A stretch of DNA of 64,000 bases from Eledone cirrhosa (taxonomy: Eukaryota): positions 40,114,001 through 40,178,000 of the forward strand of contig OZ024748.1 in the NCBI GenBank assembly GCA_964016885.1, read 5' to 3'. The translations under genes were made by a program, and so were the position numbers. Positions within the stretch are counted from its first letter, which is position 1. Each line of letters opens with the position of its first letter. This document shows positions 1 through 64,000 of the stretch, one piece after another. The notes beneath the pieces are model-generated. The model searched no databases, was not told the DNA's origin, and saw nothing but the letters and a program-made list of their open reading frames with translations.

Positions 1-149
1 ATGAAATAAAATAAAATAATGTAAAATATATAATCAGATATATACTCATAAGGTGTTAATAGTGAAAATTTAATGCGTAAGAAGATAGATATGGTATAGT
101 AGCCAAAAGATTATGAGAGCTAGAATAAAGAGTTGTCAAAAACCAATGA

Positions 150-295
150 TAATAATTGTTTCTACTTTTTGGCACAAGGCCAGCAATTACCCAGTACATT
201 ACTGGTACTTTATTTTATCGACCCCGAAAGGATGAAAGGCAAAGTTAACCTCGGCAGGATTTGAACTCGGATCAGAAAGGGGCGTAACTCGGTAC
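150..295 (-). mobile_element. tRNA-derived SINE copy, family A (central GCCTTTCATCCTT..GGGGTCGATAAA domain)
   Basis: Reverse complement of the SINE repeated about 12 times in this window. Boundaries are approximate. Confidence 0.8.
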
Positions 296-707
296 TAAAA
301 ACCAATGATAATAATGATGATAATAATGGTGGTAAACAAAAAACAAAAAGAATCTAAACTAAAAAATAAGTAATGGAACATATCAGCTAACGGATACAAT
401 TTATAGTACTAGAACCTTTAGGTTTATAATAAAAGTAAGAATTAGAAATAACGTGGGGGCAAGAAGAGAATATCTCAGACTTTCTATTAAGTAAGGATTC
501 GCTAGAGAAAATTATAGAGTGTGTCTCGAGGATACAGAGATTACAAAATTTAGTATATATATATAGTAATAAGCAGCGATTCTTTGCTTAAACTTTTGTA
601 TATATATAGAGAGAGAGAGATACATATAGATATATATATATGTATATGTGTATATATGTGTGTGTATATGTATATATGTGTGTATATATATATGTATATA
701 TAAGTTT

Positions 708-962
708 AATCTAACCCTAACTCTAACCCTACCTCTAAATTTAAGTTTAATTCTAAACCTAACCCTAACCCTAACTCTAACTCTAACTGTAACCCTAACC
801 CTAACTCTAACTCTAACCCTAACTCTAACCCTAACTCTAAACCTAACCCTAACTCTAACTCTAAACCTAACTCTAGCCCTACCTCTAACCCTAACTCTAA
901 ATCTAACTCCAACCCTACCTCTAACTCTAAACCTACCTCTAACTCTAACCCTACCTCTAACT
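708..962. repeat. Degenerate telomere-like hexamer array (CCCTAA/CTCTAA)n, interstitial
   Basis: Run of ctaacc/ctaact/ctacct hexamers. It explains the low-complexity ORFs 648-983 and 706-1029. Confidence 0.85.
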
Positions 963-1380
963 CTCCGGCCATTCCCTGGTTAACTTTTTCAAGTTTCACT
1001 TGAAGAGGAAAATCAAGGTGGAGAGGCAAGTGCTGTCTTCTAGTAAGTTTGTTGAAAGGTGGGTGAAAGTGGCGAGTCTAGTCCGAGTGAACGGGCCCGC
1101 TCTGAGGATGCACCTGTAGACTGAGGAGTGGGAAAACTGAGAGAGGGCGCTTGCCCTGGTGGTCAGGGTGGCCGTGATCTTTTGTGTGGTTTTCGCCACG
1201 AGTGACCCTCTGAGGTTTCCCCCTTTTGGGGGAATTTTTGTTGTTTGAATTTTTTTTTTTTTCTAACATGTTATAACCTTTTTACACGGCCAAAACCCAC
1301 TTTGTATTGTCGTGTACTGTTCTGTGCCGTCTGTAATGTTTTTCTTCCTGTTAGCCCTTGTGGCCAATAAAGAAACCATT
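963..1380 (+). mobile_element. 3' end of a non-LTR retrotransposon (L1/Tx1-like ORF2 C-terminus plus 3' UTR)
   Basis: Reads FFKFHLKRKIKVERQVLSSSKFVERWVKVASL..., followed by a T-rich UTR ending in AATAAAG. The family call rests on resemblance only. Confidence 0.45.
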
Positions 1381-1384
1381 ATTA

Positions 1385-1787
1385 AGGGTCGGACACCATG
1401 CTTTGACGCATAGTTACGGCCCTTGCCATTCTGAGTTCAAATCCCGCCGAGGTTAACTTTGCCTTTCATTCTTACGGGGTCGATAAAATAAAGTACCAGT
1501 CACGCACTGGGGTCGATTTAATCGACTTTCCCCTCCCCCAGAATTGCTGGCCTTGTGCCTATAGAAGAAATCATTATTATTATTGTTCTGGGCGGTGGAT
1601 TGGCAGTATCGGTAGAGGGTCGGACGCCATGCTTTCCAGTTAAGTTACGTCCCTTTACGATCTGAGTTCAAATCCCGCTGAGGTTGACTTTGCCTTTCAT
1701 CCTTACGGGGTCGATAAAATAAAGTACCAGTAATGAACTGGATAATGTCTGGCCTTGTGCCTAAAGTAGAAACAATTATTATTATTG
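1385..1787 (+). mobile_element. Two head-to-tail family A SINE copies
   Basis: TGGCAGTATCGG A-box-like and GAGTTCAAATCC B-box-like motifs, the shared central domain and (TTA)n tails. Copies at about 1385-1583 and 1590-1787. Confidence 0.85.
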
Positions 1788-1789
1788 TT

Positions 1790-3575
1790 CTTTGAGACTC
1801 AGTCATTGATGTTATTTAACTGGAAAGTTTGTTGAAATGAATATCAAGCCGCTACCTGCAGCCTCAGATATTCAGGACGTATTGGAGGGTTCTTGCTGTT
1901 CCCAGCAAGCATGCCTTTTGAAGTGTTCCAAAAAGCGGGGCTGGACTAATCTTCTTTAACCATCCTTGGAAACTCTTTGAGATAGTACCTAGTGCGCCTA
2001 TGACAATCGGGACGACCTTGATTTCATGGCAGTTCCAAATCCTTTAAAACTCTCACTTTAAGTCCTGATATCGGTTAATTTTCTCCCTCTCCTTTTCTTG
2101 TACTCTCGTGAAAAATGGGCAGGCTACATCTACAATCAGGCACGATCTTTTTTCCTTGTCCAAAACCACCAGGTCAGGTCTATTGTGTTCTAATTTCTTG
2201 TCCGTCTGTATCCTAAAATCCCACAGCACCTTCACCTGATCGTTTTCTATCACCGACTCTGGCTTATGCTCATGCCACTTCTCAGAATGTGGTAAATTGT
2301 TTCCTTTGTATAGATGCCAGTGGATCACCCTGCCCATCACATCATGTCTCCAGCCTTTATAGTGAGTCTGGGCTTGGTGTTTACACTCGGATACAATGTG
2401 AGTCTCAGTCTCCTCTCTCTCCACAGATCCTACACATTGGACTAGCCTCCTTGTAAATATGGCGTTTCACCCACGTTTCACCGTTCTGAGGGCCTGCTCT
2501 TGCGCAGCTATTAGCATTCCTTCTGTAGCTTTTTTAAGGTCTCCTCTTTTTAACCAGTTCCATGTCTGTGGATCTCTAAATTCAGTTTTCCTAAAGAAGG
2601 TACTATGAAGGGATATTTCATGAAGGTTGCTCTTCCTCCTTGTTGTTATTTCCTCCTTGGACATCCCCTGGTCTATTGTCTTCTCCTTCAGTACAATTTT
2701 GAGCATTGGCTCCTTACTGTCAGTCGCGTATTTGTGCAGGTTGTTTTTCTCCATCTGAACACAGTCCTCTATGCTGATAAGACCTCTTCCACCTTCAGAT
2801 ATCCTTAAGTCGAGTCTATCGACATCACACCTCTTGTGGAACATGTTGTAGATAGTCAATAGCTTCCTAGTCTTTCTATCCATTTCTTTTTGTTCAGCAA
2901 CATTCTATTTCAGAATAGACACAGCTCGGGAATTCACTGCACTTATGACATTCCTACTGTTCAGGTGTGACTTTAATACGCTCCTTACTCTCCTTATGTA
3001 CTCAGATCTTATCAATTCCTTCATTTTTTTGTTCTTGATGTCATCTGCCTCCCGAACACCTAAATATTTGTATCCTTCTTCAGTGTCAATTTCCTTTATC
3101 ATCTCATCTGTTGGTACCTGGATTCCGTTGCTTCTGCTCAATTTACCCCTCTTCATCACTAGGACTCCACACTTATTAATACCAAATTGCATACATATAT
3201 CATTGCTGAAAATACGGACAGTGTCAACAAGCACATCCAACTCCTTCTCACTCTTCCCGAAGAGCTTAAGTTCGTCCATGAAGAGGAGGTGATTGATGGT
3301 AAGCTCTCCTTTTCCCAACTTGTATCCTGCTCTCACTTTTCGCAATATAATGGTCAGGGGTATCAAGGCAAGGACAAACAGCAGAGGGGACAAACTCTCT
3401 CCCTGGAAGATACCTCTCTTGATCTTCACGCCTCCCAAGCATTCTCCACTCGATGTTAACTCTGTTTCTCAGGACTTCATACTTTTGCTCAACAACTGTC
3501 TGATGTTATCTGCCACCTTGAAGATCTCTAGGCTTTTGGTGATCCAAGAATGAGGTACCATGTCGAAAACCTTTT
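1790..3575 (-). mobile_element. 5'-truncated, degenerate R4/Dong-like non-LTR retrotransposon (RT plus restriction-like endonuclease)
   Basis: ORF fragments 2905-3438 (IKRGIFQGESLSPLLF, INHLLFMDELK), 2467-2883 and 2053-2424 (ETETHIVSEC CCHC region, RHD, RPDLVV..DK..IVDVACP PD-(D/E)xK-type nuclease). Broken by stops and frameshifts. The 3' end sits next to a (TAA)n tract. Confidence 0.85.
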
Positions 3576-3609
3576 AGCAGTAGCAGTAGTAATGTTATTA
3601 TTAAAATTG

Positions 3610-3795
3610 CCAGTGGATTGGCAGTATCGGTAGATACGCCCTGCTTTATAGCAAAGAGTTACGGCCCTTTATGTTCTGAGTTCAAATCCCGCCGAGGTTA
3701 ACTTTGCCTTTCATCCTTACGGGGTCGATAAAATAAAGTACCAGTAATACACTGGGATAATTGCTGGCCTTGTGCCAAAAGTAGAAACAATTATT
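3610..3795 (+). mobile_element. Family A SINE copy
   Basis: Near-identical to the copy at 1590-1787. Confidence 0.85.
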
Positions 3796-4004
3796 AAAAT
3801 TGCCTTTTCTATATCCTACACTGTTACGTAAACCCTCCCTTTTCTATCGCCTCTCTCTCTTTCTTTCTGCCTCAATACATACATACATACAGACAGACAC
3901 ACACACGCTATCTATCTAGGACATAATTATTCCACGATCGACAAGTAACAGTACACAATAGCGCACTTATGACAGGCCAGAGATTTACGTGGGAGGTGAT
4001 CTAC

Positions 4005-4012
4005 CATAAATA
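4005..4012 (+). promoter_or_regulatory. Candidate TATA-like box (CATAAATA) of the tryptophanase-like gene
   Basis: About 45 nt upstream of the GCCATGG start of predicted exon 1. Based on position only. Confidence 0.25.
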
Positions 4013-4056
4013 ACATCAATTCTACGAAACATCTGCCAAACCAACAAGAAACAGCC

Positions 4057-4073
4057 ATGGACTTCTCCGATCT
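4057..4073 (+). CDS. tnaA: Tandem-domain tryptophanase-like gene, coding exon 1 (MDFSDL)
   Basis: Kozak-like GCCATGG, then ATG GAC TTC TCC GAT CT|GTAAGA. The phase-2 donor matches the phase-2 acceptor at 10498 and gives MDFSDLSDFIEPF. Confidence 0.6.
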
Positions 4074-4121
4074 GTAAGAAAATCTTCTTTTCAATATTTT
4101 TTTCGAAATTATATATATGTG

Positions 4122-4214
<93 letters not shown>

Positions 4215-4236
4215 TACGTTATTCCGGGTTGAATCG

Positions 4237-4290
4237 GAGGTATCCTGATGATTTCTAATGAATGAAACAGTTCTAGTCCTGTAGAATCTC
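4237..4290 (+). ncRNA. Degenerate type I hammerhead ribozyme motif
   Basis: CTGATGA 4245-4251, short stem II ttc/gaa, GAAA 4264-4267, stem III CAG/CTG and a GTA cleavage triplet. Stem I is imperfect and position 10.1-11.1 is a U.U mismatch. Confidence 0.4.
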
Positions 4291-5020
4291 ATCTATATTA
4301 AAACTATATATATATATATATATAGCGGCGATGAATTAGTTTTGCGAGGTTTTTTATATGAAATCGTGTGTCGAAACAAATATTGTTATACTTGGGTAGG
4401 GTCATATTTGTGTAATATTGCCAGAATTAATAACAGAACACACTCACTGTTTGGTTGGTTTTCGCTTCTCGCTGTCTTTTATATCGGTAATCTAACTTAC
4501 TCGGTCCTCAATGTTGCCATTGACTGACCGACGGTCAAAAATAATACAGATACAATATAGACACAAACACATATATATAGTTTATCATAACTCTTTCGTT
4601 GCACATCTGCAACATCGTCAGTGGTGTTATATTTTCCTCCTGTTGTGTTGTATGTCTACGCCATTTTTATTCAGTCTGTCTATATATTTATTTATTTATT
4701 TGCTTGTTTGTTTATTTTATTTCGTCTTCTTTGCGCATGCGTTTGCGTGTGTGTATAGTGTTATGTTTGCTGTGTGATGGGTGACTAGTGTGTGTTTATG
4801 TGCTTGTTGTTATTGTGCTTGTGTATGTATTTATTTATTTATTTATCTTATTTTATTTACTTATTTATACTTCTCTTAGGTCAGTATTGTTTGTTTGGGT
4901 GTTGTTGTTATTCCATTCATTCTTTCTGTTTAGCTTTGGTCTTCTAATTTCTATTTCACTGGCCTCTCTGATTTGCCTATCTGCTGGCTCATTTCTATGT
5001 TTAGATATTATTCTAATTTC

Positions 5021-5125
5021 TATGTTGTCTATGTTACCGTCATGTTGTTGTCTAGCATGTTCGTATAGTACTGAGTACTATACGAACATGCTAGACAACA
5101 ACATGACGGTAACATAGACAACATA
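5021..5125. repeat. Perfect palindrome with 52-bp arms and a 1-nt spacer
   Basis: 5021-5072 is the exact reverse complement of 5074-5125. Confidence 0.95.
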
Positions 5126-5158
5126 TTCTGGCAATATTACACAAATATGACCCTCCCC

Positions 5159-5488
<330 letters not shown>

Positions 5489-6106
5489 CAGGGGTTGGAC
5501 AAAATAATGGAAACACCTAGCATCATAGAATCATAATTTTGAAATATCTATAAAACCGTCAAAAGCTTGTTTATTTTTATTGTTCTCGAGGTGGTCATTA
5601 ATTTTGGTAGTAATTTTGGTAGTAATTTTGGTAGTAATTTTGGTAGTAATTTTGGTAGTAATTTTGGGAGCTGTACTTTTGTGATCCTTTCTAACAATTC
5701 GCGTAAGAGTCCGACGGTATCTATCTGAAAGTTTTGGTTTTCTTCCGGAGTTTTGTTTCGACAAGGAGGTTTTTCCCTCTTTCTCAAAGACTGTCATTAC
5801 TTTCGAGACAGTACTTCTTGATACACCAAACATTTCAGATGTTTTCGTTACGCTAGCGCCTGCCATACGAGCACCAACAATTTGACCTCTTTGAAAGTCC
5901 GATAGATCTGTCATTTTAATGAATTTTAATTACCTTTTTCTGATGATATCTGGAGAGAAACAGCGATTTTAACAAATCATATTAAGCAACACTAATAATA
6001 AATAAAAAAAAAAACATAAAAATAAACAATCTTTTGACGGTTTTATAGATATTTCAAAATTATGATGCTATGATGCTAGGTGTTTCATTATTTTGTCCAA
6101 CCCCTG
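5489..6106 (-). mobile_element. Internally deleted Tc1/mariner DNA transposon
   Basis: About 90-bp TIRs (CAGGGGTTGGACAAAATAAT...) flanked by TA. Internal ORF 5531-5914 encodes a Tc1 paired/HTH N-terminus (MTDLSDFQRGQIVGAR...VSRSTVSKV, GRKPKLS) with no DDE domain. Confidence 0.92.
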
Positions 6107-6176
<70 letters not shown>

Positions 6177-6286
6177 GTAGGAGGTGAGTTTTATTGTAGT
6201 ACGATAAAGCAATGCAGAATATCGGATAAGTTGATTTAAAACTGCACTATCCACAAGTGTTTTTTAGCCTTCATATCATGTTCTCC

Positions 6287-6357
6287 TGTTTTATCTGATG
6301 AAAACACAAATATTATTGCATGATGATGTTTGTTTTTGAAATGCGCATAATAAAATA
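6287..6357 (+). ncRNA. Minimal type I hammerhead ribozyme
   Basis: Stem I TGTTTTAT/ATAAAATA, core CTGATGA (6295-6301), long stem II, GAAA (6338-6341), stem III T-GCGC-A with a palindromic loop, and an AUA cleavage triplet. Confidence 0.8.
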
Positions 6358-6387
6358 CATGGAACTCCTTTAACCATCTTTTGATCT

Positions 6388-6430
<43 letters not shown>

Positions 6431-6479
6431 ATGTATAATATATATATATATACATAATGTATAATATATATACATAATG

Positions 6480-6528
<49 letters not shown>

Positions 6529-6573
6529 GTGACGAAACATAAGTCAATTGCATGAACTCATAATCCTTTATTT

Positions 6574-6629
6574 ACTGCTATATATATTTCGATGATAGCC
6601 ATTGAGTGGCTATGACCTCATCAGGCAGT
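6574..6629 (-). ncRNA. Minimal type I hammerhead ribozyme
   Basis: The minus strand reads ACTGC CTGATGA GGTCATAGCCA-CTCAA-TGGCTATCATC GAAA T-ATAT-A TA GCAGT. Stems I, II and III and the catalytic core are intact. Confidence 0.8.
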
Positions 6630-6695
6630 TAGTAAGTTCTTAGATATGCCAGCTCTGTGCATATGGTGTTGATTGTATCAGAGCCTTGGGGCATA

Positions 6696-6737
<42 letters not shown>

Positions 6738-7170
6738 ATGTATAATATATATATATAATGTATAGCTATACACTGTATATATAATCATACATTATATATA
6801 TATATATATCCCTTTATCTTCTTCTTCTTCTTCTTCCTCCTCTCTCCTTTTTCTCTCTCTCTTCCCCCCCCCCCCCCCCCCCGTCAAACTTGGGCGAAAT
6901 TCTTTCCTTGCTCACATTTCAACCAGGTTTGATGGTCTTTTGTCTCTTGTTCACGATTTCACAGAGTTTATATTCATAGAGATCTGGGACTTGTCTATTT
7001 CTACTCACTTTCCGTTGCTAAAACTTTTTTGTTGTTACTCTGGCGTCCCCCTTTATTTACGTGTCCCAACGACTTTTTTTAGCCGTTGTTCGCACCTACC
7101 CGAGGCATATGGCCCTTAAAGCGATGAAATGCCCAGGACGGTTGGAGGGTCACTGATGAAGGACTCACTT

Positions 7171-7213
<43 letters not shown>

Positions 7214-7214
7214 C

Positions 7215-7365
7215 ATATTCCAGCATAGCTACGTCCGTTTACGATCTTAGTTCAAATCCCGTCGAGGTTGACTTTGCCTTTCATCCTTACGGGGTCGATA
7301 AAATAAAGAAGCAGTAATGCACTGGGTAATTGCTGGCCTTGTGCCAAAAAGATGAAACAATTATA
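7215..7365 (+). mobile_element. Family A SINE copy, 5'-truncated
   Basis: Shared central domain and 3' end. Confidence 0.8.
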
Positions 7366-7661
7366 TATATATATAATATATAATATAGATATGTATATAT
7401 ATAATGTAGTGTGTGTTAGTGTGTATATATGTATGTATATATATATACATATGTGTGTGTGTGTGTAACAATTGTTCTCGGTATGGTGAACTAACTGTTG
7501 TGTTAAAGGGTGAAAGCAGCGATTCTTTGCTTAAACTTTAATCTGTTATTTTAATAAATATTTCCTCTAGGGTTCTTATATATTTGATATATATTTATCC
7601 TTATCGAGCCCTCTTTGGATTTTAGTCTTCATATTTATTATTATTATTACTATATATATAT

Positions 7662-8460
7662 ACTAGCTGAGGTACCCGGGAGTATTCCCAGTTCCCATTA
7701 AAATGCCCAATGCCTCTCAGACTAAAAATGAAATACAAATATAGGACAGATAATCAAAAGCGAAGACAAATTCATTTACGAAACAATAATACAAACAAAT
7801 ATTGTTGATTACATTGGTCAGGTGAAAATATGTTCGTCAGAGAAGTTGAATGTTGCTATAAATAACAAATAGAACCCCATTAGGGTGTCTCAATATTATT
7901 GACATTTGCTGAAATTTTGTGAATAGGTATCATATCTTGTCATTTACCTATGATTTAAATTTCATATAAATCGAAGGGAAAACATTTTCAGTGGGGGTTT
8001 TCAACGGGGTTTTGTGCCCCTAGGGACCCTTTGATTAAAATGAAATATACTTATCGAAGTACCCTGGGCAATGTAGTTTTAAAATATATATGGTTATGGG
8101 GGTCTATCTCCAAAAGCATAGGAGGAGTTCGTGAAATCTTGTTCCATTTATTGGCCAAAATGTTCACTATAGGGGGTTTAACCCCCAATAGGGTGTCTTA
8201 ATATTATTGAAATTTGCTGATTTTTTGTGAATAGGCATCATATCTTGTCATTTACCTATGGTTTAAATTTCTTATAAATCGATGGGAAAAAATTAAGCGG
8301 GGGTTTTCAGCAGAGGTTTGAACACCCGGGGAACCCTTTGATTAAAATGAAATATACGTAAGAAATCAAATGGGCATGAGCCCCCACACACGTGTCAAGC
8401 TACATCAAGATCCGTTTGTTAGTTTTTGAGTTTTAGGTTCACCAAATTTGCACTATAGAT
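7662..8460 (-). mobile_element. Non-autonomous Helitron-like element with an internal tandem duplication
   Basis: The minus strand ends in a GC-rich segment followed by CTAG. An internal segment of about 300 bp is duplicated (7875-8160 vs 8182-8360). A related fragment lies at 18240-18498. Confidence 0.55.
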
Positions 8461-8869
8461 GTAACTTTTGCCAAGTAAAAAAGTGAGGGTATTTTTGTCT
8501 ACTGAATTTTGTTAAAAGATTAAAGACATTATTTACATATTCACTTCTTTAAAATTTCAAATGTCAACACTTCCTGTTATACGACATTCCTCACTTTTTT
8601 TCGTCGCACAACATTCCCCTCTTTTTCTTAGTCTGTCTTTTTAGATAGATATAGGGCTATAACGTAGCGTCTTTATAATATGTCTCTGTATGTCTGGCTG
8701 TCTGTATTAGATAACGTTTTTCGAAATATTTACTTCTGGGTTCACAGATTGATTTTTTTTAGTTTCAGAAGTTAAGGGTGAAAGCCTTTGCTTAAACATT
8801 GTTATTTTAATATATATATTCGTGTACAGATATTTTGCATACACAAAAACAAAAACCTATTTATTTCAC

Positions 8870-9330
8870 TAAAGCACAGACGGCTTATCGTCATTGTTAC
8901 TGTTCGAGGTTAGAGGACCACAGTCTTTCCAAGATCTGAGAACCATCAATAGCCATCAATGTTCCACTTACCGTTTGGCTTGCCAGATGCGTGGTTTGTT
9001 ACACGATGACACCTATTGGCACCTCACCCTGCAAGAAGCAGCAACTGCTAAAGTCCCTTCTCAGCTGCGAAAACCTTTTGCTATTATGCTGCACAACTGT
9101 GATCTCGCCACCCCGAAAGTCTAGCTGAGGACATCCTCCACCGCACACGCAGACACAATCCGAGCGTAACATACGATGTCGTTTTCAATGAGGCGCTCAT
9201 CTGTCTTGAAAACAGTGTCCTGGAGATTGGTGGTAGGCTTCTAAGTCACTACAGCTTACCTGCTCCTGACAGGAGTGTCCTGAGGTCAATGTCTACAGAG
9301 CTTCTCCGCGAGACGAGCTACGAGATCAGT
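8870..9330 (+). mobile_element. Helitron RepHel coding fragment, degenerate
   Basis: LLFEVRGPQSFQDLRTIN...TYRLACQMRGLLHDD..W..TLQEAA...PSQLR..FAIML is typical of the region between the Rep and PIF1 helicase domains. Contains stops. Confidence 0.85.
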
Positions 9331-9960
9331 GCTTCTCCAGTGGTCAATTGTATGTAGGATGCTCTAGGGTGAGCTCGCCAAACAATCTCTTCATCTTTGC
9401 TCCGGAGGGCCGAACAAAAAATATTGTATACTCTGAGGCTCTAACAATGTAATTTAAATATTTTCTGTTACTTGGAATTTTCATTTTGGTTGTACAAATT
9501 ATTGTTTGTTAAAAAATGTGTTCTCTGTTCAGCCTTTATTGTTGTAACTCTCAATTATCTTTAACGTACTGGCTGCTGAACTGGGGAATCCTAAAACTAT
9601 TCAAACCCAACATCAGAGCACGTTAACCATTTGGATAGTGAAAGAAAAAGAGAAAAATTTCAAATCTTTTATGAGGGATATGCAAATGAAGTAGAAGAGT
9701 AGACTGAAAATATCGTTATATTTAGACGCCAGGTACATTTAAATAATTATTAGGATACTTTATAAAAGAAGATGAAGCAGAAGAAGGAAGAAAGATAGGC
9801 TCATATTATTATTAGGGTGCAAGTAGATTTAAAAATTTAAAATGTGTTGAAGTGGTAGAATACTAAACCAAAAAGTTTTCAATATATAACCAAATCATGA
9901 GTTATAATATATATATAATGTATATAATTATATTTTAAGGAATTAAGGTTGTAGGTACAC

Positions 9961-10073
9961 TTTAGCTTATTATATTGCAACCAGTCAATTTAGCTTATTA
10001 TATTGAAACCAGTCAATTTAGCTTATTATATGGAAACCAGTCAATTTAGCTTATTATATTGCAACCAGTCAAT
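9961..10073. repeat. 28-bp minisatellite, 4 copies
   Basis: Unit TTTAGCTTATTATATTGCAACCAGTCAA. Confidence 0.9.
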
Positions 10074-10184
10074 TATATACATATTTATATAAATAGATAA
10101 AAATATATACATGCTGTTATTAATTCAAATATAATTTAAGGGTTACGAAGGATATGTGTTTACATTTTCAATATATAGTTAAGA

Positions 10185-10428
10185 AAAAAAAGTCCAAGAT
10201 GGCACGGATGGATCCCTGGGTCTCTTGTCAGTTTGTTTTGCCCGTAAAATCTGTCCGGTGATTCTTTCCTGAGACAATCTAACCACATGTCCATAGTATC
10301 ACAGCTGTGATCTCTCAATTCGGAGAAGTAGCGGCTCTACCTGGAGTAACTCTCTGATCTCAGAACTACGCACTCTATCGAGTAACATTACTCCAAAGAC
10401 CCTTCAGAGGAATCCCATTTCGGCCGCT
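10185..10428 (-). mobile_element. RTE-type LINE 3' coding fragment
   Basis: Similar to the 13510-14290 fragment (shared tctcaattcggagaagta and cactatcgagtaa blocks). Confidence 0.6.
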
Positions 10429-10498
10429 TGTATTGTTTCTATTTACGAAATAACACAACTGAGGATTTTAATAGTGTCAAATTTTCGTTTCCTTTCAG

Positions 10499-11971
10499 TT
10501 CCGACTTTATCGAACCATTTAAAATACATATTGTAGAGAACATAAAGATCAATAACCGTAACGACAGATTAATTGCTCTCGAGAAAGCTGACTACAACAT
10601 CTTTAAAGTACAACCTGAAGATGTCATGATCGATTTCCTTACAGATGCTGGCACTAATGCTTTCAGTCTTGAACAAAACGCAAGAATATGGATGGGTGAT
10701 GAAAGTTATGCCGGATCTACTAGTTATGAAACTTTGAAAGACACGGCAACATATATTTCTGGTTTTGAAAACATTCTGCCAGTTTTTTCTGAATGTATCA
10801 GTGAAGAGATTGTCGCTTCTTATTTCACAAAAGCTGGAGATAAGGTTATTGGGAATACTTTTACTTATTCACTTGAGAACCATATAAAGGATCTTCATGC
10901 TGAAGCGATTTCTTTGTTAGATTGGTCAGATAATAATTTTGCAGGAAATCTAGATGTTCAAGCACTCAAAAACTTATTGGCAGAAAATGATAAAAAATCA
11001 ATTTCCTTTCTTATAATGAATGTACCAGCAAAAAGTAGTGGTGGCCAACCAGTTAGTATGTCAAACATGAAAGCAGTTTCTGATCTCTGTCGCGAACATT
11101 CGATTCCGATATACATCGAAAGTAGTATGTATGGTGAGAACTGTTGGCTCAATAAAATGTACGAAGAGGCTTACTTCAATAAATCGTTAGTTGAGATATC
11201 GCAAGAAATGTTTTCTTTTTTCGATGGCTGCATTATTTCTGCTAAAAGAGATGGTAGAAGTGAGATTGGAAGTGTCATTTGTCTTCAAGACAAAGAAATG
11301 ACTCGAAAATTGGGCACTGTTATTACTCTTAAAGCAGGTTTCATAACTTATGGTGGGATGGCTGGCCGAGATATGGAAATGGTAGCGGTTGGCATGCGAG
11401 GTGCTTTGGATGAACTGCAAGACTATCGACAAAAACAATTGGCATTTTTCAAAAGATCCCTGAAGGAATTTGGTGTTCCGATTGTGGAGCCAGTCGGTTG
11501 TAATACCATCTTCATTGATGCCGAAAATGCTTTTCCTAACTGTAAACACGCGTTTTATCCAGCCTGGTCTTTATCTTGTGCTGTTTATATCGTCGGGGGT
11601 ATCCGATGCGCAGAGTTTGGTCAAGTTACTCGTCCAACAAGCAGCTTACCCACTAATCATTTCCTGAAAGACCGAGAATTACTAAAGCTTGAGATACCTC
11701 GTTTCATCTATACGACTTGTCACATTTTCTATGTTGCCTATGTTTTCGCTCAGCTTATTTCACATGAAATGCTTTCTGGAATGAAACTTATTGCCTGCTC
11801 CGAAGACCAAATAAAACTCGTGAAAATAAAAATGAAGCCAAATCATTCTCTGGAATATGACGATATCCAACTCCTTCCGGTACAAGACTGTGAACACAAT
11901 CACTTCTTTAAAAACATATCTCATCAAAGAGTTATGAAAAGAAATTCAATCGCCGAGGCATCTTCTATATG
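10499..11971 (+). CDS. tnaA: Tandem-domain tryptophanase-like gene, exon 2: domain 1 (non-catalytic, PLP Lys replaced by Arg) plus linker
   Basis: Acceptor TTTCCTTTCAG|10499 and donor TG|GTCAGT at 11971/11972. Motifs EPFKIHIVE, IDFLTDAGT, MGDESYAGS, GGQPVSMSNM, SAKRDG, GFITYGGMAGRDME and GGIRCAEFG match the TnaA/TPL family. Without splicing the ORF stops at 11993. Confidence 0.88.
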
Positions 11972-13509
11972 GTCAGTCGACATTCCTTCTTAAAAAGGGG
12001 ACAAACACGTTAGATAATGTAATCGTAGACACAAAAAAGACGTGGTGGTCATGATTGGAACGTCCCTGATCATATAATTGCTCTGTCAATGTTGACCTGA
12101 ACTTAAACAACAGCAACAACAACACAGAAATTTTTTTTTGTTGCACCCAAACAGGGTTCTGTAAATTCTAGATTGTACATTCTTTTATTCTTTTACTGGT
12201 TTCAGTCATTAGACTGTGGCCATGTTGGGGCACTGTTCTTTTACTGGTTTCAGTTATTAGACTGTGGCCATGCTGGGGCAGTGGTCTTTTACTGGATTCA
12301 GTGATTCTACTGTGGCCATGCTAGGGCACCAATTGATTGTTAGTTTATTTTTTTTAATTGGTTTTATTACCAACAATTAAACTATTGAACATGATTTTGA
12401 ATAGAAAGTAGGGGAAAACATTGACAGTCTTGTCAAATATAGTTTTAATATTATGTTAACAAAAAAAGGAAATAAAATATCTTTGGAAACTTAAATATAT
12501 TTCTTGTGATGTTCTTTTTACAATTATTTCACCAATATATAATTAATATCAAACATTGTGATGTATGTTTCACCAATATATAATTAATATCAAACATTGT
12601 GATGTGGTTGTGATAATTCGGGGAAAGATGGTACAACGAATATTAGATAAACTAAGGTGAAAAGATACAACAAATCAGCATTTTAAACTTTCGTCTTATA
12701 TTTCTTGATATTTTGAGGTGAGAAACTATTTTCAAAAGAAAGAAATGGAGTCTGGTGTTGTCAACGCCCAAAGAAATGTTGATAAACGATTTATTTACAT
12801 CAACTTATTATTGATGGTGACATGCTTTTGTTTCACTTTAAAAAAATATTATAATAAGGTGACATACTAATATAAATATTATTTTAAAAATAAAAAACAA
12901 ATCTTGAAACATCTTATGACTGTGGCAGTGGCAAGGTTTATAGAGTTAAGAAGCCTCACAACCATCTGATTTCCGGTTCCTTTAGACTACATGGCATCTT
13001 AAAGAAGTGTCTTTCTGCCATAGGTTCGAGTCAACAAAACGGACAGTTTGCCCTTTTCGGCTTGGCGGGCAGCAGGGCCTGGACTGGTGGTGGAATGCAC
13101 CAGGTTGGCACTTGCAATTAATTGTAATATAACTGATAGATGTTGTTTCAATTCTGTGCCATTAATTGTAGATCAACGACAACATTGTTGCAGTAGTTAT
13201 TTCAATTATGTGCCATTAATAATCTGTGTTACGAACACTACATAAATAGTCTACAGGTGTTACCTTGATTTCACCAGATGGAAATATCAAAATCAAAATT
13301 GATTATGTAATTGTTCCAAACAATATTCTCGAAATGGTGAAAAACTGCCATGTGTATATTTCTACAGATATTGGTCTAGAATATTTCAACTTAGAGACTG
13401 GAAAACACAAACGTTATTATCATAAATGTACTGTGATTGTGTGAGGCTTAATTATTAAAGATTGTAAAATCCATTCCCTGTGAATTATATCCAAGAATTT
13501 TCTTTTTCT

Positions 13510-14290
13510 TCCTTCACTTATTCCTGAGAAGGTCGTGGGGGAAGAGTCTTGAAACACTCCTTCTAGCAGGTCCTGTCAGAAGCAACCATCTCCAACTGAT
13601 TTGGCTGGATCCCCAAGCGATACCTGCCAAGCTTATGGATGTTATCCAACTATCTTGCTCAGGGTCTACTCCTGGGTCTCTTGCTGGTTGGTTTTGCCAA
13701 TAAAATCTGTCCAGTATTTCCTTGGACATTCTAGCCATATAATATGTAATATCAGAGCTATGATTTCTCAATTCGGAGAAGTATCAGTTCTACCAGGAGT
13801 GATTAACAAGTCTCCAAGCTACACACACTATCGAGTAATGATACTCCAAATACCCTTTTGGAGGAACCCCATTTTGGCCACTTGTATTTGCGATTGTATT
13901 CTTTCAGTCATTACACAAGATTCATGACCATAGGTAAGGGTTGGCACGAAAACCGAATTGAAGATAGTGAGTTTGGTGTTTACACCTACCTCCCTTCTTC
14001 TGATTACCAAATGCCAAAGCTGTCACATTACTGCAGCAGCTCCTGCAATTATTGCACTTAATTCGGCCTCCTGCCTTCCATCACTCGTGACCATGGCCCT
14101 GAGATACTTGAACTTCTCTACCAACTTCAGTAGAACTCCTTTCGCATGTAGAATGCACTGCGCAGGCTTCCTTTAGAAGACGAGTGTCTCAGTTTTCACA
14201 GCACTGAATTTCATTCCAGCCATGCATCACTCTGCATCAAACCTAACAAGTGCAAGTCAGAGATCACCTTTTGTTGAGTTTGTAACACCA
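13510..14290 (-). mobile_element. Degenerate RTE-type LINE fragment (RT C-terminal/thumb region)
   Basis: KLTIFNSVFVPTLTYGHES and VEKFKYL-type motifs, split across frames by stops. Confidence 0.75.
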
Positions 14291-14393
14291 TGTTGTCTGC
14301 AAATTCCAGCCACAAATTGCTGGCCATGTGCCTAAATTAGAAAACCTTATTCCTGCAAAAGGTCCTGTTAATCCTTAATTATTATTAAATATA

Positions 14394-14547
14394 ACATATA
14401 TACAAACTGAAGCTGTGTCAGGGACCAGCCTGCAAACATATATACAAACTGGAGCTGTGTCAGGGACCAGCCTGCAAACATATATACAAACTGGAGCTGT
14501 GTCAGGGACCAGTCCGCAAACATATATACAAACTGGAGCTGTGTCAG
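14394..14547. repeat. 42-bp minisatellite, about 3.5 copies
   Basis: Unit ACATATATACAAACTGGAGCTGTGTCAGGGACCAGCCTGCAA. Confidence 0.9.
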
Positions 14548-14669
14548 TGACAATGTCTGCAAACAATGAGTTGAACATTTTAACACCAAGAAATATATGA
14601 TAAGTAAAAACTACAGTTAACAGATTTTTGTGTTTTGAATTACTAAAGTGACTCGTGTACAATGTAATT

Positions 14670-14708
<39 letters not shown>

Positions 14709-14912
14709 TCTCTCTATATGTATGTGTTTTTATATAAATATGTAAATATTTGTGTATATATATATATATATAGTTGTTATATAGTAAGGTGTATTATTGG
14801 TTGTGTCATACGGTCCAATAAACTTTTGTTAGCAATATTAAGTTCTCCACGCTTTTGTATATCTCCAATTCCATTTAAGGGAACAGCTAGATGATGTAAA
14901 ACGGAGTATTTG

Positions 14913-16503
14913 TATCAAAATAAAGATCCGAAAGCATGGTATAAATTTCCAATCATTTTAATCACAACACGTTTCAATAAGGGATAGATCGATCGTGTGG
15001 TCATGATCGATTATCACTGATTTCATCATTCTTAACTGAGTGTGTAATACGTCTATTTACTAACTGAGAGAACTCTATGGTTAGGGTATTCTAAACCTTC
15101 CTCAGGATTTTTGGAAAGTAACCTACCACTAACTGCCCCCTTTTTACCTTAGCCATAGAGTTCTCTCAATTAGCAAAAAATAGACAATCACACACTCAGG
15201 TAGTAGACAGCTAAGATCATTTGCGCACCTACACACTGTACTGGGTATGTTTCCACAGAGTTCTCACAGCTGAGTGCATATTTACCATTACTTTAGAATA
15301 CCTAGTTAGTAAATAGTTAGAACAATTACACTCGCAGTTAAGACCGATTACGCGCATTCACCATTACTTTAGAATACCCTAACCATAGAGTTCTCTCAGT
15401 TAGTAAATAGACGTATTACACAGTTAAGAACGTTACGTTCTTTATACATAATTCTACACAGTACCCGGTTTCTTTAGACACAGAGTTGCCACAGTTATGA
15501 CCAGTCATGATCTTGTCGATTGAATACTACACTAGGTTTTGGTCTGTGATCCTCTAACCAAGGAGTGCTCACAGTTTGCTGAATGGACAATACTACTTAC
15601 ACGCCATCAATGGAGTTACACACATCCCCGGGGTTTTGTTATTTTATTTTGTGTTGGGTAACACACCTCCACCACTCAAACACTTATCTTAAAGGCCCGA
15701 GGGCCCATTTGACGGGAAAACGCACACACTGACAGCTTAACTCAAATACCCAACCTTATATGGAGCCCCTTGTTGGCCTACATGGCAGGTGCTTGCACGC
15801 ACAGACTCGGGGACCCAGATTCTCAACGGGACAACGGCACATATAGAGTTTGATACGAGCTGACTACTTGCTCTACACATGGATGTGTATATACCAAAAC
15901 ATACACTATTTAGACGATACAGATGTTACAATTCAATCGATACACGTATAGCAGAACGTTGAAGGGAATTTACTTGCGTGTGTATAGTGTTGTGGTTGAC
16001 CCAATTTTTTTCTAATTTACATCGTGAAAATTGAGATTTGACCAATATAACGTTTGTTGTTTTGTAACCTAACTTTTGGTGCATACTGTGTTGCTGTGTA
16101 TATTTTTTTTTTCTCTGACCTCGCGTCGGTGTGTGTGAGTGTGTGTGCACTCAATAACACTAATTGTGGCGGACCAAAATTCTACAGATCTGGTGCTGAG
16201 ATTAGACCTGTCCAGCGTCTTTTACAGCTATTGAGAGATAGAGACTTGATAGATTTATGACCCTGACTGAAGACAATAGCAGTTGTCGTGTTTTGGCTGC
16301 TGATTATTCATATGGGGAACAAAACTCCAGTGAGTGAACATCGTTAGTTTTTCCTCCCTCATATCAAAGATTTGAAGACATTTCATTATTCACCTGAGAT
16401 CAGTGATAATCGATCATGACCACACGATCGATCCCTTATTGAAACGTGTCGTGATTAAAATGATTGGAAATGTATACCATGCCTTCGGATCTTTATTTTG
16501 ATA
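14913..16503. repeat. Fold-back segment with about 105-bp inverted repeats (14913-15021 / 16399-16503) and a nested inner inverted repeat (about 15030-15095 / 15367-15428)
   Basis: Direct reverse-complement matches with few mismatches. Confidence 0.85.
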
Positions 16504-16540
16504 TATATATATAAAACTGAATTTACATTTTTTTTTCCAG

Positions 16541-17930
16541 TCTCCAAGCAATGGAACCTTACAGGATTAAGGTATTTTATCCAGTCAATTTAATCCCCAA
16601 GTCTGACCGTATTGCATGTCTAAAAGCTGCCAACTACAACCCCTTTCTACTTAAATCGAAAGACATATTTATAGATTTGCTAACAGATTCTGGTACAGGA
16701 AGTCAAAGCAGTGCCCAGTGGTCGGCTATGACTAAAGCCGGCTATTCAACTATTAATTCCGAATACGTTAAGGAATTTGTACGTACAATTCAACACATTA
16801 CCAATTTCAAACATGTATTTCCAGTTCATCAAGGTCGAGGAGCCGAAGGTTTGTTGGCAAAACTCCTACTGAATAAAGAGAGTGTTGTACTGAGTAATTC
16901 TCTCTTTGACACAACACGAGCACACGTTGAGTCATCTGGTGCAATTGGAATAGATTTGGCAACAAAGTCTTCAAAATTCTTAGGTGATGCCGATGTGGAA
17001 AAATTTGAAGAAACACTGGATGAATATGGTTCTAGAGTTCATCTTGAAATAATAACCTGCACCAATAATGTGGTAGCCGGAGCTCCTGTGAGCATGCAAA
17101 ATATAGAAATCATAACAAAATTATGTCGAAACAAGAATATCCCAGTTATAATGGACGCATGCCGTTTTGTTGAAAATGCTTATTTTATCAAGACCTTAGA
17201 CGAAAAATATTCTAAACACACAATCTTAGATATTGCCAGCGAAATGTTTTCTTATTTTGATGGTGCAACTATGTCTTTAAAGAAAGATGGTATGAGCAAT
17301 GAAGGTGGGTTTATAGCTTTCAACAACGACAAATGGGCCACCAAAATATTTGACATAATCGAATATAAAAGTGGTTATTCAACTTACGGGGGAATAACTG
17401 GATCAAATCTTGTAGCATGTACTGTCGGAATTTCTGAGGCTATGAACGAAAATTACCTCCGATCAAGAATCTATCAGGCTAAATTACTGGCTGATTTCTT
17501 GGAAGATAATAATATTCCCGTATTTAAACCAGTAGGGGCCCATGCCGTCTACGTGAAAGCAAACAAAGTCTTGCCACACCTTGATTTCTTGAAGTATCCA
17601 GCATGGTCCCTTAATTGTGCCGTATATATCGAAGGTGGTATTTGATGTGCAGAAATTGGCAATATAATGTTTGGTGAAAATTCAGATGGAACAAAACAAA
17701 TTCATCCCTTTGAATATGTGCGTTTGGCTTTACCCAGAAGAACCTATACGGTCAACCATCTGCATTTTGTGGCCAAAACTTTTGGTTTTGTTGCCAAAAA
17801 AGCCCATTTAATCCACGGAATGGAAATTGTCAAATCTTCGCATCTCCTAAGACATTTCACAATTTGGATGAGACCATTAAATGAATACCACCTTGAAAAG
17901 AATAATAATCAGAAAAAAATAAACTGTTGA
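16541..17930 (+). CDS. tnaA: Tandem-domain tryptophanase-like gene, exon 3: domain 2 (PLP-binding tryptophanase domain) with an in-frame TGA at 17643-17645
   Basis: Acceptor TTTTTTTCCAG|16541 (phase 2). Motifs MEPYRIK, IDLLTDSGT, HQGRGAE, FDTTRAH, DACRFVENAY, SLKKDG (PLP Lys 17283-17285), CAEIG, VRLALPRR and LRHFT. ORFs 16551-17645 and 17667-17930 are in the same frame, separated by a single TGA. FDTT, EIG and LRHF indicate tryptophanase rather than tyrosine phenol-lyase (FTTT, ERG, LRFF). Confidence 0.9.
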
Positions 17931-18239
17931 AGTTTGCCATAAATTACAATGTCAGTTATCTCTTGTGTACAGAAGAAGTTCATTAGAAGTATATATCACA
18001 CTGGCCAAATTACCCACACCTTGCTGCGTTTCACACTTTTTTTTTTTTAAAGAAAATGATGAATGATTTTAAATCAGCGATATAATTTATGGAGAAAAAC
18101 TCTGCATTTCAATATTACTCAATGTAAAATGTAATGCATGAAAAATTGGAAAACATTATTTTTTGTTATATATCAAATCAAAATTACATTATTAAATCTG
18201 ATTCTTATTTTGTTTCTTGTAAATAATTTTTTTCAAAAT

Positions 18240-18498
18240 ATCAATTCAAAACTTTTGTGAATAGGGCATCATATCTTGTCATTTACCTATGGTTTAAATT
18301 TCATATAAATCGAAAGGAAAAAATTTTCAGCAGGGATTTGTGCCTCCGGGGAACCCTTTGATTAAAATGAAATATACTTATCCAAGTAACCTGGGAAATG
18401 TAGTTTCAGAATATATATGGTTATGGGGATCTAGCTCCAAAACTATAGGAGTTCATGAACAAACAAACAGACAGGAACTACAACTTTATATATATAGA
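18240..18498 (-). mobile_element. Helitron-like non-autonomous fragment (5' TC end)
   Basis: Homologous to 7900-8130. The minus strand begins TCTATATATATAAAG. Confidence 0.55.
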
Positions 18499-18631
18499 TT
18501 ACTACCTACGTTTAAATGGGTTTTATATAAATGAATTTAAATGGCTTTTAATGGGTACATGTGTGTGCTTATATTAGTGAAGAAGTGCTTGCTTAATAAC
18601 TATGACATATGACTTCATAACACATATTATT

Positions 18632-18820
18632 GTGGTGGATTGGCAGTATTGGGAGAGGGTCGGATGCCAAGCTTTGACGTATAGAGTTACGGCCCTTGCC
18701 ATTCTGAGTTCAATTCCCGCCGAGGTTAACTTTGCCTTTCATCCTTACGGGGTCGATAAAATAAAGTACCAGTAATGCACTGGATATTTGCTGACCGTGT
18801 GCCTAACTTAGAAACAATTA
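18632..18820 (+). mobile_element. Family A SINE copy
   Basis: Matches the consensus of the other copies. Confidence 0.85.
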
Positions 18821-19409
18821 TAAAGAGAAATTCGTATTTTCTTACATGTTTACATGCCTACATATTAAATATATGTATAGTTCTACACACAGTTTCAGCT
18901 ACACACTCTGTATTTATACAGATATAATTTTATCATTCACTATGGCTGCTAGCATACTTCTTAATATATATATATTAAATAAGTACCAATACAAACGCTA
19001 ATTAAATGCAAATTAATTTCATTGGTACAAGAGATTTCAACACATTCTGCTTTTCAACTCGGCAAAAATACAGAGAGTTTGGCTAATATAGCAACATAGC
19101 TACACACACTTGCTAACCCTAACCCCTGCCGAAATTGAAACTAGCTGAGTTTGCTTCACAGGTTACTAAATATCACGACTATGTATTCTACAATTGCACA
19201 CACAATATACTGCATGTATACTTGCACCTTTTTCTGTTTTCATTGCTGCACCTTAACAACGAAGTAAATCATTTTATAAATAAAAATATTTAAATTAGCA
19301 GTGTCTTGTTTATTTGTTAATTCTTATCCACGTGATTTGGAAAAATCATCTTACCCAGGGTAATATCACTTCACAGTACACATCAGGAGTGGTTTATTTG
19401 ACCAATACG

Positions 19410-19990
19410 GTCAAACTTCTCTGGACTCGCAGACATACTTGGCATTGCTTCACCAACATAGTAAAACCAACCAGCAGGAGTCCCAGGGGTAGACCCCAAG
19501 CAGGATGGATGGATAACATCCATGAGCTTGGCTGGTCTTGCTTGGGGATCGAGCCAGATCAGTTGGAAACGGTTGCTTCTGACAGAACCTGCTGGAAGGA
19601 GTGTCTGAGGATTCTGCAACAGCATTTGGAAGATTATACTGAAGACTTGGGCATGTGGAAGAGCTGCATGAAGCTACTGAATGATGAGCAGAAGGAGCGA
19701 CATGTGCAGGTGCGTAAGCACATCCTCAAGCATTTTGAAATCAAACCAGACATTTTCCTTTTCCCCAAGCTGAAGAGGGTCATCAGAGGAACCTGAGGTA
19801 GAAGCCATGAAGAGGGCTATATTAGCAGAGCTATGGAGAATTCTGGGTGAATCCATCCAAGAGTGCAGGGAGAAGAAAGATGGGAAATTGTGTTTGACCC
19901 AAGGGGGATTATTCTGAAAAGGAAAACTTCTAGTTCGGATTTGAAATATTTTATTTTGCAACTTCTGTCCTGTTTCTTTTCTGTCACTCC
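19410..19990 (+). mobile_element. RTE 3' fragment (about 19410-19625) followed by a degenerate mariner-like transposase remnant
   Basis: SPRGRPQAGWMDNI (RTE C-terminus), then EDLGM..LLNDEQKER.VQV and FLFPKLKRVIRGT (mariner-like). Confidence 0.6.
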
Positions 19991-20005
19991 ATATATATAT
20001 ATATA

Positions 20006-20340
20006 CATGGCTTAGTGGTTAGAGCATTGGCCTTGCAATCGAAAGGTTTGAGTTCAATTCTCAGACCGGGTGATGTGTTGTTTCCTTGAGCAAGACACTT
20101 TATTTCACATTGCTCCAGTTTACTCAGCTGTAGAAATGAGATGATAGGGACTGGGGTCCCTATCATTCCACTGCAAAGTGGTCATGGAGGTGCCACGGCA
20201 AAAAAGCACCCAGCGCTCACTGTAAATGAGGTTGGTGTTAGGAAGGGCATCCAGCTGTAGAAATCAAGCCAGAATCAGTTCCCGTCCTACCCTTGCAAGA
20301 AGGGAAAAGTGGACGTAAAATGATGATGATGATGATGATA
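20006..20340 (+). mobile_element. tRNA-derived SINE, family B, with an RTE-type 3' tail
   Basis: A box TGGCTTAGTGG, B box GAGTTCAATTC and a 3' GGACGTAAAA(TGA)n end. A near-identical copy lies at 29950-30288. Confidence 0.85.
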
Positions 20341-21100
20341 TATATGGATAATAGGATGAATTTGGTACAACCAATAAATTATAAAGGCAACAAATATTTT
20401 CTTGTTTTAATATTGCAGTTTATACATATCTTAAGAAGCAGTATAAGAAAAGCTTACATTTCATTTTCAAACTTAAGTAAAAAATAAAATATATATTTAT
20501 TTTCAATTTTTAAAATGCGAGCAAAAACATAAAATCGATTTCAATATTCATCACACACACATATATATACATGTATATTATTTGGAAAAAAAAGGGGGTG
20601 GGGTAAAGTTTTATACAAAAAAATGATGACCAGTTCGAATATTTGAGAGAAAACTCAAGTATATTCGAACTGCTCAGATATTAAAAAAATTTCTTTTATT
20701 AATATTCAATATTTAACATCTAATATTTGATAAAATTGTTTTACCAATCGAAACCAGTTATATTTAATGCAACAATTATAAAATTATTCATTCTGTCAGA
20801 TTAAAGAAAAAATAATCTTTTAATATTCCCTGGACTTTGGCAATTTCAACCCCCTACCAACAGTACTGCTGGTTCACTCTGGGTCACAGCGTCTGAGACA
20901 AGTCAGAGCGTAGTGTCCAAATAATTATTTTAAATTATTCTATGAAAAATAAAAATTAATTACACGTATCTAAATATCACAATTTGTTTTGTTGGATGCT
21001 CTACCAACTTTGCCATCAACCAGTCATTTCTATCAAATAATTTCCAATAATATTTGTGAATATGAAAAGGTAAAGAAAGATCGATATATGTGTGTGTATA

Positions 21101-21858
21101 TATAACGTCTGAATAGCTCAGGCTGTCATAACTGATAGTCCTCAGAGAAATGTGTATAACGTCTGAAGAGCTCAGGCTGTCATAACTGATAGTCCTCAGT
21201 GAAATATGTATAACGTCTGAAGAGCTCAGGCTGTCATAACTGATAGTCCTCAGTGAAATATATATAACGTCTGAAGAGCTCAGGCTGTCATAACTGATAG
21301 TCCTCAGTGAAATATGTATAACGTCTGAAGAGCTCAGGCTGTCATAACTGATAGTCCTCGGTGAAATATATATAACGTCTGAAGAGCTCAGGCTGTCATA
21401 ACTGATAGTCCTCAGTGAAATATGTATAACGTCTGAAGAGCTCAGGCTGTCATAACTGACAGTCCTCAGTGAAATATGTATAACGTCTGAAGAGCTCAGG
21501 CTGTCATAACTGACAGTCCTCAGTGAAATATGTATAGCGTCTGAAGAGCTCAGGCTGTCATAACTGATAGTCCTCAGTGAAATATGTATAACGTCTGAAG
21601 AGCTCAGGCTGTCATAACTGACAGTCCTCAGTGAAATATGTATAGCGTCTGAAGAGCTCAGGCTGTCATAACTGAGTCCTCAGTGAAATATGTATAACGT
21701 CTGAAGAGCTCAGGCTGTCATAACTGATAGTCCTCGGTGAAATGTGTATAACGTCTGAAGAGCTCAGGCTGTCATAACTGATAGTCCTCAGTGAAATGTG
21801 TATAACGTCTGAAGAGCTCAGGCTGTCATAACTGATAGTCCTCGGTGAAATGTGTATA
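21101..21858 (+). repeat. 54-bp tandem array (14 units), each unit a hammerhead-ribozyme motif
   Basis: Unit ACGT-CTGAAGA-GCTCAGGCTGTCATAACTGA(T/C)AGTCCTCAGT-GAAA-TAT(G/A)TATA, containing the CUGANGA/GAAA core, a stem II hairpin and an AUA triplet. Confidence 0.85.
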
Positions 21859-21912
21859 GCAGAGTTTTAAATAAATCTGAATCGACTGATAATGGCCTCC
21901 AACCTTTTAATA

Positions 21913-21956
<44 letters not shown>

Positions 21957-22004
21957 GTGTGTGTGTGTATACATATGAGATTGTTTAGCCTTATATACCT
22001 TTCC

Positions 22005-22037
<33 letters not shown>

Positions 22038-22149
22038 AGTAGAAGTGGTATTTAATTTGTTGGAAGTCCGACAAACATAGATGTTTATAACTGATTTAGA
22101 GCACTCAACAACTTACTGGAGTAAATATTCAATGATATTAAATAAATGG

Positions 22150-22740
22150 AAACTATATTTATAAAACTATATTTATAAACTATAGTTTTATAAATATAGT
22201 TTTTTAAATATAGTTTTATAAATATAGTTTATAAATATAGATTTATAAATTATATTTATAAAACTATATTTATAAAACTATATTTATAAAACTATATTTA
22301 TAAAACTATTTTATAAAACTATTTTATAAAACTATATTTATAAAACTATTTTATAAAACTATTTTATAAAACTATATTTATAAAACTATATTTATAAAAC
22401 TATATTTATAAAACTATTTTATAAAACTATTTTATAAAACTATTTTATAAAACTATATTTATAAAACTATATTTATAAAACTATATTTATAAAACTATAT
22501 TTATAAAACTATTTTATAAAACTATTTATAAAACTATATTTATAAAACTATATTTATAAAACTATATTTATAAAACTATTTTATAAAACTATTTTATAAA
22601 ATTATATTTATAAAACTATATTTATAAAACTATATTTATAAAACTATTTTATAAAACTATATTTATAAAACTATATTTATAAAACTATATTTATAAAACT
22701 ATATTTATAAAACCATATTTATAAAACTATATTTATAAAA
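22150..22740. repeat. AT-rich 14-bp minisatellite (AAACTATATTTATA)n with a short inverted block
   Basis: Direct inspection. Confidence 0.9.
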
Positions 22741-22813
22741 TTCCCTATCCAGTGAATTTCCAACCGATAAGGTATGCTTTTCGTGGGTATGTCTATTTAT
22801 AAAACAAACTTTG

Positions 22814-22878
22814 TATTTTATCTGATGAAAGCATACCAATGTTGTCTTGGTTACCCTTGAAATATATATAATAAAATA
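22814..22878 (+). ncRNA. Minimal type I hammerhead ribozyme
   Basis: 8-bp stem I TATTTTAT/ATAAAATA, CTGATGA 22822-22828, stem II AAG..ACCAA/TTGGT..CTT, GAAA 22859-22862 and T-ATAT-A-TA. Confidence 0.8.
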
Positions 22879-22940
22879 AATATGGTTTTATAAATATAGT
22901 TTCCATTTATTTAATATCATTGTATATATATATATATATA

Positions 22941-24746
22941 TATTCATTAGTTAAGCAAAACAAGACAACAAATTTCACAAGGAAGACATTATTAAAAGAT
23001 TGTCAACATATTTTAGTTTGATGTAAGGAATGTAGAGAATAATAATTTCTACTTTAGGCACAAAGCCAGCTATTACCCAGTACATTACTGGTACTTTATT
23101 TTATCGACCCCGTAAGGATGAAAGGCAAAGTTAACCTCGGCGGGATTTGAACTCAAACCGTAAAGGGACGTAACTATGCTAGAAATCATGGCGTTCAACC
23201 CTCTGCCAATCCACCGCCCTTTTATATAATAATATTAATAATAATAATGTCCGTTTACAATTGTTTCGCTACTCCATATAATATTTCTGGATCAAATGAT
23301 TATATATCATTATTGATCTGGTTCAGTTGAAAATAATTACTATAGGTAAAGATAGAGCAGCTCATCGGAACTTCAAAAGGAATATAAATTAAAATAAGGA
23401 AAGAATGTTACATAAATGTAATGTTCCATATATTGGTATTTCACTATGGTGACCTGGGTATATCAATTGTCTGCCATAGTCGAGCAGTATTCTTCTGTCG
23501 AGGCTGCATTGTGTGAGATCTGCCTATGGGTAACAAGATGGCCGCCAATGTACATATTTACCTTACTAATTAGAGGGTGGTTTCAGGGGAAGTAACTCCT
23601 CGAGAGATTAGAAATTGTGGGTAGTTTATAGTTAAGTGCTAATTTTTTTTATTTTGAGACAATGTAAGGGAGGTAACTTATAATTATTTAAGTTAGTTAT
23701 AGCTATTTAACTTATTAGCTACAAGTAAAAATGGGGCTAGATGACTATGTTGGCGAAGGAATTAGCCCTTCGATGTTGACAGCTAATAGTTACCTTCGTT
23801 CTATCATTAATCAGTAGAGGTTGTGATAGAGTTATGTAATATGCTTCAGCTAGAGATGTCGAACATTTGTTGTTAGGGTCTCAGAAGGAAAAGGAGTGCG
23901 CGTTATAGCGTACCTTAAAAGGGTTAGAGGTAGACCCAATATAGGAGCTGGTATGCGAAGCAGTTTTAACTGTGCACCTATAGACTATGTTGGGTGTCAG
24001 GCAATGTCCATTTAGTGGGCATGCATTAGGGTAACGGCAGTTGCAGTTACTTCTGCGGTTAGTGAGAGTAGGGTTGTTTAACCTAAGCGGTTGGTCAGTG
24101 CTAGGATTAGATGGGGGAGGTGTGCTACTAGAGTAAGTATTGGTGTAGCGGCATGGTGTATCCGATGGGGGGGGGGGTACCGCGGTGTGGGAGTTATACT
24201 GTCTTAGTTTATCATGGTTACTGAATGTGATGTGGCAAGCTAAGTTAGGTGTTGTGGAGAATGAGATTTTAATGTTATTTTTATTAAAGAGTTTGTAATA
24301 TCTATGGTGGGGGGGGGGGGGTGTTTAGATAGGATAGAGAAGAAGCATTTAGGGATATTAGTGGCTAGATTAGATGAGAATGGGGGGTTAAGCCAGGTGA
24401 TATTTCTAGGCATATTCCTTCTAGGGGTTCTAGTGGAGTTGGAACATTACATTTATGTAACATTCTTTCCTTATTTTAATTTATATTCCTTTTGAAGTTC
24501 CGATGAGCTGCTCTATCTTTACCTATGTTAATTATTTTCAACTGAACCAGATCAATAATGATATATAATCATTTGATCCAGAAATATTATATGGAGTAGA
24601 GAAACAATTGTAAACGGACATTATTATTATTAATATTATTATTATTAGTCTCTACATTCCTTACATCAAACTAAAATATGTTGACAATCTTTTAATAATG
24701 TCTTCCTTGTGAAATTTGTGGTCTTGTTTCGCTTAACTAATGAATA
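22941..24746 (-). mobile_element. Penelope-like element remnant (GIY-YIG endonuclease) between about 300-bp inverted repeats
   Basis: The minus strand at about 23830-24050 reads CNCRYPNACPLNGHCLTPNIVYRCTVK..SYIGSTSNPFKVRYNAH. Arms 22941-23428 (interrupted by a SINE at about 23040-23220) and 24440-24746 are reverse complements. Confidence 0.8.
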
Positions 24747-24904
24747 TGTCCAGCTCTGTGCACCTAACCTCTGCATGAACCCAGCCACCTAGCTGCTTTC
24801 TACTGCATATTGCATATTGAGCACATGCCTTTACGCTTTGGCTTCTAACTAATTCACCAATCTCTCCTTTATCTCTCTCTTTAAGATTGGTTACTCTTGA
24901 ACTG

Positions 24905-24949
<45 letters not shown>

Positions 24950-25224
24950 TCGTTCACAGAATACATAAAAAAAATTTTTAATATTTCATATTTATTAAGA
25001 TTGTTATACTAATCGAAACTGATTATAATAAATGTAACAATTATAAAATTATTCCTTCCGTCGGATTAAAGAAAAAATAATCATTAAGTATTCATCGTCG
25101 TCGTCGTCGTCATCGTCATCTATATATATATATATATAATAGAAAAAATGAGGAAGTTTCATTTACATATGAAAATATATATAAATAGGGATAGAGAGAG
25201 GTATGTAGATAGATAGAGAAACAC

Positions 25225-25257
<33 letters not shown>

Positions 25258-25664
25258 TAAGACAAAATACAGGTCTGTACCAGCAAGACATGGTCTCCTG
25301 ACCCAAGTTATCTCATAACGCAACAAGCCATCTAACATCCAACACATGCATGTGTGGAAAATGGACCTTAAATGATGATGATTGTAATGATGACACACAC
25401 AGACACACAATTTAACATCTGTCTTATGAAAACATGTTAAAGGGTTAGTATGCAATCACTTTGATGTCTTTGAAATGCACAAAACAGGATTATATAATTT
25501 TGTTATTAAAATAATATATGTTATTTCTCTGAGGAACTGGAATCATATGATTCCAGTTCCTCTAAGAGAAATAACAACCCAACCAGGAACTGGGCATATC
25601 GGAGTATTGACAGAGTTAAACACCTCAACAACATGTGTACCCGTCTCTACCACACCAATTCGGT

Positions 25665-25717
25665 CTGCCTGAAGAGGTCACAGCCAAAGATGGCTGTCAC
25701 CAAAATATATATAGCAG
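25665..25717 (+). ncRNA. Inactivated hammerhead motif (GAAA changed to AAAA), same family as 6574-6629
   Basis: CTGC CTGAAGA GGTCACAGCCA-AAGA-TGGCTGTCACC AAAA TATATATA GCAG. It lies between inverted repeats 25434-25498 and 25824-25888. Confidence 0.6.
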
Positions 25718-25965
25718 TACACCGTTAATAAACGAAGCCAAATTTTAAATATTTGACTAATTTATTTTGTTTATATATATATATTACAAAGAAGAGAGAC
25801 GGTTTTATGTATACATCCTGTTTATTATATAATCCTGTTTTGTGCATTTCAAAGACATCAAAGTCATTGCATAATAACCCTTTAACATATATATATATAT
25901 ATAGATATATATATATAGATATATATATATAGATATATATATAATGAACCAGTTGTCCAAGGGAG

Positions 25966-26083
25966 TTAATTTATTTCAGGTAAGATATCATAGTTAGTTT
26001 GGACCAAGCCGTTACTATCAAACATGTGATCAAAATCATATTCATAGTTGGGAGAAAAGTCTTCTAAATTCAGATCCGCAATG
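25966..26083 (-). CDS. STAT: STAT5-like transcription factor, terminal coding exon (acidic C-terminus, stop TAA)
   Basis: Acceptor TTTTCAG, phase 2. Reads HIADLNLEDFSPNYEYDFDHMFDSNGLVQTNYDILPEIN*. Confidence 0.65.
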
Positions 26084-26469
26084 CTGAAAAGTATGGAAGG
26101 AAAACACAGAAAAAAGACAAATCAATGTTTATGAAGGAACAAGAAAATAAGAGAGACAAGTTAAAACAATTATATTTCAAAGACTCAATGTATAGTCATG
26201 ACACAAGTATTATAACGGGGAATTGGTAGACACATTAACTCTTAACGCCTGTTTTACATGAAACCACATTAGTAAGACACTCTTGAAAAGTTCAAAACAA
26301 GACTATGACTGCATCATATTAAGTATTCAAATCTTTAGTTTACAGCAAATTTTCACAACAGTGTGTCCAATTGTAAAGACACTATAAACGTTAGAATAAA
26401 CAAACCAGTCTTTAGATATTTTCTATTGAAGAATTGCAAGATGTTAAGAGTTCAATGTCAGCTTAATTC

Positions 26470-28570
26470 ATTACCATATTTCTCACAAAAGACACTGTAT
26501 GTCATTAACCCTTTCATTGCCATATTTCTAATGAAAGACAAAGTCTATGTCATTAACCCTTTCATTACCATATTTCTAATGAAAGACACTGTCTATGTCA
26601 TTAACCCTTTCATTACCATATTTCTAATGAAAGACAGTCTATGTCATTAACCCTTTCATTACCATATTTCTAATGAAAGACACTGTCTATGTCATTAACC
26701 CTTTCATTACCATATTTCTAATGAAAGACAGTCTATGTCATTAACCCTTTCATTACCATATTTCTAATGAAAGACACTGTCTATATCATTAACCCTTTCA
26801 TTACCATATTTCTAATGAAAGACACTGTCTATGCAATTAACCCTTTCATTAACATATTTCTCACAAAAGACACTGTCTATTTCATTAACCCTTTCATTAC
26901 CATATTTCTAATGAAAGACATTGTCTATGTCAATAACACATTCATTACCATATTTCTAATGAAAGACACTGCCTATGTCATTAACACTTTCATTACCATA
27001 TTTCTAATGTAAGACACTGTCTGTCATTAACCCTGTCATTACTATATTTCTAATGAAAGACACTGCCTATGTCATTAACCCTTTCATTAACATATTTCTA
27101 ATGAAAGACACTGTCTATGTCATTAACCCTTTATTATCATATTTCTAATGAAAGACACTGTCTATGTCATTAACTCTTTCATTACCATATTTCTAATGAA
27201 AGACACTGTCTATGTCATTAACCCTGTCATTACCATATTTCTAATGAAAGACACTGCCGTTGTCATTAACCCTTTCATTACCATATTTCTAATGAAAGAC
27301 ACTGTCTATGTCATTAACCCTTTCATTACCATATTTCTAATGAAAGACAGTCTATGTCATTAACCCTTTCATTACCATATTTCTAATGAAAGACACTGTC
27401 TATGTCATTAACCCTTTCATTACCATATTTCTAATGAAAGACAGTCTATGTCATTAACCCTTTCATTACCATATTTCTAATGAAAGACACTGTCTATATC
27501 ATTAACCCTTTCATTACCATATTTCTAATGAAAGACACTGTCTATGCAATTAACTCTTTCATTAACATATTTCTCACAAAAGACACTGTCTATTTCATTA
27601 ACCCTTTCATTACCATATTTCTAATGAAAGACATTGTCTATGTCAATAACACATTCATTACCATATTTCTAATGAAAGACACTGCCTATGTCATTAACAC
27701 TTTCATTACCATATTTCTAATGTAAGACACTGTCTGTCATTAACCCTGTCATTACTATATTTCTAATGAAAGACACTGCCTATGTCATTAACCCTTTCAT
27801 TACCATATTTCTAATGAAAGACACTGTCTATGTCATTAACCCTTTCATTACCATATTTCTAATGAAAGACACTGTCTATGTCATTAACTCTTTCATTACC
27901 ATATTTCTAATGAAAGACACTGTCTATGTCATTAACCCTGTCATTACCATATTTCTAATGAAAGACACTGCCGTTGTCATTAACCCTTTCATTACCATAT
28001 TTCTAATGAAAGACACTGTCTATGTCATTAACCCTTTCATTACCATATTTCTAATGAAAGACACTGACTATGTCATTAACCCTTTCATTACCATATTTCT
28101 AATGAAAGACACTGACTATGTCATTAACCCTTTCATTACCATATTTCTAATGAAAGACACTGTCTATGTCATTAACCCTTTCATTACCATATTTCTAATG
28201 AAAGACACTGACTATGTCATTAACCCTTTCATTACCATATTTCTAATGAAAGACACTGACTATGTCATTAACCCTTTCATTACCATATTTCTAATGAAAG
28301 ACACTGTCTATGTCATTAACCCTTTATTATCATATTTCTAATGAAAGACACTGTCTATGTCATTAACCCTTTATTATCATATTTCTAATGAAAGACACTG
28401 TCTATGTCATTAACTCTTTCATTACCATATTTCTAATGAAAGACACTGTCTATGTCATTAACCCTGTCATTACCATATTTCTAATGAAAGACACTGCCAA
28501 TGTCATTAACCCTGTCATTACTATATTTCTAATGAAAGACACTGTCTATGTCATTAACCCTTTCATTACC
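26470..28570. repeat. 48-bp intronic minisatellite (about 43 units) with a higher-order duplication of about 713 bp
   Basis: Unit AAAGACACTGTCTATGTCATTAACCCTTTCATTACCATATTTCTAATG. A variant block at 26767 recurs at 27480. Confidence 0.95.
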
Positions 28571-28944
28571 AAATATACCAATAATAATAATCTATACTAT
28601 AAAAGAGAAGCTGTTTGTCCGTCACAACATATAGGTAGAAGTGAAATGAGAAGAAGTGGATTGTTGTTGTTAAGAGAGAGAGAGAGAGGCAGAGAGAAAG
28701 GGTATGTGAAATAAAGATAAATAGTTTAAAGTGTAATTCAAGGATTATGATGAGAATAAATTAACATATTTCAATATCTTTCTTTAGGAAATATTTTCTC
28801 TCGCGTTTATTTGCTTAATAATATTCAAAGTGTTATTAAAGTTCAGCAAGAAAGTCAATCTATTATTTGAACAATTCATAAATGTAAGTACATGATGATT
28901 AACAAATACTTTTACTGGCAGTGTAGCAACAATATAATAATAAC

Positions 28945-29090
28945 AGCAATTTTGGAGGAGGGGAAAGTTGACTAAATCTACCCCAGTGTGTTACTGGTAC
29001 TTTATTTTATCGACCCTGTAAGGATGAAAGGCAAAGCTAACCTTGGCAGGATTTGAACTCAGAACATAAAGGGCCGTAACTCTATGTCGC
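28945..29090 (-). mobile_element. Family A SINE copy
   Basis: Reverse complement of the consensus. Confidence 0.75.
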
Positions 29091-29107
29091 GAATACTTAT
29101 ATACATA

Positions 29108-29140
<33 letters not shown>

Positions 29141-29154
29141 TACGTAGTACTTAC

Positions 29155-29220
29155 TGTGGCATAGGGCTATCTTCACACTCCATTCTATCAGTGTCATTCT
29201 GATAAATGTTTTCGTCCATT
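29155..29220 (-). CDS. STAT: STAT5-like exon (GMDENIYQNDTDRMECEDSPMP)
   Basis: AG acceptor and GTAAGT donor. Phase 2-2 is consistent with the neighbouring exons. Confidence 0.7.
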
Positions 29221-29704
29221 CTAAATTGTGAGATAAAGCATCGAGATTAGATTCAAGTTACTATAGGAAGAATTAAACTGTCTAAAAGTTGCTTCAAATG
29301 TATTGAAACTACCTTGGTCAGAAAATAACGCACAACATATATAGAAATAATTCTTTTACTGATTCCAGTAACTGCAGCCATGAAATATACTTAATCATAT
29401 CAACTCCAGTACTAATCTTTAGTCAACCATAACACCAATCTATACAATTAGAAATATACCCATTTGAAACTTGTCCCAATTTACCTGTCACACCCTGTGT
29501 GTGTAGAGAGAGAGAAATTCTGTATATGTGTTTACTCATCTCTTAATGAGCAAAGAGAGATCGATAAAATATGTTACTTGACTTAAAACTAAGTACTGGG
29601 ATCAATATGATTGACTTAACATTTCTAGGTTGTGCCCCAGTATGACCAGTTTCATGGCCGAAAGCAAGAATATTGAAATAAGAAATAAAATACATTTTCC
29701 TTAC

Positions 29705-29768
29705 CCAGGTACGCTATCAATAAGGGTATTTGGTACATAGCCATGCAGCATCATCTGTCCATTGTCCT
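29705..29768 (-). CDS. STAT: STAT5-like exon with the phosphotyrosine motif (HGYVP)
   Basis: EDNGQMMLHGYVPNTLIDSVPG. TTCTTCAG acceptor and GTAAGG donor. GYV matches STAT5 DGYVKP. Confidence 0.85.
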
Positions 29769-29859
29769 CTGAAGAAACACAAGAAAAAAAAATTAATTAA
29801 TGAAGAATTTTGAGTTATTTACTAAAATTATTAATTATTTCATTACTAAGACAGTAACG

Positions 29860-30515
29860 TAACCCTTTCATGGCCACATTTCTAATGAAATACACTATTT
29901 TAATTAACTAATGAAGTATTTCAAGTTATTTACTAAAATTATTAATTAGGCACATGGCTTAGTGGTTAGAGCATTGGCTTTGCAATCGAAAGGTTGTGAG
30001 TTCAATTCTCAGACCGGGTGATGTGTTGTTTCCTTGAGCAAGACACTTTATTTCACATTGCTCCAGTTTACTCAGCTGTAGAAATGAGATGATAGGACTG
30101 TGGTCCCTATCATTCCACTGTAAAGTGGACGTGGAGGCGACACGGCAAAAAAAAAGCACCCACCACTCACTGTAAATGAGGTTGGTGTTAGGAAGGGCAT
30201 CCAGCTGTAGAAATCAAGCCAGAATCAGTTCCTGTCCCACCCTTGCAAGCAGGGAAAAGTGGACGTAAAATGAAATGATGATGATGATTTCATTACTAAG
30301 ATAGTAACTTAATGTAAGGTTCTTATATAAAATTATGTTGGGAGATTTTAATTTAAATTGGAAACATTAAAAATGGGTTTTATTTTATAGAATCAGCAGC
30401 AGTTTTGGCCGTGACGAGGGTTAGTAACTAAAGGGTGGGAGTTGGTAACTAAAGGGTGGGGGTTGGTAACTAAAGGGTGATGGGGGTTGGTAACTAAAGG
30501 GTGACGGGAGTTGGT
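29860..30515. mobile_element. Degenerate MITE-like element (AACCCTTT...AAAGGGT ends) interrupted by a family B SINE (29950-30288)
   Basis: Left end TAACCCTTTCA...ATTTCTAATGAAATACACT. Right end GGTAACTAAAGGGT, repeated about 4 times at 30420-30515. Confidence 0.5.
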
Positions 30516-30774
30516 ATCAAAAGTGTTTACTTTACTCTATATATACTATTGTATTTTCACAGAAAAGGCTTTATCTCACATAATTATCTGACATCAAATC
30601 TTATGAGATTTTGATATTTATTTTGAAAACCTTAACTTCAGTATGAGTAGCCAGTCACGACCGGTTTGAACAGAAAGAGATGAGAGAATTCTGACCGGTC
30701 ATGGCCAGTCTAAATGCTAAAGGTTTAACCAATTTAATAATAAAAAAAACTTATAAAATACCAATCTTCATTAC

Positions 30775-30927
30775 CTTCTTCTTCAGTAGTCTTTGGAAAG
30801 GCATCACTTTTCACAGTGTCTGGATACAGGTATTTCAACATCTTCAAATCATGTATTCTTTTCTCCAATGACCGAATACTTAATTCCTTATGATCATATG
30901 GCTTCAAGTTCCAAACATGGGATTTTC
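30775..30927 (-). CDS. STAT: STAT5-like exon, C-terminal half of the SH2 domain
   Basis: GKSHVWNLKPYDHKELSIRSLEKRIHDLKMLKYLYPDTVKSDAFPK (compare STAT5 WNLKPF..FSIRSLADRL.DL..L.Y.FPD.PKD..F). Phase 1-1. Confidence 0.93.
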
Positions 30928-31308
30928 CTGATAATAATAATAATAATAATTGTTATACTTTGGTAGGGTCATGTTGCCAATAAAAACACATGCATCTGTT
31001 GGTTTCAATTAAATTTATTATAAATTTCTGGTTGGTTGGTTGGATAACCGGATGGTTGTTTATTTTTTGTCAAAGGAGGAGGTTACAGAATGTGTGACAA
31101 AAGAGCTTTGACAATATATAAACAACTATCTGGTTATCAAATGGAACAAAACCGTCTAACCCATGCTAGCATGGAAGATGGACGTTAAACGATGATGATA
31201 ATGATGATGATATATTGGTAAATCTAAAAGATGACTGGGCCTTAGATTGGAAAAAAATACAAAAGGCTTCGGAACATTATCCAAAAAATAGATGCAAAAT
31301 GTAGTTAC

Positions 31309-31442
31309 CACAATCCCGTTTGACCCAAGCAATGGTAATACCACCAAGTAAATTATCACTGAAACGTAGCAGGAATGTTCCATTTCGTTTGGGGTTTAAC
31401 ATTTGTTGAGCTTGATCTTTTGCAATGAAACCAGCAATCAGA
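31309..31442 (-). CDS. STAT: STAT5-like exon, SH2 core
   Basis: [40 protein letters not shown]. Canonical splice sites, phase 2-1. Confidence 0.95.
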
Positions 31443-31819
31443 CTGTGAAAGAAGAGAAAACAACGATGAGACTGTGAGAGGAAAGAGATAACAATGAAAT
31501 AAATACAGATAATAAGTGAAGTTATTAACTTATTTGATAAAAAAAAATTAAACAGGAAAGGGACTGAAATTGAAGAGAGAAGTTCCTTTCATGGAGATCA
31601 CAGCCCCGATATTACAGATATATGGTTAGAATGCTTGAGGAAAGAATCACTGGACAACCAGCAGGATACCCAGAGGTAGATCACGAGCAAGATGGTTGCG
31701 CTCAATTGGGCAACAAGACGGATCAATTGGACACAGTTGCTTCTGACATGACCCACTGGTAGGTGTGTTTCAGGCCTCTGCACCCACGACCCCCTCAGAA
31801 TGAAGTGAGAGGAGTACGA

Positions 31820-33997
31820 TATGAAACCTATGGTATTAGAGCTATAAGCAAAAGCACTATATGAAACCAGTAGTATTAGAGCTATAAGCAACAGCACTAT
31901 ATGAAACCTATAGTATTAGAGCTATAAGCAACAGAACTATATGAAACCACCAACGGTATTAGAGCTATAAGCAACAGCACTATATGAAACCTATGGTATT
32001 AGAGCTATAAACAACACTACTATATGAAACCAATGGTATTAAAGCTATAAACAACACTGCTAAATGAAACCTATGGTATTAGAGCTATAAGCAACAGCAC
32101 TATATGAAACCTATGGTATTAGAGCTATAAGCAACAGCACTATATGAAACATATGGTATTAGAGCTATATGCAACAGCACTATATGAAACATATGGTATT
32201 AGAGCTATATGCAACAGCACTATATGAAACCTATGGTATTAGAGCTATAAGCAACAGCACTATATGAAACATATGGTATTAGAGCTATATGCAACAGCAC
32301 TATATGAAACCTATAGTATTAGAGCTATAAGCAACAGCACTATATGAAACCTATGGTATTAAAGCCATAAACAACACTACTATATGAAACCTATGGTATT
32401 AGAGCTATAAGCAACATCACTATATGAAACCAATGGTATTAGAGCTATAAGCAACAGCACTAAATGAAACCTATGGTATTAGAACTATAAGCAACAGCAC
32501 TATATGAAACCTATGGTATTAGAGCTATAAGCAACACTACTATATGAAACCTATGGTATTAGAGCTATAAACAACACTACTATATGAAACCTATGGTATT
32601 AGAGCTATAAACAACACTACTATATGAAACCTATGGTATTAGAGCTATAAACAACACTACTATATGAAACATATGGTATTAGAGCTATAAGCAACAGCAC
32701 TATATGAAACCTATGGTATTAGAGCTATAAGCAACAGCATTATGTGAAACCAATGGTATTAGAGCTATAAGCAACAGCACTATATGAAACCTATGGTATT
32801 AGAGCTATAAAGAACACCACTATATGAAACCTATGGTATTAGAGCTATGAACAACAGCACTATATAAAACCTATAGTATTAGAGCTATAAGCAACAGCAC
32901 TATATGAAACCTATGGTATTAGAGCTATAAATAACACTACAATATGAAACCTATGGTATTAGAGATATAAACAACACTACTATATGAAACCTATGGTATT
33001 AGAGCTATAAGCAACAGCCCTGTATGAAACCTATGGTATTAGAGCTATAAGCAACAGCATTATATGAAACCAATGGTATTAGAGCTATAAGCAACAGCAC
33101 TATATGAAACCTATGGTATTAGAGCTATAAACAACAGCACTATATGAAACCTAAGGTATTAGAGCTATAAGCAACAGCACTATATGAAACCTAAGGTATT
33201 AGAGCTATAAGCAACAGCACTATATGAAACCTATGGTATTAGAGCTATAAACAACAGCACTATATGAAACCTAAGGTATTAGAGCTATAAGCAACAGCAC
33301 TATATGAAACCTATGGTATTAGAGTTATAAGCAACAGCACTATATGAAACTTATGGTATTAGAGCTATAAATAACACTACAATATGAAACCTATGGTATT
33401 AGAGATATAAAGAACACTACTATATGAAACCTATGGTATTAGAGCTTTAAGCACCAGCACTATATGAAACATATGGTATTAGAGCTATAAGCACCAGCAC
33501 TATATGAAACCTATGGTATTAGAGCTATAAGCAACAGCACTATACGAAACCTATGGTATTAGAGCTATAAGCAACAGAACTATATGAAACCTATGGTATT
33601 AGAGCTATAAATAACACTACAATATGAAACCTATGGTATTAGAGAAATAAACAACACTACTATATGAAACCTATGGTATTAGAGCTATAAGCAACAGCAT
33701 TATATGAAACCTATGGTATTAGAGCTATAAGCAACAGCACTATATGAAACCTATGGTATTAGAGCTATAAACAACAGCACTATATGAAACCTTTGGTATT
33801 AGAGCTATAAACAACAGCACTATATGAAACCTAAGGTATTAGAGCTATAAGCAACAGCACTATATGAAACCTATGGTATTAGAGCTATAAACAACAGCAC
33901 TATATGAAACCTAAGGTATTAGAGCTATAAGCAACAGCACTATATGAAACCTATGGTATTAGAGGTATAAGCAACAGCATTATATGAAACCTATGGT
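31820..33997. repeat. 40-bp intronic minisatellite (about 54 units)
   Basis: Unit TATATGAAACCTATGGTATTAGAGCTATAAGCAACAGCAC. It abuts the STAT splice donor at 33998-34003. Confidence 0.95.
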
Positions 33998-34003
33998 ACT
34001 TAC

Positions 34004-34098
34004 TTCTCCTTATAGAACTTCCCTAAATGATCTTTAGTCAGTTTCACAATGGCATAAAACCACTCCCAGAATGTAAAAGACTTGTCTTTCATATTTTC
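34004..34098 (-). CDS. STAT: STAT5-like exon, linker domain
   Basis: ENMKDKSFTFWEWFYAIVKLTKDHLGKFYKE. TTTTGTAG acceptor and GTAAGT donor. Confidence 0.93.
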
Positions 34099-34239
34099 CT
34101 ACAAAAAAATATATATCTATATAGCATGTGCATTTGTACATGTATACATAGATGTGTGTGTGTGTACATGTATACATACACATGTGTGTGTGTGTACAAA
34201 GTATACATATCAAAAGTATGTGTACAAACCAATTGGGGA

Positions 34240-34930
34240 TAGTGTACTGGGTGTATTTTATCATGACACCAACACTACCACTTTACAGAGTGTACTGGGT
34301 GTATCTTATGACACCAGTACTACCACTTTACAGAGTGTACTGGGTGTATTTTATCATGACACCAACACTACCACTTTATAGAGTGTACTGGGTGTATTTT
34401 ATCTTGACACCAACACTACCACTTTACAGAGTGTACTGGGTGTATATTATCATGATACCAACACTACCACTTTACAGAGTGTACTGGGTGTATTTTATCT
34501 TGACACCAACACTACCACCTTACAGAGTGTACTGGGTGTATTTTATCATGAGACCAACACTATCACCTTACAGAGTGAACTGGTGTATGTTATCTTGACA
34601 CCAACACTATCACTTTACAGAGTGTACTGGGTGTATTTTATCATGACACCAACACTACCACCTTACAGAGTGTACTGGGTGTATTTTATCTTGACACCAA
34701 CACTACCACTTTACAGAGTGTATTGGGTGTATTTTATCATGACACCAACACTACCACCTTACAGAGTGTACTGGTGTATTTTATCATGACACCAACACTA
34801 CCACTTTACAGAGTGTACTGGGTGTATTTTATCATGACACCAACACTACCACTTTACAGAGTGTACTGGGTGTATTTTATCATGACACCAACACTACCAC
34901 TTTACAGAGTGTACTGGGTGTATTTTATCA
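34240..34930. repeat. 48-bp intronic minisatellite (about 14 units)
   Basis: Unit AGTGTACTGGGTGTATTTTATCATGACACCAACACTACCACTTTACAG. It abuts the STAT donor at 34932-34937. Confidence 0.95.
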
Positions 34931-34937
34931 TACATAC

Positions 34938-34996
34938 CTTACAGAACTGACTCCAAGTGAGACTATGTCTGGAATAATCCTCATCAAGACTTCCCA
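34938..34996 (-). CDS. STAT: STAT5-like exon, linker domain
   Basis: LGSLDEDYSRHSLTWSQFCK (compare STAT5 SVSWSQFNRE). Phase 1-0, GTATGT donor. Confidence 0.88.
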
Positions 34997-35499
34997 CTTT
35001 GAAAAAAAAAAATGGTAAAGGCACAATTATGGACTGTCTAGATTTCTATGATGTGATGAGGGAGGGCAGTACTGGTTGTAGGAGGGGGATTGGTGGGAGA
35101 GGCGGGCAATTGGAGGAGTAATTTGGGGGGGGGGGGGTGGAGGGGGCTGTTGGGGGGGGGATTGGTGGGATGGGGGGGCAGAATTGGAAGGCGAGATGGG
35201 GAGAATTGATGGAGGAGTCGGTAATTGGTTATTATAGAATTAACAATAATGATATTTTTCCAGAAAGCCCAGGACTATTGGAACGGAGTGTAAAAAATTA
35301 TTCCCAGCCCAAAACCTGATTGGAATGCTTGTAACCTAGGGTAAAGTTAAGGTGACTGAAGAATTAGAACGAGTAATGGACTACGTTGAGAAAATAGAGG
35401 GCATTAAGATAAAAGATGAGAGTTAGTCAGATTGATTTATTAATTAACAGAACAGTATTGTGTTGTGGTAACAGTGATGACAGCCATCATATGAACCTG

Positions 35500-38400
35500 T
35501 CTGAAAAGCCACAGTCAAGGTATCTGTAAAAAGACACTGGGAACCACTGTAGACTAACAACACTGTCAACAAAAGCCACAGTCAAGATATCTGTAAAAAG
35601 CCACTGGGAACCACTGTAGACCAACAACACTGTCAACAAAAGTCTCAGTCAAGGTATCTGTAAAAAGACACTGGGAACCACTGTAGACTAACAACACTGT
35701 CAACAAAAGCCTTAGTCAAGATAACTGTAAAAAGACACTGGGAACCACTGTGGACTAACAACACTGTCAACAAAAGTCTCAGTCGAGCTATCTGTAAAAA
35801 GACACTGGGAACCACTGTAGACCAACAACACTGTCAACAAAAGTCTCAGTCAAGGTATCTGTAAAAAGACACTGGGAACCACTGTAGACTAACAACACTG
35901 TCAACAAAAGCCTTAGTCAAGATAACTGTAAAAAGACACTGGGAACCACTGTGGACTAACAACACTGTCAACAAAAGTCTCTGTCAAGCTATCTGTAAAA
36001 AGACACTGGGAACCACTGTAGACCAACAACACTGTCAACAAAAGTCTCAGTCAAGGTATCTGTAAAAAGACACTGGGAACCACTGTAGACCAACAACACT
36101 GTCAACAAAAGTCTCAGTCAAGGTATCTGTAAAAAGACACTGGGAACCACTGTAGACCAACAACACTGTCAACAAAAGTCTCAGTCAAGCTATCTGTAAA
36201 AAGACACTGGGAACCACTGTAGACCAACAACACTGTCAACAAAAGTCTCAGTCAAGGTATCTGTAAAAAGACACTGGGAACGACTGTGGACTAACAACAC
36301 TGTCAACAAAAGTCTCAGTCAAGCTATCTGTAAAAAGACACTGGGAACCACTGTGGACTAACAACACTGTCAAGGTATCTGTAAAAAGCCACTGGGAATC
36401 ACTGTAGACTAACAACACTGTCAACAAAAGTCTCAGTCAAGGTATCTGTAAAAAGAGACTGGGAACCACTGTAGACTAACAACACTGTCAACAAAAGTCT
36501 CAGTCAAGGTATCTGTAAAAAGAGACTGGGAACCACTGTAGACTAACAACACTGTCAACAAAAGTCTCAGTCAAGGTATCTGTAAAAAGACACTGGGAAC
36601 CACTGTGGACTAACAACACTGTCAACAAAAGTCTCAGTCAAGATATCTGTAAAAAGACACTGGGAACCACTGTAGACTAACAACACTGTCAACAAAAGCC
36701 TTAGTCAAGATAACTGTAAAAAGACACTGGGAACCACTGTAGACTAACAACACTGTCAACAAAAGCCTTAGTCAAGATAACTGTAAAAAGCCACTGGGAA
36801 CCACTGTGGACTAACAACACTGTCAACAAAAGTCTCAGTCAAGGTATCTGTAAAAAGACACTAGGAACCACTGTAGACTAACAACACTGTCAACAAAAGC
36901 CTTAGTCAAGATAACTGTAAAAAGACACTGGGAACCACTGTGGACTAACAACACTGTCAACAAAAGTCTCAGTCAAGCTATCTGTAAAAAGACACTGGGA
37001 ACCACTGTAGACCAACAACACTGTCAACAAAAGTCTCAGTCAAGGTATCTGTAAAAAGACACTGGGAACCACTGTAGACCAACAACAATGTCAACAAAAG
37101 TCTCAGTCAAGATATCTGTCAAAAGACACTGGGAACCACTGTAGACCAACAACACTGTCAACAAAAGACTCAGTCAAGGTATCTGTAAAAAGACACTGGG
37201 AACCACTGTGGACTAACAACACTGTCAACAAAAGTCTCAGTCAAGGTATCTGTAAAAAGCCACTGGGAATCACTGTAGACTAACAACACTGTCAACAAAA
37301 GTCTCAGTCAAGGTATCTGTAAAAAGAGACTGGGAACCACTGTAGACTAACAACAGTCAAGAAAAGTCTCAGTCAAGATATCTGTAAAAAGCCACTGGGA
37401 ACCACTGTAGACCAACAACAGTCAAGAAAAGTCTCAGTCAAGGTATCTGTAAAAAGAGACTGGGAACCACTGTAGACTAACAACACTGTCAACAAAAGTC
37501 TCATTTAAGATATCTGTAAAAAGACACTGGGAACCACTGTAGACCAACAACACTGTCAACAAAAGTCTCAGTCAAGGTATCTGTAAAAAGACACTGGGAA
37601 CCACTGTAGACTAACAACACTGTCAACAAAAGCCTCAGTCAAGATATCTGTATAAAGACACTGGGAACCACTGTAGACCAACAACACTGTCAACAAAAGT
37701 CTCAGTCAAGGTATCTGTAAAAAGACACTGGGAACCACTGTAGACCAACAACACTGTCAACAAAAGTCTCAGTCAAGATATCTGTAAAAAGACACTGGGA
37801 ACCACTGTAAACCAACAACACTGTCAACAAAAGTCTCAGTCAAGGTATCTGTAAAAAGCCACTGGGAACCACTGTAGACTAACAACGCTGTCAACAAAAG
37901 TCTCAGTCAAGATATCTGTAAAAAGACACTGGGAACCACTGTGGACTAACAACACTGTCAACAAAAGTCTCAGTCAAGATATCTGTAAAAAGACACTGGG
38001 AACCACTGTAGACTAACAACACTGTCAACAAAAGCCTTAGTCAAGATAACTGTAAAAAGACACTGGGAACCACTGTAGACTAACAACACTGTCAACAAAA
38101 GCCTTAGTCAAGATAACTGTAAAAAGACACTGGGAACCACTGTAGACTAACAACACTGTCAACAAAAGCCTTAGTCAAGATAACTGTAAAAAGACACTGG
38201 GAACCACTGTGGACTAACAACACTGTCAACAAAAGTCTCAGTCAAGGTATCTGTAAAAAGACACTGGGAACCACTGTAGACTAACAACACTGTCAACAAA
38301 AGCCTTAGTCAAGATAACTGTAAAAAGACACTGGGAACCACTGTGGACTAACAACACTGTCAACAAAAGTCTCAGTCAAGCTATCTGTAAAAAGACACTG

Positions 38401-41400
38401 GGAACCACTGTAGACCAACAACACTGTCAACAAAAGTCTCAGTCAAGATATCTGTAAAAAGACACTGGGAACCACTGTAAACCAACAACACTGTCAACAA
38501 AAGTCTCAGTCAAGGTATCTGTAAAAAGCCACTGGGAACCACTGTAGACTAACAACACTGTCAACAAAAGTCTCAGTCAAGATATCTGTAAAAAGACACT
38601 GGGAACCACTGTGGACTAACAACACTGTCAACAAAAGTCTCAGTCAAGATATCTGTAAAAAGACACTGGGAACCACTGTAGACTAACAACACTGTCAACA
38701 AAAGCCTTAGTCAAGATAACTGTAAAAAGACACTGGGAACCACTGTAGACTAACAACACTGTCAACAAAAGCCTTAGTCAAGATAACTGTAAAAAGACAC
38801 TGGGAACCACTGTAGACTAACAACACTGTCAACAAAAGTCTCAGTCAAGGTATCTGTAAAAAGCCACTGGGAATCACTGTAGACTAACAACACTGTCAAC
38901 AAAAGCCTTAGTCAAGATAACTGTAAAAAGACACTGGGAACCACTGTAGACTAACAACACTGTCAACAAAAGCCTTAGTCAAGATAACTGTAAAAAGACA
39001 CTGGGAACCACTGTGGACTAACAACACTGTCAACAAAAGTCTCAGTCAAGGTATCTGTAAAAAGACACTGGGAACCACTGTAGACTAACAACACTGTCAA
39101 CAAAAGCCTTAGTCAAGATAACTGTAAAAAGACACTGGGAACCACTGTGGACTAACAACACTGTCAACAAAAGTCTCAGTCAAGCTATCTGTAAAAAGAC
39201 ACTGGGAACCACTGTAGACCAACAACACTGTCAACAAAAGTCTCAGTCAAGGTATCTGTAAAAAGACACTGGGAACCACTGTAGACCAACAACACTGTCA
39301 ACAAAAGTCTCAGTCAAGGTATCTGTAAAAAGACACTGGGAACCACTTTAGACCAACAACACTGTCAACAAAAGTTTCAGTCAAGCTATATGTAAAAAGA
39401 CACTGGGAACCACTGTAGACCAACAACACTGTCAACAAAAGTCTCAGTCAAGGTATCTGTAAAAAGACACTGGGAACCACTGTGGACTAACAACACTGTC
39501 AACAAAAGTCTCAGTCAAGCTATCTGTAAAAAGACACTGGGAACCACTGTAGACCAACAACACTGTCAACAAAAGTCTCAGTCAAGATATATGTAAAAAG
39601 ACACTGGGAACCACTGTAGACCAACAACACTGTCAACAAAAGTCTCAGTCAAGGTATCTGTAAAAAGACACTGGGAACCACTGTGGACTAACAACACTGT
39701 CAACAAAAGCCTTAGTCAAGATAACTGTAAAAAGACACTGGGAACCACTGTGGACTAACAACACTGTCAACAAAAGTCTCAGTCAAGGTATCTGTAAAAA
39801 GACACTGGGAACCACTGTAGACCAACAAGACTGTCAACAAAAGTCTCAGTCAAGATATCTGTAAAAAGACACTGGGAACCACTGTAGACCAACAACACTG
39901 TCAACAAAAGTCTCAGTCAAGGTATCTGTAAAAAGACACTGGGAACCACTGTGGACTAACAACACTGTCAACAAAAGCCTTAGTCAAGATAACTGTAAAA
40001 AGACACTGGGAACCACTGTGGACTAACAACACTGTCAACAAAAGTCTCAGTCAAGGTATCTGTAAAAAGAGACTGGGAACCACTGTAGACTAACAACACT
40101 GTCAACAAAAGTCTCAGTCAAGATATCTGTAAAAAGACACTGGGAACCACTGTAGACCAACAACACTGTCAACAAAAGTCTCAGTCAAGGTATCTGTAAA
40201 AAGACACTGGGAACCACTGTAGACTAACAACACTGTCAACAAAAGCCTCAGTCAAGATATCTGTAAAAAGACACTGGGAACCACTGTAGACCAACAACAC
40301 TGTCAACAAAAGTCTCAGTCAAGGTATCTGTAAAAAGACACTGGGAACCACTGTAGACTAACAACACTGTCAACAAAAGCCTCAGTCAAGATATCTGTAA
40401 AAAGACACTGGGAACCACTGTAGACCAACAACACTGTCAACAAAAGTCTCAGTCAAGGTATCTGTAAAAAGCCACTGGCAACCACTGTAGACCAACAACA
40501 CTGTCAACAAAAGTCTCAGTCAAGGTATCTGTAAAAAGACACTGGGAACCACTGTAGACCAACAACACTGTCAACAAAAGTCTCAGTCAAGATGTCTGTA
40601 AAAAGACACTGGGAACCACTGTAGACCAACAACACTGTCAACAAAAGTCTCAGTCAAGGTATCTGTAAAAAGACACTGGGAACCACTGTAAACCAACAAC
40701 ACTGTCAACAAAAGTCTCAGTCAAGGTATCTGTAAAAAGCCACTGGGAACCACTGTAGACTAACAACACTGTCAACAAAAGTCTCAGTCAAGATATCTGT
40801 AAAAAGACACTGGGAACCACTGTGGACTAACAACACTGTCAACAAAAGTCTCAGTCAAGATATCAGTAAAAAGACACTGGGAACCACTGTAGACTAACAA
40901 CACTGTCAACAAAAGCCTTAGTCAAGATAACTGTAAAAAGACACTGGGAACCACTGTAGACTAACAACACTGTCAACAAAAGCCTTAGTCAAGATAACTG
41001 TAAAAAGACACTGGGAACCACTGTAGACTAACAACACTGTCAACAAAAGTCTCAGTCAAGGTATCTGTAAAAAGACACTCGGAACCACTGTAGACTAACA
41101 ACACTGTCAACAAAAGCCTTAGTCAAGATAACTGTAAAAAGACACTGGGAACCACTGTGGACTAACAACACTGTCAACAAAAGTCTCAGTCAAGCTATCT
41201 GTAAAAAGACACTGGGAACCACTGTAGACCAACAACACTGTCAACAAAAGTCTCAGTCAAGGTATCTGTAAAAAGACACTGGGAACCACTGTAAACCAAC
41301 AACACTGTCAACAAAAGTCTCAGTCAAGGTATCTGTAAAAAGAGACTGGGAACCACTGTAGACTAACAACACTGTCAACAAAAGTCTCAGTCAAGATATC

Positions 41401-44400
41401 TGTAAAAAGACACTGGGAACCACTGTAGACCAACAACACTGTCAACAAAAGTCTCAGTCAAGGTATCTGTAAAAAGACACTGGGAACCACTGTAGACTAA
41501 CAACACTGTCAACAAAAGCCTCAGTCAAGATATCTGTAAAAAGACACTGGGAACCACTGTAGACCAACAACACTGTCAACAAAAGTCTCAGTCAAGGTAT
41601 CTGTAAAAAGACACTGGGAACCACTGTAGACTAACAACACTGTCAACAAAAGCCTCAGTCAAGATATCTGTAAAAAGACACTGGGAACCACTGTAGACCA
41701 ACAACACTGTCAACAAAAGTCTCAGTCAAGGTATCTGTAAAAAGCCACTGGCAACCACTGTAGACCAACAACACTGTCAACAAAAGTCTCAGTCAAGGTA
41801 TCTGTAAAAAGACACTGGGAACCACTGTAGACCAACAACACTGTCAACAAAAGTCTCAGTCAAGATGTCTGTAAAAAGACACTGGGAACCACTGTAGACC
41901 AACAACACTGTCAACAAAAGTCTCAGTCAAGGTATCTGTAAAAAGACACTGGGAACCACTGTAAACCAACAACACTGTCAACAAAAGTCTCAGTCAAGGT
42001 ATCTGTAAAAAGCCACTGGGAACCACTGTAGACTAACAACACTGTCAACAAAAGTCTCAGTCAAGATATCTGTAAAAAGACACAGGGAACCACTGTGGAC
42101 TAACAACACTGTCAACAAAAGTCTCAGTCAAGATATCAGTAAAAAGACACTGGGAACCACTGTAGACTAACAACACTGTCAACAAAAGCCTTAGTCAAGA
42201 TAACTGTAAAAAGACACTGGGAACCACTGTAGACTAACAACACTGTCAACAAAAGCCTTAGTCAAGATAACTGTAAAAAGACACTGGGAACCACTGTAGA
42301 CTAACAACACTGTCAACAAAAGTCTCAGTCAAGGTATCTGTAAAAAGACACTCGGAACCACTGTAGACTAACAACACTGTCAACAAAAGCCTTAGTCAAG
42401 ATAACTGTAAAAAGACACTGGGAACCACTGTGGACTAACAACACTGTCAACAAAAGTCTCAGTCAAGCTATCTGTAAAAAGACACTGGGAACCACTGTAG
42501 ACCAACAACACTGTCAACAAAAGTCTCAGTCAAGGTATCTGTAAAAAGACACTGGGAACCACTGTAGACCAACAACACTGTCAACAAAAGTCTCAGTCAA
42601 GGTATCTCTAAAAAGACACTGGGAACCACTGTAGACCAACAACACTGTCAACAAAAGTTTCAGTCAAGCTATATGTAAAAAGACACTGGGAACCACTGTA
42701 GACCAACAACACTGTCAACAAAAGTCTCAGTCAAGGTATCTGTAAAAAGACACTGGGAACCACTGTGGACTAACAACACTGTCAACAAAAGTCTCAGTCA
42801 AGCTATCTGTAAAAAGACACTGGGAACCACTGTAGACCAACAACACTGTCAACAAAAGTCTCAGTCAAGATATCTGTAAAAAGACACTGGGAACCACTGT
42901 AGACCAACAACACTGTCAACAAAAGTCTCAGTCAAGATATCTGTAAAAAGACACTGGGAACCACTGTAGACCAACAACACTGTCAACAAAAGTCTCAGTC
43001 AAGGTATCTGTAAAAAGACACTGGGAACCACTGTGGACTAACAACACTGTCAACAAAAGCCTTAGTCAAGATAACTGTAAAAAGACACTGGGAACCACTG
43101 TGGACTAACAACACTGTCAACAAAAGTCTCAGTCAAGGTATCTGTAAAAAGAGACTGGGAACCACTGTAGACTAACAACACTGTCAACAAAAGTCTCAGT
43201 CAAGATATCTGTAAAAAGACACTGGGAACCACTGTAGACCAACAACACTGTCAACAAAAGTCTCAGTCAAGGTATCTGTAAAAAGACACTGGGAACCACT
43301 GTAGACTAACAACACTGTCAACAAAAGCCTCAGTCAAGATATCTGTAAAAAGACACTGGGAACCACTGTAGACCAACAACACTGTCAACAAAAGTCTCAG
43401 TCAAGGTATCTGTAAAAAGACACTGGGAACCACTGTAGACTAACAACACTGTCAACAAAAGCCTCAGTCAAGATATCTGTAAAAAGACACTGGGAACCAC
43501 TGTAGACCAACAACACTGTCAACAAAAGTCTCAGACAAGGTATCTGTAAAAAGCCACTGGGAACCACTGTAGACCAACAACACTGTCAACAAAAGTCTCA
43601 GTCAAGGTATCTGTAAAAAGACACTGGGAACCACTGTAGACCAACAACACTGTCAACAAAAGTCTCAGTCAAGATGTCTGTAAAAAGACACTGGGAACCA
43701 CTGTAGACCAACAACACTGTCAACAAAAGTCTCAGTCAAGGTATCTGTAAAAAGACACTGGGAACCACTGTAAACCAACAACACTGTCAACAAAAGTCTC
43801 AGTCAAGGTATCTGTAAAAAGCCACTGGGAACCACTGTAGACTAACAACACTGTCAACAAAAGTCTCAGTCAAGATATATGTAAAAAGACACTGGGAACC
43901 ACTGTAGACCAACAACACTGTCAACAAAAGTCTCAGTCAAGCTATCTGTAAAAAGACACTGGGAACCACTGTAGACCAACAACACTGTCAACAAAAGTCT
44001 CAGTCAAGATATATGTAAAAAGACACTGGGAACCACTGTAGACCAACAACACTGTCAACAAAAGTCTCAGTCAAGGTATCTGTAAAAAGACACTGGGAAC
44101 CACTGTGGACTAACAACACTGTCAACAAAAGCCTTAGTCAAGATAACTGTAAAAAGACACTGGGAACCACTGTGGACTAACAACACTGTCAACAAAAGTC
44201 TCAGTCAAGGTATCTGTAAAAAGACACTGGGAACCACTGTAGACCAACAACACTGTCAACAAAAGTCTCAGTCAAGGTATCTGTAAAAAGACACTGGGAA
44301 CCACTGTGGACTAACAACACTGTCAACAAAAGCCTTAGTCAAGATAACTGTAAAAAGACACTGGGAACCACTGTGGACTAACAACACTGTCAACAAAAGT

Positions 44401-47400
44401 CTCAGTCAAGGTATCTGTAAAAAGAGACTGGGAACCACTGTAGACTAACAACACTGTCAACAAAAGTCTCAGTCAAGATATCTGTAAAAAGACACTGGGA
44501 ACCACTGTAGACCAACAACACTGTCAACAAAAGTCTCAGTCAAGGTATCTGTAAAAAGACACTGGGAACCACTGTAGACTAACAACACTGTCAACAAAAG
44601 CCTCAGTCAAGATATCTGTAAAAAGACACTGGGAACCACTGTAGACCAACAACACTGTCAACAAAAGTCTCAGTCAAGGTATCTGTAAAAAGACACTGGG
44701 AACCACTGTAGACTAACAACACTGTCAACAAAAGCCTCAGTCAAGATATCTGTAAAAAGACACTGGGAACCACTGTAGACCAACAACACTGTCAACAAAA
44801 GTCTCAGTCAAGGTATCTGTAAAAAGCCACTGGCAACCACTGTAGACCAACAACACTGTCAACAAAAGTCTCAGTCAAGGTATCTGTAAAAAGACACTGG
44901 GAACCACTGTAGACCAACAACACTGTCAACAAAAGTCTCAGTCAAGATGTCTGTAAAAAGACACTGGGAACCACTGTAGACCAACAACACTGTCAACAAA
45001 AGTCTCAGTCAAGGTATCTGTAAAAAGACACTGGGAACCACTGTAAACCAACAACACTGTCAACAAAAGTCTCAGTCAAGGTATCTGTAAAAAGCCACTG
45101 GGAACCACTGTAGACTAACAACACTGTCAACAAAAGTCTCAGTCAAGATATCTGTAAAAAGACACTGGGAACCACTGTGGACTAACAACACTGTCAACAA
45201 AAGTCTCAGTCAAGATATCAGTAAAAAGACACTGGGAACCACTGTAGACTAACAACACTGTCAACAAAAGCCTTAGTCAAGATAACTGTAAAAAGACACT
45301 GGGAACCACTGTAGACTAACAACACTGTCAACAAAAGCCTTAGTCAAGATAACTGTAAAAAGACACTGGGAACCACTGTAGACTAACAACACTGTCAACA
45401 AAAGTCTCAGTCAAGGTATCTGTAAAAAGACACTCGGAACCACTGTAGACTAACAACACTGTCAACAAAAGCCTTAGTCAAGATAACTGTAAAAAGACAC
45501 TGGGAACCACTGTGGACTAACAACACTGTCAACAAAAGTCTCAGTCAAGCTATCTGTAAAAAGACACTGGGAACCACTGTAGACCAACAACACTGTCAAC
45601 AAAAGTCTCAGTCAAGGTATCTGTAAAAAGACACTGGGAACCACTGTAAACCAACAACACTGTCAACAAAAGTCTCAGTCAAGGTATCTGTAAAAAGAGA
45701 CTGGGAACCACTGTAGACTAACAACACTGTCAACAAAAGTCTCAGTCAAGATATCTGTAAAAAGACACTGGGAACCACTGTAGACCAACAACACTGTCAA
45801 CAAAAGTCTCAGTCAAGGTATCTGTAAAAAGACACTGGGAACCACTGTAGACTAACAACACTGTCAACAAAAGCCTCAGTCAAGATATCTGTAAAAAGAC
45901 ACTGGGAACCACTGTAGACCAACAACACTGTCAACAAAAGTCTCAGTCAAGGTATCTGTAAAAAGACACTGGGAACCACTGTAGACTAACAACACTGTCA
46001 ACAAAAGCCTCAGTCAAGATATCTGTAAAAAGACACTGGGAACCACTGTAGACCAACAACACTGTCAACAAAAGTCTCAGTCAAGGTATCTGTAAAAAGC
46101 CACTGGCAACCACTGTAGACCAACAACACTGTCAACAAAAGTCTCAGTCAAGGTATCTGTAAAAAGACACTGGGAACCACTGTAGACCAACAACACTGTC
46201 AACAAAAGTCTCAGTCAAGATGTCTGTAAAAAGACACTGGGAACCACTGTAGACCAACAACACTGTCAACAAAAGTCTCAGTCAAGGTATCTGTAAAAAG
46301 ACACTGGGAACCACTGTAAACCAACAACACTGTCAACAAAAGTCTCAGTCAAGGTATCTGTAAAAAGCCACTGGGAACCACTGTAGACTAACAACACTGT
46401 CAACAAAAGTCTCAGTCAAGATATCTGTAAAAAGACACAGGGACCCACTGTGGACTAACAACACTGTCAACAAAAGTCTCAGTCAAGATATCAGTAAAAA
46501 GACACTGGGAACCACTGTAGACTAACAACACTGTCAACAAAAGCCTTAGTCAAGATAACTGTAAAAAGACACTGGGAACCACTGTAGACTAACAACACTG
46601 TCAACAAAAGCCTTAGTCAAGATAACTGTAAAAAGACACTGGGAACCACTGTAGACTAACAACACTGTCAACAAAAGTCTCAGTCAAGGTATCTGTAAAA
46701 AGACACTCGGAACCACTGTAGACTAACAACACTGTCAACAAAAGCCTTAGTCAAGATAACTGTAAAAAGACACTGGGAACCACTGTGGACTAACAACACT
46801 GTCAACAAAAGTCTCAGTCAAGCTATCTGTAAAAAGACACTGGGAACCACTGTAGACCAACAACACTGTCAACAAAAGTCTCAGTCAAGGTATCTGTAAA
46901 AAGACACTGGGAACCACTGTAGACCAACAACACTGTCAACAAAAGTCTCAGTCAAGGTATCTCTAAAAAGACACTGGGAACCACTGTAGACCAACAACAC
47001 TGTCAACAAAAGTTTCAGTCAAGCTATATGTAAAAAGACACTGGGAACCACTGTAGACCAACAACACTGTCAACAAAAGTCTCAGTCAAGGTATCTGTAA
47101 AAAGACACTGGGAACCACTGTGGACTAACAACACTGTCAACAAAAGTCTCAGTCAAGCTATCTGTAAAAAGACACTGGGAACCACTGTAGACCAACAACA
47201 CTGTCAACAAAAGTCTCAGTCAAGATATCTGTAAAAAGACACTGGGAACCACTGTAGACCAACAACACTGTCAACAAAAGTCTCAGTCAAGATATCTGTA
47301 AAAAGACACTGGGAACCACTGTAGACCAACAACACTGTCAACAAAAGTCTCAGTCAAGGTATCTGTAAAAAGACACTGGGAACCACTGTGGACTAACAAC

Positions 47401-50400
47401 ACTGTCAACAAAAGCCTTAGTCAAGATAACTGTAAAAAGACACTGGGAACCACTGTGGACTAACAACACTGTCAACAAAAGTCTCAGTCAAGGTATCTGT
47501 AAAAAGAGACTGGGAACCACTGTAGACTAACAACACTGTCAACAAAAGTCTCAGTCAAGATATCTGTAAAAAGACACTGGGAACCACTGTAGACCAACAA
47601 CACTGTCAACAAAAGTCTCAGTCAAGGTATCTGTAAAAAGACACTGGGAACCACTGTAGACTAACAACACTGTCAACAAAAGCCTCAGTCAAGATATCTG
47701 TAAAAAGACACTGGGAACCACTGTAGACCAACAACACTGTCAACAAAAGTCTCAGTCAAGGTATCTGTAAAAAGACACTGGGAACCACTGTAGACTAACA
47801 ACACTGTCAACAAAAGCCTCAGTCAAGATATCTGTAAAAAGACACTGGGAACCACTGTAGACCAACAACACTGTCAACAAAAGTCTCAGACAAGGTATCT
47901 GTAAAAAGCCACTGGGAACCACTGTAGACCAACAACACTGTCAACAAAAGTCTCAGTCAAGGTATCTGTAAAAAGACACTGGGAACCACTGTAGACCAAC
48001 AACACTGTCAACAAAAGTCTCAGTCAAGATGTCTGTAAAAAGACACTGGGAACCACTGTAGACCAACAACACTGTCAACAAAAGTCTCAGTCAAGGTATC
48101 TGTAAAAAGACACTGGGAACCACTGTAAACCAACAACACTGTCAACAAAAGTCTCAGTCAAGGTATCTGTAAAAAGCCACTGGGAACCACTGTAGACTAA
48201 CAACACTGTCAACAAAAGTCTCAGTCAAGATATCTGTAAAAAGACACTGGGAACCACTGTGGACTAACAACACTGTCAACAAAAGTCTCAGTCAAGATAT
48301 CTGTAAAAAGACACTGGGAACCACTGTAGACTAACAACACTGTCAACAAAAGCCTTAGTCAAGATAACTGTAAAAAGACACTGGGAACCACTGTAGACTA
48401 ACAACACTGTCAACAAAAGCCTTAGTCAAGATAACTGTAAAAAGCCACTGGGAACCACTGTAGACTAACAACACTCTCAAAAAAAGTCTCAGTCAAGATA
48501 TCTGTAAAAAGACACTGGGAACCACTGTGGACTAACAACACTGTCAACAAAAGTCTCAGTCAAGTTATCTGTAAAAAGACACTGGGAACCACTGTAGACT
48601 AACAACACTGTCAACAAAAGTCTCAGTCAAGATATCTGTAAAAAGACACTGGGAACCACTGTAGACTAACAACACTGTCAACAAAAGTCTCAGTCAAGGT
48701 ATCTGTAAAAAGACACTGGGAACCACTGTAGACTAACAACAGTCAAGAAAAGTCTCAGTCAAGATATCTGTAAAAAGCCACTGGGAACCACTGTAGACTA
48801 ACAACAGTCAAGAAAAGTCTCAGTCAAGGTATCTGTAAAAAGAGACTGGGAACCACTGTAGACTAACAGCACTGTCAACAAAAGTCTCAGTCAAGATATC
48901 TGTAAAAAGACACTGGGAACCACTGTAGACCAACAACACTGTCAACAAAAGTCTCAGTCAAGGTATCTGTAAAAAGACACTGGGAACCACTGTAGACTAA
49001 CAACACTGTCAACAAAAGCCTCAGTCAAGATATCTGTAAAAAGACACTGGGAACCACTGTAGACCAACAACACTGTCAACAAAAGTCTCAGTCAAGGTAT
49101 CTGTAAAAAGACACTGGGAACCACTGTAGACCAACAACACTGTCAACAAAAGTCTCAGTCAAGGTATCTGTAAAAAGACACTGGGAACCACTGTGGACTA
49201 ACAACACTGTCAACAAAAGTCTCAGTCAAGGTATCTGTAAAAAGACACTGGGAACCACTGTAGACTAACAACACTGTCAACAAAAGCCTTAGTCAAGATA
49301 ACTGTAAAAAGACACTGGGAACCACTGTGGACTAACAACACTGTCAACAAAAGTCTCAGTCAAGCTATCTGTAAAAAGACACTGGGAACCACTGTAGACC
49401 AACAACACTGTCAACAAAAGTCACAGTCAAGGTATCTGTAAAAAGACACTGGGAACCACTGTAGACCAACAACACTGTCAACAAAAGTCTCAGTCAAGGT
49501 ATCTGTAAAAAGACACTGGGAACCACTGTAGACCAACAACACTGTCAACAAAAGTCTCAGTCAAGCTATCTGTAAAAAGACACTGGGAACCACTGTAGAC
49601 CAACAACACTGTCAACAAAAGTCTCAGTCAAGGTATCTGTAAAAAGACACTGGGAACCACTGTAGACCAACAACACTGTCAACAAAAGTCTCAGTCAAGA
49701 TATCTGTAAAAAGACACTGGGAACCACTGTAGACCAACAACACTGTCAACGAAAGTCTCAGTCAAGGTATCTGTAAAAAGACACTGGGAACCACTGTGGA
49801 CTAACAACACTGTCAACAAAAGCCTTAGTCAAGATAACTGTAAAAAGACACTGGGAACCACTGTGGACTAACAACACTGTCAACAAAAGTCTCAGTCAAG
49901 GTATCTGTAAAAAGCCACTGGGAATCACTGTAGACTAACAACACTGTCAACAAAAGTCTCAGTCAAGGTATCTGTAAAAAGAGACTGGGAACCACTGTAG
50001 ACTAACAACACTGTCAACAAAAGTCTCAGTCAAGGTATCTGTAAAAAGACACTGGGAACCACTGTAGACCAACAACACTGTCAACAAAAGTCTCAGTCAA
50101 GGTATCTGTAAAAAGACACTGGGAACCACTGTGGACTAACAACACTGTCAACAAAAGTCTCAGTCAAGCTATCTGTAAAAAGACACTGGGAACCACTGTG
50201 GACTAACAACACTGTCAACAAAAGTCTCAGTCAAGGTATCTGTAAAAAGACACTGGGAACCACTGTAGACCAACAACACTGTCAACAAAAGTCTCAGTCA
50301 AGGTATCTGTAAAAAGACACTGGGAACCACTGTAGACCAACAACACTGTGAACAAAAGTCTCAGTCAAGGTATCTGTAAAAAGCCACTGGGAACCACTGT

Positions 50401-53400
50401 AGACTAACAACACTGTCAACAAAAGCCTTAGTCAAGATAACTGTAAAAAGACACTGGGAACCACTGTGGACTAACAACACTGTCAACAAAAGTCTCAGTC
50501 AAGCTATCTGTAAAAAGACACTGGGAACCACTGTAGACCAACAACACTATCAACAAAAGTCTCAGTCAAGGTATCTGTAAAAAGACACTGGGAACCACTG
50601 TAGACCAACAACACTGTCAACAAAAGTCTCAGTCAAGGTATCTGTAAAAAGACACTGGGAACCACTGTGGACTAACAACACTGTCAACAAAAGTCTCAGT
50701 CAAGATATCTGTAAAAAGACACTGGGAACCACTGTGGACTAACAACACTGTCAACAAAAGTCTCAGTCAAGATATCTGTAAAAAGACACTGGGAACCACT
50801 GTGGACTAACAACACTGTCAACAAAAGTCTCAGTCAAGATATCTGTAAAAAGACACTGGGAACCACTGTGGACTAACAACACTGTCAACAAAAGTCTCAG
50901 TCAAGGTATCTGTAAAAAGACACTGGGAACCACTGTAGACTAACAACACTGTCAACAAAAGCCTTAGTCAAGATAACTGTAAAAAGACACTGGGAACCAC
51001 TGTGGACTAACAACACTGTCAACAAAAGTCTCAGTCAAGCTATCTGTAAAAAGACACTGGGAACCACTGTAGACCAACAACACTGTCAACAAAAGTCTCA
51101 GTCAAGGTATCTGTAAAAAGACACTGGGAACCACTGTAGACCAACAACACTGTCAACAAAAGTCTCAGTCAAGGTATCTGTAAAAAGACACTGGGAACCA
51201 CTGTAGACCAACAACACTGTCAACAAAAGTCTCAGTCAAGCTATCTGTAAAAAGACACTGGGAACCACTGTAGACCAACAACACTGTCAACAAAAGTCTC
51301 AGTCAAGGTATCTGTAAAAAGACACTGGGAACGACTGTGGACTAACAACACTGTCAACAAAAGTCTCAGTCAAGCTATCTGTAAAAAGACACTGGGAACC
51401 ACTGTAGACCAACAACACTGTCAACAAAAGTCTCGGTCAAGGTATCTGTAAAAAGACACTGGGAACCACTGTAGACCAACAACACTGTCAACAAAAGTCT
51501 CAGTCAAGGTATCTGTAAAAAGACACTGGGAACCACTGTGGACTAACAACACTGTCAACAAAAGCCTTAGTCAAGATAACTGTAAAAAGACACTGGGAAC
51601 CACTGTGGACTAACAACACTGTCAAGGTATCTGTAAAAAGCCACTGGGAATCACTGTAGACTAACAACACTGTCAACAAAAGTCTCAGTCAAGGTATCTG
51701 TAAAAAGAGACTGGGAACCACTGTAGACTAACAACACTGTCAACAAAAGTCTCAGTCAAGGTATCTGTAAAAAGAGACTGGGAACCACTGTAGACTAACA
51801 ACACTGTCAACAAAAGTCTCAGTCAAGGTATCTGTAAAAAGAGACTGGGAACCACTGTAGACTAACAACACTGTCAACAAAAGTCTCAGTCAAGGTATCT
51901 GTAAAAAGACACTGGGAACCACTGTGGACTAACAACACTGTCAACAAAAGTCTCAGTCAAGGTATCTGTAAAAAGACACTGGGAACCACTGTGGACTAAC
52001 AACACTGTCAACAAAAGTCTCAGTCAAGATATCTGTAAAAAGACACTGGGAACCACTGTGGACTAACAACACTGTCAACAAAAGGCTCAGTCAAGCTATC
52101 TGTAAAAAGACACTGGGAACCACTGTGGACTAACAACACTGTCAACAAAAGGCTCAGGCAAGGTATCTGTAAAAAGACACTGGGAACCACTGTGGACTAA
52201 CAACACTGTCAACAAAAGTCTCAGTCAAGGTATCTGTAAAAAGACACTGGGAACCACTGTGGACTAACAACACTGTCAACAAAAGTCTCAGTCAAGGTAT
52301 CTGTAAAAAGACACTGGGAACCACTGTGGACTAACAACACTGTCAACAAAAGTCTCAGTCAAGATATCTGTAAAAAGACACTGGGAACCACTGTGGACTA
52401 ACAACACTGTCAACAAAAGTCTCAGTCAAGGTATCTGTAAAAAGACACTGGGAACCACTGTGGACTAACAACACTGTCAACAAAAGTCTCAGTCAAGGTA
52501 TCTGTAAAAAGACACTGGGAACCACTGTAGACCAACAACACTGTCAACAAAAGTCTCAGTCAAGCTATCTGTAAAAAGACACTGGGAACCACTGTATACT
52601 AACAACACTGTCAACAAAAGCCTTAGTCAAGATAACTGTAAAAAGACACTGGGAACCACTGTGGACTAACAACACTGTCAACAAAAGTCTCAGTCAAGCT
52701 ATCTGTAAAAAGACACTGGGAACCACTGTAGACCAACAACACTGTCAACAAAAGTCTCGGTCAAGGTATCTGTAAAAAGACACTGGGAACCACTGTAGAC
52801 CAACAACACTGTCAACAAAAGTCTCAGTCAAGGTATCTGTAAAAAGACACTGGGAACCACTGTGGACTAACAACACTGTCAACAAAAGCCTTAGTCAAGA
52901 TAACTGTAAAAAGACACTGGGAACCACTGTGGACTAACAACACTGTCAACAAAAGTCTCAGTCAAGGTATCTGTAAAAAGCCACTGGGAATCACTGTAGA
53001 CTAACAACACTGTCAACAAAAGTCTCAGTCAAGGTATCTGTAAAAAGAGACTGGGAACCACTGTAGACTAACAACACTGTCAACAAAAGTCTCAGTCAAG
53101 GTATCTGTAAAAAGAGACTGGGAACCACTGTAGACTAACAACACTGTCAACAAAAGTCTCAGTCAAGGTATCTGTAAAAAGACACTGGGAACCACTGTGG
53201 ACTAACAACACTGTCAACAAAAGTCTCAGTCAAGGTATCTGTAAAAAGACACTGGGAACCACTGTGGACTAACAACACTGTCATCAAAAGTCTCAGTCAA
53301 GGTATCTGTAAAAAGACACTGGGAACCACTGTGGACTAACAACACTGTCAACAAAAGTCTCAGTCAAGATATCTGTAAAAAGACACTGGGAACCACTGTG

Positions 53401-54092
53401 GACTAACAACACTGTCAACAAAAGCCTTAGTCAAGATAACTGTAAAAAGACACTGGGAACCACTGTGGACTAACAACACTGTCAACAAAAGTCTCAGTCA
53501 AGGTATCTGTAAAAAGCCACTGGGAATCACTGTAGACTAACAACACTGTCAACAAAAGTCTCAGTCAAGGTATCTGTAAAAAGAGACTGGGAACCACTGT
53601 AGACTAACAACACTGTCAACAAAAGTCTCAGTCAAGGTATCTGTAAAAAGAGACTGGGAACCACTGTAGACTAACAACACTGTCAACAAAAGTCTCAGTC
53701 AAGGTATCTGTAAAAAGACACTGGGAACCACTGTGGACTAACAACACTGTCAACAAAAGTCTCAGTCAAGGTATCTGTAAAAAGACACTGGGAACCACTG
53801 TGGACTAACAACACTGTCAACAAAAGTCTCAGTCAAGAAATCTGTAAAAAGACACTGGGAACCACTGTGGACTAACAACACTGTCAACAAAAGTCTCAGT
53901 CAAGATATCTGTAAAAAGACACTGGGAACCACTGTGGACTAACAACACTGTCAACAAAAGGCTCAGGCAAGGTATCTGTAAAAAGACACTGGGAACCACT
54001 GTGGACTAACAACACTGTCAACAAAAGTCTCAGTCAAGGTATCTGTAAAAAGACACTGGGAACCACTGTGGACTAACAACACTGTCAACAAC
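35500..54092. repeat. 67-bp satellite array of about 18.6 kb (about 277 units), entirely inside one STAT intron
   Basis: Unit GTCTCAGTCAAGGTATCTGTAAAAAGACACTGGGAACCACTGTAGACCAACAACACTGTCAACAAAA. Period checked (36111 to 36178). Confidence 0.98.
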
Positions 54093-54379
54093 AACTTGTA
54101 AATATTTTGTTTCACAGTAGAGGTCAACATTATTTTCTGTGGTGTGTGACCAGAAAAGAAGTAACATAGTATAGGTATCAAATAGAAGTCAACAGCAACT
54201 GGCAACCCATTGATGGATATCTCTGATTACAGAAATTCCAGTAACTGGCTCAATCAAGTGGGAGCAGATGGCTGAGCATAAAGAAAGGAAAGGTTAGAGT
54301 AATTGTGGGAGAGATGACAGCTGGGTGGATGGAAGACCAGAAGGACAATAAAGGGTCACATAGGCTCCTTCATACTTAC

Positions 54380-54515
54380 AAAATAACTTGCTTGCCAAAT
54401 AATTTGTTTCCTCAGAGTTCAAAGGAATGCCTATATCAATTTTGAATTTTTCACTCAACATTTCAGCACACTGGGACCAATGGACCTGGTCAGGGACTTG
54501 GAATAAAACACGGTT
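54380..54515 (-). CDS. STAT: STAT5-like exon, start of the linker domain
   Basis: NRVLFQVPDQVHWSQCAEMLSEKFKIDIGIPLNSEETNYLASKLF (compare STAT5 [24 protein letters not shown]...LAQKLF). TTCCAG acceptor and GTAAGT donor. Confidence 0.93.
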
Positions 54516-54572
54516 CTGGAACATAGAGATATGATAATAGACCAATGGGAATCCATTGTCAAATAGAGGTGA

Positions 54573-57500
54573 CACCACCACCACCAACACCACCACCACC
54601 ACAACCACAACACAACAACACCAAACACCACAACACCACCACCACACCACCATGAACACCAACCACCACAACACCACCACCACCATCAACAACAACAACA
54701 CCACCACCGACCACCACAACACCACAACACCACCACCAACCACAACAACACCACCACCAAAACACCACACCACAACCAACCACATCACCACCACCAACCA
54801 TCACAACACCACAACACTACCACCAACCAAAAAACACCACCATCAACATCACAACAACTACACCAACCACAACACCAACCACACCACCACTAACCACAAC
54901 ACCGCCACCAACCACAACACCGCCACCAACCACAACACCACCAACCACAACACCGCCACCAACCACAACACCACCACCACCAACCACACCACCACTAACC
55001 ACAACACCGCCACCAACCAAAACACCACCACCACCCACAATACCACCACCACAACACCACCAACCACAATACCACAACACCGCGACCAACCACAACACCA
55101 CCACCAACCACAACACCGCCACCAACCACAACACCACCACCAACCACAACACCGCCACCAACCACAACACCACCGCCACCAACCACAACACCGCCACCAA
55201 CCACAACACCACCGCCACCAACCACAACACCACCGCCACCAACCACAACACCGCCACCAACCACACCACCACAACACCACCACAACACCACCACCACCAA
55301 CCACAACACCACCGCCACCAACCACACCGCCACCAACCACAACACCGCCACCAACCACAACACCACCGCCACCAACCACAACACCGCCACCAACCACAAC
55401 ACCGCCACCAACCACAACACCACCACCACCAACCACAACACCACCGCCACCAACCACAACACCACCACCACAACACCGCCACCAACCACAACACCGCCAC
55501 CAACCACAACACCGCCAGCAACCTCAACACCGCCACCAACCACAACACCACCGCCACCAACCACACCGCCACCAACCACACCACCACCAACCACAACACC
55601 GCCACCAACCACAGCACCGCCACCAACCACAACACCACCACCAACCACAACACCGCCACCACAACACCACCACCAACCACAACACCACCGCCACCAAGCA
55701 CAACACCACCAACCACAACACCACCACCACAACACCGCCACCAACCACAACACCACAACCCCACCACCAACCACCGCCACAAACCACAACAACACCGCCA
55801 CCAACCACAACACCGCCACCAACCACAACAGCACCACCAACCACAACACCACCGCCACCAACCACAACACCACCGCCACCAACCACAACACCACCGCCAC
55901 AACACCACCAACCACAACACCACCACCAACCACAACACCACCACCAACCACAACACCGCCACCAACAACAACACCACCACCAACCACAACACCGCCACCA
56001 ACAACAACACCACCACCAACCACAACACCGCCACCAACCACAACACCACCGCCACCAACCACAACACCACCACCACAACACCACCAACCCCAACACCACA
56101 ACACCGCAACCAACACCACCACCACAACACCGCCACCAACCACAACACCGCCACCAACCACAACACCGCCACCAACCACAACACCGCCACCACAACACCG
56201 CCACCAACCACAACACCACCAACCACAACACCACCACCAACCACAACACCGCCACCAACCACAACACCACCGCCACCAACCACAACACCACCGCCACCAA
56301 CCACAACACCACCGCCACCAACCACAACACCACCGCCACCAACCACAACACCACCGCCACCAACCACAACACCACCTCCACCAACCACAACACAACCACC
56401 AACCACAACACCACCACCAACCACAACACCGCCACCAACCACAACACCGCCACCAACCACAACCGCCACCAACCACAACACCACCGCCACCAACCACAAC
56501 ACAACCACAACACCACCACCACCACCAACCACAACACCGCCACCAACCACAACACCACCGCCACACCGCCACCAACCACAACACCACTGCCACACCGCCA
56601 CCAACCACAACACCACCGCCACCAACCACAACACCACCGCCACCAACCACAACACCGCCACCAACCACAACACCGCCACCAACCACAACACCGCCACCAA
56701 CCGCAACACCACCACCACCAACCACAACACCACCGCCACCAACCACAACACCACCTCCACCAACCACAACACAACCATCAACACCAACCACAACACCACC
56801 ACCACCACCAACCACAACACCACCACCACCACCACACCACCAACCACAACACCACCACCACAACACCACCACCAACCACAACACCAACCACCACACCACC
56901 ACCATCACCACACCACCAACTACAACACCACCACCAACCACACCGCCACCAACCACAACACCACCACCACCAACCACAACACCACCTCCACCAACCACAA
57001 CACAACCATCAACACCAACCACAACACCACCACCACCACCAACCACAACACCACCACCACCACCACACCACCAACCACAACACCACCACCACAACACCAC
57101 CACCAACCACAACACCAACCACCACAATCACCACACCACCAACTACAACACCACCACCAACCACACCGCCACCAACCACAACACCACCACCACCAACCAC
57201 AACACCACCACCACCAACCACAACACCACCACCACCACCACCAACCACAACACCACCATCAACACCAACCACAACACCACCACCACCAACCATAACACCA
57301 CCACCACCACACCACCAACCACAACACCACAACCACCAACCACAACACCACCACCAACCACAACACCACCACCAACACCAACCACAACACCACCACCACC
57401 AACCATAACACCACCACCACCACCACACCACCAACCACAACACCACCACCAACCACAACACCACCACCAACCACACCGCCACCAACCACAACACCACCAC

Positions 57501-57690
57501 CACCAACCACAACACCAACCACCACCAACTACCACATGACCACCAACCACAACATCACCACCAACCACAACAACACCACCAACCACAACAACACCACCAC
57601 CAACCACAACACCACCACCAAACCAACAACAACACCACCACCAAACCAACAACAACACCACCACCAAACCAACAACAACAACAACAACAA
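54573..57690. repeat. About 3.1-kb degenerate (CCA/CAA)-rich simple repeat filling a STAT intron
   Basis: Shuffled CACCAC/CAACCACAA/CCGCCA motifs with almost no T on the + strand. Confidence 0.95.
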
Positions 57691-57708
57691 TATAAACAGT
57701 TAACTTAC

Positions 57709-57801
57709 AGGAGATGCAAAATGATTGTCCCACAGAATGGTTGCCATTGCTTTACATTCTTGGTTTCCATGAACAGTGACAACAACAGGGTTGGACAGAG
57801 T
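57709..57801 (-). CDS. STAT: STAT5-like exon, end of the DNA-binding domain; upstream exons lie outside the window
   Basis: [31 protein letters not shown] (compare STAT5 TLSLPVVVIVHGSQD.NATATVLWDNAFA). CTTCAG acceptor, GTAAGT donor, 93 nt, phase 0-0. Confidence 0.95.
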
Positions 57802-57824
57802 CTGAAGTAGAGAAAGTCTGATAT

Positions 57825-58226
57825 AAGATTGGCAAAATCAGTAGAGCGTCGGACACCATGTATATAGTCATGACCCTCAGTTCAAATCCCTTCGAGGTTA
57901 GCTTTGCCTTTCATCCTTACGGGGTTGATCAAATAAAGTACCGGTAATGCACTGGGGGTCGATTTAATTGACTTTCCCCACCCCCAAAATTGCTGGCCTC
58001 ATGCTGATAGTAGAAATCATTATTATAATAATAATAGGGCGGTGGATTGGCAGTATCGGTAGAAGGTCGGACGCCATGCTTTCCAGCATAGTTATGGCCT
58101 TTTACGATCTGAGTTCAAATCCCGCCGAGGTTGACTTTGCCTTTCATCCTTACGGGGTCGATAAAATGAGGTACCAGTAATGCACTGGGTAATTGCTGGC
58201 CTTGTGCCTAAAGTAGAAACAATTAT

Positions 58227-58272
<46 letters not shown>

Positions 58273-58690
58273 GTTTCTATATTTGGCACAAGGCCAGCAA
58301 TTTGAAGGGAAGGGGAAGTCAACTAAATCGATCCCCAGTGCATTACTGGTACTTTATTTTATCGAACCCGTAAGGATGAAAGGCAAAATTAACCTCGGCG
58401 GGATTTTAACTCAGATCCTAAAGGGACGTAACTACGCTGGAAAACATGTTTGACCCTCTACCGATACTGCCAGATGGCAGTATCGGTAGAGTGTTGGACA
58501 CCATGCTTTGATGCATAGAGTTACGGCCCTTGCCATTCTGAGTTCAAATGCCACCGAGGTTAACTTTGCCTTTCATCCCTACAGGGTTGATAAAATAAAG
58601 TACCAGTAATGCACTGGGGGTCGATTTAGTTGACTTCCCCTTCCCTTCAAATTGCTGGTCTTGTGCCAAATATAGAAACAATTATTATCT
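57825..58690. mobile_element. Cluster of four family A SINEs (+, +, -, +)
   Basis: Copies at about 57825-58035, 58038-58230, 58270-58472 (reverse) and 58475-58690. Confidence 0.85.
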
Positions 58691-61351
58691 ATTGCTTAGA
58701 TGTGGATTTCAATGTACAGACACTTTCTCTGCTTGCAAGAGTTGGACGGGTCCTATTCAGCACAGCATCTCTCCACCCATCACGGTCCTTCGTCATCTCC
58801 TCCGTGAGTTTCAGCGATCTGAGATATGCTCTCACCACCTCCGCCCATGTTTTACATGGTCTACCTCTACTGCGTCTTCCCTCCACTTCACCCAGCGGTC
58901 ATCCTCTATGCGCATCACATGTCCATACCATCTCATTCTTCTCTCCCGCACCCCACAACTTATCCCTCTTATACCCAATTTCTTTCTCAACTCGTCTATG
59001 CTTGGTTGTTCACGCACATTGACATTGCACATCCAACGGAGCATACTTGCTTCATTTCTCTCCAGCCGTTGCATATCTTCTGCAGTTGCTGCCCATGTCT
59101 CACTACCATGCAGCATCGCGCTCCTCACACAGGCATCATATAACCGTCCTTTCGTATGCAGGGAGAAACCCTTCTTTGTCAACAGAGGAAGCAGCTCCCT
59201 AAACTTCTTCCAACCCATCCTTATTCTGGATACTATGGCCTCGGAACACCCCCGCCCATGCTAATCTGATCACCTAGGTACCGGAAGCTATCAACCACTT
59301 CTCTGGAACCCACCTGCATTGGAAAAATGAGTCTATCACTGATTTATACTGCCAACTTTCCCTGTACATCTACTAAATACATAGTTTTCCCTACCTGTTA
59401 GTTTGCCTGCTATCCCACTACATCTCTTGTGTACCCAAGATCTGCATTGCGTACATTTTATGGAATTTATGCCAGTTCCTTTCCTACATATCGAACATGG
59501 CCATTTCCCTGATGGAATCAGAGTATTGTCCTCTCTTCTACTTATCAACACTTTTGTTTTAGCTATGTTCACTCTCAGGCCTCTTGATTCCAACTGCTGT
59601 TTCCATAGCCAGAATTTATTCTCTAGCTCCTCTACTGATTCTGCTATAAGAATCAGATCATCAGCATAGAGAAGTTCCCATGGGTATCCAGTCCTAAACT
59701 CCTCCGTTATGGCTTGGAGGACTATAATGAACAAAAGTGGGCTGAGGTCAGAACCTTGATGTACGCCTACTTGTATCTGGAATTCCTCACTAAGCTCCAT
59801 TCCTATTCTCACTTTACTGACAACACCCCAGTACATAGCTTGCACTGTCCTCACAAGCCATTCCTCTACCCCTAGTTTCCTTAGAGACCATCAGATGACA
59901 GATCGGGGTACCCTATCAAAGGCCTTCTCTAGGTCAACAAAAGCTAAGTATAGTGGTTTATTCTTCTCTAAGAACCTCTCTTGCAGTTGCCTCACTATGA
60001 AGAGGGCATCTGTTGTACTTTTCCAAGCCACAAAACCAAACTGCATCTCATCTAAATTGACCCTTTCTCTAATCAGTTGCGCTAATATTCTCTCTGCCAC
60101 TTTCATAACCTGATCCATCAGTTTTATACCCCTATAATTGCTCCTCTCTAGAGCATCCCCTTTACCTTTGTAACAATTTATGAGAATACTGCTGCACCAG
60201 TCTTTGGGTATGACACGACCAAATATAGCTTGATTAATGATACGTGCAACTAGTTTAGTGCCTACTCTCCTGAAGCCTTCTGCATCTCAGTAACTATCCC
60301 CAACGGCCCAGCAGCCTTACCATTCTTCATTTCCTTAATTGCCTCTTGTACCCTATATTCCTCAATCTCAATAGCTGGTCCCTCTGTCGGGTCAACTGGG
60401 GGTAATTCCTATCTGTCCCATTCATTCTCTACATTCATCAGTCTCTCAATGACATTTCAAGGCCTCCTTTTTCTAATCATTCGTGACACTAAGTACACCG
60501 GCATCATTCCGGACACACTTATCTCCAACAACATCCTGATTTGCTCTGACACACTGCCTTGCAATGTGGAACACCGCACGCCTCTGATCTTCCCGTCGCA
60601 GAACATTGGCAAACCTCCTACTCTCAGCCTCCCTGCGTGCTAAGTACACCTAACGTCTAGCTTCTCTCTTAGCGGCTGTGTATCCGTCTCTACTCCCACC
60701 ATTTTTCCAAGCTTTCCATACCAGTCTTTTGTCTCTAATGGCCCTATCTACTGTGCTGTTCCACCACCAGGTCACTCTCTGTCTGGTGGAAGCTCTGCCC
60801 CAACCACAAGTTTCTTCAGTAGCCTGCAGTAAGTTGTCACGCAAGAAATTCCAGTTATCATCTATGTCATACAACTCTAAATCGTCTTCTTTAACGCTGT
60901 ACGCATCCTGAAGGGCTTTGCTAAATTTATATTTTAATGAAAGGTCTTTAGCTTCCAGACCTTTCTTTTCCACACCTTCCTGTATGTCTCATTCTTTCTC
61001 TTGCTTACTGAGATATCACTAACGACTAACCTTTGCTGTGGGGTACATTCTTCCCCAGGGTAAGCCTTAGTATTTAACACCATCTGTCTGTCTCGCTGTC
61101 TAACTAACAGGAAGTCAATCTGGCTTATGTGCTCGCCTGATTTGTAGGTTATTAGGTGGTTGGTAGGCTTCTGGAAGTTAGTGTTGCAAATGGTTAGTGC
61201 ATTTGCATCACAAAATTCAAGAAGCCTTATTCCTTCTTCATTTCTTGAGCCGTAACCGTGCCCACCATGTACCCCAGTGTATCCATCCTGGAGCTGTCCA
61301 ACATGTCCATTGCAGTCCCCTTATAGCATAACGATGTCTCTGTCCTCTGTC
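58691..61351 (-). mobile_element. Older, degenerate RTE-clade LINE (end of APE endonuclease plus RT)
   Basis: Fragments carry FVDLEKAFDRVPR, GVHQGSDLSPLLF, LLYADDL and RMRWYGHV, broken by stops and frameshifts. Collinear with the intact copy next to it. Confidence 0.92.
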
Positions 61352-64000
61352 ATCATCATCATCATCATCATCAACGTTTAACGTCCGTGTTCCACGCTTG
61401 CATGGGTTTGGACGGGGGTAGTCCCACTTGAGGCAAGAGTGATTGTCTTGCTCGCATAGGACTGTCTGGCAGGTTTTCTACAGTTGGATGCCCTTCCTAA
61501 CACCAACCACATTTACAGTGTGGGTCTGGGAGGTTTTTACCGTGTTGCCTACACGGCCACATTACAGCGTGGACTGTGTGTTTTTTGTCGTGACACCTAC
61601 ACGATCTCATTTGTTTCGGCCCGGATGGCGCGGCACCAACATAACTTTACATAGGACGGGGTGGTGTGGATGGGGTGGGGGTGGTGGTGGTGGGACGGGG
61701 TGTATTTTGTTAGAGATGCCTACTGGCAAGGCGGGTCTTCTCTGTTACTGAGTACCGCCAAAGGTCTCGGTCCAGTGACATTGTCTTGGAGAGGTGTAAG
61801 TGTGTGAGGTCGGAGTTTATCAGCTCGTCCCAGGTTTTTCTAGGTCTGCCTATTCCGTGACTACCGTCTATCTTTATTGCCCTGCACTTTGTTATACAGC
61901 TATCGACTTTCATGCGCATCACGTGTCCATACCAACGTAGCCTTCTCTCGAGTAAACAACATCTGATCCCTCTTATCTCTAATTTTTTCCTTAGTTCGTT
62001 TATGCTTTGCCGTTCACGTATATTACTGTTACACATCCAGCGGAGCATGCAAGCTTCGTTCCTCTCTAGTCTGCGTATATCCTCTGCACACAATGCCCAG
62101 GTCTCACTGCCATGCAACATTGCTGTTCGTATGCAGGCATCGTACAACCTGCCTTTCATTTTTAGGGAGAACCCTTTAGCAGCTAATAGTGGTATAAGCT
62201 CTCTGAACTTTTTCCAACCAGTTCTGACTCTAGCTACAGTACTTTCAGAGCACCCTCCCCCACTGCTGATTTTATCGCCCAGGTAACGGAAGCTGTCCAC
62301 TATTTCTATAGAACCCTCTGCGCAATTGAAAGAGCTAGTATTGTGTGGGCACTTGCTGCTACTTATTGCACCAGAACACCGGCCACATGTAAAATCTATG
62401 TTCTTAGTTAGCTTACCTGTGATCCCACTACATCTTTTATGCACCCATACTTTGCATTTAGGACACAAAATGGAGTTTCTACCTACGCCTTTCCTACACA
62501 CCGAGCACGACCATTTCCCAGAAGGGACCGCCGCCTTGTTTTCTTTCCTACAAACTAGAACTTTGGTCTTAGCCAGGTTAATTTTAAGTCCTTTTGACTC
62601 TAGGCCGTGCTTCCATGTTTGGAATTTCTTCTCTAGCTCGGCCATTGATTCCGCTATGAGTGTCAGGTCGTCTGCGTATAGGAGTTCCCATGGGCAGCCT
62701 GTCTTGAACTCCTCTGTTATAGCCTGAAGGGCAATAATAAATAGTAGGGGGCTGAGAACAGAGCCCTGATGGACGCCAACTTTTACGCTAAACTCTTCAC
62801 TATATTCGTTGTTAATTCTAACCTTGCTGACTGTTTCTTTATACATGGCTTGTATAGCCCTCACAAGCCATTCGTCAACGCCTAGTTTTCTAAGAGCCCA
62901 CCAGATAATGGAGCGGGGGACTCTGTCGAAGGCTTTCTCCAAGTCGACAAAAGCTAAGTAGAGGGGTTTACCTTTAGCTAGGTACTTCTCCTGTAGTTGT
63001 CGTACTATGAAAAGAGCGTCTGTGGTACTTTTGCCTGACACAAACCCGAACTGCATTTCATCTAGGTCAATTCTCTCTCTGATTAGTTGCGCTATTACTT
63101 TTTCTGTGACCTTCATGACCTGGTCGATTAATTTAATGCCTCTATAGTTACTCCTATCTAGGGCGTCTCCTTTACCCTTATAACAGTTAACGATGATGCT
63201 GCTATGCCAGTCCTTCGGAACAGCCCCATTCTGTACGACTTGGTTAACTATGCGGGTGACCATGGTGTGTCCCACCGTGCCAGATGCCTTCAGCATCTCA
63301 GCAACTATTTCCGAAGGCCCAGCCGCCTTACCTGTCTTCATATCCTTGATTGCCTTACTTATTATACTCCCCTCGACTAACACTGCTGGTCCCTCTATTG
63401 GGTCGACATGGGGGAGACTGTCTTTCTCCCATTTATTCTCCTCATTTAGTAGCCTTTCATAGTGACACTTCCAAGCTGCCTTCTTATCAGTGTCGGTGAT
63501 GGCAAGTATGCCATCATCGTTAAGTACACACTTCTCCCCGACAATATCACGGTTTTCCTTGACGCATTGCCTAGCAATCCTGAACACCTCACGTTTTTGG
63601 TCATCGCGTTGTAGGACATGCTTGAACTTTCTTTCCTCAGCTTCCCTTCTTGCTAAGTACACTTCTCTCCTAGCTTCCCTCCTGGCCACTTGATAGTCTA
63701 CTCTACTTCCCCCATCCCGCCATACTTTCCAAGCCTGCTTTTTGGCCTTAATTGACTCCTCCACCTTACTGTTCCACCACCATGTTACTCTCCTCCTGCC
63801 TACAGGCCTGCTCCAGCCACAGACTTCGTCTGTGGCCAACAGCAGGTTTGCTTTCAGAAATTCCCACTGTCCCTCTATATTGTCCGACTCTAAGTGTTCT
63901 TCCTTACTGTCGAAAGCATCAAGTAATATGTTTTGAAATTTATTTTTGGCTGTGGGGTCCTTTAGCTTCCATATTTTTCTCCTGAGGATAGTCCTCTTCT
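61352..64000 (-). mobile_element. Young RTE-clade LINE with 3' UTR and (TGA)n tail, running off the window end
   Basis: Uninterrupted ORF and a 3' end ...GGACGTTAAACGT(TGA)n. Confidence 0.93.
61710..64000 (-). CDS. RTE LINE reverse transcriptase ORF, 5'-partial
   Basis: The frame is open from the window edge to the stop at 61710. Motifs NYRGIKL, QFGF, FVDLEKAFDRV, GVHQGSVLSPLLF, YADD, a Cys/His finger, FRYLG and RLRWYGHV. Confidence 0.93.
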   Translation of the reverse strand, partial: KRTILRRKIWKLKDPTAKNKFQNILLDAFDSKEEHLESDNIEGQWEFLKANLLLATDEVCGWSRPVGRRRVTWWWNSKVEESIKAKKQAWKVWRDGGSRVDYQVARREARREVYLARREAEERKFKHVLQRDDQKREVFRIARQCVKENRDIVGEKCVLNDDGILAITDTDKKAAWKCHYERLLNEENKWEKDSLPHVDPIEGPAVLVEGSIISKAIKDMKTGKAAGPSEIVAEMLKASGTVGHTMVTRIVNQVVQNGAVPKDWHSSIIVNCYKGKGDALDRSNYRGIKLIDQVMKVTEKVIAQLIRERIDLDEMQFGFVSGKSTTDALFIVRQLQEKYLAKGKPLYLAFVDLEKAFDRVPRSIIWWALRKLGVDEWLVRAIQAMYKETVSKVRINNEYSEEFSVKVGVHQGSVLSPLLFIIALQAITEEFKTGCPWELLYADDLTLIAESMAELEKKFQTWKHGLESKGLKINLAKTKVLVCRKENKAAVPSGKWSCSVCRKGVGRNSILCPKCKVWVHKRCSGITGKLTKNIDFTCGRCSGAISSSKCPHNTSSFNCAEGSIEIVDSFRYLGDKISSGGGCSESTVARVRTGWKKFRELIPLLAAKGFSLKMKGRLYDACIRTAMLHGSETWALCAEDIRRLERNEACMLRWMCNSNIRERQSINELRKKLEIRGIRCCLLERRLRWYGHVMRMKVDSCITKCRAIKIDGSHGIGRPRKTWDELINSDLTHLHLSKTMSLDRDLWRYSVTEKTRLASRHL

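Follow-up and report, generated by a model that had tools for sequence, protein, structure and literature searches.

The window analysed here, a 64,000-nucleotide stretch of the genome of the octopod Eledone cirrhosa, holds two coding blocks, A and B, that resemble tryptophanase, and it raises the question of what two such blocks do side by side in an animal. We hold it very probable that a single leader exon is joined, by alternative splicing, to one or the other of two last exons, yielding two proteins that have each lost a different side of the active site and should be active only as an A+B heteromer, with the window's copy likely a dead duplicate. The coordinates are collected in Table 1; the gene starts at 4057, outside the 10499..17930 range covered by the original prediction.

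Table 1. Features of the tryptophanase-family gene and its neighbour, in window coordinates.
Feature	Position	Strand	Remarks
Shared leader exon, coding part	4057..4073	+	Start codon, MDFSD and two bases of Leu; phase-2 GTAAG donor at 4074
Intron 1	4074..10498	+	Rich in repeats; 3' end is a polypyrimidine tract and AG
Last exon A, coding part	10499..11993	+	Tryptophanase-fold subunit; 3' UTR to at least 12205
Donor-like GTCAGT	11972..11977	+	Phase 2; could in principle link A to B
Last exon B, coding part	16541..17930	+	Subunit retaining the PLP side, without the Tyr74 loop
Premature TGA	17643..17645	+	Codon 368 of 463 in the window's B
STAT gene 3' exons, approximate span	29704..31465	-	SH2 E 2e-9; STAT5A E 5e-7; neighbour, outside the repeated unit

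Two tryptophanase-family exons in a host tandem array

Both blocks belong to the tryptophanase/tyrosine phenol-lyase (TPL) family of beta-eliminating lyases, as had been predicted: each gives a full-length match above the NCBIfam PRK13238 cut-off of 285 bits (389 bits for A, 398 bits for the part of B ahead of its stop) and a match to Pfam PF01212, and their fold is clear from 22 PDB matches. They fall short of the canonical TnaA equivalogs (273-326 bits, with B scored without its last 94 residues, vs 825.8 for TIGR02617 and 750 for NF053783) and of the tyrosine phenol-lyase profile (313-327 bits vs 720.7 for TIGR02618). The TPL marks, the Arg381 base and Phe448 (R396 and F463 in E. coli numbering), are absent, B having I and H there. 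Octopod B carries the Trp-type residues D137, I396 and H463, at positions that we take to be the sites of Trp versus Tyr specificity.

The exons are host-encoded, which was also part of the original prediction. Fragments of RVT_1 lie at about 2.9-3.5 kb and 59.3-60.3 kb of the window, very high-copy repeats flank exon A on both sides, and A, B and the minus-strand STAT gene sit together on a 60.6-Mb contig of a 3.0-Gb assembly. GC3 is 0.32 for both A and B, inside the range of two STAT fragments (0.29 and 0.40). Bacterial contamination is ruled out by this host context, together with the splicing and the orthologues described below.

In the assembly the unit occurs ten times in tandem; five units are complete, and the window holds the last. 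It was recently amplified to ten copies in Eledone cirrhosa, with half of them already damaged. STAT is not part of the repeated unit, its SH2 exon having one match in the genome. Leader copies in the array are forward in six cases and inverted in three, and of the B copies other than the window's, six have an open frame and two are frameshifted.

The window's own unit had been described as two uninterrupted exons of about 1.4 kb; the two coding blocks on the plus strand stand, but B is interrupted by the in-frame TGA. This stop removes the last 94 residues, including R419 and the EIG and LRHF motifs, and I396 and H463 also lie downstream of it. Because of this premature stop in B the copy is likely dead, although its leader and exon A are intact, apart from one codon missing behind 11412 in A, and it could still supply A. 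Exon A is under selection: 15 of the 24 differences listed between it and run X5 lie at third positions (p 0.003).

It is unlikely that misassembly accounts for part of the ten-unit array and a sequencing error for the window's stop. Exon copies are more than 99% identical across units and read depth is not usable as copy number, as misassembly would allow, but the units vary in A-to-B spacing (5.4-6.5 kb), in their lesions and inversions and in whether the leader is lost, and two haplotypes cannot yield ten units. The stop itself reflects a CGA codon whose C has become T, at a position where intact B copies have Arg.

A and B have lost opposite sides of the active site

In ordinary tryptophanase each active site is described as built from two subunits, one binding PLP and substrate while its neighbour lends Tyr74, the general acid, and Tyr307 (PMC2770544, PMC6826157). 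TnaA (EC 4.1.99.1; E. coli, P. vulgaris 1AX4) and tyrosine phenol-lyase (EC 4.1.99.2), with which A and B share family and, by sequence, fold, are homotetramers with both K270 and Y74 in every chain. Neither octopod exon has both. In exon A, Tyr74 and Tyr307 are present, but the PLP lysine and the chain's own pocket are gone (K270R, D227E, R230M, N198K, R419K), whereas exon B keeps K270, D227, R230, N198, F136, D137, R419 and H463 without the Tyr74 loop. The pocket set K270/D227/R230/N198/R419 is therefore present in the B type and not in A, the window's B losing R419 with its C-terminal end. The motifs FDTT, EIG and LRHF, earlier read as diagnostic of Trp cleavage, occur only in B, with EIG and LRHF after the stop in the window's copy; A has FTYS, EFG and LVKI instead.

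The pattern holds across both groups. All 7 A members keep Y74 and Y307 and have lost K270, D227, R230, N198, F136 and R419; all 7 B members keep these six residues, and none keeps Y74. The loss of lent residues in B is not total, since position 307 is Tyr in 4/7 and Phe in 3/7. Among 129 columns conserved in at least 95% of 219 single-domain relatives, 29 are lost in A only, 12 in B only and 4 in both, with 54 kept in both and 30 intermediate; half of the columns lost in B only (6/12) fall at 71-79, the Tyr74 loop. No unsplit tryptophanase was found in the genome among its matches, all 23 of which were checked. Judged by these residues, neither A nor B is a complete enzyme, and only the A+B pair should be active.

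One might suppose instead that B is a self-sufficient PLP enzyme with an altered reaction (e.g. on good-leaving-group substrates) and A a non-catalytic regulator or scaffold. The whole PLP side is indeed kept in B and lost in A, but all 7 A members, down to 45% identity, retain the Tyr74 loop and the 303-309 segment, and that loop is gone from all 7 B members. E. coli Y74F tryptophanase has negligible activity (PMC2770544), and we regard a self-sufficient B as quite improbable. Hybrid dimers of the E. coli Y74F and H463F mutants are reported to regain activity (PMID 11900544).

A and B as alternative last exons of one gene

Both last exons are preceded by a polypyrimidine-AG acceptor, and the leader donor, the A acceptor and the B acceptor are alike in phase 2. 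The leader is the sole match within the window to a pattern derived from the octopus N-terminus. In O. bimaculoides and O. sinensis the MDFSDL start is common to isoforms X1 and X2, which in the O. bimaculoides RefSeq set are XP_014791032.1 (X1, A) and XP_014791033.1 (X2, B); exon A is orthologous to the Octopus A protein (75% identity) and exon B to the Octopus B protein (82% identity), each with clade support of 100/100. Given this shared leader, the phase-2 acceptors and the like design of the O. bimaculoides isoforms, we read A and B as alternative last exons behind one leader, encoding separate proteins from one gene, and not as two domains of one protein as originally proposed. A contig from run X4 matches exactly from 10499, the A acceptor, with 29 unmatched letters ahead, passes A's stop and extends to 12205. 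Run X4 carries no record as RNA, and it is the contig boundary that leads us to read it as spliced; this single spliced contig corresponds to unit 1 of the array, not to the window copy.

We had first read a fused protein from the donor-like site at 11972, which would splice A into B as a single two-domain chain, a covalent pseudo-dimer like certain bacterial fusions. That site shares phase 2 with the B acceptor, two-domain proteins do occur in bacteria (41 of them), and an 847-aa Argonauta model (P0002) joins both types. The X4 contig, however, ignores the donor, and the A proteins of O. bimaculoides and O. sinensis terminate upstream of it; on these two grounds the fusion was dropped. Moreover, the Argonauta model has the opposite order, a truncated B and separate B models beside it, which suggests a mis-joined prediction, and none of the 51 hits of 638-2000 aa from a weak search was a fused protein of Octopus. 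A fused chain is thus very unlikely, and we retain separate A and B proteins.

Descent from an old animal tryptophanase

In our tree A and B are sisters (support 92/79) and nest with chiton, bivalve and abalone sequences in a mollusc-like clade (96/97), itself inside an animal clade with corals, Priapulus and Gordionus (90/98) that is placed among bacterial sequences. The complete animal tryptophanases of this clade (Liolophura, Haliotis, Sinanodonta, Potamilus, Priapulus, Gordionus, Stylophora, Oculina) differ from the A/B split in being single chains, with K270 in 11/11 and Y74 in 10/11, which is likely the ancestral state; animal tryptophanases are the topic of a separate paper (Yuasa 2023, PMID 36228898). 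A scan of named bacterial genomes with the chiton protein found no relatives.

The original prediction favoured horizontal transfer, to be overturned by a tree with broad vertical inheritance across Metazoa, and such an animal clade is what we recovered. That a bacterial tryptophanase entered the octopus or mollusc lineage recently is very unlikely, and at the octopus level this is already refuted: the coding blocks are intron-free, bacteria supply most of the best database hits (43-46% identity) and bacterial sequences surround the animal clade, but among named proteins a chiton supplies the best match to B outside the cephalopods, complete homologues from chiton, abalone, bivalve, Priapulus, Gordionus and coral share one clade with A and B, and an AU test rejects a tree that places A+B together with four of their best bacterial hits (p 0.0024). 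The tree shows the parent gene, by its placement, as an old animal tryptophanase, for which an ancient bacteria-to-animal transfer is the likely deep origin.

Bacterial fusions with a similar split

Two-domain beta-eliminating lyases were found in 41 bacterial proteins (e.g. P0005, P0012, P0018, P0023 and P0301). In 34 of the 41, the N domain has Y74 without K270 and the C domain K270 without Y74; P0008, P0303 and P0332 are intermediates with a complete N domain and a C domain lacking Y74. Split fusions occur in uncultured Eisenbacteria, Aminicenantes, KSB1, Bacteroidales, Planctomycetota and Deltaproteobacteria. Unlike octopod A and B, which are two proteins with a Trp-type B, each fusion is one polypeptide, and the C domains are mostly TPL-type (T137 in 37/41, R396 in 36/41, F463 in 37/41). 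Inheritance of the octopod split from a bacterial fusion is rejected (AU p 0.0009 and 2e-40, with the atypical P0004 halves in neither of the tested groups); these groups were drawn from a hypothesis recorded before any tree was made, and the AU tests themselves came once the trees had been inspected. By these tests, the bacterial split evolved separately from the octopod one. In the openly available literature we found no paper on a fused or pseudo-dimeric TPL or tryptophanase.

Discussion

We propose that an exon duplication in an old animal tryptophanase, probably of ancient bacterial origin, was followed by the observed losses, A retaining only the lent residues and B only those of the PLP side. 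Of the two sites in an A:B catalytic dimer, one would then be live, with PLP on B's K270 and Tyr74 from A, and would convert L-Trp to indole, pyruvate and ammonia; the other would be dead. Both subunits would be made in the same cells from a single promoter and leader, with the choice of last exon setting their ratio.

Yuasa reportedly found in 2023 that two cephalopod tryptophan indole-lyases (TILs) are each inactive alone and weakly active as a heterotetramer. The Octopus pair has the same residue losses and MDFSDL start as Eledone cirrhosa A and B; it differs in that the Eledone unit is present tenfold, with five complete copies and a broken B in the window. The cephalopod tryptophan indole-lyases are the subject of an earlier publication (Yuasa 2023, J Mol Evol 91:912, PMID 38007709), and the core of our finding is an orthologue of an enzyme pair already published, which will not surprise a specialist. 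Possibly new here are the shared leader exon, the ten-unit array and the 34 bacterial fusions with a like split. A parallel exists in trypanosomatid deoxyhypusine synthase, whose DHSc/DHSp heterodimer of paralogues has one live and one dead site (PMC7581365), but its NAD-dependent fold is unrelated and its subunits come from two separate genes, not from two last exons of one.

We advance the broader claim only tentatively: that one animal gene, with a 17-base coding leader and mutually exclusive last exons, encodes the two halves of a PLP enzyme that is obligately heteromeric, their ratio being set by splicing, and that uncultured bacteria independently reached the same division into Tyr donor and Lys holder as undescribed single-chain TPL-type fusions, with intermediates extant. 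The octopod pair would be a clean natural case of two paralogues made mutually dependent through a shared active site, and the layout of one gene with two last exons would account for co-expression of the halves. Automated 'tryptophanase' labels on cephalopod proteins would mask chains unable to work alone. The bacterial fusions would serve as an independent replicate, and since they include intermediate stages, the order of losses becomes testable. If both parts of the claim are true, splitting of a shared site would be an outcome that fold-type I lyases can reach repeatedly after duplication.

A shared leader and two probable alternative last exons

The two tryptophanase-like exons of the window, A and B, both pass the PRK13238 cut-off (285 bits), and both match 22 solved tyrosine phenol-lyase (TPL) and tryptophanase-type sequences. 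The tryptophanase-like blocks of the original prediction stand; its uninterrupted exons do not, as far as B is concerned, owing to a premature stop. The motifs it had called diagnostic (FDTT, EIG and LRHF) are found in B only, not in A. It was correct that the locus is real and host-encoded: microsatellites, fragments of retrotransposons and exons of STAT all occur in the window.

Features of the window in window coordinates
Feature	Position	Strand	Remarks
Leader (small first coding exon)	4057-4073		17-base coding, GTAAG donor in phase 2; sole MDFSDL-start site found in the window
Short frame	8873-9357	+	
Exon A, tryptophanase/TPL-like block	10499-11993	+	PRK13238 389 bits
Donor-like site in A	11972		could in principle join A to B
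Exon B, tryptophanase/TPL-like block	16541-17930	+	PRK13238 398 bits
Premature in-frame TGA in B	17643-17645		window copy
Minisatellite	21097-21858		54 bases
Short frame	23881-24324	-	
Minisatellite	26467-28571		48 bases
Minisatellite	31819-33998		40 bases
Minisatellite	34241-34931		48 bases
Satellite	35504-54091		18.6 kb, 67-base unit, ~95% matches, strong strand asymmetry
CAC-rich repeat	54573-57666		~3 kb; gives rise to spurious long frames on more than one strand

By position, the 67-base satellite may lie in a STAT intron. A Pfam search with the two short frames returned no match; we take them to resemble fragments of Helitron and Penelope-type elements.

A phase 2 AG acceptor lies directly ahead of A, and another ahead of B. 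In Octopus bimaculoides the relatives are two separate chains: isoform X1, XP_014791032.1, is of type A (75% identity), and isoform X2, XP_014791033.1, of type B (82%). The MDFSDL start is common to both isoforms and to the O. sinensis pair. A 1740-base contig of sequencing run X4 begins its match exactly at 10499, with 29 unmatched letters upstream, and continues past the A stop as far as 12205. In runs X1 and X5, by contrast, the contigs cross the A acceptor uninterrupted, as expected of genomic DNA. Judged by its boundary, the X4 contig is a putative spliced transcript, from a run that has no RNA record. These data are consistent with a single gene that ends in either A or B as alternative last exons. 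A fused A-B chain from the donor-like site in A is possible on paper, but the X4 contig reads through that site unspliced, Octopus A proteins terminate ahead of it, and in the sole fused animal model (Argonauta P0002) the order is reversed and B is truncated.

Complementary losses in the active site

In E. coli tryptophanase, whose numbering is used here, Tyr74 and Tyr307 of one subunit touch the PLP bound by its neighbour, and the Y74F enzyme has negligible activity (PMC2770544). Tyr74 is described as the proton donor to the leaving group (PMC6826157), and the TPL counterparts in these roles are Tyr71 and Lys257 (PMC10170061). A-type proteins keep Y74 and Y307 (7/7) and have lost K270, D227, R230, N198, F136 and R419 (7/7). 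B-type proteins keep the latter six (7/7) and have lost Y74 (7/7), with Tyr (4/7) or Phe (3/7) at position 307. Of the 129 columns with 95% conservation or more across 219 single-domain relatives, 29 were lost in A only, 12 in B only (six of them within 71-79) and 4 in both; 54 were kept in A and B, and 30 were intermediate. This pattern is old, since it recurs in proteins only 45-57% identical to those of the window. Nor is A drifting, because 15 of its 24 listed differences to run X5 sit at third codon positions (p 0.003; among the matches listed, 40 of 199). When a complete chiton protein was searched against the genome, all 23 matches were A- or B-type, with no unsplit tryptophanase.

The simplest mechanism would be an A:B catalytic dimer with a single live site, in which B holds PLP and A lends Tyr74; A-B binding and enzymatic activity are predictions from sequence. 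Octopod B carries D137, I396 and H463, which we take to point to tryptophan as its substrate. In 2023 Yuasa reportedly found two tryptophan indole-lyases in cephalopods, neither of them active by itself, with weak activity once combined in a heterotetramer.

The window holds the last of ten units

Ten forward units lie at 39.12-40.13 Mb of the contig (loci L011-L033), together with two inverted truncated A pieces. The array is tandem, with inversions, leader loss and frameshifts; unit 1 (L011) stands isolated, and exon copies are >99% identical among units. Five units have a leader with open A and B (L011, L014, L017, L018 and L019), A of L018 being 19 residues longer. In two others the leader region is broken and B is frameshifted; another has a frameshifted A with no leader in the nearest 10 kb, and the DNA retrieved around a further unit contains neither a leader nor B. 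Besides its TGA, the window unit carries Glu in place of Val at 17047, and its A is one codon short. There are 13 differences between the X4 contig and the window; at every one of these sites X4 agrees with unit 1, against 12-17 mismatches to each of the other eight units. The only sign of expression thus belongs to unit 1, although contigs drop rare variants, so that absence from X4 does not make the other units silent. In Argonauta, three consecutive gene models (Ahia01_001214700-900; P0057, P0002, P0289) hold several B-type copies, which suggests that the locus is duplicated there too.

An animal clade among bacterial sequences

A 212-sequence FastTree and a 48-sequence IQ-TREE (LG+C20, rows hand-picked from the FastTree set) agree. 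A and B group as sisters (92/79); chiton, bivalve, abalone and two further proteins share a clade with them (96/97), and a wider clade adds corals, Priapulus and Gordionus (90/98). Their relatives in this animal clade are complete (K270 in 11/11, Y74 in 10/11); proteins of the annelid Dimorphilus and of Fusarium fall outside it. Bacterial sequences surround the clade and no sister is resolved for it, a position that fits a single ancient transfer with many later losses. Inheritance deeper than animals is also possible, because the trees contain no unicellular relatives of animals. The recent transfer originally proposed fails, since A and B nest in the animal clade and forcing them with four near bacterial hits was rejected (p 0.0024). 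The abalone tryptophanase-like proteins P0324, P0329 (Haliotis) and P0344 keep K270 and lack D137 and LRHF, one also lacking Y74; these altered specificity residues suggest a separate functional change in gastropods.

Bacterial two-domain proteins show the same split

A search for longer relatives and a profile search found bacterial TPL-type two-domain proteins of ~840-945 residues (P0003-P0033, P0045, P0177, P0190, P0300-P0332), those with a named source coming from Eisenbacteria, Aminicenantes, KSB1, Bacteroidales, Planctomycetota and Deltaproteobacteria. Both domains were long enough to score in 41. The N domain has Y74 without K270, and the C domain K270 without Y74, in 34 of these; three apparent intermediates (P0008, P0303, P0332) pair a complete N domain with a C domain lacking Y74, two proteins retain both residues in both domains, and two (P0003, P0004) are reversed, the N domain being the one that has lost Tyr. 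The fusions share the Tyr-donor/Lys-holder split of the cephalopod pair but have a separate origin: they were rejected as its source (AU p 0.0009 and 2e-40). We found no paper on such fusions in the open literature. Seven other proteins (P0037-P0039, P0042, P0047, P0050, P0052; three from Streptomyces) fuse a tryptophanase domain to PF11991, named a DMATS-type aromatic prenyltransferase by one source.

Relation to known systems

Octopus tnaA has already been listed, its origin left open (PMC8537960); a 2016 paper reports that for O. bimaculoides KEGG gave no match to tryptophanase (PMC4962025). Animal tryptophanases and cephalopod tryptophan indole-lyases are each the subject of a 2023 publication by Yuasa (PMID 36228898 and PMID 38007709, respectively). 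The closest mechanistic analogue among the papers compared is trypanosomatid DHSc/DHSp (PMC7581365). The locus adds one more member to the cephalopod split tryptophanase already known, present here as a damaged duplicate. What may be new are the leader common to A and B, the array, and the convergence seen in the bacterial fusions.
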